A DNA stretch of 64,000 bases from a bacterium (lineage in GTDB: Bacteria > Auribacterota > UBA3054), in NCBI GenBank assembly GCA_017963805.1, contig JAGCTE010000035.1, positions 11,839 through 75,838 of the forward strand. Direction: 5' to 3'. Positions 1 through 64,000 of the stretch are shown piece after piece. The notes below the pieces were generated by a model. It was given only the letters and a program-made list of their open reading frames with translations. It was not told where the DNA came from and ran no database searches. The position numbers and the translations under genes were made by a program. The number at the start of each line of letters is the position of its first letter. Position 1 is the stretch's first letter.

Positions 1-15
1 TTTGTTTTGGTCAAT

Positions 16-765
16 TTAGAACTTGACCAGTTTCTCGAAGGAATCAGCCTTCAGGGCCGCGCCGCCGATAAGGCCGCCGTCAATGTCCGGCTGGGCCAAA
101 AGGGAAGCGACGTTCTCGGGCTTCATAGAACCTCCGTACTGGATGACGACGGCGTCCGCGGTCTCCTTGTCCCAAATCTGGGAGATGAGGTTGCGGACGA
201 AGGCGTGGACGGCCTCGGCCTGCTCGGCCGTGGCGGTCTTGCCGGTGCCGATGGCCCAGACGGGCTCATAGGCAACGATGGTGCCCTTCATTTCCTCGGC
301 GGTAAGGCCGACGAAACCTTCCCTCACCTGCTTTTCGACGACGGCTTCGGTCGCGCCGCTTTCGCGGTCCGCCAAAGTTTCGCCGATGCAGACGATCGGC
401 TTAAGGCCGATAGAGTGGGCTTTCTTGAGTTTCTTGTTGACGGTCTCGTTCGTCTCGCCGAAATACTGGCGGCGTTCGGAGTGGCCGATGATGACGTATT
501 CGGCGCCGGCTTCCTTGAGCATTTCGCCGCTCACTTCGCCGGTGAAGGCGCCGGAGGTTTCCCAGTACATGTCCTGGGCGCCGACTTTGACGTTGGAGCC
601 TTTCAGGATGTCGGCCACCGATTTCACGGCCGTGAAGACGGGGCAGACTATTATTTTGACGTTCTCAACGCCGGCCACTTTCTCTTTGATCTCGCTGGCC
701 AGGGCGACGGCTTCGGCAACCGTCTTGTTCATTTTCCAGTTGCCGGCAATAACGGGTGTTCTCAT
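16..765 (-). CDS. tpiA: triosephosphate isomerase
   Basis: Full-length TIM-barrel sequence with classical motifs (AGNWKMN, IGHSERR, AYEPVWAIGTG, IQYGGS); about 249 aa. Confidence 0.95.
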   Translation of the reverse strand: MRTPVIAGNWKMNKTVAEAVALASEIKEKVAGVENVKIIVCPVFTAVKSVADILKGSNVKVGAQDMYWETSGAFTGEVSGEMLKEAGAEYVIIGHSERRQYFGETNETVNKKLKKAHSIGLKPIVCIGETLADRESGATEAVVEKQVREGFVGLTAEEMKGTIVAYEPVWAIGTGKTATAEQAEAVHAFVRNLISQIWDKETADAVVIQYGGSMKPENVASLLAQPDIDGGLIGGAALKADSFEKLVKF

Positions 766-771
766 TTTTCC

Positions 772-924
772 TTACTGTTCGAATTTGGTTTTGGGCAGGC
801 CGTAAACGGTCTGGCCTTCTTTATAACGATTCTGTTTTCTGAGCAGATCGATGCGCTCAAGACGTTTCAGGACGTTGCGCTTTTTGGTGATGCCGCCGCG
901 CCCGAAGCTGGGATGTCTGGACAT
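772..924 (-). CDS. small basic protein (50 aa), possibly ribosome- or nucleic-acid-associated; unidentified
   Basis: Found by hand and absent from the ORF track. ATG at 924 runs down to TAA at 772-774 and translates to MSRHPSFGRGGITKKRNVLKRLERIDLLRKQNRYKEGQTVYGLPKTKFEQ. It is Lys/Arg-rich, non-hydrophobic, and lies immediately downstream of tpiA, where secG is often found. Confidence 0.45.
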   Translation of the reverse strand: MSRHPSFGRGGITKKRNVLKRLERIDLLRKQNRYKEGQTVYGLPKTKFEQ

Positions 925-957
925 AAGATTATCTCCTTTAATTTATTTTGTTGTTAA

Positions 958-1683
958 TTAAAAATCTTCTATGGGTTGGTTGGTCATGATCTGCAGGACC
1001 TGGTCCTGCTCCATCACGACGCGGTCTTCGATCTCTTTTTCCTCGTTGACAAAGATCCACATCTCGCGTTTGCGGGAGGAGAAGTCGGCGGACTTGCGGA
1101 CGCTCGTCGGCTCGCCCCAGGCGGCCTTCACTTCCTCGGCCTTCATTCCGACCCTAAGCCCCTTGTTTTTCTTGAAGGTCTCGATGTCCTTGACTTCTTC
1201 CGCGTTGTACCACTTGCCGTCGTATTTGACTTTGCCCTGTTTCTTCATCTCGGCGTCGTACTTCAGTTCGGCGACCTGGTTGGTCGGAAGCCATTTGCCC
1301 TGGTAGAGGTCGAGGCCCTTGGCGCGGTTCTCCAATTCCGTCTTGCGTTCGGGAGTCACGAAGATCTCTTTGCCTTCCGGGCTGGTGTATTTCACCAGAC
1401 CGAGCTCCTGCTTCTGCTTTTCGATCTCGGCTTTCCTTTCGGCCAGCTTCGTCTCATAGAGCTCGGGGTTGAGAGCCTTTATGGAAGGCAGGGTCATGTT
1501 GTCCCATTTCAAAAAGACCGTCATGCCTTTGCTCTTGTCTTTCAGCTTGACGCCGTCGTTGTCCATGTCGAGGACCTCGCCGGAATAGGTCTTCTTGTTG
1601 TTCATAGTGATAGTTTCCGCGTAAACGCAAACAGAAGCGGCGATGAGGACCGCCAAAAGACCGAAGAAAAGTTTGTTTTTCAT
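958..1683 (-). CDS. secreted hypothetical protein (signal peptide, Lys/Glu-rich)
   Basis: N-terminal signal peptide MKNKLFFGLLAVLIAASVCVYA. The 241-aa body is charged and has no recognisable catalytic motifs. Confidence 0.55.
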   Translation of the reverse strand: MKNKLFFGLLAVLIAASVCVYAETITMNNKKTYSGEVLDMDNDGVKLKDKSKGMTVFLKWDNMTLPSIKALNPELYETKLAERKAEIEKQKQELGLVKYTSPEGKEIFVTPERKTELENRAKGLDLYQGKWLPTNQVAELKYDAEMKKQGKVKYDGKWYNAEEVKDIETFKKNKGLRVGMKAEEVKAAWGEPTSVRKSADFSSRKREMWIFVNEEKEIEDRVVMEQDQVLQIMTNQPIEDF

Positions 1684-1898
1684 TTGAGAGTCTCCTTCAC
1701 AGTACGTTTTACAATTTCATTATACACTATGTTAGGGATAAATAGTCTACCAAAAGGGCCTTTGGAAGTCAAAACGCCGCCTTCAGGGGGCCTCGGGGAC
1801 AAGACCTTGGGGAAGCCTTGCTCTTTTTCCACTATATATGGTACAATGACACAATAATAATCAAACAAACATTTAACCCTTGTAGGAGAGGATTAATT

Positions 1899-3164
1899 AT
1901 GCGTAAGGTTTACCTTTTAGGCGTCATAGCCGTTTTCTCAGGCATGGCGCTCGGCGCGATATTGGAAAACACCAATATCCAGGTGGAGATCAACGGCGAC
2001 GGAAAGGTCGGTGCTCTGGCCTACAAAGTTGACATCCAGAACAACAATGTCAACGACGCCTCCATGCGCCTGAAATCTTCCGGCACGAACGTTGAGACTC
2101 AGAGAGTGCCCGGTTCCGAGAAAGTTTATCCCAAGAGCCAGCTCTTCGTCGGCTACGGCGCCGGGATCTTCTCGAATCTCTTCATTTTCACCGTGGCCAA
2201 CATCCCCGATGAGAACAACGCCGTCAACCAGGTCAACATCATCACTTCCCGCGAGAGCACCAATCTGAACGTCGCCCACTATGTGGACGCCGACGTTTAC
2301 GGCACCATCGAGAACGACTACGCCGAGCCCTACAACTCCGCCAACTACGTCGTCACGACCCAGGAGACCAAGGACCGCTACGTGGGCTTCACCGGCCGCT
2401 GCTCCTCGCTCGCCCCCGCGAGCTTCATGATCGGCGACATGGAGAAAGTCGCCCTGCAGGTCCAGACTTCCGTTCTGCCCAACACGATCCAGACGAACGA
2501 GTCCCCGAACCTCGCCTCCGCGCTCGCTTACCCGCAGCAGAACGTCGACCGGGAAGCCGTCAGGGTCACCTCGAAACTGATGATCGGCGTCAACAACACC
2601 GAGATCCAGCAGCTGACGAACACCGACAACGCGCCGGTCTATTTCAAGGGCTACGGCACCCTGACCGACCAGAAGGTCAGCTTCAGCCAGAAGTTCAAAA
2701 AGTCCCTGACCGACACCCTCAAGATCTCCTTCAACGTCGACATGACCGACCACGCTTCCGTGATGGCTAATCTCGCCGACTTCGACATCGCTTTCTACGT
2801 CGGAAGCGACCTCTTCTTCCTGCCCGGCGACGGAACGGAAACGAAAGTCAAGAAGAACCAGCGCCTCCACAAAGTCGTCGATCCCAAGGGCGGCGTCAAG
2901 AAGCTTGAGATCAAGACCAAGAAAGACGGCCGCATGAAAGTGACCTTCGCCATCAGCAAAGCCACGATCGGCGGAGCCACCGGTCTGAACGCCCAGTCCG
3001 CCACCGGCAAGGGCCGCCAGATGTTCCTGCCCTTCACCTACGCCATGATCGGCACCTCCGCCACCGACACCGCCAAGAAGGGCAAAGTCTGGATCGCCTC
3101 CGGCAGCTTCCCCATCAGCGTGGACGTCAAGCAGGGCAAGAACGCCAAAGGAAAATTGAAATAA
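1899..3164 (+). CDS. secreted/outer-membrane hypothetical protein
   Basis: ATG at 1899 preceded by an aggagag RBS. Signal peptide MRKVYLLGVIAVFSGMALGA. The 421-aa body is beta-rich and Asn/Thr-rich. A possible extended -10 TGGTACAAT lies at about 1841-1849. Confidence 0.6.
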   Translation: MRKVYLLGVIAVFSGMALGAILENTNIQVEINGDGKVGALAYKVDIQNNNVNDASMRLKSSGTNVETQRVPGSEKVYPKSQLFVGYGAGIFSNLFIFTVANIPDENNAVNQVNIITSRESTNLNVAHYVDADVYGTIENDYAEPYNSANYVVTTQETKDRYVGFTGRCSSLAPASFMIGDMEKVALQVQTSVLPNTIQTNESPNLASALAYPQQNVDREAVRVTSKLMIGVNNTEIQQLTNTDNAPVYFKGYGTLTDQKVSFSQKFKKSLTDTLKISFNVDMTDHASVMANLADFDIAFYVGSDLFFLPGDGTETKVKKNQRLHKVVDPKGGVKKLEIKTKKDGRMKVTFAISKATIGGATGLNAQSATGKGRQMFLPFTYAMIGTSATDTAKKGKVWIASGSFPISVDVKQGKNAKGKLK

Positions 3165-4060
3165 GCAAACTGCCTGAAAACAACTTCGGGCCGCCCATAA
3201 AGTGGTTTGAAGAATATCTGCGCGTTGAGAAAGGTCTGGCGCGCAATACCTGCGAAGCCTACCGAAGCGATTTGGTAGGCTTCGCCGCCTATTGCGAAAG
3301 ACACGGCCTTTCCGACTGGAACGACGTCACGCCCGACACCATCACCGATTACCTGGGCGAACGCTACGAAGAGCGCGTGGCGACGGCCACGGCGGCCAGG
3401 GAACTCATCAGCCTGAGGATGTTCTACCGTTTCGGCGTCGAGGAAAAGCAGCTGAAAACGGACGTCCCGAAACTGGTCGAATCGCCGAAACTGGCGAAAG
3501 TGCTGCCGCACGTCCTGACCGAAGAGGAAGTGTCGCGCCTTCTGGCGGCGCCCGACAAGGAAACGCCAAGCGGACTGCGCGACGCCGCCATGCTCGAACT
3601 GCTCTACGCCACGGGCTTGCGCGTCAGCGAACTGGTGAAGCTGAAAAAAGGCGAGATGGACCTTGAGGAAGGGTATCTTCAGGTCACCGGCAAGGGCAAC
3701 AAGACGAGGATCGTGCCCATAGGCAAGGTCGCCTGCGAGGCGGTGAAAAAATACTTGTCGACGCGCTGCGAGGAGCCGAGGATGAAAGAGGCTTTCCTTA
3801 CGCGCCTAGGGAAGCCCATGACAAGGATAAACTTCTGGATGCGCATCAAAAAGTACGCCCAGGAAGCCGACATCCAAAAAGACATCTCGCCGCACGTTTT
3901 GAGGCACAGCTTCGCCACCCACCTGATCATCCACGGCGCCGACCTTAGGGTGGTGCAGGAGATGCTCGGCCATTCCTCGGTCGTCACTACGGAAAAATAT
4001 ACGCACGTGGAATACAGCCACCTCAAGAAACTGCACAAAAAATTCCATCCCCACGGCTGA
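3155..4060 (+). CDS. xerD: tyrosine site-specific recombinase XerD-like
   Basis: C-terminal catalytic region matches XerD closely (RHSFATHLIIHGADLRVVQEMLGHSSVVTTEKYTHV, LRDAAMLELLYATGLRVSEL). The N-terminal core-binding domain motif IKWFEEYLRVEKGLARNTCEAYRSDL sits upstream of the TTG (3272) used by the ORF track. No ATG/GTG/TTG exists in frame between the upstream stop and that motif. The 5' end is therefore approximate: a non-canonical start (ATT 3155, ATA 3161 or CTG 3170) or a sequencing error. Confidence 0.75.
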   Translation: MEISKLPENNFGPPIKWFEEYLRVEKGLARNTCEAYRSDLVGFAAYCERHGLSDWNDVTPDTITDYLGERYEERVATATAARELISLRMFYRFGVEEKQLKTDVPKLVESPKLAKVLPHVLTEEEVSRLLAAPDKETPSGLRDAAMLELLYATGLRVSELVKLKKGEMDLEEGYLQVTGKGNKTRIVPIGKVACEAVKKYLSTRCEEPRMKEAFLTRLGKPMTRINFWMRIKKYAQEADIQKDISPHVLRHSFATHLIIHGADLRVVQEMLGHSSVVTTEKYTHVEYSHLKKLHKKFHPHG

Positions 4061-4089
4061 TCTGCCCTTAGGCCCCGCTTCGCCCTTTG

Positions 4090-4101
4090 TTTTGCTATAA
4101 T
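4090..4101 (+). promoter_or_regulatory. putative extended -10 promoter element TTTTGCTATAAT upstream of the glycosyltransferase operon
   Basis: TGcTATAAT in an AT-rich intergenic region about 30 nt upstream of ATG 4132. The same 12-mer recurs at 19249 and 58403. Confidence 0.35.
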
Positions 4102-4131
4102 AAATAAATACTGATTTATTATTATGGCGAT

Positions 4132-7100
4132 TTGAAAATGCGAAAAGTTTCTATCATTATATTGACGTGGAACGGGCTAGGCTACACCAAGCGCTGCCTT
4201 GACACCCTTAGGCGCTACACCGTTCATCCTAATTACACGATCTACGTGTCCGACAACGGCAGCACGGACGGCACTGTCGAGTACCTGAAGAGCCAGAAGG
4301 ATATAAAGTGCGTTTTCAACAATGCCAATTTGGGCTTTCCCAAGGGCAACAACGTCGCCATAAAGTTGACTCCTCCCGATTCCGACATCCTCCTTCTCAA
4401 CAACGACACCGAGATATTGGAAGAGAAAGGGGATTGGCTTACCAAGATGCAGGAAGCGGCCTACGAATCGCCTGAAGTAGGCGTGGTCGGCTGCCGCCTT
4501 GTGAGAGCCAACGGGCTTTTGCAGCACCTGGGGGCCTGGATGCCCGTCGGGCCCTACTGGGGACAGCAGGTGGCGTCCAACGAGGCGAACCTCAACCAGT
4601 ATCCCTTCAATTCCGAAGTTGAGAGCGTCGTCTTCGCCTGCGCTTACATCAAAAGGGAAGTCATAGACAAGGTGGGCCTGCTTTGCGAGGACTTCTTCGC
4701 TTACTTCGAGGACACGGATTACTGTCTGAGGGCCAAAGCCGCCGGCTACAAGACCGTTTGTTGCGGCGCGGCCACCGTAGTCCACCACGAGAACGTCTCC
4801 ACCAAGGAGAACAAGGTCAGCCACAACGATATTTTCCTTAAGTCGCAGGGGATCTTCAAGAAAAAATGGGCCAAGACCTGCGAAGGACGCTACAATCAGA
4901 GCGTCAACTGGCTCTCCACCGTCTCCAGGCCGCACGGCTACGCCATGAGTTCAAAAGAGATGCTATTGCACCTGGACGCCCAGAACGTGGCGGTCTCTTA
5001 CCGCTACCTCTACGGCGCCGGCACGGTATTTCCCCTGGAAGAACCAGAAATGTCGCCCTATTACAACGTCAACGTCATGAAGGCCAGGGCCATTGATCCC
5101 AAGGCTCCCTGCGTGGTCTACGGCCAGGGCGACGCTTTCGTCACGAAGAAGACTGAGGGCATCGGCAATTACAGAATCGGCTACACCATGCTGGAAGTGA
5201 CGGGGCTCCCCAAGGAATGGGTGGAGCACTGCAACAAGATGGACGAAGTCTGGGTGCCGAGCCTCTTCAACCTTGAGACCTTCAAAAATTCCGGCGTGAA
5301 GGTTCCCATCCATCTCATGCCGCTGGGCGTCGACACCAATTACTTCAACCCGCTCATCAAGAAATTCCCGGTGAGCGGCGACTTCAAATTCCTGACGGTC
5401 TTCGAGTGGGGCGAGCGCAAGGCCCCGGAAGACCTCATCAAAGCTTTCAACCGCACCTTCAGGGCCAAGGAGCCGGTCGTTCTGCTGTGCAAAGCGAACT
5501 GCACCGACCCGAGCGTCAACGTTCCCGAGATCATAAGGGGCTTGAACCTCGACCCCGAGGGCGGCAGGATAGAGTTCATCTTCAACAAATATCTGCCTTA
5601 TTACCAGCTCGGAAGTCTCTACCGCTCCGCCGACTGTTTCGTTTTGTCGACCAGGGGAGAAGGCTGGGGCATGCCCATTCTGGAAGCCATGGCCTGCGGA
5701 CTGCCAGTCATCGCCACCAACTGGAGCGCCCAGACGACCTTCATGAACAGCTACAACGCTTATCCTCTGCAGGTCAAAAAGCTCATACCCGCCGTGGCGA
5801 AATGCCCCTACTACAAGGGATTCCAGTGGGCCGAACCGGACAGCGAGCATTTGTCCGCCCTGATGCGCCATGTCTTCGAGAACCAGGAAGAGGCGCGCAT
5901 GAAAGGCCTAAGGGCGGCCGAAGACGTAAAGAACAACTGGACCTTCACGCACACCGCCGCGAGGATCGCCAAGCGGCTTTCCGAGATACAAAAGAAAGAT
6001 TTGAGCTTCCCGGCCTACGTTCCTTATCCCGCCAAGAAGAGAGTGGCCCTCGACGTCAGCCGCGGGATAGGCGAGCAGATAACCGGCATCGGGCGCCACA
6101 TCCTCAATCTGGCGAGAGGACTGGGCGAATTTCCGCCCGAGGACATGGAGTTCACGCTGCTTCCCGGCTTCACTAGTTTCACGCATCCCGAGTATCTGAA
6201 GCGCTTCGACTTCATTTGCCCGGACTCCGGGAACCTCAACCTTTGGCGCGGCGTGACGCCGGCTTTCGTATCCAAGGATTCCACGGTTCCGGGAACAGAC
6301 CTCGTCCACTCCACCGGCTGGACCACGCCTGAATTCGAGGGCCCCATCCTTTCCACGATCTACGATCTTTCCTTTTTGACGCACCCTCATTTTCACACGA
6401 AGGAGACGATCGAGTTCTGCACGAAGAACATCAGGGAATCCATCAAGAAAGGCGCTTTCTTCACCTGCATCTCCGAGCATACCAGGCGCGACCTGATGGA
6501 AATTTTGAAAGTGCCCGCGGAGCGTTGCGGCGTCAACTACTGCTCTTATGACGAAAGGAAATTCAAGAAGGCAAGCGCCGATCTTATCGCGGGCGTCAGG
6601 AAAAAATATCAACTTCCGGAACGCTTCGCGCTCTTTTTGGCCAGCATGGAGCCGAGAAAAAATCTGGCAAGCGTGGTGGAGGCCTGGCTTGGCGAAAAGA
6701 TAGAGCTTCCGCTTATCGTGGCCGGCGCCCAGGGCTGGCTCAACGACAAGCTGAAAGAAAGGATAGAGAGCTCCAAAGGCCGCATCGCGCCCATAGGCTA
6801 CGTTGACGAAAACGACCTGGCGCCTCTTTACAGCGCCGCGCGTCTTCTGGTCTATCCTTCCATTTACGAAGGCTTCGGACTGCCTGTTCTGGAGGCCATG
6901 GCCTGCGGGACGCCCAGCGTTACGACCAACGTCGCTTCGCTTCCGGAAGTGGCGGGCGGCGCCGCGCTTCTAATAGACGATCCCAAGGACGTCGCTTCTC
7001 TCGCCAACGCCGTGAGAAAACTCGATGAAGACGAAGGCCTAAGGAAGGCTTTGATCGCCGCCGCGCCTGGTCAGGTCGCGAAATTCTCATTGAAGAAGAC

Positions 7101-7158
7101 CACATCAGAAGCGGCGGAACAGTACCGCGCCATACTTGAAAAAGGGAGGTTGTTTTAA
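4132..7158 (+). CDS. multidomain glycosyltransferase (N-terminal GT2-like, two C-terminal GT4/group-1 domains)
   Basis: N-terminal segment VSIIILTWNGLGYTKRCLDTLRRY...YVSDNGSTDGT with an FEDTDYCLRA DxD-like motif (GT2 fold). Two E-x7-E type GT4 motifs: EGWGMPILEAMACGLPVIATNWSA and EGFGLPVLEAMACGTPSVTTNVASLPEVAGG. The stop overlaps the next start (TAATG). Confidence 0.85.
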   Translation: MKMRKVSIIILTWNGLGYTKRCLDTLRRYTVHPNYTIYVSDNGSTDGTVEYLKSQKDIKCVFNNANLGFPKGNNVAIKLTPPDSDILLLNNDTEILEEKGDWLTKMQEAAYESPEVGVVGCRLVRANGLLQHLGAWMPVGPYWGQQVASNEANLNQYPFNSEVESVVFACAYIKREVIDKVGLLCEDFFAYFEDTDYCLRAKAAGYKTVCCGAATVVHHENVSTKENKVSHNDIFLKSQGIFKKKWAKTCEGRYNQSVNWLSTVSRPHGYAMSSKEMLLHLDAQNVAVSYRYLYGAGTVFPLEEPEMSPYYNVNVMKARAIDPKAPCVVYGQGDAFVTKKTEGIGNYRIGYTMLEVTGLPKEWVEHCNKMDEVWVPSLFNLETFKNSGVKVPIHLMPLGVDTNYFNPLIKKFPVSGDFKFLTVFEWGERKAPEDLIKAFNRTFRAKEPVVLLCKANCTDPSVNVPEIIRGLNLDPEGGRIEFIFNKYLPYYQLGSLYRSADCFVLSTRGEGWGMPILEAMACGLPVIATNWSAQTTFMNSYNAYPLQVKKLIPAVAKCPYYKGFQWAEPDSEHLSALMRHVFENQEEARMKGLRAAEDVKNNWTFTHTAARIAKRLSEIQKKDLSFPAYVPYPAKKRVALDVSRGIGEQITGIGRHILNLARGLGEFPPEDMEFTLLPGFTSFTHPEYLKRFDFICPDSGNLNLWRGVTPAFVSKDSTVPGTDLVHSTGWTTPEFEGPILSTIYDLSFLTHPHFHTKETIEFCTKNIRESIKKGAFFTCISEHTRRDLMEILKVPAERCGVNYCSYDERKFKKASADLIAGVRKKYQLPERFALFLASMEPRKNLASVVEAWLGEKIELPLIVAGAQGWLNDKLKERIESSKGRIAPIGYVDENDLAPLYSAARLLVYPSIYEGFGLPVLEAMACGTPSVTTNVASLPEVAGGAALLIDDPKDVASLANAVRKLDEDEGLRKALIAAAPGQVAKFSLKKTTSEAAEQYRAILEKGRLF

Positions 7159-8864
7159 TGCCAGAATACAAAGATTTCGACATGCGCGTTGAAGAGATGG
7201 AAACGGAGCAGCTTTTGCGCCGCGTGAAATTCCATCTGGAAAACCCCGACGCGCAGACGATCCGGCCTTCTAAGGAGACGCCCAAGGCCCAAGACTTCGA
7301 CAATCTCCATCTCGGCAACGAGATGTATTTCCAGCTCGACTACGCCGCCAAGATCTACGATCCGAGGACGGTCCCCCAGAACACCAGGTTCCGCCGCATA
7401 AAGGGCCTCCTCATGCGCGTCATGCGCCTTTACGCCACGCGCCAAGTGGAATTCAACGCCACGGTCGTCAAGCTTCTCAATATGTTCCAGGACCGCTTCG
7501 AGGAAACGGTCGAGCGCTTCAATTATTTCAGAAGCGCGGAAGTGAGGAACGAGGAAGCCCTGAGGGTCATCGACTCCAGGCTTGAAAAACTCGAGGAATG
7601 GGGCGCAAAGATAAACGATATCGCCAGCGGCGTCGCGGCGGTCCAGGACCGTCTGCAGGGTTTGGAGAACGCGGTCCGCGCCCTGGCTGATTCCGGCGAG
7701 GCCGCGGCAAAAAGATTGGCGGCCGCCGACGAGGGTGTAAAGGCTGTTGCGAAGCGCCTTGATTCCGCCGACGAGAGTATCAAGGCGATCGGCAAGACCA
7801 ACGAAGAGACCGCCAAGAGACTGGCGGCCGCTGACGAGGGTGTAAAGGCTGTTGCGAAGCGCCTTGATTCCGCCGACGAGAGTATCAAGGCTCTCGGCCA
7901 GACCAACGAGGAAACGGCCAAGAGACTGGCGGCCGCGGACGAGGGCATCAAAAATTTGGGATCCGTCAGCGAACAGGCGGCCGCGCGCCTCTTTTCCATC
8001 GAGGCCGGTTTCAAGGAGCTGCACGGGCTCGTGGACGACCTGCAGCTTAGGAACGCGGCCATTGGCGGCGTCTTCTCCGAACTGAAGGAGAAACTCGCCA
8101 GCGGAAACTTCACCGTGACCGCGGGCGGAAAGAAGGAAGCCGCGCCCAGCGTGATCGACGATTTCGAGAAAGCCTGGCAAAGCGCCGATTACGAGCTCTT
8201 CGAAGACGAGAGCAGGGGAGATGTCGCGGACATCAGGGAACGCCTGGGATTTTACGTTCCTATGCTTGAAAAGGCCGCCCTTGGCGGAGGGATCGTCGCC
8301 GACCTTGGCTGCGGCCGCGGCGAATTGCTTGAGCTTCTGAAGGAGAAGGGAGTGGCGGCCCTCGGCATCGACAACAACGAAGCCGCGGTCATAAGGGGCA
8401 AAAAGGCCGGCCTTGATATGGAATGCAAAGACCTCTTCTCTTACCTTAGGGAAGCGAAAGAGGGAAGTTTGGCGGCCGTCACCGCCATGCACGTGATAGA
8501 GCACATGACTCCTTCCGAGCAGGGTGAATTCCTCGCCCTGTCGCTCAAGGCCCTAAAGCCCGGCGGCCTCATCGCCATGGAAACTCCCAACATCATGAAT
8601 CTGCACGTGGCCTCCTGCGACTTCTACAGCGACATAACGCACGTCAGGCCCGTCCATCCGGTCGCTTTAAGGAACCGCATGAAGCAGATGGGCTACAAGG
8701 ATATCGACATCAAGTTCCTCCATCCCTTCCCGGAAAGCGAACAGCTTATATTGGACGCTCCCGGGCTGAGCGGGGATGCGAAAAAGAATTTTGAAAAGAT
8801 AAACGATCTAATCTGGGGATGCCGCGACTGCGTCATCCTCGCAACCAAAAAGGAAAAAATATGA
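7158..8864 (+). CDS. coiled-coil repeat protein fused to a class I SAM-dependent methyltransferase domain
   Basis: N-terminal charged helical region with tandem 35-aa repeats (AKRLAAADEGVKAVAKRLDSADESIKA...). C-terminal MTase motif I DLGCGRGELLELL and a post-I region (LKPGGLIAMETPN). Translationally coupled to the upstream GT (TAATG) and to galE (ATGA). Confidence 0.8.
   Translation: MPEYKDFDMRVEEMETEQLLRRVKFHLENPDAQTIRPSKETPKAQDFDNLHLGNEMYFQLDYAAKIYDPRTVPQNTRFRRIKGLLMRVMRLYATRQVEFNATVVKLLNMFQDRFEETVERFNYFRSAEVRNEEALRVIDSRLEKLEEWGAKINDIASGVAAVQDRLQGLENAVRALADSGEAAAKRLAAADEGVKAVAKRLDSADESIKAIGKTNEETAKRLAAADEGVKAVAKRLDSADESIKALGQTNEETAKRLAAADEGIKNLGSVSEQAAARLFSIEAGFKELHGLVDDLQLRNAAIGGVFSELKEKLASGNFTVTAGGKKEAAPSVIDDFEKAWQSADYELFEDESRGDVADIRERLGFYVPMLEKAALGGGIVADLGCGRGELLELLKEKGVAALGIDNNEAAVIRGKKAGLDMECKDLFSYLREAKEGSLAAVTAMHVIEHMTPSEQGEFLALSLKALKPGGLIAMETPNIMNLHVASCDFYSDITHVRPVHPVALRNRMKQMGYKDIDIKFLHPFPESEQLILDAPGLSGDAKKNFEKINDLIWGCRDCVILATKKEKI
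7710..7960 (+). repeat. in-frame tandem repeat, period 105 bp, about 2.4 copies, inside the methyltransferase gene
   Basis: Near-identical units begin at about 7710, 7815 and 7920 (aagagactggcggccgc(c/t/g)gacgagggtgtaaaggctgttgcgaagcgccttgattccgccgacgagagtatcaaggc...). Confidence 0.85.
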
Positions 8865-9820
8865 TCCTTCTTACCGGTGGAGCCGGCTACATTGGCAGTC
8901 ATTGTGTGAAACGTCTTATGTCGAAAGGTTACGAGGTAGCCGTGCTTGACAATTTGTCCCGCGGTTTCCGCGACGCGGTGGTTACGCCCTATTTCTACGA
9001 GGGCGACATTGGCGACAGAGCCATTTTGGAAAAGATCTTCACCGAACACAAGATCGAAGCCGTCATGCACTTCTCCGCTTTCGCCGCGGTGGGAGAGTCC
9101 GTCGAGCACCCCGACATGTATTACAAGAACAACGTGGCCCAGACGCTGACGCTCATCACCGCCTGCCGCGATTTCGGCGTCAACAACTTCATCTTCTCGT
9201 CCACCTGCGCGACCTACGGCGACGTCAAGAAGGTCCCCATTAGCGAAGACACGCCGATCGCCCCTCTCAACCCTTACGGCTGGTCCAAGCGCATGGTCGA
9301 GCTTATCCTCGACGACTTTAGCAAGGCCTACGGCATGCACTACTGCATCTTCCGCTACTTCAACGCCGCGGGCGCCGACCCGGAAGGCCAGCTTAGGGAA
9401 CGCCACGATCCCGAGACGCACCTCATCCCGCTTGTCCTTCAGGTCGCCCAGGGAAAACGCCAGAGCATCAAAGTCTTCGGCACGGATTATCCCACGCCCG
9501 ACGGCACTTGCATCAGGGACTACATCCACGTGGACGATCTTTCCGAAGCGCACATCCTCGGCTTGGAATACCTGAAGAGGGAAAAGAAGAACGGCATCTT
9601 CAATCTCGGAAGCGAGAACGGCTTCTCCGTCCGCGAGGTCATCGACGTCTGCCGCAAGGTGACGGGAAAAGAGATCCCGGAAGTCATGGTCGAACGCCGC
9701 CCGGGCGACGCGCCGAAACTGGTCGCCGATTCCACGAAAGCCAAGACCATACTTGGCTGGCAGCCCAAGGAGAGCGAGCTCGAATACATCGTCGAAACCG
9801 CTTGGAAAAGCATGAAATGA
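8861..9820 (+). CDS. galE: UDP-glucose 4-epimerase
   Basis: MILLTGGAGYIGSH Rossmann motif, YxxxK (YGWSKRMVE) and full-length GalE similarity. ATG 8861 overlaps the upstream stop (ATGA). Confidence 0.9.
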   Translation: MILLTGGAGYIGSHCVKRLMSKGYEVAVLDNLSRGFRDAVVTPYFYEGDIGDRAILEKIFTEHKIEAVMHFSAFAAVGESVEHPDMYYKNNVAQTLTLITACRDFGVNNFIFSSTCATYGDVKKVPISEDTPIAPLNPYGWSKRMVELILDDFSKAYGMHYCIFRYFNAAGADPEGQLRERHDPETHLIPLVLQVAQGKRQSIKVFGTDYPTPDGTCIRDYIHVDDLSEAHILGLEYLKREKKNGIFNLGSENGFSVREVIDVCRKVTGKEIPEVMVERRPGDAPKLVADSTKAKTILGWQPKESELEYIVETAWKSMK

Positions 9821-9835
9821 TCAACTGGTGAAACT

Positions 9836-11653
9836 ATGAAAAAAATTATCCCGCTTCTGGCCGCCTTCGCTTTCGCGCTGACGCTTTCATCCTTCGCGGA
9901 AGAGAGCAATACGGTCGCGAAAGCCTCCGTCGACATGCCGGCCATCACTCAGGCGATCCACCGCGTTACGCTTGACAACTGGACGCCCAAGAAATTCGAG
10001 CAGCTGTCCACCGCCGTTGCCCAGAACCCGCCGTACGCCTACTATGTCCTGGCGCTGACGCAGTGGATGGTCAACAACTACGACCCGGCCAAGATCAAGG
10101 AAGAGTCCTGGTGCTCGATGGTGGGGCTTCAGCGCTGGTGCACGTTCCTCCACGCGCACAGAAGGGAGCTGGCGAACCTTGACAAGAGGTTCCTCAACTA
10201 CATCATGTCGAACAGGGACTTCACGGAGAACTTCTTCGAGGCCTACTCCTCAAAGGACAACCTTGAGGGCGTCATGCGCATTCTCCAGGAGTACTATCTC
10301 CAGCGCCCCAAGACCTTCCCGAAATACAACAGGCTTGCCATCGCCCTTGCCATCGTCTGGGACCATCCGCGTCCCTCCAAGCCGCACGGGCAGGTGCCTG
10401 ACAGCGCGGTCGTGCAGAACAACGACACCGATCTGGAACGCTACGACTTCTGGGTGCAGTCCAACGAAAAAGGCCTTATAGAGTGCGACTTCACCAAGAC
10501 AGACCCCGGCATCATAAAATTCATCGTCAACGCCAACGCTCCCGTATCCGAACTGGCCTGGGCCCAGCAGCACACCCATTACACCAGGAGCAGGCTCGGC
10601 AACGCCTACGGTTCCATTCACTACGTCTACGAGCGCGTGGAAAAGGGCCAGTACAGCTGGCCGCACGAGATCTATTCTCTCAAAGAGATCAAGAAAAGAG
10701 GCGGCATCTGCTGCGACCAGGCTTACTATTCCTCGACGGTCGGCAAAGCCGGCGGCGTTCCGACGCTTTATTTCGGCGGTTCCGGCCGCGTCGGCTGGCA
10801 CGCCTGGCTCGGATACCTCAAGGACAACGACACGTGGGATCTGGAATGCGGACGCTATTCCTCCCAGAACTACGTGGTCGGGCACGCCCAGGATCCCCAG
10901 ACCGACGAGAACATGACCGACCATCAGCTCCTGCTTCTGACCGACGATGTTTACACCAAGGAAGACTACAAGCAGGCCAACCGCATGGTCTACATGTCGC
11001 ACGTTTTCTCCTTCACGAAGTATCCCGAAAGGGCGCTGGAAATAATCGACAACGCCATAAAGCTGGCGCCGAAGAACGTCTACGCCTGGAACTTCAAGAC
11101 GCAGCTATTGGAGAAGACGAACTCCACAAACCTTGTCGCCCATCTTGACGCCATGATAGGCCAGTTCCGCTACGTCGAGGACATCACGGCCGCCTGCCGC
11201 CAGAAGCTCATCAAGGCCGCCATGGCCGCCGGCAACGAAGAGCTGGCCGTTCAGATGGAGAAGAAGATCATCGACACGACGAAAAAGGACCGCTACGACC
11301 TCAGCCTCAAGGTCTACCGCGACCGCGCCACCCAGCTGATGAGCGAAGGCAAATGGAAAGAGGCCGGCGACGAGGTCAGGAAATTCGTCAAGAAATTCAA
11401 CAAGGAGGCCGCGGACTGCATGAGCATCACGGCCTGGTTCGTAAGGGCTTCCATAAGCAACGACCAGATCACGGAAGCCAACAAGACTTTCCGCAACTTC
11501 AAATCCTGCGTGGATTGGAACGACAGGTTCTTCAAGCAGATCAGGGAAATGACGCTGGCGCTTGGCAAAGAAGTCGACGAAGCCAACAGGGTCCACAGCC
11601 GCAAGCAGGCAAGCGGCGGCAAGTCCAACGAAGAGGAAGAAGAAGAAGAGTAA
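9836..11653 (+). CDS. secreted protein with a possible transglutaminase-like cysteine-peptidase core and an acidic C-terminal tail
   Basis: Signal peptide MKKIIPLLAAFAFALTLSSFA. Cys-His pattern (RGGICCDQAYYSS...GRVGWHAWLGY...D) reminiscent of the transglutaminase-like fold. C-terminus ends in EEEEEEE. Confidence 0.55.
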   Translation: MKKIIPLLAAFAFALTLSSFAEESNTVAKASVDMPAITQAIHRVTLDNWTPKKFEQLSTAVAQNPPYAYYVLALTQWMVNNYDPAKIKEESWCSMVGLQRWCTFLHAHRRELANLDKRFLNYIMSNRDFTENFFEAYSSKDNLEGVMRILQEYYLQRPKTFPKYNRLAIALAIVWDHPRPSKPHGQVPDSAVVQNNDTDLERYDFWVQSNEKGLIECDFTKTDPGIIKFIVNANAPVSELAWAQQHTHYTRSRLGNAYGSIHYVYERVEKGQYSWPHEIYSLKEIKKRGGICCDQAYYSSTVGKAGGVPTLYFGGSGRVGWHAWLGYLKDNDTWDLECGRYSSQNYVVGHAQDPQTDENMTDHQLLLLTDDVYTKEDYKQANRMVYMSHVFSFTKYPERALEIIDNAIKLAPKNVYAWNFKTQLLEKTNSTNLVAHLDAMIGQFRYVEDITAACRQKLIKAAMAAGNEELAVQMEKKIIDTTKKDRYDLSLKVYRDRATQLMSEGKWKEAGDEVRKFVKKFNKEAADCMSITAWFVRASISNDQITEANKTFRNFKSCVDWNDRFFKQIREMTLALGKEVDEANRVHSRKQASGGKSNEEEEEEE

Positions 11654-11677
11654 AAATCAAAAAAACAGGAGACGTCA

Positions 11678-14600
11678 ATGAGAATGCACCTTCCCTTGGC
11701 GGCGCTGATCGTTTTCGGCGCTGTTAGCCTAGTTCACGCCGAAACGCCCGCTCCCAATCCCGAACACGCCGCGCTCTGCCGCCGGGCCGCCGCGGAAGGC
11801 ATGGTCCTTCTTGAAAACAAAAAGAACGCCCTGCCTTTGCTCAAAGGCGAAAGGATCACTCTCGTAGGAAAAGCCCAGATCCATTTTTCCCAGACCGGCA
11901 CGGGCAGCGGCGACGTCAACGCCTATTATTCCGTAAACTTCCTTATGGGCGCGGAGGCAAGGGAAAAAGAAGGCGATATCACGATCTGCAAGGAATTGTC
12001 CGACAAATACAAAGCCGACGAAAATTACTTTCCGACCATTGAAGAGCTGAAAGAGGCGGCCGACAAATATCCCGCCGCTTTCGTCTTCATCTCCCGCAAC
12101 TGCGGCGAGAACACCTCCAGGCATCTGACAAAAGGCGACTACTACCTTACCGACGACGAGGAGAAGCTTCTTGACCTTACGACGAAGGCCGGCTTTTACA
12201 AAGTCATAGTGGTCGTCAACAGCGGAGCGCTGATCGATCTCTCATTCATGGACCGCTATTCAATAGACGCGCTCATCCTGGCCTGGCAGCCCGGCATGGA
12301 AGGCGGCAACGCCTTCTGGGACGTCGCGCTCGGCGACGTTCCGCCCTGCGGCAAACTATCCGACACCATCCCCAAAAGCTACGGCGATTACCCCTCCTCC
12401 TCCTGTTACAGGGAAAGCAGGGAATACAGCGAATACAGAGAGGACGTTTACGTCGGCTACCGCTATTTCGAGACCTTCGATCCCAGGGGCTTGAAAGTCC
12501 GCTATCCCTTCGGCTACGGCCTAACCTACACCAGCTTCCTTTACGAATACGTCAACCCCTCCTTCGACAAGGACAATTTCGTCATCGAAGCGAAAGTGAA
12601 GAACAGCGGAAGGAGAGCGGGCCGCGAGGTCCTGCAGGTCTATTATTCCCGTCCCAAGGGACGTTTCGGCAGCCCGGCCATTGAGCTTGGCGCCTACAAG
12701 AAGACGAAACTTCTGCAGCCCGGCGAAAGCGAAGTCGTAAAGATCTCCTTCCCGATAAACCAGATGAGGAGCTTTGACGAAGAGGCCAACTGCTATGTAA
12801 TGGAAAGCGGCGAATACAATTTCTACTTCGGCAATTCCGTTGTGGACGCCAGGCTGAAGGGCTCCTTGGGCAACTACACCATGTCCTGTCCCAGCACATT
12901 GGAAAAATGCATTGCCAAGCTTCCCCCGCCCGTTCTTTTGTCCAGCGTTCTGAAAGCCGACGGAACATATGATCTGCCCTATAGGGGAAAACTGGAAGAT
13001 CAGGAAGCGCTCGGCCTTATCAAGGACGACGGGCAACCCGTTTCGCCCTTCTGCTTCAGGCTGCGCTCCTGGAACGCCTGGGTCGGCAACGGGCTCGATT
13101 TCACGTATTTCTCGGGGCTGACTCTTCCGAAAGACAACTGGGTGGAGTATTTGATACATATTTCCGAGGCGAAAGAGCACAAGCTCTATATATCTCTCCC
13201 TCGCGAGGCGAAACTGGCCGCCGCTTTGGACACGGGATCTTATGATGACGCGGTCGTTGCCGCGGAAGAACAATCGCTTAACGCGAAGGTGTGGCGTTTC
13301 TACGCCGCCCCCGGTTATCACAGGCTGAAGATCAAAAACCTGAGCCCGGAAGAACACGCCGTAATTTCAAGCCTGGCCATCGACAGCGGCAGCGGCCCCG
13401 GCAATTGGAGACTTTCCAACACCCTTCCCGAAGGCAAAGAAATGTCCTTTGAGGAAGTCGTCAAAGATCCCCAAAAAATGGGCGAGTTCTTAGATTCGCT
13501 GACGATAGAGGACTTCGCCCGCCTAAACAGCGGGCAGGGCAGCGGCGTAAGCCCCACCGGCAGCGTGGGCGCCATGGGGGACCGCGAAGTGGAAGCGCTG
13601 CACACCGCGGACGGACCGGCGGGCTTGCGCCTCAACGCGCCCCAGACCGCCTGGCCTGTGGAAGCGCTTTTAGCCTGCACCTGGGACACGGAGCTCCTCT
13701 ACAAGATCGGCGAGGCCATAAGGGATGAAATGGCCAAAGCCGGCGTCGCCGTCTGGCTGGCGCCGGGACTCAACATTCACAGAGATCCCCTTTGCGGCCG
13801 CAACTTCGAGTACTATTCCGAAGATCCCTACCTGACTGGAACGCTGGCCGCCGCCATCATAAAGGGCGTGCAGAGCAAGGGCGACCGCGGCGTCGAGATG
13901 AAGCACCTTTGCGCCAACAACCGCGAGGAAAACCGCCTTAACAACGATTCCAGAGTGAGCGTCAGAGCGCTGAGGGAAATTTACCTCAGAGCTTTCGAGA
14001 TCGCCGTGAAGGAGGCCCAGCCCTGGGCGATCATGTGCTCTTACAACTGCTTCAACGGCATCCACACCTCCGAATCGAAAGCGCTTTTGACAGATCTTCT
14101 GAGGAAAGAGTGGGGCTTCAAAGGCTTCGTCACGACCGACTGGGGCAGCCAGAGCGTTTGCTGGAAAGAGATCAAGGCCGGCTGCAACGTGCAGATGCCC
14201 TGGGGCGAGAGCAGGGAGCTTATCGCGGCCTACAAAGCCGGGCTTATCTCGCTTGACGAACTGAAGAGCAGCACCGAAAAGATCCTTGCCATAGCGGCCC
14301 AATATATGAGACTAATGCCGAAGCAGCCGGTCAAAACGACCGAGCAGCCGGAGGGCGATGTTTGGCGATTGAAGGGTACGGAAGCCGGCAGGATAAGCTC
14401 CGGCATAGGCCGCGAAGCCTGCCAGGACGAAACGGACGGCGGCGAAAACCTTACGCACGTCAGCGCCAAGAGCGCCTATATGGAATTCAAGCTCAACGTT
14501 CAGCGGGGAGGCAAATACAACGTCAGCATCCGCTTCTCCTCGCCCGACGGCACGGGAAAAGTTAAGATCAGTTTGAACGGCGAAGAGCGGTATGTCTGGG

Positions 14601-14749
14601 AAAACACCGTCAAGACCGGCAACTGGCAAGCCTGGCAGACCGCGGAGAACGTAACGTCCCTGGAACTTCCCGAAGGCGAGCAGATACTTAGGTTCACCGC
14701 CCTGGACGGCCTCTTCAACATAAACTACGTCGACCTTACCAAAGAATAA
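11678..14749 (+). CDS. glycoside hydrolase family 3 (beta-glucosidase/xylosidase-like) with permuted domain order and a C-terminal CBM-like domain
   Basis: Signal peptide. A GH3 C-terminal-domain-like segment comes first (VVVNSGALIDLSF...ILAWQPGMEGGNA). A Fn3-like segment follows (VKNSGRRAGREVLQVYYS...). The GH3 N-terminal catalytic-domain-like segment comes late (KHLCANNRE...GFKGFVTTDWGS). The final ~120 aa form a beta-sandwich CBM-like tail (INYVDL). Confidence 0.8.
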   Translation: MRMHLPLAALIVFGAVSLVHAETPAPNPEHAALCRRAAAEGMVLLENKKNALPLLKGERITLVGKAQIHFSQTGTGSGDVNAYYSVNFLMGAEAREKEGDITICKELSDKYKADENYFPTIEELKEAADKYPAAFVFISRNCGENTSRHLTKGDYYLTDDEEKLLDLTTKAGFYKVIVVVNSGALIDLSFMDRYSIDALILAWQPGMEGGNAFWDVALGDVPPCGKLSDTIPKSYGDYPSSSCYRESREYSEYREDVYVGYRYFETFDPRGLKVRYPFGYGLTYTSFLYEYVNPSFDKDNFVIEAKVKNSGRRAGREVLQVYYSRPKGRFGSPAIELGAYKKTKLLQPGESEVVKISFPINQMRSFDEEANCYVMESGEYNFYFGNSVVDARLKGSLGNYTMSCPSTLEKCIAKLPPPVLLSSVLKADGTYDLPYRGKLEDQEALGLIKDDGQPVSPFCFRLRSWNAWVGNGLDFTYFSGLTLPKDNWVEYLIHISEAKEHKLYISLPREAKLAAALDTGSYDDAVVAAEEQSLNAKVWRFYAAPGYHRLKIKNLSPEEHAVISSLAIDSGSGPGNWRLSNTLPEGKEMSFEEVVKDPQKMGEFLDSLTIEDFARLNSGQGSGVSPTGSVGAMGDREVEALHTADGPAGLRLNAPQTAWPVEALLACTWDTELLYKIGEAIRDEMAKAGVAVWLAPGLNIHRDPLCGRNFEYYSEDPYLTGTLAAAIIKGVQSKGDRGVEMKHLCANNREENRLNNDSRVSVRALREIYLRAFEIAVKEAQPWAIMCSYNCFNGIHTSESKALLTDLLRKEWGFKGFVTTDWGSQSVCWKEIKAGCNVQMPWGESRELIAAYKAGLISLDELKSSTEKILAIAAQYMRLMPKQPVKTTEQPEGDVWRLKGTEAGRISSGIGREACQDETDGGENLTHVSAKSAYMEFKLNVQRGGKYNVSIRFSSPDGTGKVKISLNGEERYVWENTVKTGNWQAWQTAENVTSLELPEGEQILRFTALDGLFNINYVDLTKE

Positions 14750-14756
14750 GCGCTTG

Positions 14757-14796
14757 CAAAAAAAAGAGCCCGCTTGAAGCGGGCTCTTTTTTTTAT
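14757..14796. terminator. bidirectional rho-independent terminator between convergent GH3 and lpxA genes
   Basis: aaaaaaaagagcccgc-ttgaa-gcgggctcttttttttat: a perfect 9-bp GC stem flanked by an A-run and a T-run. Confidence 0.75.
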
Positions 14797-14805
14797 CGCG
14801 CCAAT

Positions 14806-15576
14806 TCACCTTGTCAGGCCGCGCTCGCATTTGGTTAGAAAGTCGGCCAGTTCCATGATCTCCGGAACGTCCTGGTATTCCTGTTTGAGTTTTTCCACGG
14901 CTTCCTTCAGCTTCAGCTCCTGGCGGAAGATGATCTTGTAGGCCTGGTTCATCTTCTGGATGGTCTCGTCGGGGATGCCGAGTCTGCTCATCCTAACTCT
15001 ATTGATGGTGGCGCATCTTGGCGGCACGCCGTCCACGAGCGTAAAGGGAGCGACGTCCATGGTGACTTTCGTGCAGCCGCCGATCATGGCCATCTTTCCG
15101 ATGCGGCAGAACTGGTGCACGCCCGCCATGCCGCTAAGGACGGCGTAGTCGCCGACCTGGACGTGCCCGGCCAAGGTCGCGGCGTTGCTCATTATGATGT
15201 TGTCGCCAAGTATGCATTCGTGGGCGATATGGCAGTAGGCCATGATGAGATTGTGGTTGCCGACGATGGTCTTGCTGCCGTCTTGGGTGGCGCAGTGGAT
15301 GGTGGCGAATTCCCTTACGACGTTGTCGTTGCCTATTTCAAGGTAGCACTTGTTGCCTTCCTTGTATTTGAGGTCCTGGGTCTTCTGCCCGATGGCCGCC
15401 ATCGGGAAGAAGGTGTTGCGTTCGCCGATGGTCGTTAGGCCGTCTATGACGACGTGGCTCTTAAGGACGCAGCCGGCGCCGATTCTGACGTTCTCGCCGA
15501 TCACGCAATAAGGTCCTATTTCAACGTCCGGGGCAATCTGCGCGCCCGGGCTGATGACTGCGGTTGGATGGATCAT
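14806..15576 (-). CDS. lpxA: acyl-ACP--UDP-N-acetylglucosamine O-acyltransferase
   Basis: Hexapeptide-repeat left-handed beta-helix with the MIHPTAVISPGAQI start and a helical C-terminal domain typical of LpxA. Confidence 0.93.
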   Translation of the reverse strand: MIHPTAVISPGAQIAPDVEIGPYCVIGENVRIGAGCVLKSHVVIDGLTTIGERNTFFPMAAIGQKTQDLKYKEGNKCYLEIGNDNVVREFATIHCATQDGSKTIVGNHNLIMAYCHIAHECILGDNIIMSNAATLAGHVQVGDYAVLSGMAGVHQFCRIGKMAMIGGCTKVTMDVAPFTLVDGVPPRCATINRVRMSRLGIPDETIQKMNQAYKIIFRQELKLKEAVEKLKQEYQDVPEIMELADFLTKCERGLTR

Positions 15577-15583
15577 GGGGGCT

Positions 15584-16060
15584 TTATTCCTTTTCTGCTT
15601 TTTCTTCTTTGTTCATCACGACGGCGAAGGCCAGCTCTCCCTCGGCGACTTTCTGGCCGTCGACGGAGGCGACCGCTTTGCATTTGCCCATGGTGGAGCG
15701 CATGGAGATGATGTCGATCCTTAAGTGAAGCTGATCGCCAGGCTGGACGGGCTTTCTGAACTTCACCTTGTCCATCGTGAGGAAGTAGGGGATGAGCCCC
15801 TTGAACCTCGGGTTGGACAAAACGACGATGGCCGCGGCCTGGGCCAAGGATTCCATGATAAGGACGCCCGGCATGACGGGCTGTCCGGGGAAGTGGCCGA
15901 CGAAGAAAGGCTCGTTCATGGTCACGTTCTTGATGGCGTCGACGTAGGTGTCGCAGTCGGTGGCCACGACTCTGTCGACTAAGAGGAAGGGAGGACGGTG
16001 CGGCAATAACGCCATGATGTCCTGGATATTGAGGCTGATAGGAGCTTTGGATTCTTCCAT
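15584..16060 (-). CDS. fabZ: 3-hydroxyacyl-ACP dehydratase
   Basis: [11 protein letters not shown] and [20 protein letters not shown] hotdog-fold motifs. Confidence 0.95.
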
Positions 16061-16081
16061 GATCTTTAGAAAATGTTTATG

Positions 16082-16960
16082 TTAATTTTTGTTAGCCAGG
16101 GCGAAGAGCGCCGCCGCGGCTTTGTTGTTCAGGGTGTGTCCGGAGCGGGAGGATATGACGTGGGCTTTCAGCCTTCTTCCCGTCAGGGCGAGGTCGCCTA
16201 TAAGGTCCATCACTTTGTGGCGGACGAACTCGTCTTCGTAGCGGAGGCCGTCCTTGCTTAGGATGGCGTTGTCCGTTATGACGATGGCGTTGTTAAGGGA
16301 GCCGCCTTTTATGAGGCCTCTGGAAAGCAGGGCCGACAGTTCGCTGTAAAGGGCGAAGGTCCTGCTCGGCGCGATGTTCTTGAGGAAGTTCTCCTCGTTG
16401 ACGACCGTTTCGAAAAACTGCGTGCCGATGACGGGATGAGGATACGTCATGGTGTAAGAGATCTTGTATTCGTCGGCGGGGAGTATCTCTATCGTCGCGT
16501 CGCCCTGCTCGACTTTGATGGGTTCCTTTACCGTAAGCTCGGGGAGCCTTTCCGCTTCGAGTTCAACCAGGCCGGCCTCCTTCAAGGTCTCGGCGAACTG
16601 AATGCCGCTGCCGTCCATCAAAGGAGTCTCCATGGCCGTCGCCTCGACGAAAAGGTTGTCTATTCCGAGGCAGTAGATGGAGGCCATAAGATGCTCAACG
16701 GTCAATACCACGATGGGAACAGGCTGCGGGGATTGCGGGACCTGGAGCAGTCTGCCGATCGTGGTGCTGCGGTCGGTGTTGAGTACGGAAGGCACCATAG
16801 CCGGGAAGGCCACGCCGCCCGGGATGGGAAGATCCGTCCTTTTGAAGACGATCCCGGTGTTGGCGGGGGCCGGAAGGAACCTTAAGGATGTGATCTCGCC
16901 GGAGTGAAGCCCGATGCCGCTGATCTTGGCTTCCCTGGCGATGGTTGTCTGTTTGGTCAT
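16082..16960 (-). CDS. lpxC: UDP-3-O-acyl-N-acetylglucosamine deacetylase
   Basis: MTKQTTIAREAKISGIGLHSG, and HTLNN near the C-terminus; full length, about 292 aa. Confidence 0.93.
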   Translation of the reverse strand: MTKQTTIAREAKISGIGLHSGEITSLRFLPAPANTGIVFKRTDLPIPGGVAFPAMVPSVLNTDRSTTIGRLLQVPQSPQPVPIVVLTVEHLMASIYCLGIDNLFVEATAMETPLMDGSGIQFAETLKEAGLVELEAERLPELTVKEPIKVEQGDATIEILPADEYKISYTMTYPHPVIGTQFFETVVNEENFLKNIAPSRTFALYSELSALLSRGLIKGGSLNNAIVITDNAILSKDGLRYEDEFVRHKVMDLIGDLALTGRRLKAHVISSRSGHTLNNKAAAALFALANKN

Positions 16961-18015
16961 TTGTTTTCTTTGGCTTTGGCTAATTCTTCTTTCAACCTGG
17001 CGACTTCCTTTTCCAGATCGTGGAGTTCCTTCAGTATCTGGGGGAGCCTCACGACGACGCTCTCGCGCTTCTTGTAGGTGATGTGCGGAGTGGCGGGTGA
17101 GCCGATGTAGAAGCCTTTTTCATGGATGTCTTTGGTGACGCCGCACTGTCCGCCTATGATGACGTCGTCGCAGATCTCGATGTGGCCGTTCAAACCGGCC
17201 TGGCCGGCTAAGATGACGCGGTTGCCGATCTTGGTCGAACCGCTCATGGCGGAGCAGCCGCACATGACGGAGTCCTCGCCGATCTCGCAGTTGTGGGCGA
17301 TCTGGCAGAGGTTGTCTATTTTGGCGCCGCGCTTGACGATCGTGGTGTCGAGCCTGGCCCTGTCGATGCAGGTGTTGGCGCCTATTTCGACGTCGTCGCC
17401 GATACTGACGTTGCCGATCTGCGGGACTTTCTCGCGCCTGCCGTTGATCTCGAGGTAGCCGAAACCGTCGGCTCCGATGACCGTCCCCGGATGGATGGTG
17501 ACGCGGTTTCCTATCTTGATGCGTTCCCTTATCGTCACGTGCGGATAGAGGAAACTGTCGTTGCCGATCTCGGTGAAGTGGCCGACGTAGCAGAAGGCGC
17601 CTATAACGCAGTTGTCGCCTATCGTCGCGCCTTCCTCTATGACGGCGTAGGGCTGGACGGAGACGTTCTTGCCCAAAACGGCGGAGGGGGATACGACGGC
17701 GGTCGGATGCACGCCGGGCGCGAATTCGACCTTAGGCGGAGCGACCTTCTCCAAAAGCTTCTGCAGGGCCAGCTGCGGGTCGGGGACGATGATGAGCGCC
17801 GGCGGGCAGTTCTCGGGGATCTTGAGGCTCGCCCTCACCAGAACGGCGGCCGCTTTGGTCGTCATCAGCGAGGGGATGTACTTCTCAACGTTCAGAAAGG
17901 TGATGTCGCCGGGTTTGGCTTCGTTGATGCCGCCGAAACCGGAGACTACGGTGTTGGGGTCGCCTTTCACTTCGGCTTCCAAAAGACCTGCTATGACGGA
18001 AACGGGGATTTCCAT
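16957..18015 (-). CDS. lpxD: UDP-3-O-(3-hydroxyacyl)glucosamine N-acyltransferase
   Basis: Hexapeptide repeats and an N-terminal LpxD-type domain; a 4-nt overlap with lpxC. Confidence 0.9.
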   Translation of the reverse strand: MEIPVSVIAGLLEAEVKGDPNTVVSGFGGINEAKPGDITFLNVEKYIPSLMTTKAAAVLVRASLKIPENCPPALIIVPDPQLALQKLLEKVAPPKVEFAPGVHPTAVVSPSAVLGKNVSVQPYAVIEEGATIGDNCVIGAFCYVGHFTEIGNDSFLYPHVTIRERIKIGNRVTIHPGTVIGADGFGYLEINGRREKVPQIGNVSIGDDVEIGANTCIDRARLDTTIVKRGAKIDNLCQIAHNCEIGEDSVMCGCSAMSGSTKIGNRVILAGQAGLNGHIEICDDVIIGGQCGVTKDIHEKGFYIGSPATPHITYKKRESVVVRLPQILKELHDLEKEVARLKEELAKAKENK

Positions 18016-18033
18016 TTATTTGTTCCTTATTTG

Positions 18034-18570
18034 TTATTTGCCCAAGGGGAGTTTGCTTCTCAGTTTGTCCAGTTCCTCGTCGTACTGGCGGTTCAGCTCG
18101 TTGGTGACTTCTTTGGTGTAGTCTTTGACGACCTTCTGGTCGAGGTAGAGGATGGCTTTAAGGTCAAGCATAAGGGAGACGTTGTCCCTGGCGCCGATCC
18201 TTTCTATGATGGCGCGGATCTTGCCCGCTATGCGCTCCATGTCGTGGCTATGCTGGGCCGTGATCTCTTCCGTGGCCTGCTCTTTGAAGCGCTCGATGCG
18301 GTCGAAGTCCCTGGCGTACTGTTCCCTTAGGGCCGCGCTCTTTTCCGCGGAAAGGGCGGAGATCTGGGCTTCCAGCTTGTCCAGCTGCGCTGTCATCTGG
18401 GCGATCTCATCGGTCCTTAGGTCGCGCTTGGTCAGGGCCTTCCTTTCGCATTCCTTAAACTCTTTGCTGCCCTGCAGCACGTCCTCGGTGTTGACGTATG
18501 CGAAGCTTAGGGCGTACGAGTTCAACGCGAGGACGGAAACAAAAAAAGCGGTGAATATCTTATTCTTCAT
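18034..18570 (-). CDS. skp: OmpH/Skp-family periplasmic chaperone
   Basis: Signal peptide plus a long coiled-coil helical body; its position directly upstream of lpxD is canonical for skp. Confidence 0.75.
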   Translation of the reverse strand: MKNKIFTAFFVSVLALNSYALSFAYVNTEDVLQGSKEFKECERKALTKRDLRTDEIAQMTAQLDKLEAQISALSAEKSAALREQYARDFDRIERFKEQATEEITAQHSHDMERIAGKIRAIIERIGARDNVSLMLDLKAILYLDQKVVKDYTKEVTNELNRQYDEELDKLRSKLPLGK

Positions 18571-18572
18571 AA

Positions 18573-19124
18573 TTATTTTACGCGGTTGGGGGTCTTGCTC
18601 TGGCGTTCTTTTTCCCTGGCGTAGTCGTCGTTCAGTTTCAAAACGACGTCGTCGGTCAGGTCTTTCATTTCGGAACGGTCAAGGTACACTATGGCCTTGA
18701 GGTCTATGACAAGGGTGTATTTGTCCTTCTGGCCGATCTCTTCAATGACTCTTTTCAGCTTGTTGGCGATCCTGTTGAGGTCCAATGATCGCTGCTCCCT
18801 AAGGGATTTGTCGGTGTCCTCGGCGAAGCGGCTGGCCCTGGCTATCAGGGCCTGGTACTTGGCTTCCTCCTCCTGGCGCTTGGCTTCGGAAAGGACTTTC
18901 AGCTTGTCGCCGAGGGCGTCTATCTCGCTGGTCATTTTTCTCAGCTCCTCTTCCTTGTCGTCCTGGATGTCGAGCAGCGCGAGGGAGCAGTCCTTGTATT
19001 CCCGGCTGTTGTTCAGGGCCGTTTCGGTGTCGACGTAGGCTATTTTCGGGGCTTTCACGTCGGACGCGAAGGCTCCCGCCGCCAAGGCGAGCGAAAGGAG
19101 CGGCAAAAGCAGTTTAACCGGCAT
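18573..19124 (-). CDS. second OmpH/Skp-family periplasmic chaperone (paralog)
   Basis: Same architecture as the adjacent skp; a tandem paralog. Confidence 0.72.
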   Translation of the reverse strand: MPVKLLLPLLSLALAAGAFASDVKAPKIAYVDTETALNNSREYKDCSLALLDIQDDKEEELRKMTSEIDALGDKLKVLSEAKRQEEEAKYQALIARASRFAEDTDKSLREQRSLDLNRIANKLKRVIEEIGQKDKYTLVIDLKAIVYLDRSEMKDLTDDVVLKLNDDYAREKERQSKTPNRVK

Positions 19125-19248
19125 AGTTCCTTGTTTCTCCGTTTTACATTAATTTGACTTAACTTGTTGATTATACCATAACGGGGAAGAAAGCGTCGAG
19201 GGCCTTGGAGGCGCGGGCTTTTTGGCTTCCCTTTGGCGGGGGAAACGA

Positions 19249-19261
19249 TTTTTGCTATAAT
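19249..19261 (+). promoter_or_regulatory. putative extended -10 element TTTTTGCTATAAT for the membrane-protein operon
   Basis: TGcTATAAT about 28 nt upstream of ATG 19289, in the divergent intergenic region shared with the skp-lpx operon. Confidence 0.35.
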
Positions 19262-19288
19262 CACTATCACTGATTAACTGGAGAAAGT

Positions 19289-20059
19289 ATGGATCACGCG
19301 ACGCTGCCTATCATAATATTCATTCTGCTGTTTTCCGGCTTCATTATCACCATGATAATGCTGACGAAGCGGGGGAAAGAGGTCTTTTTGCGCCCCATCA
19401 ACGGGCTCAAGGTCATAGACGACGCCATCGGAAGAGCCGCCGAAGAGGACAGGCCCATCATGTTCAATCTGGGCTTCGACGACCTCTCGGTCAACCTTTT
19501 CTGCTCCCTGGCCGTCATGGGCTACGTCGTAAGGAAGGCCGCGAAGCTCTCGATGCCGGTCTACGTTCCTTTGGCCCAGCCTTTGGCCTACGCCATGGCT
19601 GAGGAGTTTTGGAAAGACGGATACGCGGCGATGGGCAAGGAAGGCATGTTCGCGGTCGAAGACTGCCTCAGGTACATGTCGTCCAACCAGTCGGCCCTGG
19701 GCGCCGGCATCGCCGGCTGGATCAAAAGGGACCATGTGGGCGCGAACTTCATGTTCGGCACCTACGGCTTCGAATCGATGATGCTGGCGGAAGCGGGCCA
19801 GCAGGCCGGGGCTTTCCAGATCGCCTGCACGCCGAGCTTCTACCAGGTGCCCTTTTTCATGGTCTCCTGCGATTATACGGTCTTCGGCGAGGAGTTCTAC
19901 GCCGCGGGCGCCTACTTCAACCGCGACCCTGTTCTGACGGGAAGCCTTGTGGGCCAGGACTATTCGAAGCTTGTGCTTCTTATCCTCATCGTCTTGGGCA
20001 GCCTGCTTCTGACTATTTTCCAGACGACCGATTACCTGCGTCTTTTGTTACAGTGGTGA
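19289..20059 (+). CDS. hypothetical membrane protein (first gene of a 4-gene operon)
   Basis: N-terminal TM helix (LPIIIFILLFSGFIITMIML), a C-terminal TM helix, and a soluble middle region. No motif recognised. Confidence 0.55.
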   Translation: MDHATLPIIIFILLFSGFIITMIMLTKRGKEVFLRPINGLKVIDDAIGRAAEEDRPIMFNLGFDDLSVNLFCSLAVMGYVVRKAAKLSMPVYVPLAQPLAYAMAEEFWKDGYAAMGKEGMFAVEDCLRYMSSNQSALGAGIAGWIKRDHVGANFMFGTYGFESMMLAEAGQQAGAFQIACTPSFYQVPFFMVSCDYTVFGEEFYAAGAYFNRDPVLTGSLVGQDYSKLVLLILIVLGSLLLTIFQTTDYLRLLLQW

Positions 20060-20065
20060 CAGATT

Positions 20066-21706
20066 ATGAGCAAACGCAATATTCTTAAAATAATCGCTTT
20101 TGTGGTCGGGCTGTACTTCTTTTTGGAGTACATCCTGCCGGAGAAGGTGGGCGGCGACTTCGACTCCTACGAGGTGGGGAGCCCGGTCTGCGTCGAGAAA
20201 GACGGGAAGAAGCTGCAGTTCTACGTTGGCAATTACTACAAAGGCCGCGGGATCATCGGCCGCATGGTCAAGGTTTCCGGCAAATGGAGAAAGGATGCCG
20301 AGCCCTGTTTGCAGCGCTCGCTCTTTCTGAAGTTCGACCAGTACGGACTGACCGACCCGGACGTCGCTTTGTCGCCGGAAGGCTTGACGCTTCTGTACCT
20401 CGGGCAGAACGAAAAGGAGCCGGTGCTTTGCTACGCCGTCAGCTCCGACGACGGCCAGACTTTCAAAAAGAAAGGCCCGGTGGTGCTGTCGACCAACGAC
20501 GTCTTTCAAACTTTCGAGAACGCGCCCAACGGCCTAATACCCGACAGGATCAAGGCTTTCGCCGCCGATTACAAAGGAGGCGTCTGGGACGTTTACCTTT
20601 TCACCATGACTTACCGCGTCTGGCGCGCGACAGGGCCGGATCTCAAGCATTTGAAGTTGGACGGGGAGCCGCTTTCCGCCTCCGCCCTGACGGAAAAATC
20701 CCCCAATTCCTTCGACGTTTTCACGGAGGGAGGATCCCCGGTCCTCGTTTACGTCATGGACAGGGAGATCATAGAGTTCAGGAAGAGCGGTTCCGATTGG
20801 ACGCCTAAAAGCTGGAAGGCGCCTTTAGGCAACGGCACGAACGACACTGTCTACGCGGGCGGCCGTATCGATCCCGGCGACGGCACGCTTTACCTCGGAA
20901 CGAAGAAGATGCAGAAGGCCCGTCCCATCGACTCGCCTTACGAAACGGCGCTCTGCGCCGTCAGCCTGCGCGACAAGGGAAACGGCGAGCCGCTGGCCCC
21001 CGAGATGACGGTCTACAAGAAAGTGGGCGCCTCTCCCAGGCCGACGTACCTTTCCTACGGCACCGAGTGGGCCGGCAAGTTCCTGACGGTCGTAGGCTCG
21101 TTCGCGATCTTCATCGCGATGATAAACCTGATGCTCTTCCACGGAAAAAAGATCTACCAGAGCGCCCTCAATTACAACGCGCCGGTCGGGGAGGAGAAGC
21201 TTCCCGGCGGCGGAGCGCCAATGAGGAACTTTTTGAAGAACGCCGGCTACAGCGCGGTCTTTTTGGTCTTCTTGGCCGTCATGATCGTCTGCGCCCTTAA
21301 GGGCCAGACCGACGAGGCGAAAGGCACGATCTGGAAGACCTCCTTCGACTTTTTGTTCAACGCCATCCAGGCGCCCATGGGCAGCGCGGTCTTCTCGATG
21401 ATCACCTTCTACATGATCAGCGCCGCCTACCGTTCCTTCAAAGTCAGGAGCCTGGAAGCGGGCTTCCTTATGGCGGCCGCCATCGTCTGCATGGTCGGAC
21501 AGATGCCGATCGGCGAACTTTTGGCGTCTTTCGTGCCGGAAGGCTGGAAGCTCCTGCAGCTTCCCTGGCTGTCCGGAAAGCTCCTTAGCGTGCTGAACGC
21601 CGCGGCCTACAGGGCGGTGCTTATCGGCACTCTGATTGGCAGCGTGGCGATATCTTTGCGAATCTGGCTCGGACTCGATAACAGCGTATATTCGTCGGTG
21701 GATTGA
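20066..21706 (+). CDS. hypothetical polytopic membrane protein with a periplasmic domain carrying a BNR-like motif
   Basis: N-terminal TM helix, a ~330-aa extracytoplasmic domain containing SSDDGQTF (BNR/Asp-box-like), then about 5 C-terminal TM helices. Confidence 0.55.
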   Translation: MSKRNILKIIAFVVGLYFFLEYILPEKVGGDFDSYEVGSPVCVEKDGKKLQFYVGNYYKGRGIIGRMVKVSGKWRKDAEPCLQRSLFLKFDQYGLTDPDVALSPEGLTLLYLGQNEKEPVLCYAVSSDDGQTFKKKGPVVLSTNDVFQTFENAPNGLIPDRIKAFAADYKGGVWDVYLFTMTYRVWRATGPDLKHLKLDGEPLSASALTEKSPNSFDVFTEGGSPVLVYVMDREIIEFRKSGSDWTPKSWKAPLGNGTNDTVYAGGRIDPGDGTLYLGTKKMQKARPIDSPYETALCAVSLRDKGNGEPLAPEMTVYKKVGASPRPTYLSYGTEWAGKFLTVVGSFAIFIAMINLMLFHGKKIYQSALNYNAPVGEEKLPGGGAPMRNFLKNAGYSAVFLVFLAVMIVCALKGQTDEAKGTIWKTSFDFLFNAIQAPMGSAVFSMITFYMISAAYRSFKVRSLEAGFLMAAAIVCMVGQMPIGELLASFVPEGWKLLQLPWLSGKLLSVLNAAAYRAVLIGTLIGSVAISLRIWLGLDNSVYSSVD

Positions 21707-22590
21707 TTATGGCTGAAGAAAACAAGAAACGCTCGATTTGGGACAGGATCCAGTTCTGCGATCCGAGAATTCTCTACGCGCTCTTCGCGGTGGTGGTCAT
21801 AGGCTTCGAGATGATCCAGATCAAGATGCCCGTGCCGAACCCCGTCTGGGTGGGAAAGCTCTACGATAGGATAGAGAATCTTCCGCCCGACAAGGCGGTC
21901 CTTATCGACTGCGACTACGGCGCCGGCAACCGCGGCGAATGCGAAGGCCAGTTCAAGGCTGTCATCCAGCACCTCTTCGCCCGCAACATAAAATTCATGG
22001 TCGTGACCTGGACGACGAACGTGGAAGGCCAGAAGCTCGGCCGCCAGGTGCTTGACGAGGTCGCCAAGAAGATGAACAAGGTGGACGGCGAGGATTACGT
22101 TATGTTCCAGGCAATCGTCAACGCCGGGGGCGTGACGCTGCAAAGTTTGGCCAAAGACATCCACGGCTTCGTCGTCAAGGACATCAACGGGCGCGATCTT
22201 GGCGACATCCCGATGATGAAGAATTTCCGCTCCATCGCGGACGTGTCGCTCATTTACCGCGTGGCCTACTCCTGGGGCGGCGTCCCCTGGATCGGCTTCG
22301 TGCAGTCCGTCTACGGCACGCCTTTGGCGGCCGGGTCCGCCGGCATCGAAAGCTCGACGGCTTACCCGTACCTGGATTCCGGGCAGCTTTGCGGGCTCTT
22401 GGCCGGTGCGGCCGGCGCCGCGGCTTATGAGAAGCGCGTGATGGAAGCCGGGATCGTGGCGGAGACGGGCATCGGCACCAAGACCGTGAGCGTCCAGTCG
22501 TTCGCGACGCTCTTTGTGGTCGTATCGATTCTTATCAGCAATTTCGCCATGTTCATGTCCAAGTGGCAGGCGCGCAAAGGCAGGGCTTAA
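21703..22590 (+). CDS. hypothetical membrane-anchored protein
   Basis: Start overlaps the upstream stop by 4 nt. One N-terminal TM helix, one C-terminal TM helix, and a Gly/Ala-rich segment. Confidence 0.5.
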   Translation: MIMAEENKKRSIWDRIQFCDPRILYALFAVVVIGFEMIQIKMPVPNPVWVGKLYDRIENLPPDKAVLIDCDYGAGNRGECEGQFKAVIQHLFARNIKFMVVTWTTNVEGQKLGRQVLDEVAKKMNKVDGEDYVMFQAIVNAGGVTLQSLAKDIHGFVVKDINGRDLGDIPMMKNFRSIADVSLIYRVAYSWGGVPWIGFVQSVYGTPLAAGSAGIESSTAYPYLDSGQLCGLLAGAAGAAAYEKRVMEAGIVAETGIGTKTVSVQSFATLFVVVSILISNFAMFMSKWQARKGRA

Positions 22591-22602
22591 GGAGGGCTGA
22601 CC

Positions 22603-23439
22603 ATGCAAAAATTCACAGGCAAAGTTTTCTGGATGATCCTTGGCGCGCTGGTTCTCGCCTTGGCGATCTTCGGCGAATTCAGATCGGGGAGCATGCCTTC
22701 CGTCGCCGCAAGGGTGAAAGACCTCGACCTTCCGAGCTTGGGCGTTTACCGCCTGCAGACCTGGGTCGCGGCGCTCTCCTGCATCGCCGTCTACAGCTTC
22801 CTCTTCAAGGAGAATCCTTTCTACCGCTTCTTCGAGCACGCGCTATTAGGCTGCGCCACAGGGTACAGCTGCGCCGTGGTCATGCGCCAGAATCTCTACA
22901 GCCAGTGGCTCGTCCCGATCAAGAAATCGGTCATGAACGTCATGGCTAACGGCTATACGCCGGAGGACGCGGCGACCATCGCCCTTATCTTCGCGGGCGT
23001 CATCGGGCTTCTGTGGTACTTCCAGTACAGCAAAAAATATTTCTGGGTCAGCCGCATCGCCATGTGCATTTCCCTGGGCGCCGGCGCGGGGCTCGCTTTC
23101 AAGGACACTTTCAACCAGCTGATCCCGCAGATCACCGGCACCTTCAAGAACGTCTGCCCCACGGAATACGTCATGCCGGGCGCCAGCCTCCTCGACCGTT
23201 TCTACATGGGCTGCGAGAACGCCATTTTCGTAATAGGCACCGTTTCCGTCCTGATGTACTTCTTCTTCGCCTTCGGCAACAAGAACCCGATCGTGAAGAG
23301 CAGTTCGAAGATTGGCCGCTGGTACCTTATGATCGCCCTGGGCGCCTTCTTCGGCAACACCTTCATGTCAAGGCTTTCCGCCCTAATAGAGCGCGTCCAC
23401 TTCCTGATGGCCGAGTGGTTGCTAATAAGTCAGATGTAG
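22603..23439 (+). CDS. hypothetical polytopic membrane protein
   Basis: About 7 predicted hydrophobic helices; last gene of the operon. Confidence 0.5.
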   Translation: MQKFTGKVFWMILGALVLALAIFGEFRSGSMPSVAARVKDLDLPSLGVYRLQTWVAALSCIAVYSFLFKENPFYRFFEHALLGCATGYSCAVVMRQNLYSQWLVPIKKSVMNVMANGYTPEDAATIALIFAGVIGLLWYFQYSKKYFWVSRIAMCISLGAGAGLAFKDTFNQLIPQITGTFKNVCPTEYVMPGASLLDRFYMGCENAIFVIGTVSVLMYFFFAFGNKNPIVKSSSKIGRWYLMIALGAFFGNTFMSRLSALIERVHFLMAEWLLISQM

Positions 23440-23499
23440 CCGCCGTTTGAGTATTTTTTTGACTTTTGTTATTATGTAAGGGCTATGGAGGAGTAGAGC

Positions 23500-23988
23500 A
23501 TGATCGGACACAGCAACAACAGAATAGAGGCGGCTGTCGCCAACGGCACTGCTTACATAAAGATATTCGGGCGCGGGACGTTCCAGACCGTTGCTGATTT
23601 CCGTGATTTTGTCAAAAGGAGCCTCGACGACGGCCTGGCCGTCTTCATCGACCTTTCCAACTGCGAGACGCTCGACTCCACCTTCATAGGGACGCTGGTC
23701 GCGCTTTGCATGAAGTCGAAAAAGGAAGGCGAATGCATGCTGAAGCTTTTCAACGTCTCCGACCATGTCAAGAATATTTTCGCGACCCTCGGCTTGCAGG
23801 GCATCCTTGACGTCAGGGACGCCGTTCCCTCGGAGGGAGGCGACTTTTCGCCCATAGACTGCACGGCTCATGACAAGGTCGAGATCACAGACCTTATGCT
23901 GGACGCGCACCTCACCCTTTCAAGAATAAACGAGCGCAACGCTGTGGAATTCAAAGACGTGGTCGAATTCCTCAAGCAGCAGCGTTGA
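23500..23988 (+). CDS. STAS-domain protein (anti-sigma-factor antagonist-like)
   Basis: The conserved phosphorylatable serine context DLSNCETLDSTFIGTLV matches SpoIIAA/RsbV-type STAS. Confidence 0.72.
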   Translation: MIGHSNNRIEAAVANGTAYIKIFGRGTFQTVADFRDFVKRSLDDGLAVFIDLSNCETLDSTFIGTLVALCMKSKKEGECMLKLFNVSDHVKNIFATLGLQGILDVRDAVPSEGGDFSPIDCTAHDKVEITDLMLDAHLTLSRINERNAVEFKDVVEFLKQQR

Positions 23989-24009
23989 GACGTTCATAGG
24001 GCTTTCGCG

Positions 24010-25467
24010 ATGAATATTCTTCCGATTGCCGTTTCCCTGCTGCTGGCCTTCCTTTTCGTTCTCGCCCTTGTGAAGGCGGCCCGCTCCAAAAGGCTCGCGA
24101 GAAAAGCCGAAAAACACGCCGCGCGCGTAAAGGAGGCGGAGGAGAGTCTGGTCAGCCTTTTCGGCCACGTTTCCCAGACGGTCAGGACTTACTACGAGGA
24201 CAGGAACGTCAATAGCGGAGAGCTCAGGGCCGCCTTGGTAAGCCACTTCACCACGTCCGCCCAAAAGAGCTTCACGAGCGGCTGCGCCGCCTATTTCGCC
24301 TACGACGGGGAGCAGGGGACGCTGAAGCTTTCCGAGTGCTCCGGCATTTTCCCCAGCTGCCTGGACATCAGCGAAGAGAAGCTTAAGCTCGTGGCCGGCA
24401 ACGACGCCAAGCTTTTGGAATATTTGAAGAGCACTTCCTTCCCGCTGCACCTTACGCCTTTCGCCGCGGCCGTCGACCAGAAGCGCGTGGTGGTCTTGGG
24501 GAAGAACGAGTGCGAAGAGAAGGTGCGCTACAAGGTTTACGCCCTTTGGGGCATGCTTGTGGTTCCCGTCCGCTCCCAGGGCGCCGTCACGGGCGTTCTG
24601 GTAATCGCGAACAAATCCCACAAAGACCAGTATGACAGCGAGGATGTGGAGCTGGCCCGCGGCATGTCCGAAATCGTCAGCTGGACGCTCAACTACCTCG
24701 CCATGATCGAAGGCGTAAGGGAGAAGGCCAGCGTGGACAGTCAATTGGAGACCGCCGCCAGCATCCAGAACCACCTTCTGCCGAAATCGAGGGCGCAGAT
24801 GGGGATCGTGGAGGCGGAGGCCTTCTACAAGACGGCTTACCGCGTGGGCGGGGATTACTTCGACTTCATCGAGGTGGACGAGGATCACCTTGGCATTCTG
24901 GTGGCGGACGTTTCCGGCAAAGGCATCCCGGCCGGGCTTGTCATGGCGTCCACCAGGGCTCTGATGTCCGCGCTCTCCAAGAACGTTCTCTCGCCCTCCA
25001 AACTTCTGACCGATCTGAACACGCACCTCATCCAGCTGATCCCGGAGGAAATGTTCGTCACGGCGAGCTACGCCGTGATAAACACAAAAACCGGCGAGAT
25101 GCTCTGCGCCGAGGCCGGGCACGAGCCGTTTTTGGCGGCTCTGGGAGGCCAGCCCGTCAGAGTGTGCGAAAACAGGGGAATGGTGCTCTCCATACTTGAC
25201 AGCGAGATCTTCGGGCCGTCCCTAAAGGACAACTCTTACCAGCTGCAGAAAGGCGACATGGTGCTTTTCTACACGGACGGCGCCGTGGAAGCCTTGAATC
25301 GCAGGAAAGAGGAGTTCACGCGCGAAAGATTGTCCGTGGCCTTGGAGAACGCCAGGAATCTTTCCCCTTACGAAGCGCTTCTCGCGATCCAGGGGCGTTT
25401 GGCGAAATTCACGGAGGGCGAACCGCCTTACGACGACATCACTCTCGTGGCCGTCAAGATCAATTAG
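24010..25467 (+). CDS. PP2C-type serine phosphatase (RsbU/SpoIIE family) with N-terminal TM helix and GAF-like sensor domain
   Basis: N-terminal TM helix. The central region looks GAF-like. The C-terminal SpoIIE/PP2C motifs are GGDYFDF, ILVADVSGKGIPAGL and FYTDGAVEA. Confidence 0.85.
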   Translation: MNILPIAVSLLLAFLFVLALVKAARSKRLARKAEKHAARVKEAEESLVSLFGHVSQTVRTYYEDRNVNSGELRAALVSHFTTSAQKSFTSGCAAYFAYDGEQGTLKLSECSGIFPSCLDISEEKLKLVAGNDAKLLEYLKSTSFPLHLTPFAAAVDQKRVVVLGKNECEEKVRYKVYALWGMLVVPVRSQGAVTGVLVIANKSHKDQYDSEDVELARGMSEIVSWTLNYLAMIEGVREKASVDSQLETAASIQNHLLPKSRAQMGIVEAEAFYKTAYRVGGDYFDFIEVDEDHLGILVADVSGKGIPAGLVMASTRALMSALSKNVLSPSKLLTDLNTHLIQLIPEEMFVTASYAVINTKTGEMLCAEAGHEPFLAALGGQPVRVCENRGMVLSILDSEIFGPSLKDNSYQLQKGDMVLFYTDGAVEALNRRKEEFTRERLSVALENARNLSPYEALLAIQGRLAKFTEGEPPYDDITLVAVKIN

Positions 25468-27044
25468 CCCGGACTCTCTTCCTTGAAGCCCTTGAACTGA
25501 AGCGCCTCCAAGATCTGGCGCTCCTCTATTTTTTCGATATTGCCGAGGTCTGCTATCGTTCTTGCCACCCTCAGTATCCTCGTGTAAGTCCTTGCCGACA
25601 GGGCGAGCTTTGTCACGGCGAACCTAAGGGCGGTCTCCGCTTCCTTTGTGAGAGGGCAGAATTTCTGCGCGGCGGCGCTGTTGAGCTGCGCGTTGTTTCT
25701 AAGCCTTGTCTTTTTGTAGCGCTCGAGCTGGATGCTCCTCGCCCTCATGCAGCGCTCCCTTATGCTTTTCGAGCTTTCCGGCGCCTCTTTGCCCGTCAGC
25801 TCCTCATAGGGGACGAAAGGCATCTCGACGTGCATGTCGATGCGGTCCATAAGAGGCCCGGAGACGCGGGCGCGGTAGCTTTCCACGGCGCGGCGGGGGC
25901 AAGTGCATTTCTTGACAGGATGCCCGAGGTACCCGCAGGGGCAGGGGTTCATGGCGGCCACCAGCATAAAGCAGGCCGGGAAGGTCACCGAGCCGGCTAC
26001 TCTCACGATGTTTACGAAACCGTCTTCCAAGGGCTGGCGCAGGGCTTCCAGCACGTTCTTGGCGAACTCCGGGAACTCGTCCAGGAAGAGGACGCCGTTG
26101 TGGGCCAGAGAGACTTCGCCGGGCTCGATCTGAAGCCCGCCGCCGATAAGGCCGGAGAGGGAGACGGAGTGGTGGGGAGACCTGAAGGGACGCCGGATCA
26201 TTTGCCTGATATCCTTGGGGACCAGGCCTTTCGCCGAATAGATCTGCATGCTCTCTATTAGCTCCTCTTCCGAAAGGGGAGGCAGGATGGTCGGCAGCCT
26301 TCTGGCCAGGAGCGTTTTCCCGGAGCCCGGCGGCCCGAAAAGCAAAAGATTGTGGCCGCCGGCGGAGGCGATCTCGGCCGCTCTTCTGGCGGCGAGCTGG
26401 CCTTTGACCTCGGAAAAATCGCAGTCGTAATCGCAGGCCGCGGCTTCCAGGAGATTGCGGTCGAACGCGACGGAAGGGCTTTTCGCCGGCGCAAGGTAAG
26501 CCGCTAGCGCCTCCATGAAATTCCCGGCCGGGATGACGACGAGGTCTTTCACCAGCGAGGCTTCCCTAGAATTGCTTTTGGGGACTATGAGATAGCGGAA
26601 GCCCAGCTTTTTGGCGGCCACCGCGCAGCTGATGACGTTTCTGACGGCGCGCAGGTTTCCGTCCAGCGAGAGTTCGCCTATCGCGGCGATCTTGCTTTCC
26701 GCCGAAGCGGGGTCGAGGTCTTTCTGGTGCCCGGACCAGGCGGCAAGGCAGAGCGCGATGGGAAGGTCGAAAGCCGGCCCGTGCTTTTTAAGGTCCGCGG
26801 GCGCCAGGCTTATGATGATCTCGCCCTTGGGGTAGCGCAATCCTGCGTGCAGCATGGCGCTGCGGACCCTTTCCTTGCTTTCCCTTACGGCGGTGTCGGG
26901 AAGGCCTATGATGGAGGTCGACTGCTTGTCATCCTCCAATTCCAGCCCGTAGTCCGCGTTTTTCCCGTCGAAAACGTTGACTTCGATGGTGACCAGCCGG
27001 GCCTGGGAGCCGTAGGAGGCGAAAGAATAAGCTTTGGTTAACAT
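25464..27044 (-). CDS. comM: YifB/ComM family Mg-chelatase-like AAA+ ATPase
   Basis: Walker A LLLFGPPGSGKTLLARRL, Mg-chelatase-type sensor motifs, and the C-terminal ChlI-like domain. Confidence 0.9.
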   Translation of the reverse strand: MLTKAYSFASYGSQARLVTIEVNVFDGKNADYGLELEDDKQSTSIIGLPDTAVRESKERVRSAMLHAGLRYPKGEIIISLAPADLKKHGPAFDLPIALCLAAWSGHQKDLDPASAESKIAAIGELSLDGNLRAVRNVISCAVAAKKLGFRYLIVPKSNSREASLVKDLVVIPAGNFMEALAAYLAPAKSPSVAFDRNLLEAAACDYDCDFSEVKGQLAARRAAEIASAGGHNLLLFGPPGSGKTLLARRLPTILPPLSEEELIESMQIYSAKGLVPKDIRQMIRRPFRSPHHSVSLSGLIGGGLQIEPGEVSLAHNGVLFLDEFPEFAKNVLEALRQPLEDGFVNIVRVAGSVTFPACFMLVAAMNPCPCGYLGHPVKKCTCPRRAVESYRARVSGPLMDRIDMHVEMPFVPYEELTGKEAPESSKSIRERCMRARSIQLERYKKTRLRNNAQLNSAAAQKFCPLTKEAETALRFAVTKLALSARTYTRILRVARTIADLGNIEKIEERQILEALQFKGFKEESPG

Positions 27045-27155
27045 GTCTCTTTTGTTTTTGGTTGGGGGCAGGCTAGGATAATTTTAAAATTTGAAGGGCC
27101 GGAAGGGAAGGATTTTATGAAACGCTAGCGATCGTGATGGAAACAGGGCGAAGCG

Positions 27156-27184
27156 TTGACACAACCGGCGTTAAATAGTAAAAT
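27156..27184 (+). promoter_or_regulatory. sigma70-like promoter for frr (TTGACA-17-TAAAAT)
   Basis: ttgaca at 27156-27161, a 17-nt spacer, taaaat at 27179-27184, then an RBS aaggag about 35 nt downstream. Confidence 0.5.
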
Positions 27185-27223
27185 TTAATAATAATGTAAA
27201 CCTATACCCTTTAAGGAGTGTCT

Positions 27224-27784
27224 ATGCCTTACAAAGCACAGATCAAAGAGCTGCAGACAAGCATGCAGAAAGCCTTGGACCATTTGACCTACCAGTTCAA
27301 GGAGATCAGGACCGGCAAAGCTTCGCCGGGCCTCGTCGAGGACATCAAGGCCGAATATTACGGCGCCATGACGCCCATCAAAAGTTTGGCCAACATCACT
27401 GTCCCCGAGCCCAGGACGCTCAAGATCGAGCCTTTCGACGTCAACAGCGTCCAGGCCATCTGCCGCGCCATCCAAGCCTCGCCCATCGGGATCACGCCCG
27501 TTGACGACGGCCGCGTGATAAGGCTGCCCATGCCGGAATTGACCGAGGAGCGCCGCCGCGATCTCACCAAGCTGACGAAAAAGTACAGCGAGGAGACGAA
27601 AGTAAACCTGCGCAACCTGCGCCGCGACACCATAGAGAAGCTCAAAAAGATGGAAAAGGACAAAGTCCTGACGGAAGACCAGCGCAAGCAGGGCGAGAAG
27701 AGCGTGCAGACGGAAACCGATAACTTCAGCAAGAAAGTCGATGATCTCGTCAAGGCCAAAGACAACGAGATCATGACGCTGTAA
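27224..27784 (+). CDS. frr: ribosome recycling factor
   Basis: Full-length RRF similarity, 186 aa. ATG 27224 has ideal RBS spacing; the ORF track starts two codons earlier at a GTG. Confidence 0.93.
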   Translation: MPYKAQIKELQTSMQKALDHLTYQFKEIRTGKASPGLVEDIKAEYYGAMTPIKSLANITVPEPRTLKIEPFDVNSVQAICRAIQASPIGITPVDDGRVIRLPMPELTEERRRDLTKLTKKYSEETKVNLRNLRRDTIEKLKKMEKDKVLTEDQRKQGEKSVQTETDNFSKKVDDLVKAKDNEIMTL

Positions 27785-27804
27785 AAAAATAAGGAGTAAA
27801 AATC

Positions 27805-29007
27805 ATGGCATTAAACGTTGAGATCTCTCCCAGAAAGGGAGGAGGACTTGTGGTAGCGCCGAAAGGGCGCCTTGACAGCGTAACGGCTCCCGACTTTGAA
27901 GAGGCTGTTGACGGAATTTTGAAAGACAAGGTGAAGGTCATAATCCTCGACCTTGGCAGCGTTGATTTCCTGTCCAGCGCGGGCATCAGGGTCATCTTCA
28001 AGCTGCAGAAGGGCGTTCTTGGCAACCGCGGCGTAGTTGTAGTTTCCAAGCCGCAGCCGCAGGTCGCCAGGGTGCTTGAAATCGTGCGCGCCATGCCCAA
28101 GGAGCAGATCTTCGAGAATACGGAAGAGGCTGACAAGTACCTCGCGGCCATCCAGGAACAGGAAGTGGAAAGAGTCGCCAGCCAAAAGAGCGCGAACACC
28201 GTCGTCAGCGCGAACCTCAAGATCGAGGTCACCCCGAGAAAAGAAGGCGGCGTGATCATTTCCCCGACCGGACGTCTCGACACCATAACGGCCCCGGAAC
28301 TCGAGGCCGTCGTTGACAAGATCTTGGCGGAGAAGATCTGCATCGTCATCCTGAACATGGAAGGCGTGACTTTCATCAGCAGCGCCGGCATCAGAGTCAT
28401 CTTCAAGCTGCAAAAAGGCGTTCTGAAAGAGAAGGGCGTGGTCATCGTCAGCAAGCCGCAGCCGCAGGTCGCCAGGGTGCTGGAAGTCGTGAGGGCTCTG
28501 CCGAGCGACAAGATCTTCGAAGACATCGAAGCCGCCGACAAGTACCTCGCCATGCTCCAGCAGAAAGAGCTGGAGAAGCTGGCTTCCAAAGCGGTCGAGA
28601 AGATGTCCGTTGAGCCGAAGGCTGTCGAGAACGACAATCTGAAAGTCACCGTCGCGCCCAGGGAACCGAGAGGCTACACCGTCTCCCTCAAGGGCCGCCT
28701 TGACAGCATCACTTCCCCCGACTTCGAGAAGGTCGTCGAAACGATCATTTCCGCGGAAGCCAAGATCATCATCCTCAACCTGGCCGAACTGGTCTTCTTG
28801 AGCAGCGCCGGCATCAGAGTCATCTTCAAGCTCCAGAAAGGCGTCCTGCAGAGGAAGGGCGTGGTCGTCATATCTAAGCCGCAGCCTCAGGTCGCCAAGG
28901 TCATCGAGATCATCCGCGCCCTGCCGGCCGAGCAGGTCTTCGCCAGCGACGAGGAAGCCGACGCCTATTTGGCCAAGATCCAGCGCCAGGAACTCGGAGA
29001 AGTGTAA
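27805..29007 (+). CDS. triple tandem STAS-domain protein (three anti-sigma-antagonist-like repeats in one polypeptide)
   Basis: Three ~133-aa repeats, each with the motif GRLDS(V/I)T(A/S)PDFE...II(L/I)(D/N)L...F(L/I)SSAGIRVIFKLQKGVL...VVVSKPQPQVA(R/K)V(L/I)E(I/V)VRA(M/L)P. Each repeat keeps the SSAG serine. Confidence 0.8.
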   Translation: MALNVEISPRKGGGLVVAPKGRLDSVTAPDFEEAVDGILKDKVKVIILDLGSVDFLSSAGIRVIFKLQKGVLGNRGVVVVSKPQPQVARVLEIVRAMPKEQIFENTEEADKYLAAIQEQEVERVASQKSANTVVSANLKIEVTPRKEGGVIISPTGRLDTITAPELEAVVDKILAEKICIVILNMEGVTFISSAGIRVIFKLQKGVLKEKGVVIVSKPQPQVARVLEVVRALPSDKIFEDIEAADKYLAMLQQKELEKLASKAVEKMSVEPKAVENDNLKVTVAPREPRGYTVSLKGRLDSITSPDFEKVVETIISAEAKIIILNLAELVFLSSAGIRVIFKLQKGVLQRKGVVVISKPQPQVAKVIEIIRALPAEQVFASDEEADAYLAKIQRQELGEV

Positions 29008-29011
29008 AGGA

Positions 29012-30868
29012 ATGCCCGGCCACGGCTTCGTAAGAGTCTGCGCGGCCGTTCCGCGCCTTGTTTTGGGCGACTGCGCTGAAAACGCAGCCAACATATCGGC
29101 CCTCGCGAAGGAGGCCGCGAAAGGAAGGGCGCAGCTTGCGGTCTTCCCGAGGCTCTCCCTTACCGGGGCGACCTGCGGCGACCTTTTCAGGCAGCCGAGC
29201 ATAGCCAAGCGCGCGCTTTCCGCCCTCAGGGAGCTGATCGCCAAGCTTGCCAAAGTTGACGCGGTCTGCGTCGTGGGCCTTCCCGTTCTTCTTGAGGGAA
29301 GGCTCTACGACGCCGGGTGCGTTTTCCAAAAGGGCAGGATATTGGGGATCGAACTGAACACGCTGCCGAAAGACGGAGCTTTCCGCGTTCCGGAAAAAGG
29401 TTTTCCTGGCTTTTTCAAGATCATGTCCCAGAGCGTGCTTTGCGGGACCGACCTTGTCTTCCGGTCGGAATCTTTTTCTTTCACCGTCGGCTTCGACAGC
29501 GAGCTTTCCGCCCCTTCCCAGATCCTTGCCAGGCGCGCCTCTTACGGCGAAGTGATCGCCGTGGTCGGCGCCGTTCCCGAACTGGCGGGCTCTTTTGAAA
29601 AATTTAAGTGCGCCGCTTCCTCTTTGTCCGGACTTTGGAAAAGGGGGCTGGTCTTTGCTTCCTCCGCTTCCGGAGAATCCAGCACGGACAATTTCTACGC
29701 CGGAAGAGCTTTCGTTTTTGAGGAAGGCAGAATGCTGGCCGGCCAAAAGCAGTTCCAGGCCGAAGAGACTCTGACAAGCGCCGACCTTGACTGCGAGTTT
29801 TTAAGGTTCGAGCGCCCGCCGGAAGTGCCCCCCGGCGAAAACGTCTCCCTCTTCTCCGTATCAGAATTGAAGGACCCCAAGCCCAGCCTCGCTTTGAATC
29901 CTTTCATCCCGGACGACGAACTGGAACGCGACGCGAGATGCGAAGAGATCTTTTCCATCCAGTGCGGAGGCCTTGCCCGCCGCATGGCGCACACGAAGGC
30001 GAAGAGAGCCGTTGTCGGCGTCTCTGGCGGCCTCGACTCGACGCTCGCTTTGCTCGCGGCCCGCGAGGCCCAGGGGCTGCGAGGCCTTGGCCCGGAAACG
30101 ATCCTCGGCATCACGATGCCCTGCTTCGGGACTTCCTCCCGCACGAAGAGCAACGCCTGCGAATTGATGGAGGAGCTTGGCATAGAATTCAGAACCATCG
30201 ACATCAAGGGTTCCCTGGAGCGCCATTTCAAGGACATCTCGCATCCCGGCGATCTTCACGACGCGGCTTATGAGAACGCCCAGGCCAGGGAACGCACGCA
30301 GATCCTTATGGACGTCGCCAACAGCGAAGGCGGCTTGGCCATAGGCACGGGCGACCTTTCCGAGGCGGCGCTCGGCTGGGCGACCTACGGCGGCGACCAG
30401 ATGGCGATGTACAACGTCAACTGCGGCATCCCGAAAACGCTTGTCCGGGCGGTCGTCGCTTGGTACGCGAAATTGGTCGGCGGCAGGATAGAAAAGATCC
30501 TTTCCGACATCATCGCCACGCCGATCAGCCCGGAGCTTCTGCCGGCTGTGAAAGGGAAGGCCTCCCAGAAGACCGAGGATTCCGTCGGCCCTTACGAGCT
30601 TCACGATTTCTTCATCTACCATATGCTAAGGCGCGGCGCTTCGCCGGAAAAGCTTCTCTTCCTCGCGGAGAGAGCTTTTTCCAAACGCTACGGCAAGGAA
30701 AAGATCAAAGAGTGCCTTCGGATCTTCCTTTCCCGCTTCTTCAGCCAGCAGTTCAAGCGTTCCTGCTCCCCGGACGGAGTGGGCACGGGAAGCGTCTCGC
30801 TTTCTCCGCGCGCCGGCTTGAAAATGCCTTCCGACATTTCCTTCGCGCCCTGGCTGGACAAGTTATGA
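29012..30868 (+). CDS. nadE: glutamine-dependent NAD+ synthetase
   Basis: N-terminal CN-hydrolase domain and C-terminal NAD synthetase domain with the PP-loop VVGVSGGLDSTLA. Confidence 0.9.
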   Translation: MPGHGFVRVCAAVPRLVLGDCAENAANISALAKEAAKGRAQLAVFPRLSLTGATCGDLFRQPSIAKRALSALRELIAKLAKVDAVCVVGLPVLLEGRLYDAGCVFQKGRILGIELNTLPKDGAFRVPEKGFPGFFKIMSQSVLCGTDLVFRSESFSFTVGFDSELSAPSQILARRASYGEVIAVVGAVPELAGSFEKFKCAASSLSGLWKRGLVFASSASGESSTDNFYAGRAFVFEEGRMLAGQKQFQAEETLTSADLDCEFLRFERPPEVPPGENVSLFSVSELKDPKPSLALNPFIPDDELERDARCEEIFSIQCGGLARRMAHTKAKRAVVGVSGGLDSTLALLAAREAQGLRGLGPETILGITMPCFGTSSRTKSNACELMEELGIEFRTIDIKGSLERHFKDISHPGDLHDAAYENAQARERTQILMDVANSEGGLAIGTGDLSEAALGWATYGGDQMAMYNVNCGIPKTLVRAVVAWYAKLVGGRIEKILSDIIATPISPELLPAVKGKASQKTEDSVGPYELHDFFIYHMLRRGASPEKLLFLAERAFSKRYGKEKIKECLRIFLSRFFSQQFKRSCSPDGVGTGSVSLSPRAGLKMPSDISFAPWLDKL

Positions 30869-30928
30869 ATTCTCGTTTTTCTCATCCGATTTTATGGTAA
30901 AATACTAATGAGAAAGTAGAGAAAGACA

Positions 30929-33900
30929 ATGAATGACAGTACTCTGAAAAGACCTTCGGGGGTGGCTTTGCTGGCTGTGCTGACCGTTCTGACGGTCCTC
31001 TCCCTTTTAGCAGCCACCTTCGCTTCCATGATGACCATGGAGGAGCAGGCGGGAAGCATCAGTCTTAACCGCTCGCAGTCCGATATGCTCGCCCAATCCG
31101 CCATCGAGCACGTTTACGGCCTGCTGCGCCAGGACTCCATCGACAGCCCGGAATACGACGGCTACGACGAATCCTGGTCCCAGACTTTCAAGCCGCGCCA
31201 GGGTGAGGAGCGCGTAAACGTCGAGGGCGACAAGGGCGGCGATTACGCCTGGGCCCGCTGGATCTACGTCAGGGACAACACCGGGCGCCCGATCGGCCGC
31301 TACGCGGTCATGGTCGAGGACGAGCACGCCAAGATCAACCTTCACACGGCGACCGCTCTCGGCTCCAAGCAGCAGAACGAAGGCTTCGGAACTTTCGAAG
31401 CGATGCTGACGGACGGCGACAAAAGGGGACTGCCTTTGACCATAGAAGCCGGCAAGCGCATTTTGAAATACCGCTACGGCAGGGACGAAAGGCCCGGCCA
31501 GGCCAACGTTGACGACAACCTTACCGTCACGCAGTACGGCAGCGACTCCATCGACAACAACGCCAACGGACGCTACGACGAAGACGGCGAAGGCGTGGAC
31601 GAGCCCGAGGAATACAATCCCAGCCGCCTTGTCTGGGACGACATGGCCTTCCAGTCCCTTAGGGAAGCCTTGGCGGTCGCCATGGGCGGCGAACCGACCA
31701 GCCTTTCCCAGGTCAACGCCTTCAAGCACCTCGCCACGCTTTGGAACACTTCGCAGGAGCTCTACTATGAAAAGTCCGCGAAGGCCCTGAGGCGCTCCCT
31801 TGACATAAACCACGCGGAACTAAAGCAGCTCAGGCGCGCCCTGAGGAACGCCAACAACGAGTCCGCTTTCGAGCCTTCCTCCTCCAAAATGCGCGCCCTG
31901 CTCGTCAACCTTTTGGACTACACCGACGAGAACCATACGCTCACGACCGTCGACAGCACCTACGGCGTGGAGTCGATCTGCTTCAACGAGATCATGGCGC
32001 ACGACGGCAGCTGGATCCGTGAGACCGACTGGTGCGGCTGGGGATTCCCGAGCCAATCCGGAAGCGGCGCCTCCGTCCCGGAGCACGTGCTTTCCGCCAA
32101 CCAGTTCTACGGCCACCGCTACAAGGACATGGGCAGCGTTTTCCGCTGGCGTTTCAGCAATGTCAAAAAACGGGGCAACGACTGGGAACTGAAGATCGAA
32201 AGGCCGCGCCGCCAGGCCCCGCGCTTCGACGAGTTTGTCAACACTGAAGTGAAAGGCTGGTATGAGGACCAGTGGAAGGGGGCGACCTGCATAGTCTACA
32301 ACGCCAAGAGCGAGAGCAAGGGTTTCTCCATTACCAGAAGCCAGGGCGGAAAAGGGCGCGAGTTCACCATAAAGGGCTACAGCGAAGGCAACAAATTCAT
32401 GGAGGACGTTTCCTCCAACCTCGTCAACGCCACCGTCAAGCTATACAGCACCTGGACGCACGACGGCGCCATGTGGTGCGACGACCCGATGCAGACGGAG
32501 ATCTTCTACTTCCGCCCGCTGAACCGCAAGCAGGAGAAGTATTATTACCGCGTCTACAACGCGAGCCAGGCTTTCATTCCCTCCATAGGCTACGGAAAAT
32601 CCAGCGTCAGGGAAATGGACATGGACGGCATTCCCGCCCGCTACAGCGTCCAGCAGGAGGAAAAGGACAAGAAGAACCACTACCTCCTGAAATACCCCTA
32701 CAAGGAAGGCAAGGCCCAGAAGCCTTCCAAGGAAGGCTACATCGAGGTGGTCGTGACTTCTTCCAAGAAATGCCGCCACTCCGGTTCCGGCAGGAAAGGC
32801 AAGAATATCAACTACAGCGACGCCATGTATTTCATCAGGCCCGATATCGTCGAGCTCATCAACATCTCCTCGTACCCCATAAGCCTGCGCAACTGGCAGG
32901 TCGTGGTCAACACAGGTTTGGAAGCCGAGCTTCTTGCCACCGTTGACAAGGCGGACCACTACAGCAAGGCCCGCAGCGGCTTCTACGAAGACCCGAACCC
33001 GATAATAGAGCCGAACGGATATTTTTACCTGACCAACAACAGGGAGATCTTCGACATCGAATACTGCGGCGGCAACGGCAACTACGGCCGCAGCCAGAAG
33101 ACGGTCATCCCGGTCTACGAGCTTCCCGACGAGGACTGGGGCATCCTCTACGACGTGACGAAGGTCAAGGGCGACTACATCACGGTCTCCGGCGCCAACT
33201 GGCATCACGACCAGCTGGAAGGCGAGCTTATCGAGTTCGTGTCCGACCGCCAGCCCACCGCCAAGGCGGATATTCCCAACGGCATGATCAAGTATGTTTA
33301 CGGCAACAACAGCAACAGGCTTGACCTTAACGGCAGCGACCCGGCCGGCAGCGGATTGAAAGTCGGCGACAAGATCAGGGTCAGGGGCCTTCCGCGCCAG
33401 GGCGGTTTCGTCTCCTTCACGCTTAAGAACGAATACGGCCAGGTCGCGGCCAGAACTACGGAATACGGCTCCGTCGACGAAGAGGAATTCGGATATTCAA
33501 CCGAAAAGGACGACCCGGCCCACTACACCTGGAAGAAACACTCGAAGCCGACTTTCGGCGGCACCCTAAGGGAAGCCGAGAGCCGCAGGATGAGAAGCCA
33601 GTCGAAGAACAACCAGACGCACATCAAGAACGCCGGCATGGCGAACATCTCCGAAATACAGAAGATCAAGACGGGCGACGACTGGGAGAACGTCGGCGGC
33701 GGCTCCAGGTCCGATCTGAAGACCATGAAAGCGGTCGGCAAATATTTCACGACCGCCGGCATCAGGCTCGACGCGGAGGAGGAAGGCGTTCATCTTTCCG
33801 GCTGGGCTCCCGCTTTCGGAAAGGTAGTTTCCGCGAACGGCGACGTTATGTCCATAGAGGGCGTCAGCTGGGAACCTGACACCTGGAAAGGGCACACGCT

Positions 33901-34882
33901 GCGCGTCATGACAGGCGCCCAGAGAGAGGAGAAGATCCCAATCGTCAGCAGCTCCAAGACCGGCATTACCGTCGACGGCCTGACCTCTCCTTCCGAACTG
34001 CAGCTGAAGCTCAAGAAAGGCGACATGGTGAGCGTCGGCCCGGGCTACGCCACGCCCTTTTACTACGCCACGAAAGACGGCGAGGCCGGCGAATGGGAAT
34101 GGCGTGACAAAGGCCTTGAGAAGGCCGACTACGGGCTTTACATCTTCGGGTTGAACGACGCCATCGACACGACGGAATTCCTCGAGGAGAACCACAACGC
34201 CGAGATGGAAGTCTTCATCTTCAACTACGAGACCGGCGAATACGACGCCCTGCCTCTCGGTTCCGACGAACTGAGGAACGCCGCGGACGATCCCTATCTC
34301 GTCGGCTCCAACAGGAAGCGCATCCGCTACGACAAGAACGACAGGGCTTACTGCGGCATTATCCACGCCTCTCACATCTCCGCCAAAGGCGGCATCAAAG
34401 TGAAGATAATACCCCATAACCTTTCCGGCGTCGACTCCTCCGGCAAGGCCTGGCTCGATTACGTTTACCTTGCGCCGGGCCCGACGGCCGGCCGCATAAA
34501 CGTCAACACCGCCGAGGAACGCATCCTGACCTCTCTTAAAGGCATCTCGCCGGCTCTGGCCCGCAACATCGCCAGAGGCATCGACAATTACGGCAGCGCT
34601 TCTTTGAAACCTTATAAGAACTCCACGGATCTTCTGAACGTCAAGGGCTTCACGCCCGAGATCTACGGCCCGATCGCCAACCTTGTGACCACGAGGAGCG
34701 ACCAGTTCAGGGTCCGCGTCATAACCCAGACCATCACGAAACTCTCCAAGGACGACTTCTTCAACGAGAATGCCGGCGACAGGATCACCTCGCAGTCCGC
34801 CATCGACATGATAGTCGACCGCAGCGACGCCCTTGGCGAGGACGGAGCAAATTTCCGCGTTATTTCCCGCGAATTCGAATAA
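30929..34882 (+). CDS. giant GspK/T2SS-K-like pseudopilin-family protein (1317 aa)
   Basis: Prepilin-like N-terminus (KRPSGVALLAVLTVLTVLSLLAATFA, no Glu5, as in GspK). Early DEHAKINLHTA motif (GspK DExxKINxN-like). C-terminal GRINVNTAEERILTSLKGISPALARNIARGI helix-hairpin-helix region. A ~900-aa insert of unknown domains lies between. A promoter-like TGGTAAAAT sits upstream. Confidence 0.7.
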   Translation: MNDSTLKRPSGVALLAVLTVLTVLSLLAATFASMMTMEEQAGSISLNRSQSDMLAQSAIEHVYGLLRQDSIDSPEYDGYDESWSQTFKPRQGEERVNVEGDKGGDYAWARWIYVRDNTGRPIGRYAVMVEDEHAKINLHTATALGSKQQNEGFGTFEAMLTDGDKRGLPLTIEAGKRILKYRYGRDERPGQANVDDNLTVTQYGSDSIDNNANGRYDEDGEGVDEPEEYNPSRLVWDDMAFQSLREALAVAMGGEPTSLSQVNAFKHLATLWNTSQELYYEKSAKALRRSLDINHAELKQLRRALRNANNESAFEPSSSKMRALLVNLLDYTDENHTLTTVDSTYGVESICFNEIMAHDGSWIRETDWCGWGFPSQSGSGASVPEHVLSANQFYGHRYKDMGSVFRWRFSNVKKRGNDWELKIERPRRQAPRFDEFVNTEVKGWYEDQWKGATCIVYNAKSESKGFSITRSQGGKGREFTIKGYSEGNKFMEDVSSNLVNATVKLYSTWTHDGAMWCDDPMQTEIFYFRPLNRKQEKYYYRVYNASQAFIPSIGYGKSSVREMDMDGIPARYSVQQEEKDKKNHYLLKYPYKEGKAQKPSKEGYIEVVVTSSKKCRHSGSGRKGKNINYSDAMYFIRPDIVELINISSYPISLRNWQVVVNTGLEAELLATVDKADHYSKARSGFYEDPNPIIEPNGYFYLTNNREIFDIEYCGGNGNYGRSQKTVIPVYELPDEDWGILYDVTKVKGDYITVSGANWHHDQLEGELIEFVSDRQPTAKADIPNGMIKYVYGNNSNRLDLNGSDPAGSGLKVGDKIRVRGLPRQGGFVSFTLKNEYGQVAARTTEYGSVDEEEFGYSTEKDDPAHYTWKKHSKPTFGGTLREAESRRMRSQSKNNQTHIKNAGMANISEIQKIKTGDDWENVGGGSRSDLKTMKAVGKYFTTAGIRLDAEEEGVHLSGWAPAFGKVVSANGDVMSIEGVSWEPDTWKGHTLRVMTGAQREEKIPIVSSSKTGITVDGLTSPSELQLKLKKGDMVSVGPGYATPFYYATKDGEAGEWEWRDKGLEKADYGLYIFGLNDAIDTTEFLEENHNAEMEVFIFNYETGEYDALPLGSDELRNAADDPYLVGSNRKRIRYDKNDRAYCGIIHASHISAKGGIKVKIIPHNLSGVDSSGKAWLDYVYLAPGPTAGRINVNTAEERILTSLKGISPALARNIARGIDNYGSASLKPYKNSTDLLNVKGFTPEIYGPIANLVTTRSDQFRVRVITQTITKLSKDDFFNENAGDRITSQSAIDMIVDRSDALGEDGANFRVISREFE

Positions 34883-34901
34883 CCAACCTTTATCTTACAC
34901 G

Positions 34902-37028
34902 ATGAAAAAACTCGGCCTTTTATTTCTGCTGATATTTTTTGCCAGTTTCAATTCCTACGCCCTGCGTATCTACGGCCTTTACATGGCCGAGGCGAACGTC
35001 AGGGACGACGGCAACCGTTACTACCAGGACACGATGTTCTCGACTTATCCTCCGAGCGCCGCGTTCAACGGCTGCGTGGACGTACTTGTCATGAAAGGCT
35101 GGTATTGTTTCGGCAACAACTGGGAATACGAACCCGTTGACAGCAACGTCCTCGACAAAGGACAGAAGGCCCAGTACGAAAACATGGGCAAGTGCGGCGG
35201 CGTAACGATAAAGAGGCTGGATCCCAACGTCTACGATCAGCTGAACGGCATGACGGGGCAAACTGCCGAAGCCGGCACTCCGGAAGGCTACATCGGCGCC
35301 GCCAACATGCGCCGCACCCTGCTCTTCAAAAACGCCGTCCTTGAAGAGGGGACGAACTACTTCACGATCGTCTGCCCCCAGGCCAACGAGCTGATGTACA
35401 GCGCCATGGTCGGCTTGTATCTTTCTGAAAAAGACACCTGGAGCACGGGCGTCATCCCGCCGGAAGGCACGGAGCCCGACCTTTGCGCCAAGGAAGCCGG
35501 CGCCGGCACCCAGGACATGGAAGGGGAGTACGTCTGCGGCGCTCCCAATCCCAGGAAGGACGTGTCGTATTTCAACCAGGCGAACATAAAGATGGAGCAC
35601 CCGACGCTCTACTGCGTGAAAGGCGATTACAGGATAAGCATTCCCTTCTTCTACATGGCCGGCACCAACGGCGACGAAGTGAATCCCGACGGCCTTACCT
35701 CGCCTCCGTCTCCCGGCTGGGTGGCGGAAGGCAGCCTTGATCCCGGCTGGGCGCTTGCCCACACCTCCGGAAACGAGGTCGCCTACCTTGCCGTAGTCGT
35801 CTCCAAAGAGAGCACGGTTCCTTCCCTTTCGACGCCTTCCGTCGTGATCCCGCCCCTGAGCTCCGACGGCTGCGTTCTTATGGAGAACCTCGGCGCCGGC
35901 AGTTTCAGCTACACCGCCAGCACCACGAGCAGCTGGCTCACGCTGGACAGCGAGACCGCTTCCGGCAGCGTCAGCATGCAGCAAAAGATCCAATTCACCG
36001 TCAACAGAAACGGCCTCGCTCCCGGCCGCTATGTCAGCACGATCGACATTGACCTCGGCAGTTTCGGAGTGATGACGGCCAAGGTGACGATGATCGTGGA
36101 GAAGCCCAAGACCGGCGCCGTGCGTTTGAAAGGATTGTACATTATGAGCAACGACGGCGAGACGCCCTATTACCAGGACACCATGATCAAGTCGCTGACG
36201 CCCTCTTACAATTTCGACGGCGGCTGCATGGATATCCTTCTCGCGAACGGGATCTACCTTTTCGGCAACGAGGCTGATTTCGAACTCTGCCCCTATTACG
36301 ATTACTTGGTCGCGAACGCGCTGGACCCCGGACGCCCCGCCGCCTATGACGAGGCCGGCAGCTTCCAGGTCACGAACGTTGTCTATTGCCTGCAGCCCGA
36401 GAGATACGACCTGATCAACCAGGCTGTCGACAACGGCGAGCATCCCACCGCCTCCTCGATCTCCGAATACGTGAAGTTTTCCGGCCTTACCAAAAAGGAG
36501 CTCGACTGCTACCTTAATGTTGGCACCAACCGTTTCACGCTCATTCTTCCGGAAGCCAGCGAATTCGAATCGGAAGAGATGCAGCTGGGCCTTTTCCTTG
36601 GAGAGAGGGTCGCGAGCGGCGCGAAACCCGATCTGGCGGCCAGCGACAGCGAGATACAGTTCGACGCCGAGGGCAAGCTTTACGCCACCTACACCACGGA
36701 AGACCGCACTTACAAATACCCCTTGAACGAATCGGATGTTTTCACCAGATCCACGCTTCAGTGCGACGTTGGCGACTATCATCTTACGCTTACGAAATTC
36801 TTCATCGCGGGCGTCAACAACGAATTCATGAATCCCAGGGGCATGACGAGCCCGGCTGCTCCCGGCTACGTCGCTTCTGGCGGCGACACGACCACGGCCT
36901 GGCCGGTGCACGCTTCGCCGAAGACGGCGCTGGGATATTTTGAAGTGGTGGTGACGGGCGTGCCGGAGCCGGCGGCGCTGGGGTTGCTGGCGCTTGTGGC
37001 GCTGGCGGCTTTCCTCCGCAGGAAGTAA
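34902..37028 (+). CDS. PEP-CTERM sorting-domain surface protein with internal duplication and a BACON-like beta domain
   Basis: ATG 34902. Signal peptide MKKLGLLFLLIFFASFNSYA. Two copies of a ~300-aa module (LRIYGLYMAE...YYQDTM... and VRLKGLYIMS...YYQDTM...). C-terminus VTGVPEPAALGLLALVALAAFLRRK is a canonical PEP-CTERM. Confidence 0.75.
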   Translation: MKKLGLLFLLIFFASFNSYALRIYGLYMAEANVRDDGNRYYQDTMFSTYPPSAAFNGCVDVLVMKGWYCFGNNWEYEPVDSNVLDKGQKAQYENMGKCGGVTIKRLDPNVYDQLNGMTGQTAEAGTPEGYIGAANMRRTLLFKNAVLEEGTNYFTIVCPQANELMYSAMVGLYLSEKDTWSTGVIPPEGTEPDLCAKEAGAGTQDMEGEYVCGAPNPRKDVSYFNQANIKMEHPTLYCVKGDYRISIPFFYMAGTNGDEVNPDGLTSPPSPGWVAEGSLDPGWALAHTSGNEVAYLAVVVSKESTVPSLSTPSVVIPPLSSDGCVLMENLGAGSFSYTASTTSSWLTLDSETASGSVSMQQKIQFTVNRNGLAPGRYVSTIDIDLGSFGVMTAKVTMIVEKPKTGAVRLKGLYIMSNDGETPYYQDTMIKSLTPSYNFDGGCMDILLANGIYLFGNEADFELCPYYDYLVANALDPGRPAAYDEAGSFQVTNVVYCLQPERYDLINQAVDNGEHPTASSISEYVKFSGLTKKELDCYLNVGTNRFTLILPEASEFESEEMQLGLFLGERVASGAKPDLAASDSEIQFDAEGKLYATYTTEDRTYKYPLNESDVFTRSTLQCDVGDYHLTLTKFFIAGVNNEFMNPRGMTSPAAPGYVASGGDTTTAWPVHASPKTALGYFEVVVTGVPEPAALGLLALVALAAFLRRK

Positions 37029-37056
37029 GCGCCGCTTAGCTTTTGCTCAGAAAAAA

Positions 37057-37111
37057 ACGACCCCTCTTGATTTTACTTCGTAACAAAATCTTGAGGGGGT
37101 TGTTTTTTTCT
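37057..37111 (+). terminator. rho-independent terminator after the PEP-CTERM gene
   Basis: acgacccctcttgatttt-acttcgtaac-aaaatcttgagggggttgttttttt: a 14-bp stem with one 2-nt mismatch, then a T-run. Confidence 0.55.
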
Positions 37112-37124
37112 TCGCTCACTAACG

Positions 37125-37333
37125 CGATTGTTGTCTCGGACGAAAAGTTATGTTCCCTTGGCGAACCGCATTCGCTGAGTTCGCTTACGGGAGCATAACT
37201 TTTTTCGTCCTCGACAAAACTCAAGTTGGACGCTGGAAAGCCGCAGTGCGAGCTAGGCACATACCCCTAAGCGAACTCACGGAGGACGCAAATCAAGGCC
37301 ATGCGCGCGTAGTCCGTGAGCGAGGGGTATGTG
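37125..37333. repeat. two adjacent long imperfect palindromes (hairpin I 37125-37204; hairpin II 37238-37333)
   Basis: Hairpin II has perfect 21-bp arms (gcgagctaggcacatacccct / aggggtatgtgcctagctcgc), extended by ctcacgga / tccgtgag. Hairpin I pairs cggacgaaaagttatg with cataacttttttcgtcc and has a nested gcgaac/gttcgc pair. Confidence 0.6.
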
Positions 37334-37424
37334 CCTAGCTCGCGCTGTAAGTGTTACTCAGCGAAGCCTGTTTGCCAAGGGCGCATGCCTTTTGCGAAGC
37401 GGAAAAACAATTGAGCGGAAAGGC

Positions 37425-39092
37425 TTACTTCAGCACTGCGCCTTGGCTCGCGCTCGTCGCATGCTTTTGATAGCGCGCCATCCACCCGAAGTTCAGGCGC
37501 GGTTCGGGCGGCTGCCATTCGGCTTTGCGCTTAGAGATCTCTTCAGGGGAGAGCTCAGCTTCCAGCTTCTGCGCGTTGATGTCTATGCTGATCATGTCGC
37601 CTTCTTTCAGAAGGCCGATGAGCCCGCCCGAGGCCGCTTCCGGGCTTACGTGCCCTATGCAGGCGCCTCTCGTGCCGCCGGAGAAGCGGCCGTCGGTGAT
37701 CAAAGCCACTTTGTCGCCCAGACCCTGGCCCATGATGTAAGAGGTGGGGGCGAGCATTTCCTGCATGCCGGGGCCGCCTTTGGGGCCTTCGTAGCGGATG
37801 ACGACGACGTCGCCTGGTTTAACTTTGCCGGCCAAAATTCCTTCGCAGGCTTCTTCCTGGGATTCGAAGATGACGGCCGGGCCGCGGTGCGCCATCATTT
37901 TGGGATCGACGCCCACGGATTTGACGACGGCGCCTTCGGGGGCGAGGTTGCCCCAGAGGACGGTGAGCCCTCCTCTTTTCGCGTAAGCGTTGGAGAGTTC
38001 CCTGATGCAGGCTTTGTCCTTGCTTTCCTTGCCCTTTATGTTTTCGCCCAGGGTCTTGCCGGTGACGGTCGGGCAGTCGAGGTTGAGCGAGCCTTCTATT
38101 TTGCTGATCTCGCAAAGGATCGCGGAGACTCCGCCGGCAGCGTCCACGTCCTCCATGTGATACGAGCAGGAGGGACTGACTTTGCAGATGGTGGGGACCC
38201 TTTTGCTGACCTCGTCGATGCGCTTGAGGTCGAAGCCTAAGCCCGCTTCCTTGGCGATGGCAAGGGAGTGCAGGATGGTGTTCGAGGAGCCGCCCATGGC
38301 CATGTCGAGGGTAAGGGCGTTCTCTAGGGAAGCGTCGGTTATTATGTCCTTGGGGCGCAAGTTTTCCTTTACCATTTCCACGATGCGGCGCCCGGCGGCT
38401 TTCCAAAGCTCCTTCCTTTCAGGGTAGACGGCGGGGATGGAGCCGTTGCCGGGGAGCGCGATGCCTAAGGCTTCGCAAAGGCAGTTCATGGAGTTGGCTG
38501 TGAACATGCCGGAGCAGGAGCCGACGCCCGGGCAGGATTCGCATTCGACTTCCTCGAGCTGGGCGTCATTTATGATATTCTGGCTGCGGGCGCCGACGGC
38601 CTCGAAGATGCTGATGAGGTCGAGGGCTTTCTTTCCGTCCTTACTGTGGCCGGCCAGCATAGGTCCTCCGGAAGCGAAGATGGTCGGGATGTTGACTCTC
38701 AAAATGCCCATCAGCATGCCGGGGACGATCTTATCGCAGTTGGGAATGCAAATAACGCCGTCGAAGCAGTGCGCTCTTAACATCGTTTCTACGGAGTCGG
38801 CTATGATCTCCCTGGAGGGCAGGGAGTATTTCATGCCCTCGTGCCCCATGGCGATGCCGTCGCAGACGCCTATGGTGTTGAATTCGAAGGGGACGCCGCC
38901 GGCTTCCTTGATCGCTTCCTTTACTATTTTGCCGACTTCCTGAAGATGGGCGTGCCCGGGGATGATGCCGACGTAAGAATTGCAGACGGCGATGAAGGGC
39001 TTCTTTAAGTCCTCGCGGCTGACGCCGCAGGCATTGAAGAGCGCGCGGTGCGGGGCGCGTTCCAGACCGACTTTCACAGAATCGCTTCTCAT
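37425..39092 (-). CDS. ilvD: dihydroxy-acid dehydratase
   Basis: Full-length IlvD/EDD family ([24 protein letters not shown], Fe-S cysteine ligands); 555 aa. Confidence 0.95.
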
Positions 39093-39239
39093 AATTTTTC
39101 CTGACTGGGTTGATTTGCAGTCTGATCAAGGGAGATTTTACCATAAATCATCCCGTCCCTTTTGACGGGGTGTCTGTTCGTTGAATAAAAAAGGTGATTA
39201 TTGTAAAATTTAAAGGTTAACACTAGGATTTTTTGGAGT

Positions 39240-42200
39240 ATGAAACGAGTTTTCGGAAATACATCCGCCCCTAGGGGCGTGGCGCTTTTGATGGTACTGA
39301 CGGTCCTTACCGTCCTTTCGATCCTTTCCGCGACTTTCGCGACTTTCATCGGCTTGGAGAGCCAGTCCGGCGCCATAAGCGTCGGGCAGACGCAGTCGGA
39401 CATGCTCGCTCAGTCCGCCCTGCAGCACGCTTACGGCCTTCTCAGGGAAGACTATTACAATTCCTCGGCCTACGACGATTACAGCGAATCCTGGTCCCAG
39501 ACCTTCAAGCCCAAAAAAGGGGACCAGGCCGTCGATATGGACGGAACTTACGGCGACAAGACGCACATGTCGCGCTGGATCTACGTCAGGGACGCCAACG
39601 AAAGGATAATCGGCCGTTACGCCGTCATGGTCGAGGACGAGCTCGCGAAGATCAACGTCAACACCGCGACCGCCCTGAGCAGGAAAGAGCAGAACGAGGG
39701 CTTCGGCACTTTCGAAGTGATGCTGACCGGCGAGAACGGCAAAGCCGGCCTGCCGATCTCCCCCGAGGCTGGCAAGAACATTCTTTCCTACCGCTACGGC
39801 CGCGACCAGAAACCCGGCCAGGCGAACGTCGACGACAACCTGAACGCCTCCCAGTACTCTTCGGACGAGATAGACAACAACGCCAACCTTCTCGTGGACG
39901 AGAGGGACGAGGGCGTGGACGAGCCGGAGGAATACAACCCCGACCATCTGGTCTGGGACGACAAGGCTTTCCTTAACATGAGGGAAGTCATTTCGCTTAT
40001 CGCTCCCAACAAGCAGAACCTCAGCCGTTCTCTGGAGAACGCCATCAAGCACTACGCGACCATCACCTCCCGCTCCCAGGAAAGCTATTTCGACGAGACG
40101 TCCGGAAAGGTTTTCCGCCAGCTGAACATCAACAACTCCGACATGAAGCAGCTGAGAAGGGTGATGCGAAACTCCAATCTGGAATACAATTTCGAGAATT
40201 CTTCGACCGCCCTGCGCGAACTGGTCGTCAACATGGCGGACTACACCGACGAGAACCACGTTTTGTCCACCATCGAGAGCACGTACGGCATCGAGGCCGT
40301 CTGCTTCAACGAGATCATGGCGCATGACGGCAGCTGGATCGTGGAGACGGACCACCAGGGCTACGGCAGGAAAGACGAGAACAGCTACCACGTGATGTTC
40401 GCCAACCGCATTTACTCCGGCAACTGGGACTACGACCGCACGGAGTTCATCCCCGGCTCCATGCGCACATACTGGCGCATAAAGGATGTCAGGACGTCCG
40501 GGAACAGGGCGGAAATAAAACTTGACAATCCCATGTACACGAGCGGCGACTACAACACCTTCATGAAAGCGGAGGTCGACGGCTGGCTGAAGGACCAGTG
40601 GAAGAACGCCACGTGCATTATTCATCACGTGACAGGGCAAAGGTCCGCCGTGAGCAAGGGATTTGAGATCGAAGGCAACTCCGCCGGCAATTCCAAGAGC
40701 ATAACCATAAGGGTGTCGGGCGGTCTGGAATCATTTTTGGACGGCGTCAAGACCAACACCGCCAACGACAGGATAAGCATCTGGTCGCACTGGATGTGCT
40801 CAGCGGCTGTCTGGACCGACCGCAAGGAGCAGACGGGCCTTTTCTACACCAGGCCGAACACTCCGAAACAGGAAAAATTCTACTACCTCATCTACAGCGC
40901 CAACCAGGCTTTCAAAAACAACTGGTGCGGTTTCAAGCGCTCCGACCTGAGGGAAATGGACATGGACGGAATTCCTTCCAAGTATTCCGTCACGCAGGAG
41001 GACAAGGATAAACGCGGCAACTACCTGCTGCGCTACAAGTACAAGGACGGCAAGCCGCAGAAACCGAATCACAACGGCTTCCTTTCGCTTTATCTGACTT
41101 CTTCCAGAAGGTGCAAGAAGTCCGGCGCGAACCAGTCCGGCAAAAACGTCAACAGCAGCGACGCGCTCTACTTTTTCCGCCCCGACATCGTCGAGCTCAT
41201 CAACATCAGCTCCGCCCCGATCTCCTTGCGGAACTGGTCGGTCGTGGTCAACACCGGCGTGGAGTCGTACGACCTTGCGCGGATAGACAAGGCCGAGCAT
41301 TACAGCAAGGCTTACGGCGGCTATTACGACGATCCCAACCCCCTGATCGCCCCCGGCGGCTATTTCTACCTCACTTCCAACAAGCAGATCTTCGACATCG
41401 AATACTGCAAGGGAACGGGCGGCTACGGCCACAACAAGGAGAACGAGATCCCGGTCTTTGAGCTTCCCGCGGACGACTGGGGCATCCTGTACGACGTGAC
41501 AAAAGTTTCCGGCTACAACTACGGGCACAGCTACATTACCGTGACGGGCGCCGACTGGAAGAAGGACCAGCTTAAGGGCGAGATCATCGAGTTCGTCTCC
41601 ACGCGTCACCCCAGAGGCGGCTACGACGCGCCGAACGGCATGTTCAAATACGTTTACAACAACACTTCGCACGTCATCGACATCGGCGTGGGCGACGCTG
41701 TCAACAGCGGTTTGGAAGCCGGCGACCAGATCCGCGTGAGGGGCCTGCCGCGCCAGGGCGGTTTCGTCTCCTTCACCTTGAAGAACGAGTACGGCCAGAT
41801 CGCCGCCCGCACGACGGAATACGGCAGCCTTACCAAGGACGAGATCGGTTTCTCAACGGAAAAATCCGACCCGGCCCACTATATCTGGCACTCTGTGAGC
41901 GCCCCGACTTTCGGCGGCACAATAGACAAGGCCAAGAGCCGCGCTTTCAGGAAGCACAGCTTAACGCACATCAAGAACAACCATCTTGCCAACGTCGGCG
42001 AAGTTCTCAACGTAAGGACGGCCGACTCCTGGTCGACCGTCGGCACGAAAGGCCGCGGCGGCGTAAAGACCCTGAAGGCCTTGAGCAAATATTTCACCAC
42101 TTCCGGTATCCGCCTTGACAGCGAAGAGGAAGGCGTTCACCAGAGCGGCTGGAAAGCGGCTTTCGGCGAAGTGAGCCACGCCAACGGCGACAACATCAGC

Positions 42201-43232
42201 GTCAAGGAAGCCGCCTGGTCGCCGAACGCCTGGACGGGACAGACGATGCGCGTTCTCTCCGGACCTTTCAAGGGCGAGAAGATCCCGATCAAGTCCAACA
42301 CCGGCAACGGCGTTTTGGTGGAAGGGCTCTCGGCTCCCAACGAGAAGCAATTGAGGCTCAAGAAAGGCGACCTTATCAGCGTCGGCCCGGGATACGCGAC
42401 GGCCATGTACTACACCGACAAGGAAGGCGACGAGGGAATTTGGGAATGGGAGAACAAGGGGCTTCTGAAGAGCGACTACGGTCTCTACGTCTTCGGGCTC
42501 AACGACTCCATAAAGACCACCGAGTTCCTCGAGGAGAACCACAACGCCACAATAGAAGTTTACGCTTACAATTTCGCCAAAGGCGAATACGACAGGCTTC
42601 CTCTGCCGGACGACAGGATGCGCATCACAAGCGACAATCCCTACCTTATGGGCAGCCAGACCCAGCGCTTGCAGATCGACAAGAACGACAGAGTCTACTG
42701 CGGCCTGATCCACGCCGCGCACATTTCCCCGAGGGGCGGCATCCGCCTTAAGATCGTTCCCCACAACCTGAGAGGCCAGGAAACTTCCGGCAAAGCCTGG
42801 TTCGACTACGCTTTCCTCGCTCCCGGACAGACTAGCGGGAAAATAAACATCAACACCGCCACTCCGCGCGTTTTAGCCGCGCTTAAGGGCGTGACGCCGG
42901 CTATCGCGGCGGCCATCGAGAAAGGCTTAGACCGTTCCGGCAACAAGATCAAGCCCTACAAGAACACCGCGGACATCCTCGACATCCAGGGCATGACGCC
43001 GGCGATCTTCAGCGAGATCTCCAACCTTATCACCGTCAGGAGCGACCAGTACCGCATCAAGGTCATGGCCGATTCCGTTGAGAAAGTGACGAACGACCCG
43101 CAGTTCGACGAAGCGAAGGGCGACAAAGTCATCGCGCGTTCCATCATGGACGTCATCGTCGACAGAAGCGACCTGGCGCAAAGCGCGGAAGACAACGGCA
43201 AGGCCCAATTTAAGGTGATTTCCAAGGAATAG
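39240..43232 (+). CDS. giant GspK/T2SS-K-like pseudopilin-family protein (1330 aa), paralog of 30929..34882
   Basis: N-terminus APRGVALLMVLTVLTVLSILSATFA. DELAKINVNTA motif. C-terminal GKININTATPRVLAALKGVTPAIAAAIEKGL. About 60-65% identity to the first copy along the whole length. TTGTAAAAT -10-like upstream. Confidence 0.7.
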   Translation: MKRVFGNTSAPRGVALLMVLTVLTVLSILSATFATFIGLESQSGAISVGQTQSDMLAQSALQHAYGLLREDYYNSSAYDDYSESWSQTFKPKKGDQAVDMDGTYGDKTHMSRWIYVRDANERIIGRYAVMVEDELAKINVNTATALSRKEQNEGFGTFEVMLTGENGKAGLPISPEAGKNILSYRYGRDQKPGQANVDDNLNASQYSSDEIDNNANLLVDERDEGVDEPEEYNPDHLVWDDKAFLNMREVISLIAPNKQNLSRSLENAIKHYATITSRSQESYFDETSGKVFRQLNINNSDMKQLRRVMRNSNLEYNFENSSTALRELVVNMADYTDENHVLSTIESTYGIEAVCFNEIMAHDGSWIVETDHQGYGRKDENSYHVMFANRIYSGNWDYDRTEFIPGSMRTYWRIKDVRTSGNRAEIKLDNPMYTSGDYNTFMKAEVDGWLKDQWKNATCIIHHVTGQRSAVSKGFEIEGNSAGNSKSITIRVSGGLESFLDGVKTNTANDRISIWSHWMCSAAVWTDRKEQTGLFYTRPNTPKQEKFYYLIYSANQAFKNNWCGFKRSDLREMDMDGIPSKYSVTQEDKDKRGNYLLRYKYKDGKPQKPNHNGFLSLYLTSSRRCKKSGANQSGKNVNSSDALYFFRPDIVELINISSAPISLRNWSVVVNTGVESYDLARIDKAEHYSKAYGGYYDDPNPLIAPGGYFYLTSNKQIFDIEYCKGTGGYGHNKENEIPVFELPADDWGILYDVTKVSGYNYGHSYITVTGADWKKDQLKGEIIEFVSTRHPRGGYDAPNGMFKYVYNNTSHVIDIGVGDAVNSGLEAGDQIRVRGLPRQGGFVSFTLKNEYGQIAARTTEYGSLTKDEIGFSTEKSDPAHYIWHSVSAPTFGGTIDKAKSRAFRKHSLTHIKNNHLANVGEVLNVRTADSWSTVGTKGRGGVKTLKALSKYFTTSGIRLDSEEEGVHQSGWKAAFGEVSHANGDNISVKEAAWSPNAWTGQTMRVLSGPFKGEKIPIKSNTGNGVLVEGLSAPNEKQLRLKKGDLISVGPGYATAMYYTDKEGDEGIWEWENKGLLKSDYGLYVFGLNDSIKTTEFLEENHNATIEVYAYNFAKGEYDRLPLPDDRMRITSDNPYLMGSQTQRLQIDKNDRVYCGLIHAAHISPRGGIRLKIVPHNLRGQETSGKAWFDYAFLAPGQTSGKININTATPRVLAALKGVTPAIAAAIEKGLDRSGNKIKPYKNTADILDIQGMTPAIFSEISNLITVRSDQYRIKVMADSVEKVTNDPQFDEAKGDKVIARSIMDVIVDRSDLAQSAEDNGKAQFKVISKE

Positions 43233-43283
43233 TCCCCCTAAACTATGATATAATGTTCCTTAATAACCAAATAAGGAACAGCT

Positions 43284-44978
43284 ATGGACCTCACTCTTAA
43301 AAAACTGCCGAATTATGACGGTGTGAAAGGACCTTTGGTCTTCGTCATCATGGACGGCGTCGGGATCTTCAAAGGCTCCAAAGAGGGCTATCCCGGCAAC
43401 GCTTATGAAGCCGCCGAGCCTAAAACTCTCCACGCTTTAATAGACAACGAAAAGATCTCAACCAGGCTGCAGGCGCACGGCACCGCCGTCGGCATGCCGA
43501 GCGACGCCGACCAGGGCAACAGCGAGGTCGGCCACAACGCCATGGGCGCCGGCAGAGTCTTCGACCAGGGCGCGAGCCTTGTCGCGAAAGCCATCGCTGA
43601 AAAGAAGATCTACGAAGGCGAGGGCTGGAAGAAAATTATCGGCAACGCCCTTGATAACAAGGCCCCCATCCATTTCATCGGCCTCCTTTCCGACGGAAAC
43701 GTGCACTCCAACATCGCGCACCTTATCGCGATGATAGGGGAGTGCGACGAGAAGGGCGTCGAGCAAGTCTACATTCACACCCTGCTGGACGGCCGCGACG
43801 TTCCGCCGCTTTCCGCTCTTCGCTATATCGGCGAACTCGAAGACTACCTCTGGTCTTTGAGGCGCCAGGCTGAAGCCAGCGGCAAGACGAGAAAATACTT
43901 CATCGCTTCCGGCGGCGGCCGCATGGTCACGACCATGGACCGCTACGAAGCGGACTGGTCGATCGTCGAAAGGGGCTACAACGCCCACGTCCTCGGCGAA
44001 GGCGCGAAATTCCCCAACGCCATGGAAGCCATAAAGGAACTGAGGATCTCCTCCAAACAGGACGACCAGTATCTCCCGGCTTTCGTCGTCAGCGATCCCA
44101 ATGATCCGACCAAGCCTCTGACCACCATCAACGATGGAGACTCCGTAGTCTTCTTCAATTTCCGCGGCGACCGCGCCCTCGAGATCAGCCGCGCCCTGAC
44201 GGAAGAGAATTTCAAGGGTTTCCAGAGAAAGAGATTCCCGAAGGTCGTTTACGCCGGCATGATGGAATACGACGGCGACACGCACATGCCGCCCGTCTAC
44301 CTCGTCAGTCCTCCGCAAATAGACCGCACCGTCTCGGAATACCTCTCCTACAACAAAGTCTCCCAATACGCCATCAGCGAAACGCAGAAGTTCGGCCACG
44401 TCACTTATTTCTGGAACGGCAACAACTCCTCCAAGTTCGACGACGAACTGGAGACCTGGCAGGAGATAGAATCCGACAAGATCCCCTTCGACCAGGCGCC
44501 GAGAATGAAAGCCATCGAAGTTGCCACCGCGTTGGTCGCGGCCATCAAGAGCGGCAAATACAAATTCCTGCGCTGCAACCTGGCCAACGGCGACATGGTA
44601 GGGCATACGGGCTCCATGGCGGCCGCCACGGAGGCCGTGAGGGCCGTCGATGAGGCCGTAGCCATGATCTATGCCGCTACCAAAGAAATGGGCGGAACGT
44701 TGGTCCTCACCGCCGACCACGGCAACTGCGAGCAGATGATCTCCTGCAACAAGAAGACCGGCGAACCGGAAATGGGCGCCGGCGGACAATACAAGCAGCT
44801 AACCAGCCACACCCTGAATCCCGTGCCGTTCGTCATAGCCGGTCCCGACACCGCCCGCTACGAACTGGCCGAGACCAAAAACAAACCGGGGCTCGGCAAC
44901 ATCGCCTCCACGCTTCTCGCGCTCCTTGGCTTCGAGAAGCCGGAAGGCTACTTCGATTCTTTAATCTCCATTAAATAA
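43284..44978 (+). CDS. gpmI: 2,3-bisphosphoglycerate-independent phosphoglycerate mutase
   Basis: MDGVG...GNSEVGHNAMGAGR metal-binding motifs, and a length (564 aa) typical of long-form iPGM. TGATATAAT extended -10 upstream. Confidence 0.88.
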   Translation: MDLTLKKLPNYDGVKGPLVFVIMDGVGIFKGSKEGYPGNAYEAAEPKTLHALIDNEKISTRLQAHGTAVGMPSDADQGNSEVGHNAMGAGRVFDQGASLVAKAIAEKKIYEGEGWKKIIGNALDNKAPIHFIGLLSDGNVHSNIAHLIAMIGECDEKGVEQVYIHTLLDGRDVPPLSALRYIGELEDYLWSLRRQAEASGKTRKYFIASGGGRMVTTMDRYEADWSIVERGYNAHVLGEGAKFPNAMEAIKELRISSKQDDQYLPAFVVSDPNDPTKPLTTINDGDSVVFFNFRGDRALEISRALTEENFKGFQRKRFPKVVYAGMMEYDGDTHMPPVYLVSPPQIDRTVSEYLSYNKVSQYAISETQKFGHVTYFWNGNNSSKFDDELETWQEIESDKIPFDQAPRMKAIEVATALVAAIKSGKYKFLRCNLANGDMVGHTGSMAAATEAVRAVDEAVAMIYAATKEMGGTLVLTADHGNCEQMISCNKKTGEPEMGAGGQYKQLTSHTLNPVPFVIAGPDTARYELAETKNKPGLGNIASTLLALLGFEKPEGYFDSLISIK

Positions 44979-44988
44979 GAGGCAACTC

Positions 44989-45930
44989 ATGAAAAACGTT
45001 TTAATTTTTACGCTTCTGCTTTTCGGCGCGCTGACCATTTTCGCCGCTGAGGAAAAAGAAACGGAAACGGCTACCGCTGAAAAACAGGAAACCACCAAAC
45101 AGGAAGTAAAACCGAATATGAAAGATTTTTCCTACTCCCTAGGCTACGAGATGTACACCAACAACAAAAAGTACAAACTCGTCCTTTCCCCTGAAAAATT
45201 AATAGAAGGCATCGACGACGGCTACGCCAACGCCGCGCCGAAATTCAAGCAGGACGACGTGAAGGCCCAGCACGTGGCTTTCATGGCGCACATGCAGGCC
45301 GACGGCGAATCCGATTTCAAGGATGAAAAAGGCATCCTCAGCTACTTCACCGGCTTCCAGGTCGGAAAGAACTTTACCGCCAACGGCATCGACTCCCTTG
45401 ACAAGAACGAGATCTTAGCCGGCATCAAAGACGCCGAAGAGGGCAAGGAGCCCCGCCTCGACGAGGCCGGCCGCAAGGCCTCTATGGCGGCCATGGACGA
45501 AGTGGTGAAAGCCAAGGCCAAAGCCAAAGCTGAAGCTGTCAAAGTCGAAAGCAAGAAATTCCTCGAAGAGAACGCCAAGAAGGAAGGCGTCAAGGTGACC
45601 GAATCCGGACTCCAGTACACGGTCATCAAAGAAGGCGAAGGCGCCAAGCCGAAAGCCACCGACACCGTGAAAGTCCACTACAAAGGCACGCTCGTCGACG
45701 GCAAGGAATTCGACAGCTCTTACAAGCGCGGCGAACCCATCTCCTTCCCTCTTAACGGCGTCATCAAAGGCTGGACCGAAGGCTTGCAGCTCATGCCGGT
45801 CGGCTCCACCTACCGCTTCTTCATCCCCAGCGATCTCGGCTACGGCGACAGAGGCGCGGGCGCTGACATCCCCGGCGGAGCGGCCCTTATCTTCGACGTT
45901 GAACTTATAGAGATCAATCCCGAAAAATAA
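44989..45930 (+). CDS. FKBP-type peptidyl-prolyl cis-trans isomerase (FkpA-like, secreted)
   Basis: Signal peptide, an N-terminal helical dimerisation domain, and the C-terminal FKBP core (VKVHYKGTLVDGKEFDSSYKRGEPISFPLNGVIKGWTEGLQLMPVGS...DLGYGDRG). Confidence 0.85.
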   Translation: MKNVLIFTLLLFGALTIFAAEEKETETATAEKQETTKQEVKPNMKDFSYSLGYEMYTNNKKYKLVLSPEKLIEGIDDGYANAAPKFKQDDVKAQHVAFMAHMQADGESDFKDEKGILSYFTGFQVGKNFTANGIDSLDKNEILAGIKDAEEGKEPRLDEAGRKASMAAMDEVVKAKAKAKAEAVKVESKKFLEENAKKEGVKVTESGLQYTVIKEGEGAKPKATDTVKVHYKGTLVDGKEFDSSYKRGEPISFPLNGVIKGWTEGLQLMPVGSTYRFFIPSDLGYGDRGAGADIPGGAALIFDVELIEINPEK

Positions 45931-45951
45931 AACCCAAACAACAAAACCAAA

Positions 45952-47163
45952 ATGACGAAGCCTTTCAACGCTAAAAAAATAGCGGAAAACGTTTACTGGG
46001 TGGGCGCCATCGACTGGCAGCTCGCCGATTTTCACGGCTACAAAACGGAACGCGGCACGACCTACAACGCTTTCCTTATTCTGGGCGAAAAAATAACGTT
46101 GATAGACACCGTCAAAAGGCCCTACATGGAAGAGATGCTCTCCCGCATCTCTTCCATCGTGGACCCAACAAAGATCGACATAATCGTCTCCAACCACGCG
46201 GAGCTCGACCATACCGGCTGTCTTCCCGAAATGATAAAGCTTGCCGCCCCGGAAAAAGTCTACGCTTCCCCAATGGGCGTTAAAGCCATAGACGATCTTT
46301 TCCACGGCCAAGTCAAAGCCGAAGCGGTCATAGACAAGGGAACAATAGATCTCGGCGACTTTCATCTGACCTGCCTGGAAACAAGGATGATCCATTGGCC
46401 GGACTCAATGTTCAGCTATCTCAACGAAAGACAGCTGCTCTTCTCCCAGGACGCCTTCGGCATGCACCTCGCCACCGCGAAACTTTTCGCCGACGAGAAC
46501 TGCCCGGACCTTCTCAAAAGAGAATCCGACAAATACTTCGCCAACATCGTACTCCCTTACGCCAAAATGGTTGGCGCGACATTAACAAAATTCAAAGCTC
46601 TGAATCTTCCTGTCTCCATGATCGCTCCCGATCACGGCCCCATCTGGCGCACCCAGGAAGACATTCAGAAAGTCCTCTCCTGGTACGACAATTACGTCGC
46701 CCAGCCCTTCACTAAGAAGGTCGTCATCATCTACGACACCATGTGGGGCAGCACCCAACGCCTTGCCTCCGCCTTCGCGGAAGGCGTGGAAGCGGAAGGC
46801 TGCGTCCCCAGAGTCATCTGCCTAAAGAGCACCGACCGCTCCGAAGTCATGCGCGAACTTATGAACGCCGGCGCCTTGGCCGTAGGCTCCTGCACCATGA
46901 ACAACGGCATCTTCCCGACGGTGGCCGACTGCCTTACCTACATCAAAGGCCTGAAGCCCCAGAACATCCTTGGCGCCATCTTCGGCTCCTACGGTTGGAA
47001 CCTTCTGGCCTTCGAGGAACTGAAAGCCTACTTCGAGAAAGCCGGCATCCCCTTGGTTCTTCCCAACGTCCAGGCCAAGATGATCCCCGATGAGGAAAAA
47101 CTCCTCGAGGCTTATGAAAACGGCCGCGCCTTGGCCAAAGAGCTCTTAACCAAGATCAGCTGA
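45952..47163 (+). CDS. flavodiiron protein (FprA family: metallo-beta-lactamase + flavodoxin domains)
   Basis: N-terminal MBL fold with the HAELDHTG diiron motif. C-terminal flavodoxin-like domain (VIIYDTMWGSTQRLA). Confidence 0.85.
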   Translation: MTKPFNAKKIAENVYWVGAIDWQLADFHGYKTERGTTYNAFLILGEKITLIDTVKRPYMEEMLSRISSIVDPTKIDIIVSNHAELDHTGCLPEMIKLAAPEKVYASPMGVKAIDDLFHGQVKAEAVIDKGTIDLGDFHLTCLETRMIHWPDSMFSYLNERQLLFSQDAFGMHLATAKLFADENCPDLLKRESDKYFANIVLPYAKMVGATLTKFKALNLPVSMIAPDHGPIWRTQEDIQKVLSWYDNYVAQPFTKKVVIIYDTMWGSTQRLASAFAEGVEAEGCVPRVICLKSTDRSEVMRELMNAGALAVGSCTMNNGIFPTVADCLTYIKGLKPQNILGAIFGSYGWNLLAFEELKAYFEKAGIPLVLPNVQAKMIPDEEKLLEAYENGRALAKELLTKIS

Positions 47164-47813
47164 TGGAAGATCTTCTCCCCAAGATCATATTTTTCCTCAT
47201 ACTGCTCTTCAACATCTCCTGGCACGAGAGCGCCCACGCCCTCGTCGCCCACTGGTGCGGCGACGACACCGCCAAGAACCTTGGCCGTATCTCCTTGAGC
47301 CCCATCCCTCACATCGACATCTGGGGCACTCTCATAATTCCTCTCATCAACATTTTCACTCCCGGCGCTTTCGCTCTTGTAGGCTGGGGCAAGCCCGTAC
47401 CCGTCAATCCCTACAACCTCAAAAACCCGAGAAGGGACGACGTTCTTGTAGCGTTGGCCGGGCCTTTTTCCAACCTCGTATTGGCGGTCGCGGTGCTCTT
47501 GATCGTCAGGCTGCTCCCGTTGATACCCGAGCAGCAGGGCAGCATCTTCTTCCAATACCTTATTTTCCCCATGGCGGCCATGAGCATGATGCTCTGCCTT
47601 TTCAACCTTCTTCCCATACCGCCGCTGGACGGCTCGCACCTCCTCTTCAGCTTCCTCCCGCAAAGCCTCAGGCAGTACTACGGCAAAATAAGCCTCATAA
47701 GCTTCATCCTGATGATCGTCCTCATTAACACGCCTGTCTGGCGTTACTTCGGAATGATCATCCAGAAAATTATCTTATTTGGCCTCCGCACCATAAGTGG
47801 CGTAAACTTCTAA
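47163..47813 (+). CDS. M50-family (site-2 protease-like) membrane zinc metalloprotease
   Basis: HESAHALVAH (HExxH) within a TM helix, plus further TM helices. The stop/start overlaps the upstream gene (TGATG). Confidence 0.7.
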   Translation: MEDLLPKIIFFLILLFNISWHESAHALVAHWCGDDTAKNLGRISLSPIPHIDIWGTLIIPLINIFTPGAFALVGWGKPVPVNPYNLKNPRRDDVLVALAGPFSNLVLAVAVLLIVRLLPLIPEQQGSIFFQYLIFPMAAMSMMLCLFNLLPIPPLDGSHLLFSFLPQSLRQYYGKISLISFILMIVLINTPVWRYFGMIIQKIILFGLRTISGVNF

Positions 47814-47938
47814 ATTTACTTAAATAAAACATTATTGCCTTTATTTTCGGAACCCTTTTTGGTAGAATCCCCTCTACCTAAAATGAAATATTGTCCCTAC
47901 GGGACAAACAAAACCAACAACAACCAAAAGGGTAAAAA

Positions 47939-49579
47939 ATGAAAAAAGGATTGATCTTTATGGCGCTCTGCCTCTGCTTGGCCGCCGTAACGTCTTTTTC
48001 CGCCACCGTCTGGACCAGCGACGTCGCCTTCGACGGCACGCCGACCTCTGACACAGTAGTTCTTAAACCCACCGACAACATCGGCTACAGCACCGCTCTT
48101 GTCGGCGGTGAGTGGAAATGCGTGACTATCAAAGTTAACGATGTGACGGATCCTACCGTTCAAATACCTAATAGCGGTACCATTTTTCAAACTCCTAACG
48201 AAAATGTAGAATTTGAAGGCTCTTTTACCTGGAACTACATTTCCTTGAATCTTCCCAAAACTGACACTTACAAGATAGAGGAGACAGCAGAATCTACTTC
48301 AGATTATAATATAACCTCTCGCTATTTCACCATTGTCCCCGAACCTACGGTATTGCTTTTTGCTGGTATCCTCGGCGTGTTCTTCCTCCGCCGCCGCGCG
48401 AAAGCCCTTCTGGCGGTCCTAGCCGCGGTTGCCCTTTGCTCCTTCAGCGCTAATGCCACGACCACGGTCTCTTCGGTTAACTGCTTACAACTTTTCCCAG
48501 TCCATAGAGAAGTAGTCATCAATTACACCATTACCACCGACTATGAAGGCGACCTCAACATCAAGTTCTACGGCAGCACGGACAAGGGCGCCACGACCTT
48601 TGATCTGGCCGACAAGGGCACTCTGACAAAGGACGGCGCCAGCGGTAAGATCACTACCGGCTCCGGCACCTACAAGACCATCTGGACGCCCGATTCCACG
48701 CTGAACAACGTTACCGGCACCATCAGGATCGGTGTGGAAGCGGAAGAGTACGTTCCTCCCAAGACCTACATGGTCCTTGATGTGGATCACAACACGGTGA
48801 CTTATCTCGACGATCCTCCCTCCGGCGGTTTCAACAACAATACCTACAAAGGCACCAAGATGGCTTTCAGGTACGTTGAGCCCGGCACCTTCACTATGGG
48901 CAGCCCGAACAATGAATTAGGACATAAATCTGACGAGACCCAACATTCAGTTACCTTGACCAAGGGCTTTTATATCGGCATCTTTGAAGTCACGGAATAT
49001 CAGTACGACCAGGTGAATTACAGTCCTTTAAGCATGTACAAGCCGAAAATAAACGTAGGTTATTCCGATATTCGTGGTTCCAGCGCCGGGGCGGGCTGGC
49101 CCGCCAGCAGTGCTGTGGACAGCGGTTCTTACCTTGGAAAGCTGCGTGCCGCTACCGGACTTAATTTCGACTTGCCCACGGAAGCCCAGTGGGAGTACGC
49201 CTGCCGCGCCAACACTACCACGGCTCTCAACAGTGGAAAGAATCTGTCTAGCCAGTGGGATGATTGCCCTGAAATGGACGAAGTCGGATGTTATGACGGC
49301 AATTATATGTCGCTTGTGGAAGGCGGCCGCTTTAATGCCAATGCTTGGGGAATATATGACATGCACGGCAACGCTATTGAACACTGCCTTGACTGGTACT
49401 CCGCGGATCTTGGCAGCGCGGCGGTGACCGATCCCAAAGGCCCCAGCGCGGGAAGCGTAAGAGTGGTGAGAGGCGGCGGCGCCCAAAGAGACGCGTGGTA
49501 CTGCCGTTCGGCCTGCCGCCAGGGGAACGCTCAAACCAACCAGGAATACGGCTTCCGCATTGTTCTGGTGGTCGAATGA
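47939..49579 (+). CDS. fusion protein: N-terminal secreted domain with internal PEP-CTERM motif, second signal-like helix, C-terminal FGE/SUMF1-fold domain
   Basis: Signal peptide. VPEPTVLLFAGILGVFFLRRRAK at residues ~133-156 is directly followed by ALLAVLAAVALCSFSANA. The FGE-fold hallmarks are GTFTMGSP, LPTEAQWEYACRA, RVVRGGG...YCRSACRQG and GFRIVLV. A TGGTAGAAT -10-like element lies upstream. Confidence 0.75.
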   Translation: MKKGLIFMALCLCLAAVTSFSATVWTSDVAFDGTPTSDTVVLKPTDNIGYSTALVGGEWKCVTIKVNDVTDPTVQIPNSGTIFQTPNENVEFEGSFTWNYISLNLPKTDTYKIEETAESTSDYNITSRYFTIVPEPTVLLFAGILGVFFLRRRAKALLAVLAAVALCSFSANATTTVSSVNCLQLFPVHREVVINYTITTDYEGDLNIKFYGSTDKGATTFDLADKGTLTKDGASGKITTGSGTYKTIWTPDSTLNNVTGTIRIGVEAEEYVPPKTYMVLDVDHNTVTYLDDPPSGGFNNNTYKGTKMAFRYVEPGTFTMGSPNNELGHKSDETQHSVTLTKGFYIGIFEVTEYQYDQVNYSPLSMYKPKINVGYSDIRGSSAGAGWPASSAVDSGSYLGKLRAATGLNFDLPTEAQWEYACRANTTTALNSGKNLSSQWDDCPEMDEVGCYDGNYMSLVEGGRFNANAWGIYDMHGNAIEHCLDWYSADLGSAAVTDPKGPSAGSVRVVRGGGAQRDAWYCRSACRQGNAQTNQEYGFRIVLVVE

Positions 49580-49610
49580 TTTGAATAATAATTCATAAGG
49601 AGATAAGAAA

Positions 49611-51302
49611 ATGTTAAAAAGCAAGTACCTTCTGGCTTTAAGCCTCTGTTTCGCCGCGGCGGCGCTTTTCGCCGGCGAGGCTGAACTCTGGTCCGGCTCT
49701 TTTACTTTCAAGGGCCAAGAGATCAATCAAGAAGAACCGCTTCTGCTCAAGACGAGCGACAAGATCGCTTACTCCAGCATTCTGGCTAAAGGCGATCCTG
49801 AGGCTCTCAAGATCGATGTGGTGGACGTCAACGATCCTTCCATTAACGTGACGCTTTTCAACAACACCAGCGGCAGGGCCGTGGAAGGCTCCTTCGTTTG
49901 GGATTACACCCAGCCGCAGTTCGACGACTTCAACCAGTTCAGCAGCTACGTTATCACCGAAACGGTGACCGCCAGCCAGGAGACCAAAGCTTATCCGCGC
50001 ACGATCAACCTCGTTCCGGAACCGGCCGTGCTGATCCTCATCGGCATCGTCGGTGCTTTCTTCCTGCGCCGCCGCGCCAAGGCTCTGCTCGCTGTTCTGG
50101 CTCTGGCCGCGCTCTGCGCCTCTAACGCCTCCGCTTTCTGCTATGTCACGAAAGTCGACTGCCTGCAGCTCTTCCCGTTCTCCAGGACCGTCGTCATCAA
50201 CTACACGGTCGAGTCCGACAGCACGGAAATTTTCAACGTCAAGTTCTACGGCTCCACCGATGACGGCGAGACGGTCTTCGACCTGTCTGAGAAAGGAACG
50301 CTTGCCAACGACGGCGCCAAAGGCTTACTCATTAGCGCCGGCGACCACAAGACGCTCTGGACTCCCGACGAGAGCTTCTATGAGACCGATACCGATAACA
50401 TGAAGGTTAAGGTCAAGATAGAGGAAAGAGACGGAATGCCTTATTACGTCTATGATCTTGAGACCGGAGAATACACTTACGTCGACAAGGATCCTTCCGG
50501 TGAATGGTCCGACGAATACAAGACCACCAAGATGGTCTTCGCCTACGTCCCGGCCGGTTCCTTCACCATGGGCAGCCCTGCCGGTGAAATTGGTCGTCAG
50601 GCTAACCAGGAAATCCAGCACACCGTCACCATCACCAAGCCTTTCTTCATGGGCGTGTTCGAAGTGACGCAGAAGCAGTACGAGCTTATTGCCGGCTCCA
50701 ACCCCTCTGAGAGCAAGGGCGACAATCGTCCCGTTGAGCAGGTTTCTTACGACATGATCCGCGGTTCTGTGAAGGGCGCACAGTGGCCCGCTAACAACGA
50801 AGTGGACGAAGATTCCTTCCTTGGCAAACTCCGTGCTCAGACCGGCAAAGTTTACGATCTGCCCACGGAAGCCCAGTGGGAGTACGCCTGCCGCGCTACT
50901 ACGGGAACGGCGCTCAACACCGGCAAGGATCTTACCGACGAGTGCCAGTGCCCCAATATGGATGAAGCTGGCCGCTATGCTTGGGACACGAACGATGGCA
51001 AGGGCGATATCTATTATCGTAAGCACACCGTCGTTGGCTGTTATCTGCCCAACCAGTGGGGCCTCTACGACTGCCACGGCAACGTCGCTGAGATCTGCCT
51101 TGACTGGGCCTATACCAGGTCGAGCGCTGATCCGCAGGTCGACCCTGTCGGTCCCGCCACGGGCACCACGCGTATGATTCGCGGCGGCGGCAACATCGAT
51201 GACGCCGAGTACTGCCGTTCCGCTACCCGCGGATCGAGTGTTTGGCCTACCACCGCCAACTACAACGTCGGCTTCCGTCTGGTCGTTCCCTTCGAAGACT
51301 AA
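49611..51302 (+). CDS. paralog of 47939..49579 (internal PEP-CTERM + FGE/SUMF1-fold domain)
   Basis: Same architecture: LVPEPAVLILIGIVGAFFLRRRAKALLAVLALAALCASNASA, GSFTMGSP, LPTEAQWEYACRA, MIRGGG...YCRSATRG, GFRLVV. Confidence 0.75.
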   Translation: MLKSKYLLALSLCFAAAALFAGEAELWSGSFTFKGQEINQEEPLLLKTSDKIAYSSILAKGDPEALKIDVVDVNDPSINVTLFNNTSGRAVEGSFVWDYTQPQFDDFNQFSSYVITETVTASQETKAYPRTINLVPEPAVLILIGIVGAFFLRRRAKALLAVLALAALCASNASAFCYVTKVDCLQLFPFSRTVVINYTVESDSTEIFNVKFYGSTDDGETVFDLSEKGTLANDGAKGLLISAGDHKTLWTPDESFYETDTDNMKVKVKIEERDGMPYYVYDLETGEYTYVDKDPSGEWSDEYKTTKMVFAYVPAGSFTMGSPAGEIGRQANQEIQHTVTITKPFFMGVFEVTQKQYELIAGSNPSESKGDNRPVEQVSYDMIRGSVKGAQWPANNEVDEDSFLGKLRAQTGKVYDLPTEAQWEYACRATTGTALNTGKDLTDECQCPNMDEAGRYAWDTNDGKGDIYYRKHTVVGCYLPNQWGLYDCHGNVAEICLDWAYTRSSADPQVDPVGPATGTTRMIRGGGNIDDAEYCRSATRGSSVWPTTANYNVGFRLVVPFED

Positions 51303-51326
51303 GACATAAGGAACCATCGCTGAAAA

Positions 51327-51361
51327 GACGGCCGACCGCTTTTGCGGCCGGCCTTTTTTTG
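51327..51361 (+). terminator. GC-rich hairpin terminator (family member 1)
   Basis: gacggccgaccgc-tttt-gcggccggcc followed by a T7 run. Confidence 0.65.
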
Positions 51362-51403
51362 TTAAAATATAAGCGTATCATTACAATCCACCCAGGGAAA
51401 GAT

Positions 51404-52249
51404 ATGAGAAAGTTTGTAGTTTTTGCGCTTTTCGCGGCGCTGTCGGTTTGTGGTATGCTTTTCGCGGACAATGATCTTAGCGAAAACGGTTCGGTCGTAA
51501 TAAAAAAGGACACGCTCGTCTATAAGGGAAAAGCCTTGAAGCCCGCCGTGAAAGTTTATTGCGGTGGGAACAAGCCTCTGAAGCAAAAGAAGGAGTATAC
51601 GCTTTCCTTTGAAAACAACGATCAGATCGGGACAGCCAGAGCGGTGGCGACCGGCGCGGGGAAATATAGCGGCCAGGCGGTTGGGGAATTCACGATCAAT
51701 CCGGGCCCGGTGAAAATAAAGAAACTTAAAAGCATCGAGTCGGGATTCGAGGCTAGTTGGAAGCCCTCCTCGGGCGTAGACGGCTATGAGCTTCTTTACA
51801 CCGCTCCCGACGAGTCCCAGTCCGGCAGCCTTTTGGTGGCAGGCGAGCAGTCCTCAAGCGTCCAGGTCACGAGGCTCGTGCCGAACACGACCTATCAGGT
51901 GTGTCTGCGCTCCTACAAGAAAGTGGACGGCAAGAATTATTACTCCGCCTGGAGCAAGGCCAAGAAATTTACCGTGGCGAAAAGCAAGGATCCTGACGAC
52001 GGTGGTGACGACGATATTGATGACGGGCCGGCTTTCGCGGAAAAATACATGGTCGTCGACCTTGCCAGCGGGTCCAGCGATCCGGTCACGGATCCGGTAG
52101 GACCTGCCGAAGGTTATTTACGCATCCTTCGCGGCGGCAGCTACTATTTCTATCCGAAAGAAAGCCGCTCGGCTTACCGGAGCCGCTATAGCCGCACCGA
52201 CAACTACAACAACGACTCCGGCATCCGCGTAGTTCTGGTTTTGGGATAG
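51404..52249 (+). CDS. secreted Fn3-like protein with only the extreme C-terminal piece of an FGE/SUMF1 domain (internally deleted paralog)
   Basis: ATG 51404 (MRKFVVFALFAALSVCG). The YMVVDL motif is followed directly by SSDPVTDPVGPAEGYLRILRGGSYY...SGIRVVLV. Compared with the two upstream paralogs, about 200 aa of FGE core are missing. Confidence 0.65.
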   Translation: MRKFVVFALFAALSVCGMLFADNDLSENGSVVIKKDTLVYKGKALKPAVKVYCGGNKPLKQKKEYTLSFENNDQIGTARAVATGAGKYSGQAVGEFTINPGPVKIKKLKSIESGFEASWKPSSGVDGYELLYTAPDESQSGSLLVAGEQSSSVQVTRLVPNTTYQVCLRSYKKVDGKNYYSAWSKAKKFTVAKSKDPDDGGDDDIDDGPAFAEKYMVVDLASGSSDPVTDPVGPAEGYLRILRGGSYYFYPKESRSAYRSRYSRTDNYNNDSGIRVVLVLG

Positions 52250-52270
52250 AATTGGCTTCTGGCGATCCAA

Positions 52271-52310
52271 AGCGGCCGGCCGCGTTCCGCGGCCGGTCGC
52301 TTTGCTGTTT
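52271..52310 (+). terminator. GC-rich hairpin terminator (family member 2)
   Basis: gcggccggccgc-gttcc-gcggccggtcgc, then ttt. Confidence 0.55.
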
Positions 52311-52312
52311 AA

Positions 52313-52400
52313 GTCTTAAAAACGTGTAAATTTGGCCTTGTCTTACCTCTTAAAAACGTGTAAATTCAGCCATCTCTGACCTCTTAAAAACGTGCAAGAG
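52313..52400 (+). repeat. three direct repeats phased at exactly 34 bp (ctcttaaaaacgtgtaaatt core) upstream of a promoter
   Basis: Copies start at 52313 (gtcttaaaaacgtgtaaatt), 52347 (ctcttaaaaacgtgtaaatt) and 52381 (ctcttaaaaacgtgcaagag). Confidence 0.8.
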
Positions 52401-52402
52401 TA

Positions 52403-52431
52403 TTGACTTTTTAAGTTGTAAATACTACAAT
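52403..52431 (+). promoter_or_regulatory. sigma70-like promoter TTGACT-17-TACAAT driving the AAA ATPase gene
   Basis: ttgact at 52403-52408, a 17-nt spacer, tacaat at 52426-52431, RBS aggaga at 52443-52448, ATG at 52454. Confidence 0.55.
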
Positions 52432-52453
52432 AGTCGCAAAATAGGAGATAATT

Positions 52454-53797
52454 ATGCTTTTTAAGAGAAAGATCTATGAAAAACTCCTCGAATGGAAGCG
52501 CCGATCCAAAGGCAGAACCGCCCTTTTGATAGAGGGAGCCAGACGCGTTGGCAAGAGCACTATTGTTGAAGTATTCGGTAAAAACGAATACAAGTCTTAC
52601 GTTATCGTGGACTTCATGAAGCCGAACAAAAAAGTGCTTTCAGCCATCCTTGACCATCCTGACGATCTGAGCGTTTTTTTCAACGAGCTTTCCTTCGCCT
52701 ATAATGTCGTTTTGCACGAAAGAGAAACCTTGATCGTCTTCGACGAGGTGCAGCGCTGTCCTGAGGCCAGGCAACTATTGAAAGCGCTTGTGGGGGACGG
52801 ACGCTACGATTACGTAGAGACCGGTTCGCTTATTTCCATAAGGATGAACGTGAAGGATATCACCATCCCGTCGGAGGAAGAAGCCATCGGAATGTATCCG
52901 ATGGACTTTGAGGAATACTTGTGGGCGATAGGTGACAAGGTCACTTTTCCCGCCATCAAAAAGGCTTTCGAGGAAAGACGTCCTATGGGAAGAAGTTTCC
53001 ATGAAACGGCTATGCACCGCTTCCGGGAATATCTTCTGGTAGGCGGCATGCCGCAAGCTGTCGATAAGTTTATCGAGACGCGAAATCTTGGCGAAGTTGA
53101 CATGGTGAAAAGATCTATTCTCAGACTATACCACAACGATATTGCCAAATACGCCGGAAAAGACGCCGCGAAGGTCAGGCGAGTTTTTGATGGCATTCCC
53201 GGTCAGCTTTCCAAAAAGGAAAAGAAATATTCCTTGGCTTCTTTGGACAAAGAGGCCAGATACAGGAATTACGAGGAAGCCTTTCTTTGGCTCGACGAGG
53301 CGAAAGTCGCTAACATAGCGTACAACGCCACTGATCCCAGCGTCGCTCTTTCCCTGAACGAGGACGACTCAACTTTAAAAGTCTATCTTCTGGACACCGG
53401 ACTGATGATCTCGCAGACGCTGGGAGACCGCCCGTACACGGAGAGCAGCATCTACAGCGAAGTTTATTCCGGAGACCTTTACATAAACGAGGGAATGATC
53501 ATGGAGAATTACATCGCGCAGGCTTTTTCCTGCAGCGAGAGAAAGCTCTTCTTCTATTCCCGCTACGACCTTAGCAGCGCCGAAAACAGAATGGAGATCG
53601 ATTTCCTGATCCGCCGCGGAGACAAGATATGCCCTGTGGAGGTAAAAAGTGGAAATTACCGTTCACACTTGTCTCTTGATAAATTCAAGAAAAAATTCAA
53701 GAAGCGCATCGGAGAAACATTCATTCTTTACACCAAAGACGTCATGCTAAAGGACGACATAATCCATTTGCCATTGTATATGGCTATGTTTTTGTAA
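52454..53797 (+). CDS. COG1373-type AAA+ ATPase (AAA_14 + DUF4143-like)
   Basis: Walker A GARRVGKST, Walker B LIVFDEV, and a C-terminal DUF4143-like region. Confidence 0.78.
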   Translation: MLFKRKIYEKLLEWKRRSKGRTALLIEGARRVGKSTIVEVFGKNEYKSYVIVDFMKPNKKVLSAILDHPDDLSVFFNELSFAYNVVLHERETLIVFDEVQRCPEARQLLKALVGDGRYDYVETGSLISIRMNVKDITIPSEEEAIGMYPMDFEEYLWAIGDKVTFPAIKKAFEERRPMGRSFHETAMHRFREYLLVGGMPQAVDKFIETRNLGEVDMVKRSILRLYHNDIAKYAGKDAAKVRRVFDGIPGQLSKKEKKYSLASLDKEARYRNYEEAFLWLDEAKVANIAYNATDPSVALSLNEDDSTLKVYLLDTGLMISQTLGDRPYTESSIYSEVYSGDLYINEGMIMENYIAQAFSCSERKLFFYSRYDLSSAENRMEIDFLIRRGDKICPVEVKSGNYRSHLSLDKFKKKFKKRIGETFILYTKDVMLKDDIIHLPLYMAMFL

Positions 53798-53810
53798 AGA
53801 ACGATCGTAA

Positions 53811-54134
53811 TATTGCAAATTCAACCAGGGAGCCGGCCGAGGCGGTTACAGCGAGGGGCACACCGCGGTTGGTTTTTATATTCCGAATTCCTGGGGCCTC
53901 TACGACATGCACGGCAACGTTTGGGAGATGTGTCTGGATTGGTGGGGGGACCCCGGAAGCTATACCAGCGATCCGGTCACGGATCCGGTGGGCGCCGCCG
54001 AAGGTACCAGCCGCCATATGCGCGGCGGTTCACAAGCCAACCCTGCGGGCGAATGCCGATCGGCGTACCGAGCCGGCAACGGCCCGAATGACCGCTATGA
54101 ATTCGTCGGCTTCCGCGTAGTTCTGGTCCCTTAA
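53811..54134 (+). pseudogene. 3' remnant of an FGE/SUMF1-fold paralog (no start; about 105 C-terminal residues)
   Basis: The frame opens at 53811 and reads NQGAGRGGYSEGHTAVGFYIPNSWGLYDMHGNVWEMCLDWW...SDPVTDPVGAAEG...ECRSAYRAG...GFRVVLVP. This aligns with the C-termini of the 47939 and 49611 proteins. The 24-nt string agcgatccggtcacggatccggt is shared with 52085-52108. Confidence 0.65.
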
Positions 54135-54162
54135 AGCGAAGTTGAGCGTTGAGCGCATTGAA

Positions 54163-54200
54163 AGCGACCGGCCGTTTCCGCGGCCGGTCGTTTGTTTTTA
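54163..54200 (+). terminator. GC-rich hairpin terminator (family member 3)
   Basis: cgaccggccg-tttcc-gcggccggtcg, then tttgttttt. Confidence 0.65.
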
Positions 54201-54232
54201 TTACCCATGTGTGATATAATACCCATGGGTAA
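54201..54232 (+). promoter_or_regulatory. perfect 9-bp inverted repeat (TTACCCATG-N14-CATGGGTAA) enclosing an extended -10 (TGATATAAT): putative operator/promoter of the downstream HTH gene
   Basis: ttacccatg at 54201-54209 and catgggtaa at 54224-54232, with tgatataat at 54212-54220 between them; 25 nt upstream of ATG 54258. Confidence 0.55.
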
Positions 54233-54257
54233 TAAATAATACACGGTGGGTGAAAAC

Positions 54258-55646
54258 ATGAAAAAGACTGTTGAGATCATAAATGAGCTTAGGGCCTACG
54301 AAAGTGAGCGCGAATGGTTCGAGTTCAAACTGAATTGGTCTAACGCCAAGGAGATTGGGGAATACATATCCGCCCTCGCCAACAGCGCCGCCTACGAGGG
54401 ATGCAAAAACGGCTATCTAGTTTGGGGAATAAACAATAAGACGTATGGAGTGGAGGGAACGACTTTTAACCCGAACAGTGAGGTCAAAGGTGAACCATTG
54501 AAGCATTTTTTGGCCAGACAATTGTATCCGGAAAATAATTTCAATTTCGACGAAACTGTTATCGACGGCAAGCGCGTTGTTCTGCTGACGATCCCCGCGG
54601 CCAAAATCTCTCCCTTAAGTTTCAACGATGAGAGATTCATACGCATTGGCTCGAGCAAAGAGAAGATCAGGAAGTATCCTGAAAAAGTATCCTTCTTGTT
54701 TCAAATTCTCAGAACGGGATTCCCGACAATGGAGAACACGCCCTCAGATTTCCAGGACCTGACATTCGAGAAACTGTTCATGTATTACGGTGCGAAGGGA
54801 CTTCCTTTAAATCGGACAACTTTCAAGCGTAATCTTGGTTTGCTGACGGAAGACGGCAAGTACAATATTCTGGCGCAGCTTTTGTCAGACGATTCCCATA
54901 TGTCTATAAGGGTGGCGCTTTTCTCGGGCAAGACGAAAGCGGACATGATGTTCGCGGTTAGGGAATTCGGCAATCAGTGCTTGCTTTACACTCTGGACGA
55001 CATTCTTCGTTACGGAGACGTTCTGAACGTTATGCAGGCGGACGAAAGGGACCGCGTGGTGGAGAGAAAGGAAGTGCCTTTGTTCGAGAGCGATGCTTTT
55101 CGCGAGGCGGTCATAAACGCGTTCGTGCACAACGCCTGGGTTACGAAGAACGAGCCTATGATCACGGTCTTTTCCGACAGGATAGAGATACTCTCAAGAG
55201 GTACGCTCGCGCCTGAACAGACAATGGAAGGATTTTATTCCGGGGTATCCGTCCCGGTAAACAAAAAGCTATCCGATCTCTTCTTGCAGCTACATATAAG
55301 CGAGCGGACAGGCAGAGGCGTTCCCACGATCGTCAAAGCCTACGGCAAGAAAGCCTATGAATTCCTGGAGAACGCCATAGTGGTGAAGATCCCCTTCAAT
55401 TGGATCAACGTGATGGGGGAGAGATCCGGGAGCAAAAACAAGCAGAAACCACTGTCCAAGACGCAGCAAAAGATCCTGACGCTGATAAAGGAAAATCCCA
55501 GCATCACCAAGGCTTTGGTTGCGGAAGCCCTTTACCTCGGAAAGACCACCGTGGACAACGGTTTCTCTGTTCTGAAGGACAGCGGCTACATCGAGAGAGT
55601 TGGCTCGAGGAAAAAAGGCTACTATAAGATCCTGAAAGATGATTGA
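54258..55646 (+). CDS. COG2865-type protein: AlbA_2/Schlafen-like DNA-binding domain + HATPase_c_4-like + C-terminal winged HTH
   Basis: N-terminal EFKLNW...IGEYISALANSAAYEGCKNGYLVWGI (AlbA_2 signature). C-terminal KTQQKILTLIKENPSITKALVAEALYLGKTTVDNGFSVLKDSGYIERVG (wHTH). The start could instead be GTG 54246. Confidence 0.75.
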   Translation: MKKTVEIINELRAYESEREWFEFKLNWSNAKEIGEYISALANSAAYEGCKNGYLVWGINNKTYGVEGTTFNPNSEVKGEPLKHFLARQLYPENNFNFDETVIDGKRVVLLTIPAAKISPLSFNDERFIRIGSSKEKIRKYPEKVSFLFQILRTGFPTMENTPSDFQDLTFEKLFMYYGAKGLPLNRTTFKRNLGLLTEDGKYNILAQLLSDDSHMSIRVALFSGKTKADMMFAVREFGNQCLLYTLDDILRYGDVLNVMQADERDRVVERKEVPLFESDAFREAVINAFVHNAWVTKNEPMITVFSDRIEILSRGTLAPEQTMEGFYSGVSVPVNKKLSDLFLQLHISERTGRGVPTIVKAYGKKAYEFLENAIVVKIPFNWINVMGERSGSKNKQKPLSKTQQKILTLIKENPSITKALVAEALYLGKTTVDNGFSVLKDSGYIERVGSRKKGYYKILKDD

Positions 55647-55654
55647 GGTAATTA

Positions 55655-55690
55655 AGCGACCGGCCGCCATCGCGGCCGGTCGTTTTTTAG
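55655..55690. terminator. GC-rich hairpin terminator (family member 4), bidirectional between convergent genes
   Basis: gcgaccggccgc-catc-gcggccggtcg, then tttttt. Confidence 0.7.
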
Positions 55691-56568
55691 AAGGTCAGGA
55701 CGGACTGGATGTCTGGAGAGTTCGTGAAGAGCATGGTCAGGCGGTCGATGCCTAGGGCGGTGCCGGCGGAAGGTGGGAAGGTCTTCATGGCTTCCAGGAA
55801 AGTGTTGGGGAAGGGGTAGGGCTGCATGTTGTTCTGCGCCCTGCGTTGCTGCTCTGTTTCGATATTCTGGCGCTGCTTTTCCCAGTCGGCCAGCTCCGTG
55901 CAGCCGTTGGCGAGCTCGAGCCCCGCGATGTAAAGCTCGAAGCGCTGGCCCAGGTTCTGGTCGCCTTGGCAGGCGGCGGACATGGGGCAGTATTTGACGG
56001 GGTAGTCGGAAAGGAATGTCGGCTTGTTCCATCCGAGGTTGGGTTCTATCAGCCTTCCCATTTCCTCGTCGAACTGGAAGTCGTCTGTTGGGGCGGGATG
56101 CCCCGCGAATTTGCGGTAGGCCTCGTCTACTTTTATGTCTTCCCAGTTGGAGAAGAGGTCGATCTCTTTGTCACCGCGCTCGATTGTTTTGGTGTTAAGG
56201 ACTTCCGCGATGAAGCGGATGAGCTTTACTGTGTCTTCTTTGAGTTGGGTGTAGTCAGAGTGGGCGCGGTACCATTCCAGCATGGTGAATTCTTCCCGGT
56301 GGCGGGAGCCGTGCTCGTTTTTGCGGAAGCATTTCGTTATCTGGAAGATCTTCTGGGCGCCCTGGGCCAAAAGGGGCTTCATATAAACTTCCGGGCTCGT
56401 GATGAGGAAACCATTTTCGGTTTTTACGGCCTCAATGTTGGCTTCCGGGAGAGGCTCGGTGGTTATGATAGGCGTCTCCACTTCCAGAAAGCCTTCCAGA
56501 TGGAAAAAAGAACGCGCCGCCCGAATGATCTCGGAGCGGCGCGCAAGATTTTGGAACTTAACGGTCAT
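55687..56568 (-). CDS. epmA: EF-P lysine34 lysyltransferase (class II aaRS-like, GenX/PoxA)
   Basis: Class II aminoacyl-tRNA-synthetase core without an anticodon domain (FFHLEGFLEVETPI, KCFRKNE, REEFTMLEWY, GLELANG). The adjacency to efp is canonical. Confidence 0.85.
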   Translation of the reverse strand: MTVKFQNLARRSEIIRAARSFFHLEGFLEVETPIITTEPLPEANIEAVKTENGFLITSPEVYMKPLLAQGAQKIFQITKCFRKNEHGSRHREEFTMLEWYRAHSDYTQLKEDTVKLIRFIAEVLNTKTIERGDKEIDLFSNWEDIKVDEAYRKFAGHPAPTDDFQFDEEMGRLIEPNLGWNKPTFLSDYPVKYCPMSAACQGDQNLGQRFELYIAGLELANGCTELADWEKQRQNIETEQQRRAQNNMQPYPFPNTFLEAMKTFPPSAGTALGIDRLTMLFTNSPDIQSVLTF

Positions 56569-56570
56569 CC

Positions 56571-57137
56571 TTACTTCGTGGAGACTCTGGCGAGGTATTC
56601 GCCCGTCCTGGTGTCGATCCTGATGACGTCGCCTTCGTTGACGAAGAGGGGGACCTTGATTTCAAGGCCGGTCTCCATGGTCGCGGGCTTCGTGGCGTTG
56701 GTGGCGGTGTCGCCCTTGACGCCCGGGTCGGAACGAGTAACTTTCATTTCCACAAAGGAGGGGAGAGTGACGTCGATCACCATCTCGTTGTAGAGGGTGC
56801 CGTCCACTTCCATGTTCTCCATGAGGTAGTCCTTCTTGTCTTCCATCAGTTCGGCGTTCACGGAGTAGTTCTCGAAAGTCTCGGGATCCATGAAGACGTA
56901 GTTCGTGCCGTCGAAGTAGGAATACTGCAGCTTCAGGTTGCTGACGTTGGCGGGCTGGAACTTGTCGTTGGAACGATAGGATTTGTCGATGGAGTAGCCG
57001 GTCAGCAAATTTTTCATGCGGACGCGGTAGATGGCCTGGCCTTTGCCGGGTTTGCTGAACTCAAAGTCAGTGATGATGTAGGGTTCGCCTTCGAGTTCGA
57101 TCTTGATGCCTTTTTTGAGGTCGCTGGCTTCGTACAT
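56571..57137 (-). CDS. efp: elongation factor P
   Basis: 188-aa EF-P with the KPGKGQA loop (Lys34 equivalent). The ORF track's longer N-terminal extension is unlikely; MYEASDLKKG is the conserved start. Confidence 0.9.
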   Translation of the reverse strand: MYEASDLKKGIKIELEGEPYIITDFEFSKPGKGQAIYRVRMKNLLTGYSIDKSYRSNDKFQPANVSNLKLQYSYFDGTNYVFMDPETFENYSVNAELMEDKKDYLMENMEVDGTLYNEMVIDVTLPSFVEMKVTRSDPGVKGDTATNATKPATMETGLEIKVPLFVNEGDVIRIDTRTGEYLARVSTK

Positions 57138-57284
57138 AAGTTTTCTTTCTTTTTGGTTAATTGTTGCCGTAATTATAGCAGAAGGTGATTTTAGGCGCAA
57201 TATGTTCGGCACTTGCTCCTTAAGGGCGAAAAGACTAAAATTCTAGGCGGTTCATTATATTTTTTTAATTTCACAGGAGAAAGC

Positions 57285-58190
57285 ATGAAACCTACTCTTC
57301 TTATTCTGGCGGCCGGCATGGGCAGCCGTTACGGCGGATTGAAACAGATCGACTCTATGGGCCCCTCCGGGGAAGTCATCATGGATTATTCCATTTTCGA
57401 CGCCATCAGAGCCAATTTCGGCAAGATCGTTTTCGTTATCAGGCATGACTTCGAGGAAGAATTCAGAGTCAAAGTCGGCAACAAATACGCGCACATGCTG
57501 CCGGTGGAATACGCCTTCCAGGATCTCAACGACATCCCGGCTGGATTCAAGGTCCCACCTGGCCGCGAGAAACCCTGGGGCACCAGCCACGCCATTCTGT
57601 CCGCCAGAAACGTCATCAAAGAGCCATTCGCCATGGTGAACGCCGACGACTTCTACGGCGCCGAATCCTACGAGATCGTGGGGGACTACCTTTCCAAGGT
57701 CGACCCCGCGACCAACGAATGGTGCATGTCCGGCTACAAGCTCTGCAACGTTCTCTCTGAATACGGCGGCGTGACGAGAGCCATCTGCCGCACGGACGAG
57801 AACGACTACCTGACCAGGATCGAGGAAATGTTCAAGATCGTTAAGGACGGCGACCACTGCAAAGGCTGCAACAAGGCCGAGGAATGGCGCGAGATCGGCC
57901 TGCAGGATCTTACCAGCATGAACTTCTTCGGCTTCACGCCGGGCATCTTCAAGCTCCTGGAAGAAGGCTTCGTGACGTTTTTGGAAAAGGAAGGCACGGC
58001 CATGAAGTCCGAGTACCTCATCCCGACTTCCGTCAACGATCTTATCGGCGCCGGAAAGGGACACCTGAAATGCCTGGCTACCAACGGAAAGTGGTTCGGC
58101 GTCACCTATCCCGAAGACAAGCCTATCGTTCAAAAGAACATTCAGGCGCTCGTGGATGCCGGCAAGTATCCCACTCCGCTCTTCAAGTAA
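57285..58190 (+). CDS. sugar-phosphate nucleotidyltransferase family protein
   Basis: ATG 57285 after an aggaga RBS. N-terminal LILAAGMGSRYGGLKQ (the G-x-G-x-R NTP_transferase signature). Confidence 0.7.
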   Translation: MKPTLLILAAGMGSRYGGLKQIDSMGPSGEVIMDYSIFDAIRANFGKIVFVIRHDFEEEFRVKVGNKYAHMLPVEYAFQDLNDIPAGFKVPPGREKPWGTSHAILSARNVIKEPFAMVNADDFYGAESYEIVGDYLSKVDPATNEWCMSGYKLCNVLSEYGGVTRAICRTDENDYLTRIEEMFKIVKDGDHCKGCNKAEEWREIGLQDLTSMNFFGFTPGIFKLLEEGFVTFLEKEGTAMKSEYLIPTSVNDLIGAGKGHLKCLATNGKWFGVTYPEDKPIVQKNIQALVDAGKYPTPLFK

Positions 58191-58207
58191 GCGCAAAGAT
58201 CCGAAAA

Positions 58208-58240
58208 AAGGAAAAGCCGCGGTCACCCGCGGCTTTTTTA
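58208..58240 (+). terminator. rho-independent terminator
   Basis: aaaagccgcgg-tcacc-cgcggctttttt. Confidence 0.7.
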
Positions 58241-58246
58241 ATTATT

Positions 58247-58322
58247 TGGTGCGCCATCTAGGATTCGAACCTAGGACCCATTGATTAAGAGTCAATTGCT
58301 CTACCAGCTGAGCTAATGGCGC
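58247..58322 (-). tRNA. tRNA-Lys (anticodon CTT)
   Basis: Reverse complement is GCGCCAT-TA-GCTCAGCTGGTAGAGC-A-ATTGA-CTCTTAA-TCAAT-GGGTC-CTAGGTTCGAATCCTAG-ATGGCGC-A-CCA. Canonical cloverleaf with a 7/7 acceptor stem, TTCGAAT T-loop, encoded CCA, and anticodon loop CTCTTAA. Confidence 0.9.
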
Positions 58323-58402
58323 TTCGATTCAATTAAGTAGCGAAAAGTGTACTACAACCCAGTCTGAAAGTCAAGTGGGGCAGAGTTAAGGGCGGTCTTA
58401 AT

Positions 58403-58414
58403 TTTTGCTATAAT
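58403..58414 (+). promoter_or_regulatory. putative extended -10 element TTTTTGCTATAAT upstream of yhcH-like/pfkA
   Basis: TGcTATAAT about 31 nt upstream of ATG 58446; this is the third occurrence of the same 12-mer in the window. Confidence 0.35.
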
Positions 58415-58445
58415 AAACTATTACTTACCTAAAATTAGAAAAAAT

Positions 58446-58928
58446 ATGTACTTCGGCAATTATTCCATTCTTTCCTCCCTTCCGGGGGACGGGAAGATCT
58501 GGGAGAAGACGGGGGAAGTTTTGGAACTTCTTCCCACTCTTCCTCTGGGCAGGACGGATATCATCCCGGGCGTCATGTACGTCAACAAGGAGGAATATTC
58601 CAGCAAGGATCCGGCGCTTCTGCGCCCGGAGGTGTACCATCGCTTCATAGACGTGCAGACCGTTCTGCAGGGGATGGAGCTCGTGCGCTGCTACCTTCCG
58701 GCGGAGCTGACGGAAGACACGCCGTATGACGAGGCGAAGGACCTTGGCTTCTATAAGGCCGGGGCCGCGGCCTGCCAGTCGGGGATACTCGATCCCGGGC
58801 ACATCGCCGTCATCCCGCCCTTTGAAGCCCACGCTTCCCAGATGTGGGTCTTCGAGGGCGAAAGTTTGCCGATAAAAAAGGCGGTGATAAAGATCGCCGT
58901 TAATTCCGTAATGGAAAACTGGGTGTGA
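58446..58928 (+). CDS. YhcH/YjgK/YiaL-family protein (DUF386)
   Basis: Alignable to E. coli YhcH: HRFIDVQTVLQG vs ARYLDIQIVLKG; IAVIPPFEAH vs VVFYPGEVH; IKKAVIKIA vs VRKAVVKML. Confidence 0.65.
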   Translation: MYFGNYSILSSLPGDGKIWEKTGEVLELLPTLPLGRTDIIPGVMYVNKEEYSSKDPALLRPEVYHRFIDVQTVLQGMELVRCYLPAELTEDTPYDEAKDLGFYKAGAAACQSGILDPGHIAVIPPFEAHASQMWVFEGESLPIKKAVIKIAVNSVMENWV

Positions 58929-58932
58929 TTTT

Positions 58933-59913
58933 ATGGAAAACGCAGTCAAAAAAATAGCCATTCTTACTTCCGGCGGCGACTGTCCCGGGATGAACCCCTG
59001 CATCAGGGCCGCCGTAAGGACGGCCGTGGCCAGGGGGCTTGAGATCTACGGAGTCTACGACGGCCTCCAGGGGCTCATAGACGACCGTTTCGAAAAACTG
59101 AAAGGCACTTTCGCCTCCGGCCTGTCGTCTCTGGGCGGAACGGTCCTCGGGACGGCCAGGAGCGCTGAGTTCATGACGCCGGAAGGAAGGGCGAAGGCGG
59201 CCGAGAACGTAAGGAGGCGCGGCGTGGAGGCGCTCGTCATCATGGGCGGCGACGGCTCCTTCAGGGGAGGCTCCGCCCTGTGCCAGGAGCAGGGGATTCA
59301 TTTCGCCGGGCTCCCCTGCACTATAGACAACGACATGTACGGCACCGACTATACGATAGGCTTCAACACGGCCCTGGACACGATCGTCGAGGCCGTGGAC
59401 AAGGTAAGGGACACCGCGAGGTCGCACCACAGGCTCTTCTTCGTCGAGACCATGGGGCGGTATTCCGGCGCTCTGGCGGTCTCCGCCGCTGTCGCGACCG
59501 GCGCCGACGCAGTTTTGATCCCGGAGACCAAGACGGACCTTCCGGCTTTGGCTGAGAAGATCAAAAAGTCTTTCGCCAGGGCGCACAAGAGTTTCATCGT
59601 CATCGTGGCGGAAGGCGACGAGGCCGGCAACGCCATCACGATAGAGAAGAAGGTGAGGGAGCTATCGGGCGTCGAGGGCAGAGTCTGCGTTTTGGGACAT
59701 GTCCAGAGGGGCGGCTCCCCCTGCGCTTTCGACAGGATTCTAGCTTCGGTCCTTGGCCTCCGCGCCGTGGAAGCGCTCTGCGAAGGCAAAAAGAACATTT
59801 TCCTGGGCGTTCAGGATGAGAAAGTCACCATAACGCCCATCGAAGAGATCATAGGGAAGAAGAAACCTTTCAGGAAGAATTTTTTGGAAGTGGCCGACGT
59901 GCTCTGCACATAG
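58933..59913 (+). CDS. pfkA: ATP-dependent 6-phosphofructokinase
   Basis: ILTSGGDCPGMN, MGG, TIDNDM and GH(V/I)QRGG motifs. Confidence 0.9.
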   Translation: MENAVKKIAILTSGGDCPGMNPCIRAAVRTAVARGLEIYGVYDGLQGLIDDRFEKLKGTFASGLSSLGGTVLGTARSAEFMTPEGRAKAAENVRRRGVEALVIMGGDGSFRGGSALCQEQGIHFAGLPCTIDNDMYGTDYTIGFNTALDTIVEAVDKVRDTARSHHRLFFVETMGRYSGALAVSAAVATGADAVLIPETKTDLPALAEKIKKSFARAHKSFIVIVAEGDEAGNAITIEKKVRELSGVEGRVCVLGHVQRGGSPCAFDRILASVLGLRAVEALCEGKKNIFLGVQDEKVTITPIEEIIGKKKPFRKNFLEVADVLCT

Positions 59914-59927
59914 AAAAGGAACATTAC

Positions 59928-60683
59928 ATGGCTGAAGGAAAACTTTACATCATAGGCGTAGGCCCCGGAGACCCCGAGCTTCTTACCATAAAGGCGTCGC
60001 GCTGCATGGAAATGTGCGACGTTCTCTACCACGACGCCTCCATATCGGAAGAGATACTCTGCTTCGCCCCGAAAACGACGGAAAAGATCCCGCTTTCCGA
60101 CGAGGGCGACGGCGAGACCATCTCCTTTGAGGACGTCAAGGCGGTAATCGACTCCGTGAAAGCGGGTAAAAAAGTCGGCGTGCTCCTGGAAGGCGATCCT
60201 TTCATTTTCGGGATCGGGGCGGAAGTGGCAAGGAAAGCGGTCTCGGCCGGCTTAAAATTCGAGCTGGTGCCGGGCATCACGTCCGCTTCGGCCGCTGCCG
60301 TCTACGCCGGCATTCCCCTGACCTACAGAGGCTACGCCTCGACCCTGGCCTTCGCCATAGGGCATTCAAGTCTGAACAGGCGCTACACCGACGTGGACTG
60401 GCCGAGAGTCGCCGTAGGCATGCAGACTCTTGTCTTCTTCATCAACGAAGAGTCTCTTCCCATGGTGATAGAGAAGCTTCTTGCCAACGGGCGCGACCCG
60501 AGGACGCCGGCGGCCATCGTAAGCTCGGGCACCAGGAAGGACCAGAGCACGATCGCCGGGACGCTTGGGGAGCTGAGGGCTATGACCGAGGACGAGCGCG
60601 AGAGCGCCAAGATCCCGATGCCGGCCGTTTTGATAGTAGGCGACGTAGTGGGCCTGAGATCCGAATTGAAGTGGTTTGAATGA
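59928..60683 (+). CDS. cobA: uroporphyrinogen-III C-methyltransferase-like tetrapyrrole (corrin/porphyrin) methylase
   Basis: KLYIIGVGPGDPELLTIKA, class III SAM-dependent tetrapyrrole methylase fold; about 250 aa. Confidence 0.78.
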   Translation: MAEGKLYIIGVGPGDPELLTIKASRCMEMCDVLYHDASISEEILCFAPKTTEKIPLSDEGDGETISFEDVKAVIDSVKAGKKVGVLLEGDPFIFGIGAEVARKAVSAGLKFELVPGITSASAAAVYAGIPLTYRGYASTLAFAIGHSSLNRRYTDVDWPRVAVGMQTLVFFINEESLPMVIEKLLANGRDPRTPAAIVSSGTRKDQSTIAGTLGELRAMTEDERESAKIPMPAVLIVGDVVGLRSELKWFE

Positions 60684-60684
60684 G

Positions 60685-62289
60685 ATGATGGAAGGAAGCG
60701 AAAGCCAGCGGAAAATGACCAGGGCGGCCGGCGTGAACAGTTTCTTCACGACGCTGAGCCGCATTTTCGGCCTCGTCAGGGACATGCTGATGGCGAATTA
60801 TTTCGGCACCGGCTTCTGCTGCTCCGCTTTTGTCACGGCCTTCACTCTGCCGAACCTATTGAGGAGGCTTTTCGGCGAGGGCGCCCTGGCTTCCGTCTTC
60901 GTTCCGCAGTTCGCCCAGGTCATGCAGGAAAAGGGCAAAGAGGAAGCCTACAAGTGCGCTTCCATGACGCTCTCCTGGCTCGCGGTCATCCTTACTTCCA
61001 TCACGATCGTGGTGGCGGCCGTCGCTTTGGCGTCCGTGCCTTTCCTTGATTTTTCGCCGAAGTGGCGCTTGACGGCGCTTCTTATCGCCGTCATGATGCC
61101 GTACTGCGTTTTCATCTGTTTGACGGCTCTGTGCGGCGCGATGCTCAACACTTTGGGGCATTTCAGCATGCCGGCTCTGGCTCCGGTCTTTTTGAACATC
61201 TGCATCATAACGACGGTCTGGATCGGCGCCTTCTTTAGCAAGACCGGTTCCCAAGTCCATATCTTCTACGCCGCGCTGGGCGTCCTTTTAGGCGGCATAG
61301 CGCAGCTCGCCTTGCAGGTCCCGGAACTCTGGAAAAGGGGATACCGCTTCAAGTTTTCCATTCCCTTGGACCATCCCTTCGTAAAAAAGATCGTGACCGT
61401 CATGATGCCGGCCGTGCTTGGAACAGGCGTGGCTCAGATAAACATCATGGTGGACCGCTACCTCGCCAACTCCGTCAACGAGCGCGGCGCGGCGGTGCTC
61501 TACAACGCCGACAGGCTCGTCGAGTTCCCCTTGGGCATCTTCGGCGTGGCGCTCGCCGTGGCGGCGCTCCCGGTCTTGAGCTTCGCGCACGCCCAGGGCG
61601 ACAAGGACCGCTTCAAGGACGCGCTGGGCTTTTCGCTTAGGCACTCCTCCTTTGTGATGATCCCCGCCATGTGCGGCCTCATTATCCTTGGCGAACCGAT
61701 CATCAGGCTGCTTCTGGAGCACGGCGAATTCACGGCGGAAAGCACGTCTTACACCGCCAGGGCGCTTTTCTATTACACGCTAGGCCTTCCCGGCTTCGCC
61801 ATCGTCAAGATCCTCGTCCCGGCCTTCTACGCCGCCAAGGACACCAAGACGCCCGTTATAATAGGCCTTGCCATGATGGTGCTGAACCTTACGCTGAACC
61901 TTATTCTCATGCACTTCATGGAGGAAAGGGGCCTGGCTCTGGCAACGGCTATCTCAACCTACATCAACATCACGCTTCTTCTGATCTTCCTGAGAAAGAA
62001 ATGCGGGCCCTTAGGCCTTACCAACGTCACGCTCTCCTTTGTCAAGACGATCTTCAGCAGCCTTTTGATGTCGCTGGCCATAATCGCCGCCCTGAAACTA
62101 TTGAGCGACCATCTGCCGCAGCAGGGGACTTTCTTAGCGAAGTTTCTTTTGGTCGTCATACCCGTAATGACCGGCCTTTTTGTCTACGCCGTCTCCGCCC
62201 TCATATTGAAGCAGGACGAATGGAAGGAGCTTTTCAAAGCCTACTTCAGGGGCGCCGGGAAACCAAGAGAAAAATCGAACAACAAATAA
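60685..62289 (+). CDS. murJ: lipid II flippase MurJ/MviN
   Basis: LSRIFGLVRDMLMANYFG...FTLPNLLRRLFGEGALASVFVP and a 14-TM MOP-family topology. ATG 60685 is chosen; the ORF track starts at TTG 60676. Confidence 0.9.
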   Translation: MMEGSESQRKMTRAAGVNSFFTTLSRIFGLVRDMLMANYFGTGFCCSAFVTAFTLPNLLRRLFGEGALASVFVPQFAQVMQEKGKEEAYKCASMTLSWLAVILTSITIVVAAVALASVPFLDFSPKWRLTALLIAVMMPYCVFICLTALCGAMLNTLGHFSMPALAPVFLNICIITTVWIGAFFSKTGSQVHIFYAALGVLLGGIAQLALQVPELWKRGYRFKFSIPLDHPFVKKIVTVMMPAVLGTGVAQINIMVDRYLANSVNERGAAVLYNADRLVEFPLGIFGVALAVAALPVLSFAHAQGDKDRFKDALGFSLRHSSFVMIPAMCGLIILGEPIIRLLLEHGEFTAESTSYTARALFYYTLGLPGFAIVKILVPAFYAAKDTKTPVIIGLAMMVLNLTLNLILMHFMEERGLALATAISTYINITLLLIFLRKKCGPLGLTNVTLSFVKTIFSSLLMSLAIIAALKLLSDHLPQQGTFLAKFLLVVIPVMTGLFVYAVSALILKQDEWKELFKAYFRGAGKPREKSNNK

Positions 62290-62310
62290 CAATCAACATA
62301 AAATTAAATC

Positions 62311-64000
62311 ATGACACGCTTCACTTCCCTAATCGTTGCCATAATTTTGGCCGCCCTCGTTTCGCAAGCCGAAACCGAAAGTCCGATCTTCAACTACGAA
62401 AGACCGACCAACCAGGATCTCCTCAACACCAAGTGCGATCTGGAAACTTATCCCGACGCCGACACAGTCATCATGTTTCTGCATGAAGGCAGCCAGTACC
62501 GGGAAGACGGCACCGGAATTTCCGTCTGCGACGAATGCATCAAAGTCTTGACGGAACCCGGCAAGCGCGACAGCCTTGTCGCCAGCTTAAGCTACAACGC
62601 GGCCTACGGCACCTCTTACTTCGTGAGAGTGACCATCATAAAGCCGGACGGCAGGGAAGTGCCGATTGACGTCACGAAGTCCGAGACCATGATCGACACC
62701 AGCCAGATGAGCTCCAACATCTACGACCCGGCCTCCAAGATCGTGCAGCTTAGCCTGCCCGGCCTGGAAGTGGGGGACATCTACAGGGTGGAGTCCATCG
62801 ACGTCATCAGCAAGGCTAGGATGAAGGACGCCTGGTCCGGCGGCTTCGTCGGCGAATTCATGTCTCCTCTCTTAAAGGAGACCATCGAAGTCTACGCCCC
62901 GAAGGCGAAACCGTTGGCTTACGTAACCAAGCGCTTTGAGATACCCGGCACCATAGTGGAGAAGAAAGAGGAAACCGAAGACACGATCCACTACAGCTGG
63001 GAAGTCAGCAACGTTCCCCAGATCTTCCCGGAACCCGCCATGGCGCCTTTCTACGTCGCCTGCCAGCGCTACTATTTCGGCACCATCCCGAGCTGGGAGG
63101 AGATCTCCAAGTGGTACATTGACCTTTGCGAACCGAGAATGGCCGCGACAACTCCGGAAATGGAGACGCTCGCCAAAGAGCTGACGGAAGGCAAGGAGAC
63201 GATAAGGGAGAAAGCCGAAGCGCTGCACCGCTGGGTCGCCAAGCAGGTCCGCTACAGCGGCCTCACGACCGAGACCGTCGCCCCCGGCTACGAGCCGCAC
63301 GACGTCAAGATAACCTTCGAGAACCGCTACGGCGTCTGCCGCGACAAGGCCGCGCTCCTTTGCACCCTGCACCGCATGGCCGGGCTGGAAGCCTATCCCG
63401 TTTTGATCCTGGTCGGCCCCAAGAAAGACCAGGATTCGCCCAACCCCTGGTTCAACCACGCCATCAACGCGGTCGTTGACGAAAAGGGCGAATACATCAT
63501 CATGGACCCGACGCCCGAGACCGAAAAGAACTTAGTTCCGCCCTACGAAGCGGACACCAGCTACCTCATCTGCAGGCCCGAGGGCGAAACGCTCATGACC
63601 ATGCCCCAGGAGCCGGTCGAGGACAACATGGCGACCGAAGTTTTGAAAGGCAAATTCGACAAGGAAGGCAACCTCATAGCCGAACTGACGAGCGTTTACA
63701 CCGGCATCAACGACACGAACGTCAGAGGCAGCTACCTGAGAGCCAAGGAAGAGGAGAAGAAGGCCATGGTCGAAAGCCTCCTCGGCGCTATTTTCGGCGC
63801 CACCGAGCTTTTCGACTACGAGATCACGCCCAAGGATCTCCACGACATGAGCGAGCCCTTCACCATGAAAATAAAATTCAAGGCGACCGGCCTCATGACG
63901 GAGCAGGACGGCTACTATGTCCTTGACAGCCTTTACTCCATGGCGGCCTACAGCACGGTCTGCCCGATCATCCTCTCCAGGATGTCCACCAGCCTTGACA
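62311..64000 (+). CDS. DUF3857 + transglutaminase-like domain protein (partial; continues beyond the window)
   Basis: Signal peptide MTRFTSLIVAIILAALVSQA. Transglutaminase-like Cys-His-Asp core (YGVCRDKAALLCTLHRMAG...NHAINAVVD). No stop before position 64000. Confidence 0.75.
   Translation, partial: MTRFTSLIVAIILAALVSQAETESPIFNYERPTNQDLLNTKCDLETYPDADTVIMFLHEGSQYREDGTGISVCDECIKVLTEPGKRDSLVASLSYNAAYGTSYFVRVTIIKPDGREVPIDVTKSETMIDTSQMSSNIYDPASKIVQLSLPGLEVGDIYRVESIDVISKARMKDAWSGGFVGEFMSPLLKETIEVYAPKAKPLAYVTKRFEIPGTIVEKKEETEDTIHYSWEVSNVPQIFPEPAMAPFYVACQRYYFGTIPSWEEISKWYIDLCEPRMAATTPEMETLAKELTEGKETIREKAEALHRWVAKQVRYSGLTTETVAPGYEPHDVKITFENRYGVCRDKAALLCTLHRMAGLEAYPVLILVGPKKDQDSPNPWFNHAINAVVDEKGEYIIMDPTPETEKNLVPPYEADTSYLICRPEGETLMTMPQEPVEDNMATEVLKGKFDKEGNLIAELTSVYTGINDTNVRGSYLRAKEEEKKAMVESLLGAIFGATELFDYEITPKDLHDMSEPFTMKIKFKATGLMTEQDGYYVLDSLYSMAAYSTVCPIILSRMSTSLD

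Follow-up and report, generated by a model that had tools for sequence, protein, structure and literature searches.

An internal PEP-CTERM signal in two in-frame gene fusions: a candidate bacterial secretory polyprotein

Comparison with relatives shows that two tandem paralogous genes, W1 and W2, are in-frame fusions derived from a two-gene cassette, in which a PEP-CTERM sorting signal lies inside the protein and runs directly into a second signal-peptide-like segment. We put at roughly even chances that the encoded precursors would be processed as secretory polyproteins, with SPase I cutting after an A-x-A motif and exosortase acting on the N-terminal domain (the N-module). The genes lie in the window, the whole 64-kb stretch of DNA that was analysed. 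As the earlier note had described, the PEP-CTERM is internal in both paralogues (W1 residues 133-155, W2 residues 135-157) and in frame with a signal-peptide-like segment, both ORFs being open from ATG to stop with no interruption. W2 starts 31 nt past the W1 stop, with AGGAG 9 nt 5' of its ATG; gene callers elsewhere place the W1 start 7 codons later, giving 539 aa. Both first signals have, by inspection, typical n, h and c regions. A promoter and terminator scan of 47700-52500 gave nothing usable. The features of the two genes are as follows.

47939-49579, + strand: W1, fused gene, 546 aa (signal peptide, N-module, PEP-CTERM, second signal, Ig-like domain, FGE fold), from the ORF and domain matches
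47939-48004, + strand: W1 N-terminal signal peptide MKKGLIFMALCLCLAAVTSFSA, by inspection
48005-48334, + strand: W1 N-module, a beta-sandwich of ~110 aa
48335-48403, + strand: W1 internal PEP-CTERM VPEPTVLLFAGILGVFFLRRRAK (VPEP, TVLLFAGILGVFFL, RRRAK), residues 133-155; TIGR02595 13.7 bits, below cut-off
48389-48457, + strand: W1 second signal-like segment RRRAKALLAVLAAVALCSFSANA (RRRAK, ALLAVLAAVALCSF, SANA), residues 151-173, by positional homology to the N-terminal signals of unfused relatives
48458-48757, + strand: W1 Ig-like beta-sandwich, beginning TTTVSSVNCLQLFPVHREVVINYT
48875-49564, + strand: W1 FGE-sulfatase-fold domain, residues 313-542; PF03781, E 7e-28
49611-51302, + strand: W2, fused gene, 563 aa, architecture as in W1
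49611-49673, + strand: W2 N-terminal signal peptide MLKSKYLLALSLCFAAAALFA, by inspection
49674-50012, + strand: W2 N-module beta-sandwich
50013-50081, + strand: W2 internal PEP-CTERM VPEPAVLILIGIVGAFFLRRRAK (VPEP, AVLILIGIVGAFFL, RRRAK), residues 135-157; TIGR02595 22.3 bits
50067-50135, + strand: W2 second signal-like segment RRRAKALLAVLALAALCASNASA (RRRAK, ALLAVLALAALCAS, NASA), residues 153-175
50136-50435, + strand: W2 Ig-like beta-sandwich, strands at 177-272 in the model
50544-51284, + strand: W2 FGE-sulfatase-fold domain, residues 312-558; PF03781, E 2e-32

The internal motif had been called canonical in both proteins. All of its elements are present in both, and in W1 the PEP, the helix and the basic cluster are all visible by eye; in the TIGR02595 (PEP_CTERM) search that the earlier note had proposed, however, the W2 motif exceeded the cut-off of 16 bits and that of W1 fell below it. 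The putative N-terminal signal peptide, PEP, ~14-residue helix and basic cluster are those of PEP-CTERM/exosortase sorting (TIGR02595, PF07589), but the position differs: instead of standing at the extreme C-terminus, the sorting signal is found 135-160 residues into the protein and is followed by another ~390-410 (391 past RRRAK in W1 and 406 in W2), and its basic cluster runs straight into another signal peptide. Haft et al. (2006) found fewer than 10 residues after 87% of PEP-CTERM domains, and regarded the 'very few' long-tailed ones as possibly non-functional (PMC1569441); in contrast to those examples, the internal position here is conserved across a large family.

The same genome also encodes an ordinary PEP-CTERM protein:

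34902-37028, + strand: protein ending in VPEPAALGLLALVALAAFLRRK followed by the stop; TIGR02595 19.4 bits

Since this protein carries a terminal signal, the organism, a diderm (LpxD and LpxA), uses normal C-terminal PEP-CTERM sorting; the internal motif of W2 outscores this terminal one. Pfam scans of the larger ORFs of the window revealed no exosortase gene. The source is an uncultured gut bacterium. The PEP-CTERM helix (TM1) has a median length of 14 aa in fused and terminal PEP-CTERMs alike. Some 25 clusters have the same N-module immediately ahead of a true C-terminal PEP-CTERM, whose basic cluster is followed by 0-10 residues; judged from these architectures, the N-module is a normal pre-anchor domain.

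At five related loci the halves are encoded by two distinct genes lying side by side, 22-28 nt apart (P0157/L033, P0175/L036, P0145/L039, P0168/L041, which is found on 15 contigs, and P0167/L044). The first gene of each pair encodes a signal peptide, the N-module and an ordinary C-terminal PEP-CTERM followed by a stop codon; the second opens, where the internal second helix sits in W1 and W2, with an ATG and a normal signal peptide, followed by the Ig-like and FGE-fold domains. Residues 27-155 of W2 align with the stand-alone P0157 as far as its stop, and residues 159-559 with the adjacent gene (L033:1343-2557), from residue 6 of its signal peptide. In addition, an unfused gene for signal peptide, Ig-like and FGE-fold domains (P0041/L027) has its own terminator and promoter region upstream, and its ATG falls where the second helix sits in W1 and W2. 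As the stop, spacer and start of the unfused pairs are absent from W1 and W2, the latter are in-frame fusions of a conserved gene pair, and the comparison shows the basic cluster of the PEP-CTERM and the downstream n-region merged into one short R/K-rich loop. Two units that are independently exported elsewhere are thus joined by a stop-transfer helix, a loop and an internal signal, which is the architecture of a polyprotein. A crude tree suggests repeated fusion events, which would fit with such fusions being tolerated.

The survey of relatives that had been proposed showed that the arrangement is kept in 93 homologues, which give 83 distinct junction sequences and retain the PEP in every case (93/93). 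A word-index search with the N-terminal 160 aa had returned one truncated protein and missed the 97%-identical P0001; it was therefore uninformative, and an exhaustive profile search was needed. No other segment is as well conserved between W1 and W2 as the junction: protein identity is 71% over its 41 aa, compared with 29% in the N-module and 48% in the FGE part. Its nucleotide identity is 64%, with different codons at 21 of the 29 identical residues, in agreement with the claim that it is conserved as protein and diverged as DNA. Both processing signals thus appear to be under selection. The same observations bear on the possibility that a missed stop or a frameshift has joined two ordinary adjacent genes. 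Unfused two-gene versions do exist in relatives, and one frameshifted fragment (P0132) is present in the database; nevertheless, the exact 563-aa W2 protein occurs on 8 independently assembled contigs (at least 3 samples among those listed), with identical neighbours in the three places shown, and several genomes carry tandem arrays of 2-4 fused copies. Together with the number of distinct junctions and with codons that differ while the protein is conserved, this effectively refutes the artefact against which the earlier note had already argued.

We analysed the second signal-like segment for the properties of a Sec-type signal. An RRRAK/RKRxK loop, an uncharged run and an in-register A-x-A are all present, and an SPase I site is predicted after ANA (residue 173) in W1 and after ASA (A175) in W2. 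The n-region of this signal is the PEP-CTERM basic cluster itself, which is common to both elements, and the segment, although internal, is positionally homologous to the true N-terminal signals of the unfused relatives. Past the loop, the median length of the uncharged run is 16 aa, c-region included, a value that, on the principle for telling signal-peptide-like from anchor-like hydrophobic runs (PMC2120157), is signal-peptide-like in its predicted behaviour and not anchor-like. In 61 ungapped junctions R is found at +17 in 100% and K at +21 in 92%, Ala at -3 in 74% and at -1 in 79%, and the -2 position is highly variable; A175 is conserved at 90% or more in alignment A1. Because the -3/-1 rule is easily satisfied by chance in Ala-rich segments, the argument rests on this positional conservation. 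AF2 confidence across residues 138-175 is below 50. A Tat signal was rejected, as the family mostly carries RKRxK in place of the non-conserved RRR of W1 and W2, and there is no S/T-RRxFLK context.

It is very improbable that translation of the FGE part begins, additionally or exclusively, at a start codon just 5' of the second signal, which would turn each fusion into two overlapping genes. A singleton fusion (P0163) does keep an in-frame Met directly after the basic cluster, and GTG and TTG codons are scattered in TM1. However, across 17 gene copies no in-frame start is conserved between the PEP and the second signal, and several copies have no start codon at all between the PEP and the loop. 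SD-like matches are limited to 5 copies, neither W1 nor W2 among them, in which a GGAG precedes a TTG six codons past the PEP motif; this GGAG overlaps or adjoins the P-E-P codons.

The earlier note had proposed that an internal PEP-CTERM would imply either cleavage into two polypeptides or a double-membrane anchor. These are the two live readings, and the sequence evidence favours cleavage, because the halves are separately exported in relatives and the second signal has conserved alanines at -3 and -1. In the cleavage model, Sec would export the precursor, the first signal would be removed and the N-module would cross the inner membrane. The 14-aa PEP-CTERM helix would then act as a stop-transfer sequence, with the RRRAK loop staying cytoplasmic in a membrane hairpin, and the second hydrophobic segment would restart translocation of the C-terminal ~390 residues. 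Cutting by SPase I after A-x-A (A173 in W1, A175 in W2) would free the Ig-FGE-fold protein into the periplasm, just as its unfused counterparts are released, while the N-module would stay behind on its PEP-CTERM anchor, to be processed by exosortase. One ORF would in this way yield two mature proteins, 1:1, and its product would be a bacterial secretory polyprotein.

We consider it unlikely that neither SPase I nor exosortase cuts and that the PEP-CTERM helix and the second segment instead stay in the inner membrane as a lasting two-helix hairpin, which keeps the N-module next to the Ig-FGE part on the periplasmic side. Such an anchor would have a topology identical to that of the cleavage model, the fusion would hold together two proteins that relatives co-express, and long-tailed PEP-CTERMs may, as noted above, be non-functional (PMC1569441). 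On the other hand, both hydrophobic stretches are short (14 and about 13-16 residues), relatives with unfused genes export the two products as separate proteins, and the PEP and the -1 Ala are conserved in proteins that are only ~40-50% identical, whereas a mere anchor would need neither. It is likewise unlikely that processing stops halfway: SPase I would free the Ig-FGE part, and the internal PEP-CTERM would not be an exosortase substrate, keeping the N-module at the inner membrane on a hairpin remnant. An SPase I cut would leave the N-terminal fragment with ~18 extra hydrophobic residues beyond the basic cluster, a tail far longer than in typical PEP-CTERM proteins. Against this stand the invariant PEP, the match of TM1 length and basic cluster to terminal PEP-CTERMs, and the higher TIGR02595 score of the W2 motif (22.3 bits) relative to the window's terminal one.

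The part of each protein that follows the junction had been described as an FGE domain of ~390 aa. The FGE fold is indeed present, and the PF03781 search, which had also been proposed, matched both proteins; in the AF2 model, however, the region is actually an Ig-like beta-sandwich of ~100 aa, a linker and an FGE-fold domain of ~250 aa. HMMER alignment with human and Streptomyces FGE places Arg (W1) and Asp (W2) at the Cys336 position and leaves only the Cys341 equivalent, the second Cys of the W1 CRSAC aligning with a non-catalytic Ala, so that the paired catalytic, Cu-binding cysteines are missing, as had been noted. Judged by these residues, the FGE-fold part is not a formylglycine-generating enzyme. 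Foldseek with the W2 domain returned Treponema denticola TvpA (2y3c) and PvdO (5hha) as best matches, followed by FGE structures (E ~1e-11). TvpA, PvdO and PorK/GldK share with W1 and W2 a PF03781 fold without FGE activity, the lack of the Cu-binding Cys pair and C-terminal loops that vary between paralogues; in W1 and W2, in contrast, an Ig-like domain stands before the fold and, as a feature unique to these proteins, the N-module and PEP-CTERM stand before that. Assignment to PvdO (NF051459, 75-94 bits against a cut-off of 500) or PorK/GldK (TIGR03525, GldK 53-65 bits against 350) was rejected. TvpA as the best structural match raised the possibility of a DGR-diversified variable protein, and taken by itself the likeness in structure is strong. 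This was also rejected: Pfam scans of the larger window ORFs found no reverse transcriptase (RVT domain), and a whole-window repeat scan found no template-repeat-like copy of the gene 3' ends, and thus there is no evidence of DGR diversification in the window. The FGE-fold part is most likely a lectin-like binding module, its C-terminal loops varying from paralogue to paralogue. Pipelines annotate these proteins only as "FGE family / SUMF1-EgtB-PvdO nonheme iron enzyme", a name that misses the sorting signals and is probably wrong about catalysis. Two further genes of this kind follow the fused pair.

51404-52249, + strand: third array gene, signal peptide, Fn3 and FGE domain with an internal deletion or mosaic; intact in a close relative (L003)
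53858-54134, + strand: C-terminal remnant of another paralogue of the fused type, of which L003 has an intact 555-aa copy at the corresponding position

Secretory polyproteins cut at internal signal peptides are well known from the glycoprotein precursors of flaviviruses, alphaviruses and bunyaviruses, and the Bradyrhizobium japonicum cytochrome b/c1 precursor FbcH, in the work of Thony-Meyer and colleagues, is reportedly a bacterial polyprotein cut at an internal signal. Like them, W1 and W2 place a short cytoplasmic loop between a stop-transfer helix and an internal signal that has a site for signal peptidase, so that one ORF would give two exported products in fixed stoichiometry. They differ in that processing is deduced from sequence, that the helix upstream of the loop doubles as the sorting signal of another membrane protease, exosortase, and that both halves are soluble exported domains rather than subunits of a membrane complex. 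As in Rosetta-stone operon fusions, one ORF here corresponds to two neighbouring genes that relatives translate separately, which implies that the small PEP-CTERM protein and the FGE-fold protein are functionally linked; unlike fusions that join cytoplasmic domains, both partners are exported, and the fusion must therefore preserve two back-to-back sorting signals.

The LPXTG, PEP-CTERM, PGF-CTERM and GlyGly-CTERM sorting signals are defined by terminal position, and in the searchable literature we found no description of an internal PEP-CTERM or an exosortase polyprotein. To our knowledge, exosortase biochemistry is almost untested, and the family offers a natural substrate with which to ask whether exosortase needs a free, short C-terminal tail. 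If cleaved, the fusions would be a rare bacterial case of a polyprotein logic best known from enveloped viruses. The Rosetta-stone link connects a family of small PEP-CTERM proteins with the very abundant, functionally obscure FGE-fold proteins of PVC-group bacteria. More tentatively, and with somewhat less than even confidence, we propose that the sorting signal works internally and that two membrane proteases cut, SPase I at A-x-A and exosortase at the PEP. If so, the N-module PEP-CTERM protein and the FGE-fold lectin-like protein would constitute a previously unrecognised two-component surface system, and the repeated gene fusion would reveal their obligatory partnership.

The two paralogues lie 31 nt apart on the same strand, and each is open from ATG to stop:

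47939-49579, + strand: W1, fused protein of 546 aa
49611-51302, + strand: W2, fused protein of 563 aa

Both proteins begin with a signal-peptide-like segment and a module of ~110 residues (the N-module), followed by V-P-E-P, 14 hydrophobic residues and RRRAK. A second hydrophobic stretch comes directly after RRRAK and terminates in A-N-A in W1 and in A-S-A in W2. The C-terminal part of both runs from a ~100-residue beta-sandwich through a linker into a PF03781 FGE-sulfatase domain (E-values of 7e-28 for W1 and 2e-32 for W2). An earlier note had described an internal PEP-CTERM in frame with a second signal-like segment in both paralogues, together with an FGE fold, and this is what we find; the TIGR02595 (PEP_CTERM) model, with its cut-off of 16 bits, recognizes W2 (22.3 bits), and W1 falls below it (13.7 bits). 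The ~390-aa FGE/SUMF1-fold domain of that note has to be divided, as the FGE fold is separate from the beta-sandwich and linker that precede it.

In an AF2 model built from a 34-sequence alignment (mean pLDDT 78), residues 23-135 form a beta-sandwich, residues 177-272 form another, and the FGE fold takes up residues 301-560, with residues 138-175 at low confidence. The FGE-fold part is nearest to T. denticola TvpA and PvdO, ahead of FGE; we rejected identity as PvdO or GldK, as the scores were far under both cut-offs. Aligned by HMMER with the human and Streptomyces enzymes, W1 and W2 keep only the equivalent of Cys341 of the catalytic pair (Cys336/Cys341, human numbering), the Cys336 position being Arg in W1 and Asp in W2; the paired catalytic cysteines are indeed lacking, as had been claimed. 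It is reasonable to read the FGE-fold part as non-catalytic, with a lectin-like binding role and paralogue-specific C-terminal loops. Pfam scans of the larger ORFs in the window gave no reverse transcriptase, and a repeat scan of the whole window gave no template repeat.

An artefact (a missed stop or frameshift) is ruled out by the recurrence of W2, the variety of junctions and their codon divergence. W2 recurs residue for residue (563 aa) on 8 contigs, with at least three samples listed, and its neighbours are the same in the three places shown. The junction is common to 70 of the best 120 homologues; among all retrieved proteins pooled, 93 are fused, and their junctions come in 83 different sequences. 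When W1 is compared with W2, conservation is highest in the 41-residue junction: its protein identity is 71%, while the N-module reaches 29% and the remainder 48%. Yet the nucleotide identity of the junction is 64%, and different codons are used at 21 of 29 identical residues. This agrees with the earlier description of a junction conserved in protein and diverged in nucleotides, and indicates purifying selection rather than recent copying. Related genomes contain tandem arrays of 2-4 fused paralogues, and some family members have two FGE domains (840-980 aa).

We searched 1.84 billion representative proteins with a profile of the N-module plus PEP-CTERM, which returned 74 proteins. Fused types account for ~22 clusters of these matches; in ~25 clusters the N-module stands before a true C-terminal PEP-CTERM, in stand-alone proteins of ~155 aa, in tandem-module proteins or at the C-terminus of a subtilase (P0179). 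Five of the N-module/PEP-CTERM genes are closed by a stop codon, and the next gene starts 22-28 nt further on:

L033: unfused pair with P0157
L036: unfused pair with P0175
L039: unfused pair with P0145
L041: unfused pair with P0168, on 15 contigs
L044: unfused pair with P0167

The downstream gene of these pairs opens with ATG and a normal signal peptide; next come A-L-A or F-A, D/N and then ...Q(R/H)WPW(N/D)GKVDI..., and the gene runs on into an FGE-sulfatase domain where the contig allows. No FGE gene is paired with P0177, a sixth and more distant gene of the stand-alone type. W2 is collinear with the P0157 pair: its residues 27-155 align to P0157 through the last residue of the latter, and residues 159-559 align to the gene next to P0157, beginning at residue 6 of that gene's signal peptide. 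Given the unfused pairs and this collinearity, W1 and W2 each arose by fusion, in frame, of the two genes in a conserved bicistronic cassette, and we regard their architecture and fusion origin as solid. In the R/K-rich loop, the basic cluster of the PEP-CTERM and the n-region belonging to the downstream signal have become one. An unfused SP-Ig-FGE-FGE gene with its own upstream terminator (P0041, L027) has its ATG where the second helix of the fused proteins lies.

A crude neighbour-joining tree of the module, computed without support values, contains one large fused clade and places three more fused proteins, all singletons, within groups of unfused genes; fusion may thus have occurred more than once, or the singletons could be errors. 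P0156, P0163 and P0170 (library representatives, one cluster each, at the protein level only) are fused, yet their N-modules and Ig domains (RQRWPWNGKV type) group with unfused pairs, which suggests that they may be independent, more recent fusions. P0163 has an in-frame Met directly after the basic cluster (..GIRK-MRAGVAVV..). At L041, a ~798-aa Peptidase_S8 gene (5757-8153) directly follows the unfused pair. P0179 is a 798-aa subtilase whose C-terminal end consists of the N-module and a terminal PEP-CTERM, so that in this lineage the N-module seems to serve generally as the domain before the anchor.

The two hydrophobic stretches would form a hairpin with its positive loop in the cytoplasm, placing both flanking domains outside the inner membrane, as when they are made separately. 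PEP is present in 93 of 93 fused proteins, and TM1 has a median of 14 residues in fused and terminal PEP-CTERMs alike. The second stretch has an uncharged run whose median length, c-region included, is 16 residues, and it ends in a register-conserved A-x-A (Ala at -3 in 74% and at -1 in 79% of 61 ungapped junctions, the middle residue being highly variable); A175 is conserved at ≥90% in alignment A1. Cleavage by signal peptidase is favoured when the h-region is short; a long h-region gives a signal anchor (PMC2120157). Because PEP is invariant, TM1 keeps its length, the second stretch is short and A-x-A is conserved, we prefer cleavage to a permanent anchor. Alternatively, a second protein could arise by internal translation initiation, which is unlikely because no start codon or SD is conserved across 17 gene copies. 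With cleavage, signal peptidase I (SPase I) would free the Ig-FGE part and an exosortase would process the N-module; from the sequences we favour such a secretory polyprotein, which would deliver both products of the unfused cassette in a fixed 1:1 ratio. Exosortase would have to accept a PEP-CTERM that carries a hydrophobic tail of ~18 residues, or else act before SPase. Long-tailed PEP-CTERMs are rare and possibly non-functional according to Haft et al. (PMC1569441).

The window also encodes a conventional protein of this class:

34902-37028: ordinary PEP-CTERM protein, ending in VPEPAALGLLALVALAAFLRRK and a stop (TIGR02595, 19.4 bits)

On either side of it and ilvD lie two paralogues of ~1320 aa (30929-34882 and 39240-43232; HHH_3 motif, faint LTD), 8.3 kb apart, whose common blocks have 71-81% nucleotide identity. 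The best named relatives of the window's IlvD are from Kiritimatiellota/Verrucomicrobiota (~70% identity), and the genomes closest to the window are ruminant-gut MAGs. The organism is diderm, since LpxD and LpxA are both encoded here. An ORF at 27805-29007 encodes a STAS domain in three tandem copies, which recur with a period of ~405-423 nt (repeat families D3, D8 and D18). On the strand of W1, 125 nt before it, is a gene for a 216-aa membrane peptidase of the M50/site-2-protease family (47163-47813), which overlaps at its start with the stop of the preceding ODP/flavodoxin gene. S2P enzymes clear remnants of signal peptides in E. coli. The adjacency is probably coincidental, as an additional gene separates the M50 gene from the W1 orthologue in L003, a close relative's locus.

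Downstream of W2 the window contains:

51404-52249: third array gene, with signal peptide, Fn3 and FGE, the FGE core lost
52314-52394: 34-bp tandem repeat, 2.4 copies, preceding the AAA_14/DUF4143 gene
52454-53797: AAA_14/DUF4143 ATPase gene
53858-54134: orphan C-terminal FGE fragment of ~90 aa, directly after the AAA_14/DUF4143 gene
54246-55646: Schlafen/AlbA_2 + HATPase_c_4 gene

L003 has an intact ~496-aa version of the third gene (7795-9285). At its junction the window copy resembles a mosaic built from two paralogues, 'GSSDPVTDPVGPAEGYLR' being similar to the fourth gene of L003 and the tail its third. In place of the orphan fragment, L003 has a complete 555-aa fused-type paralogue (10887-12554), which points to an array decaying or recombining in the window lineage. 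GC is 0.49 across 52314-55646 versus ~0.57 elsewhere, and this segment may be a small islet inserted within the array. AAA_14/DUF4143 and AbiEii genes also adjoin the unfused pair in L041/L042.

All parts of the fused proteins are already known (PEP-CTERM, Sec signal, FGE fold, fusion of operon genes, polyprotein logic with internal signals); what is new is their combination. In the searchable literature we found no internal exosortase signal that is conserved, under selection and directly adjacent to a second signal peptide, and the only names that annotation pipelines give to the fused proteins are FGE-family or nonheme iron enzyme. An unrelated PEP-CTERM protein (P0187; L028 703-2070, GCA_964524565.1) seems to be an in-frame duplication: AVPEP...RRRKKK closes copy 1, a spacer then leads to a second signal-like segment (...VAAQSASA, then L), copy 2 has a terminal PEP-CTERM, and TIGR02595 matches the protein twice. 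P0187, from a single contig in which an error is possible, would be an independent case in which a signal comes after an internal PEP-CTERM, and hints that such in-frame fusions are generally tolerated.
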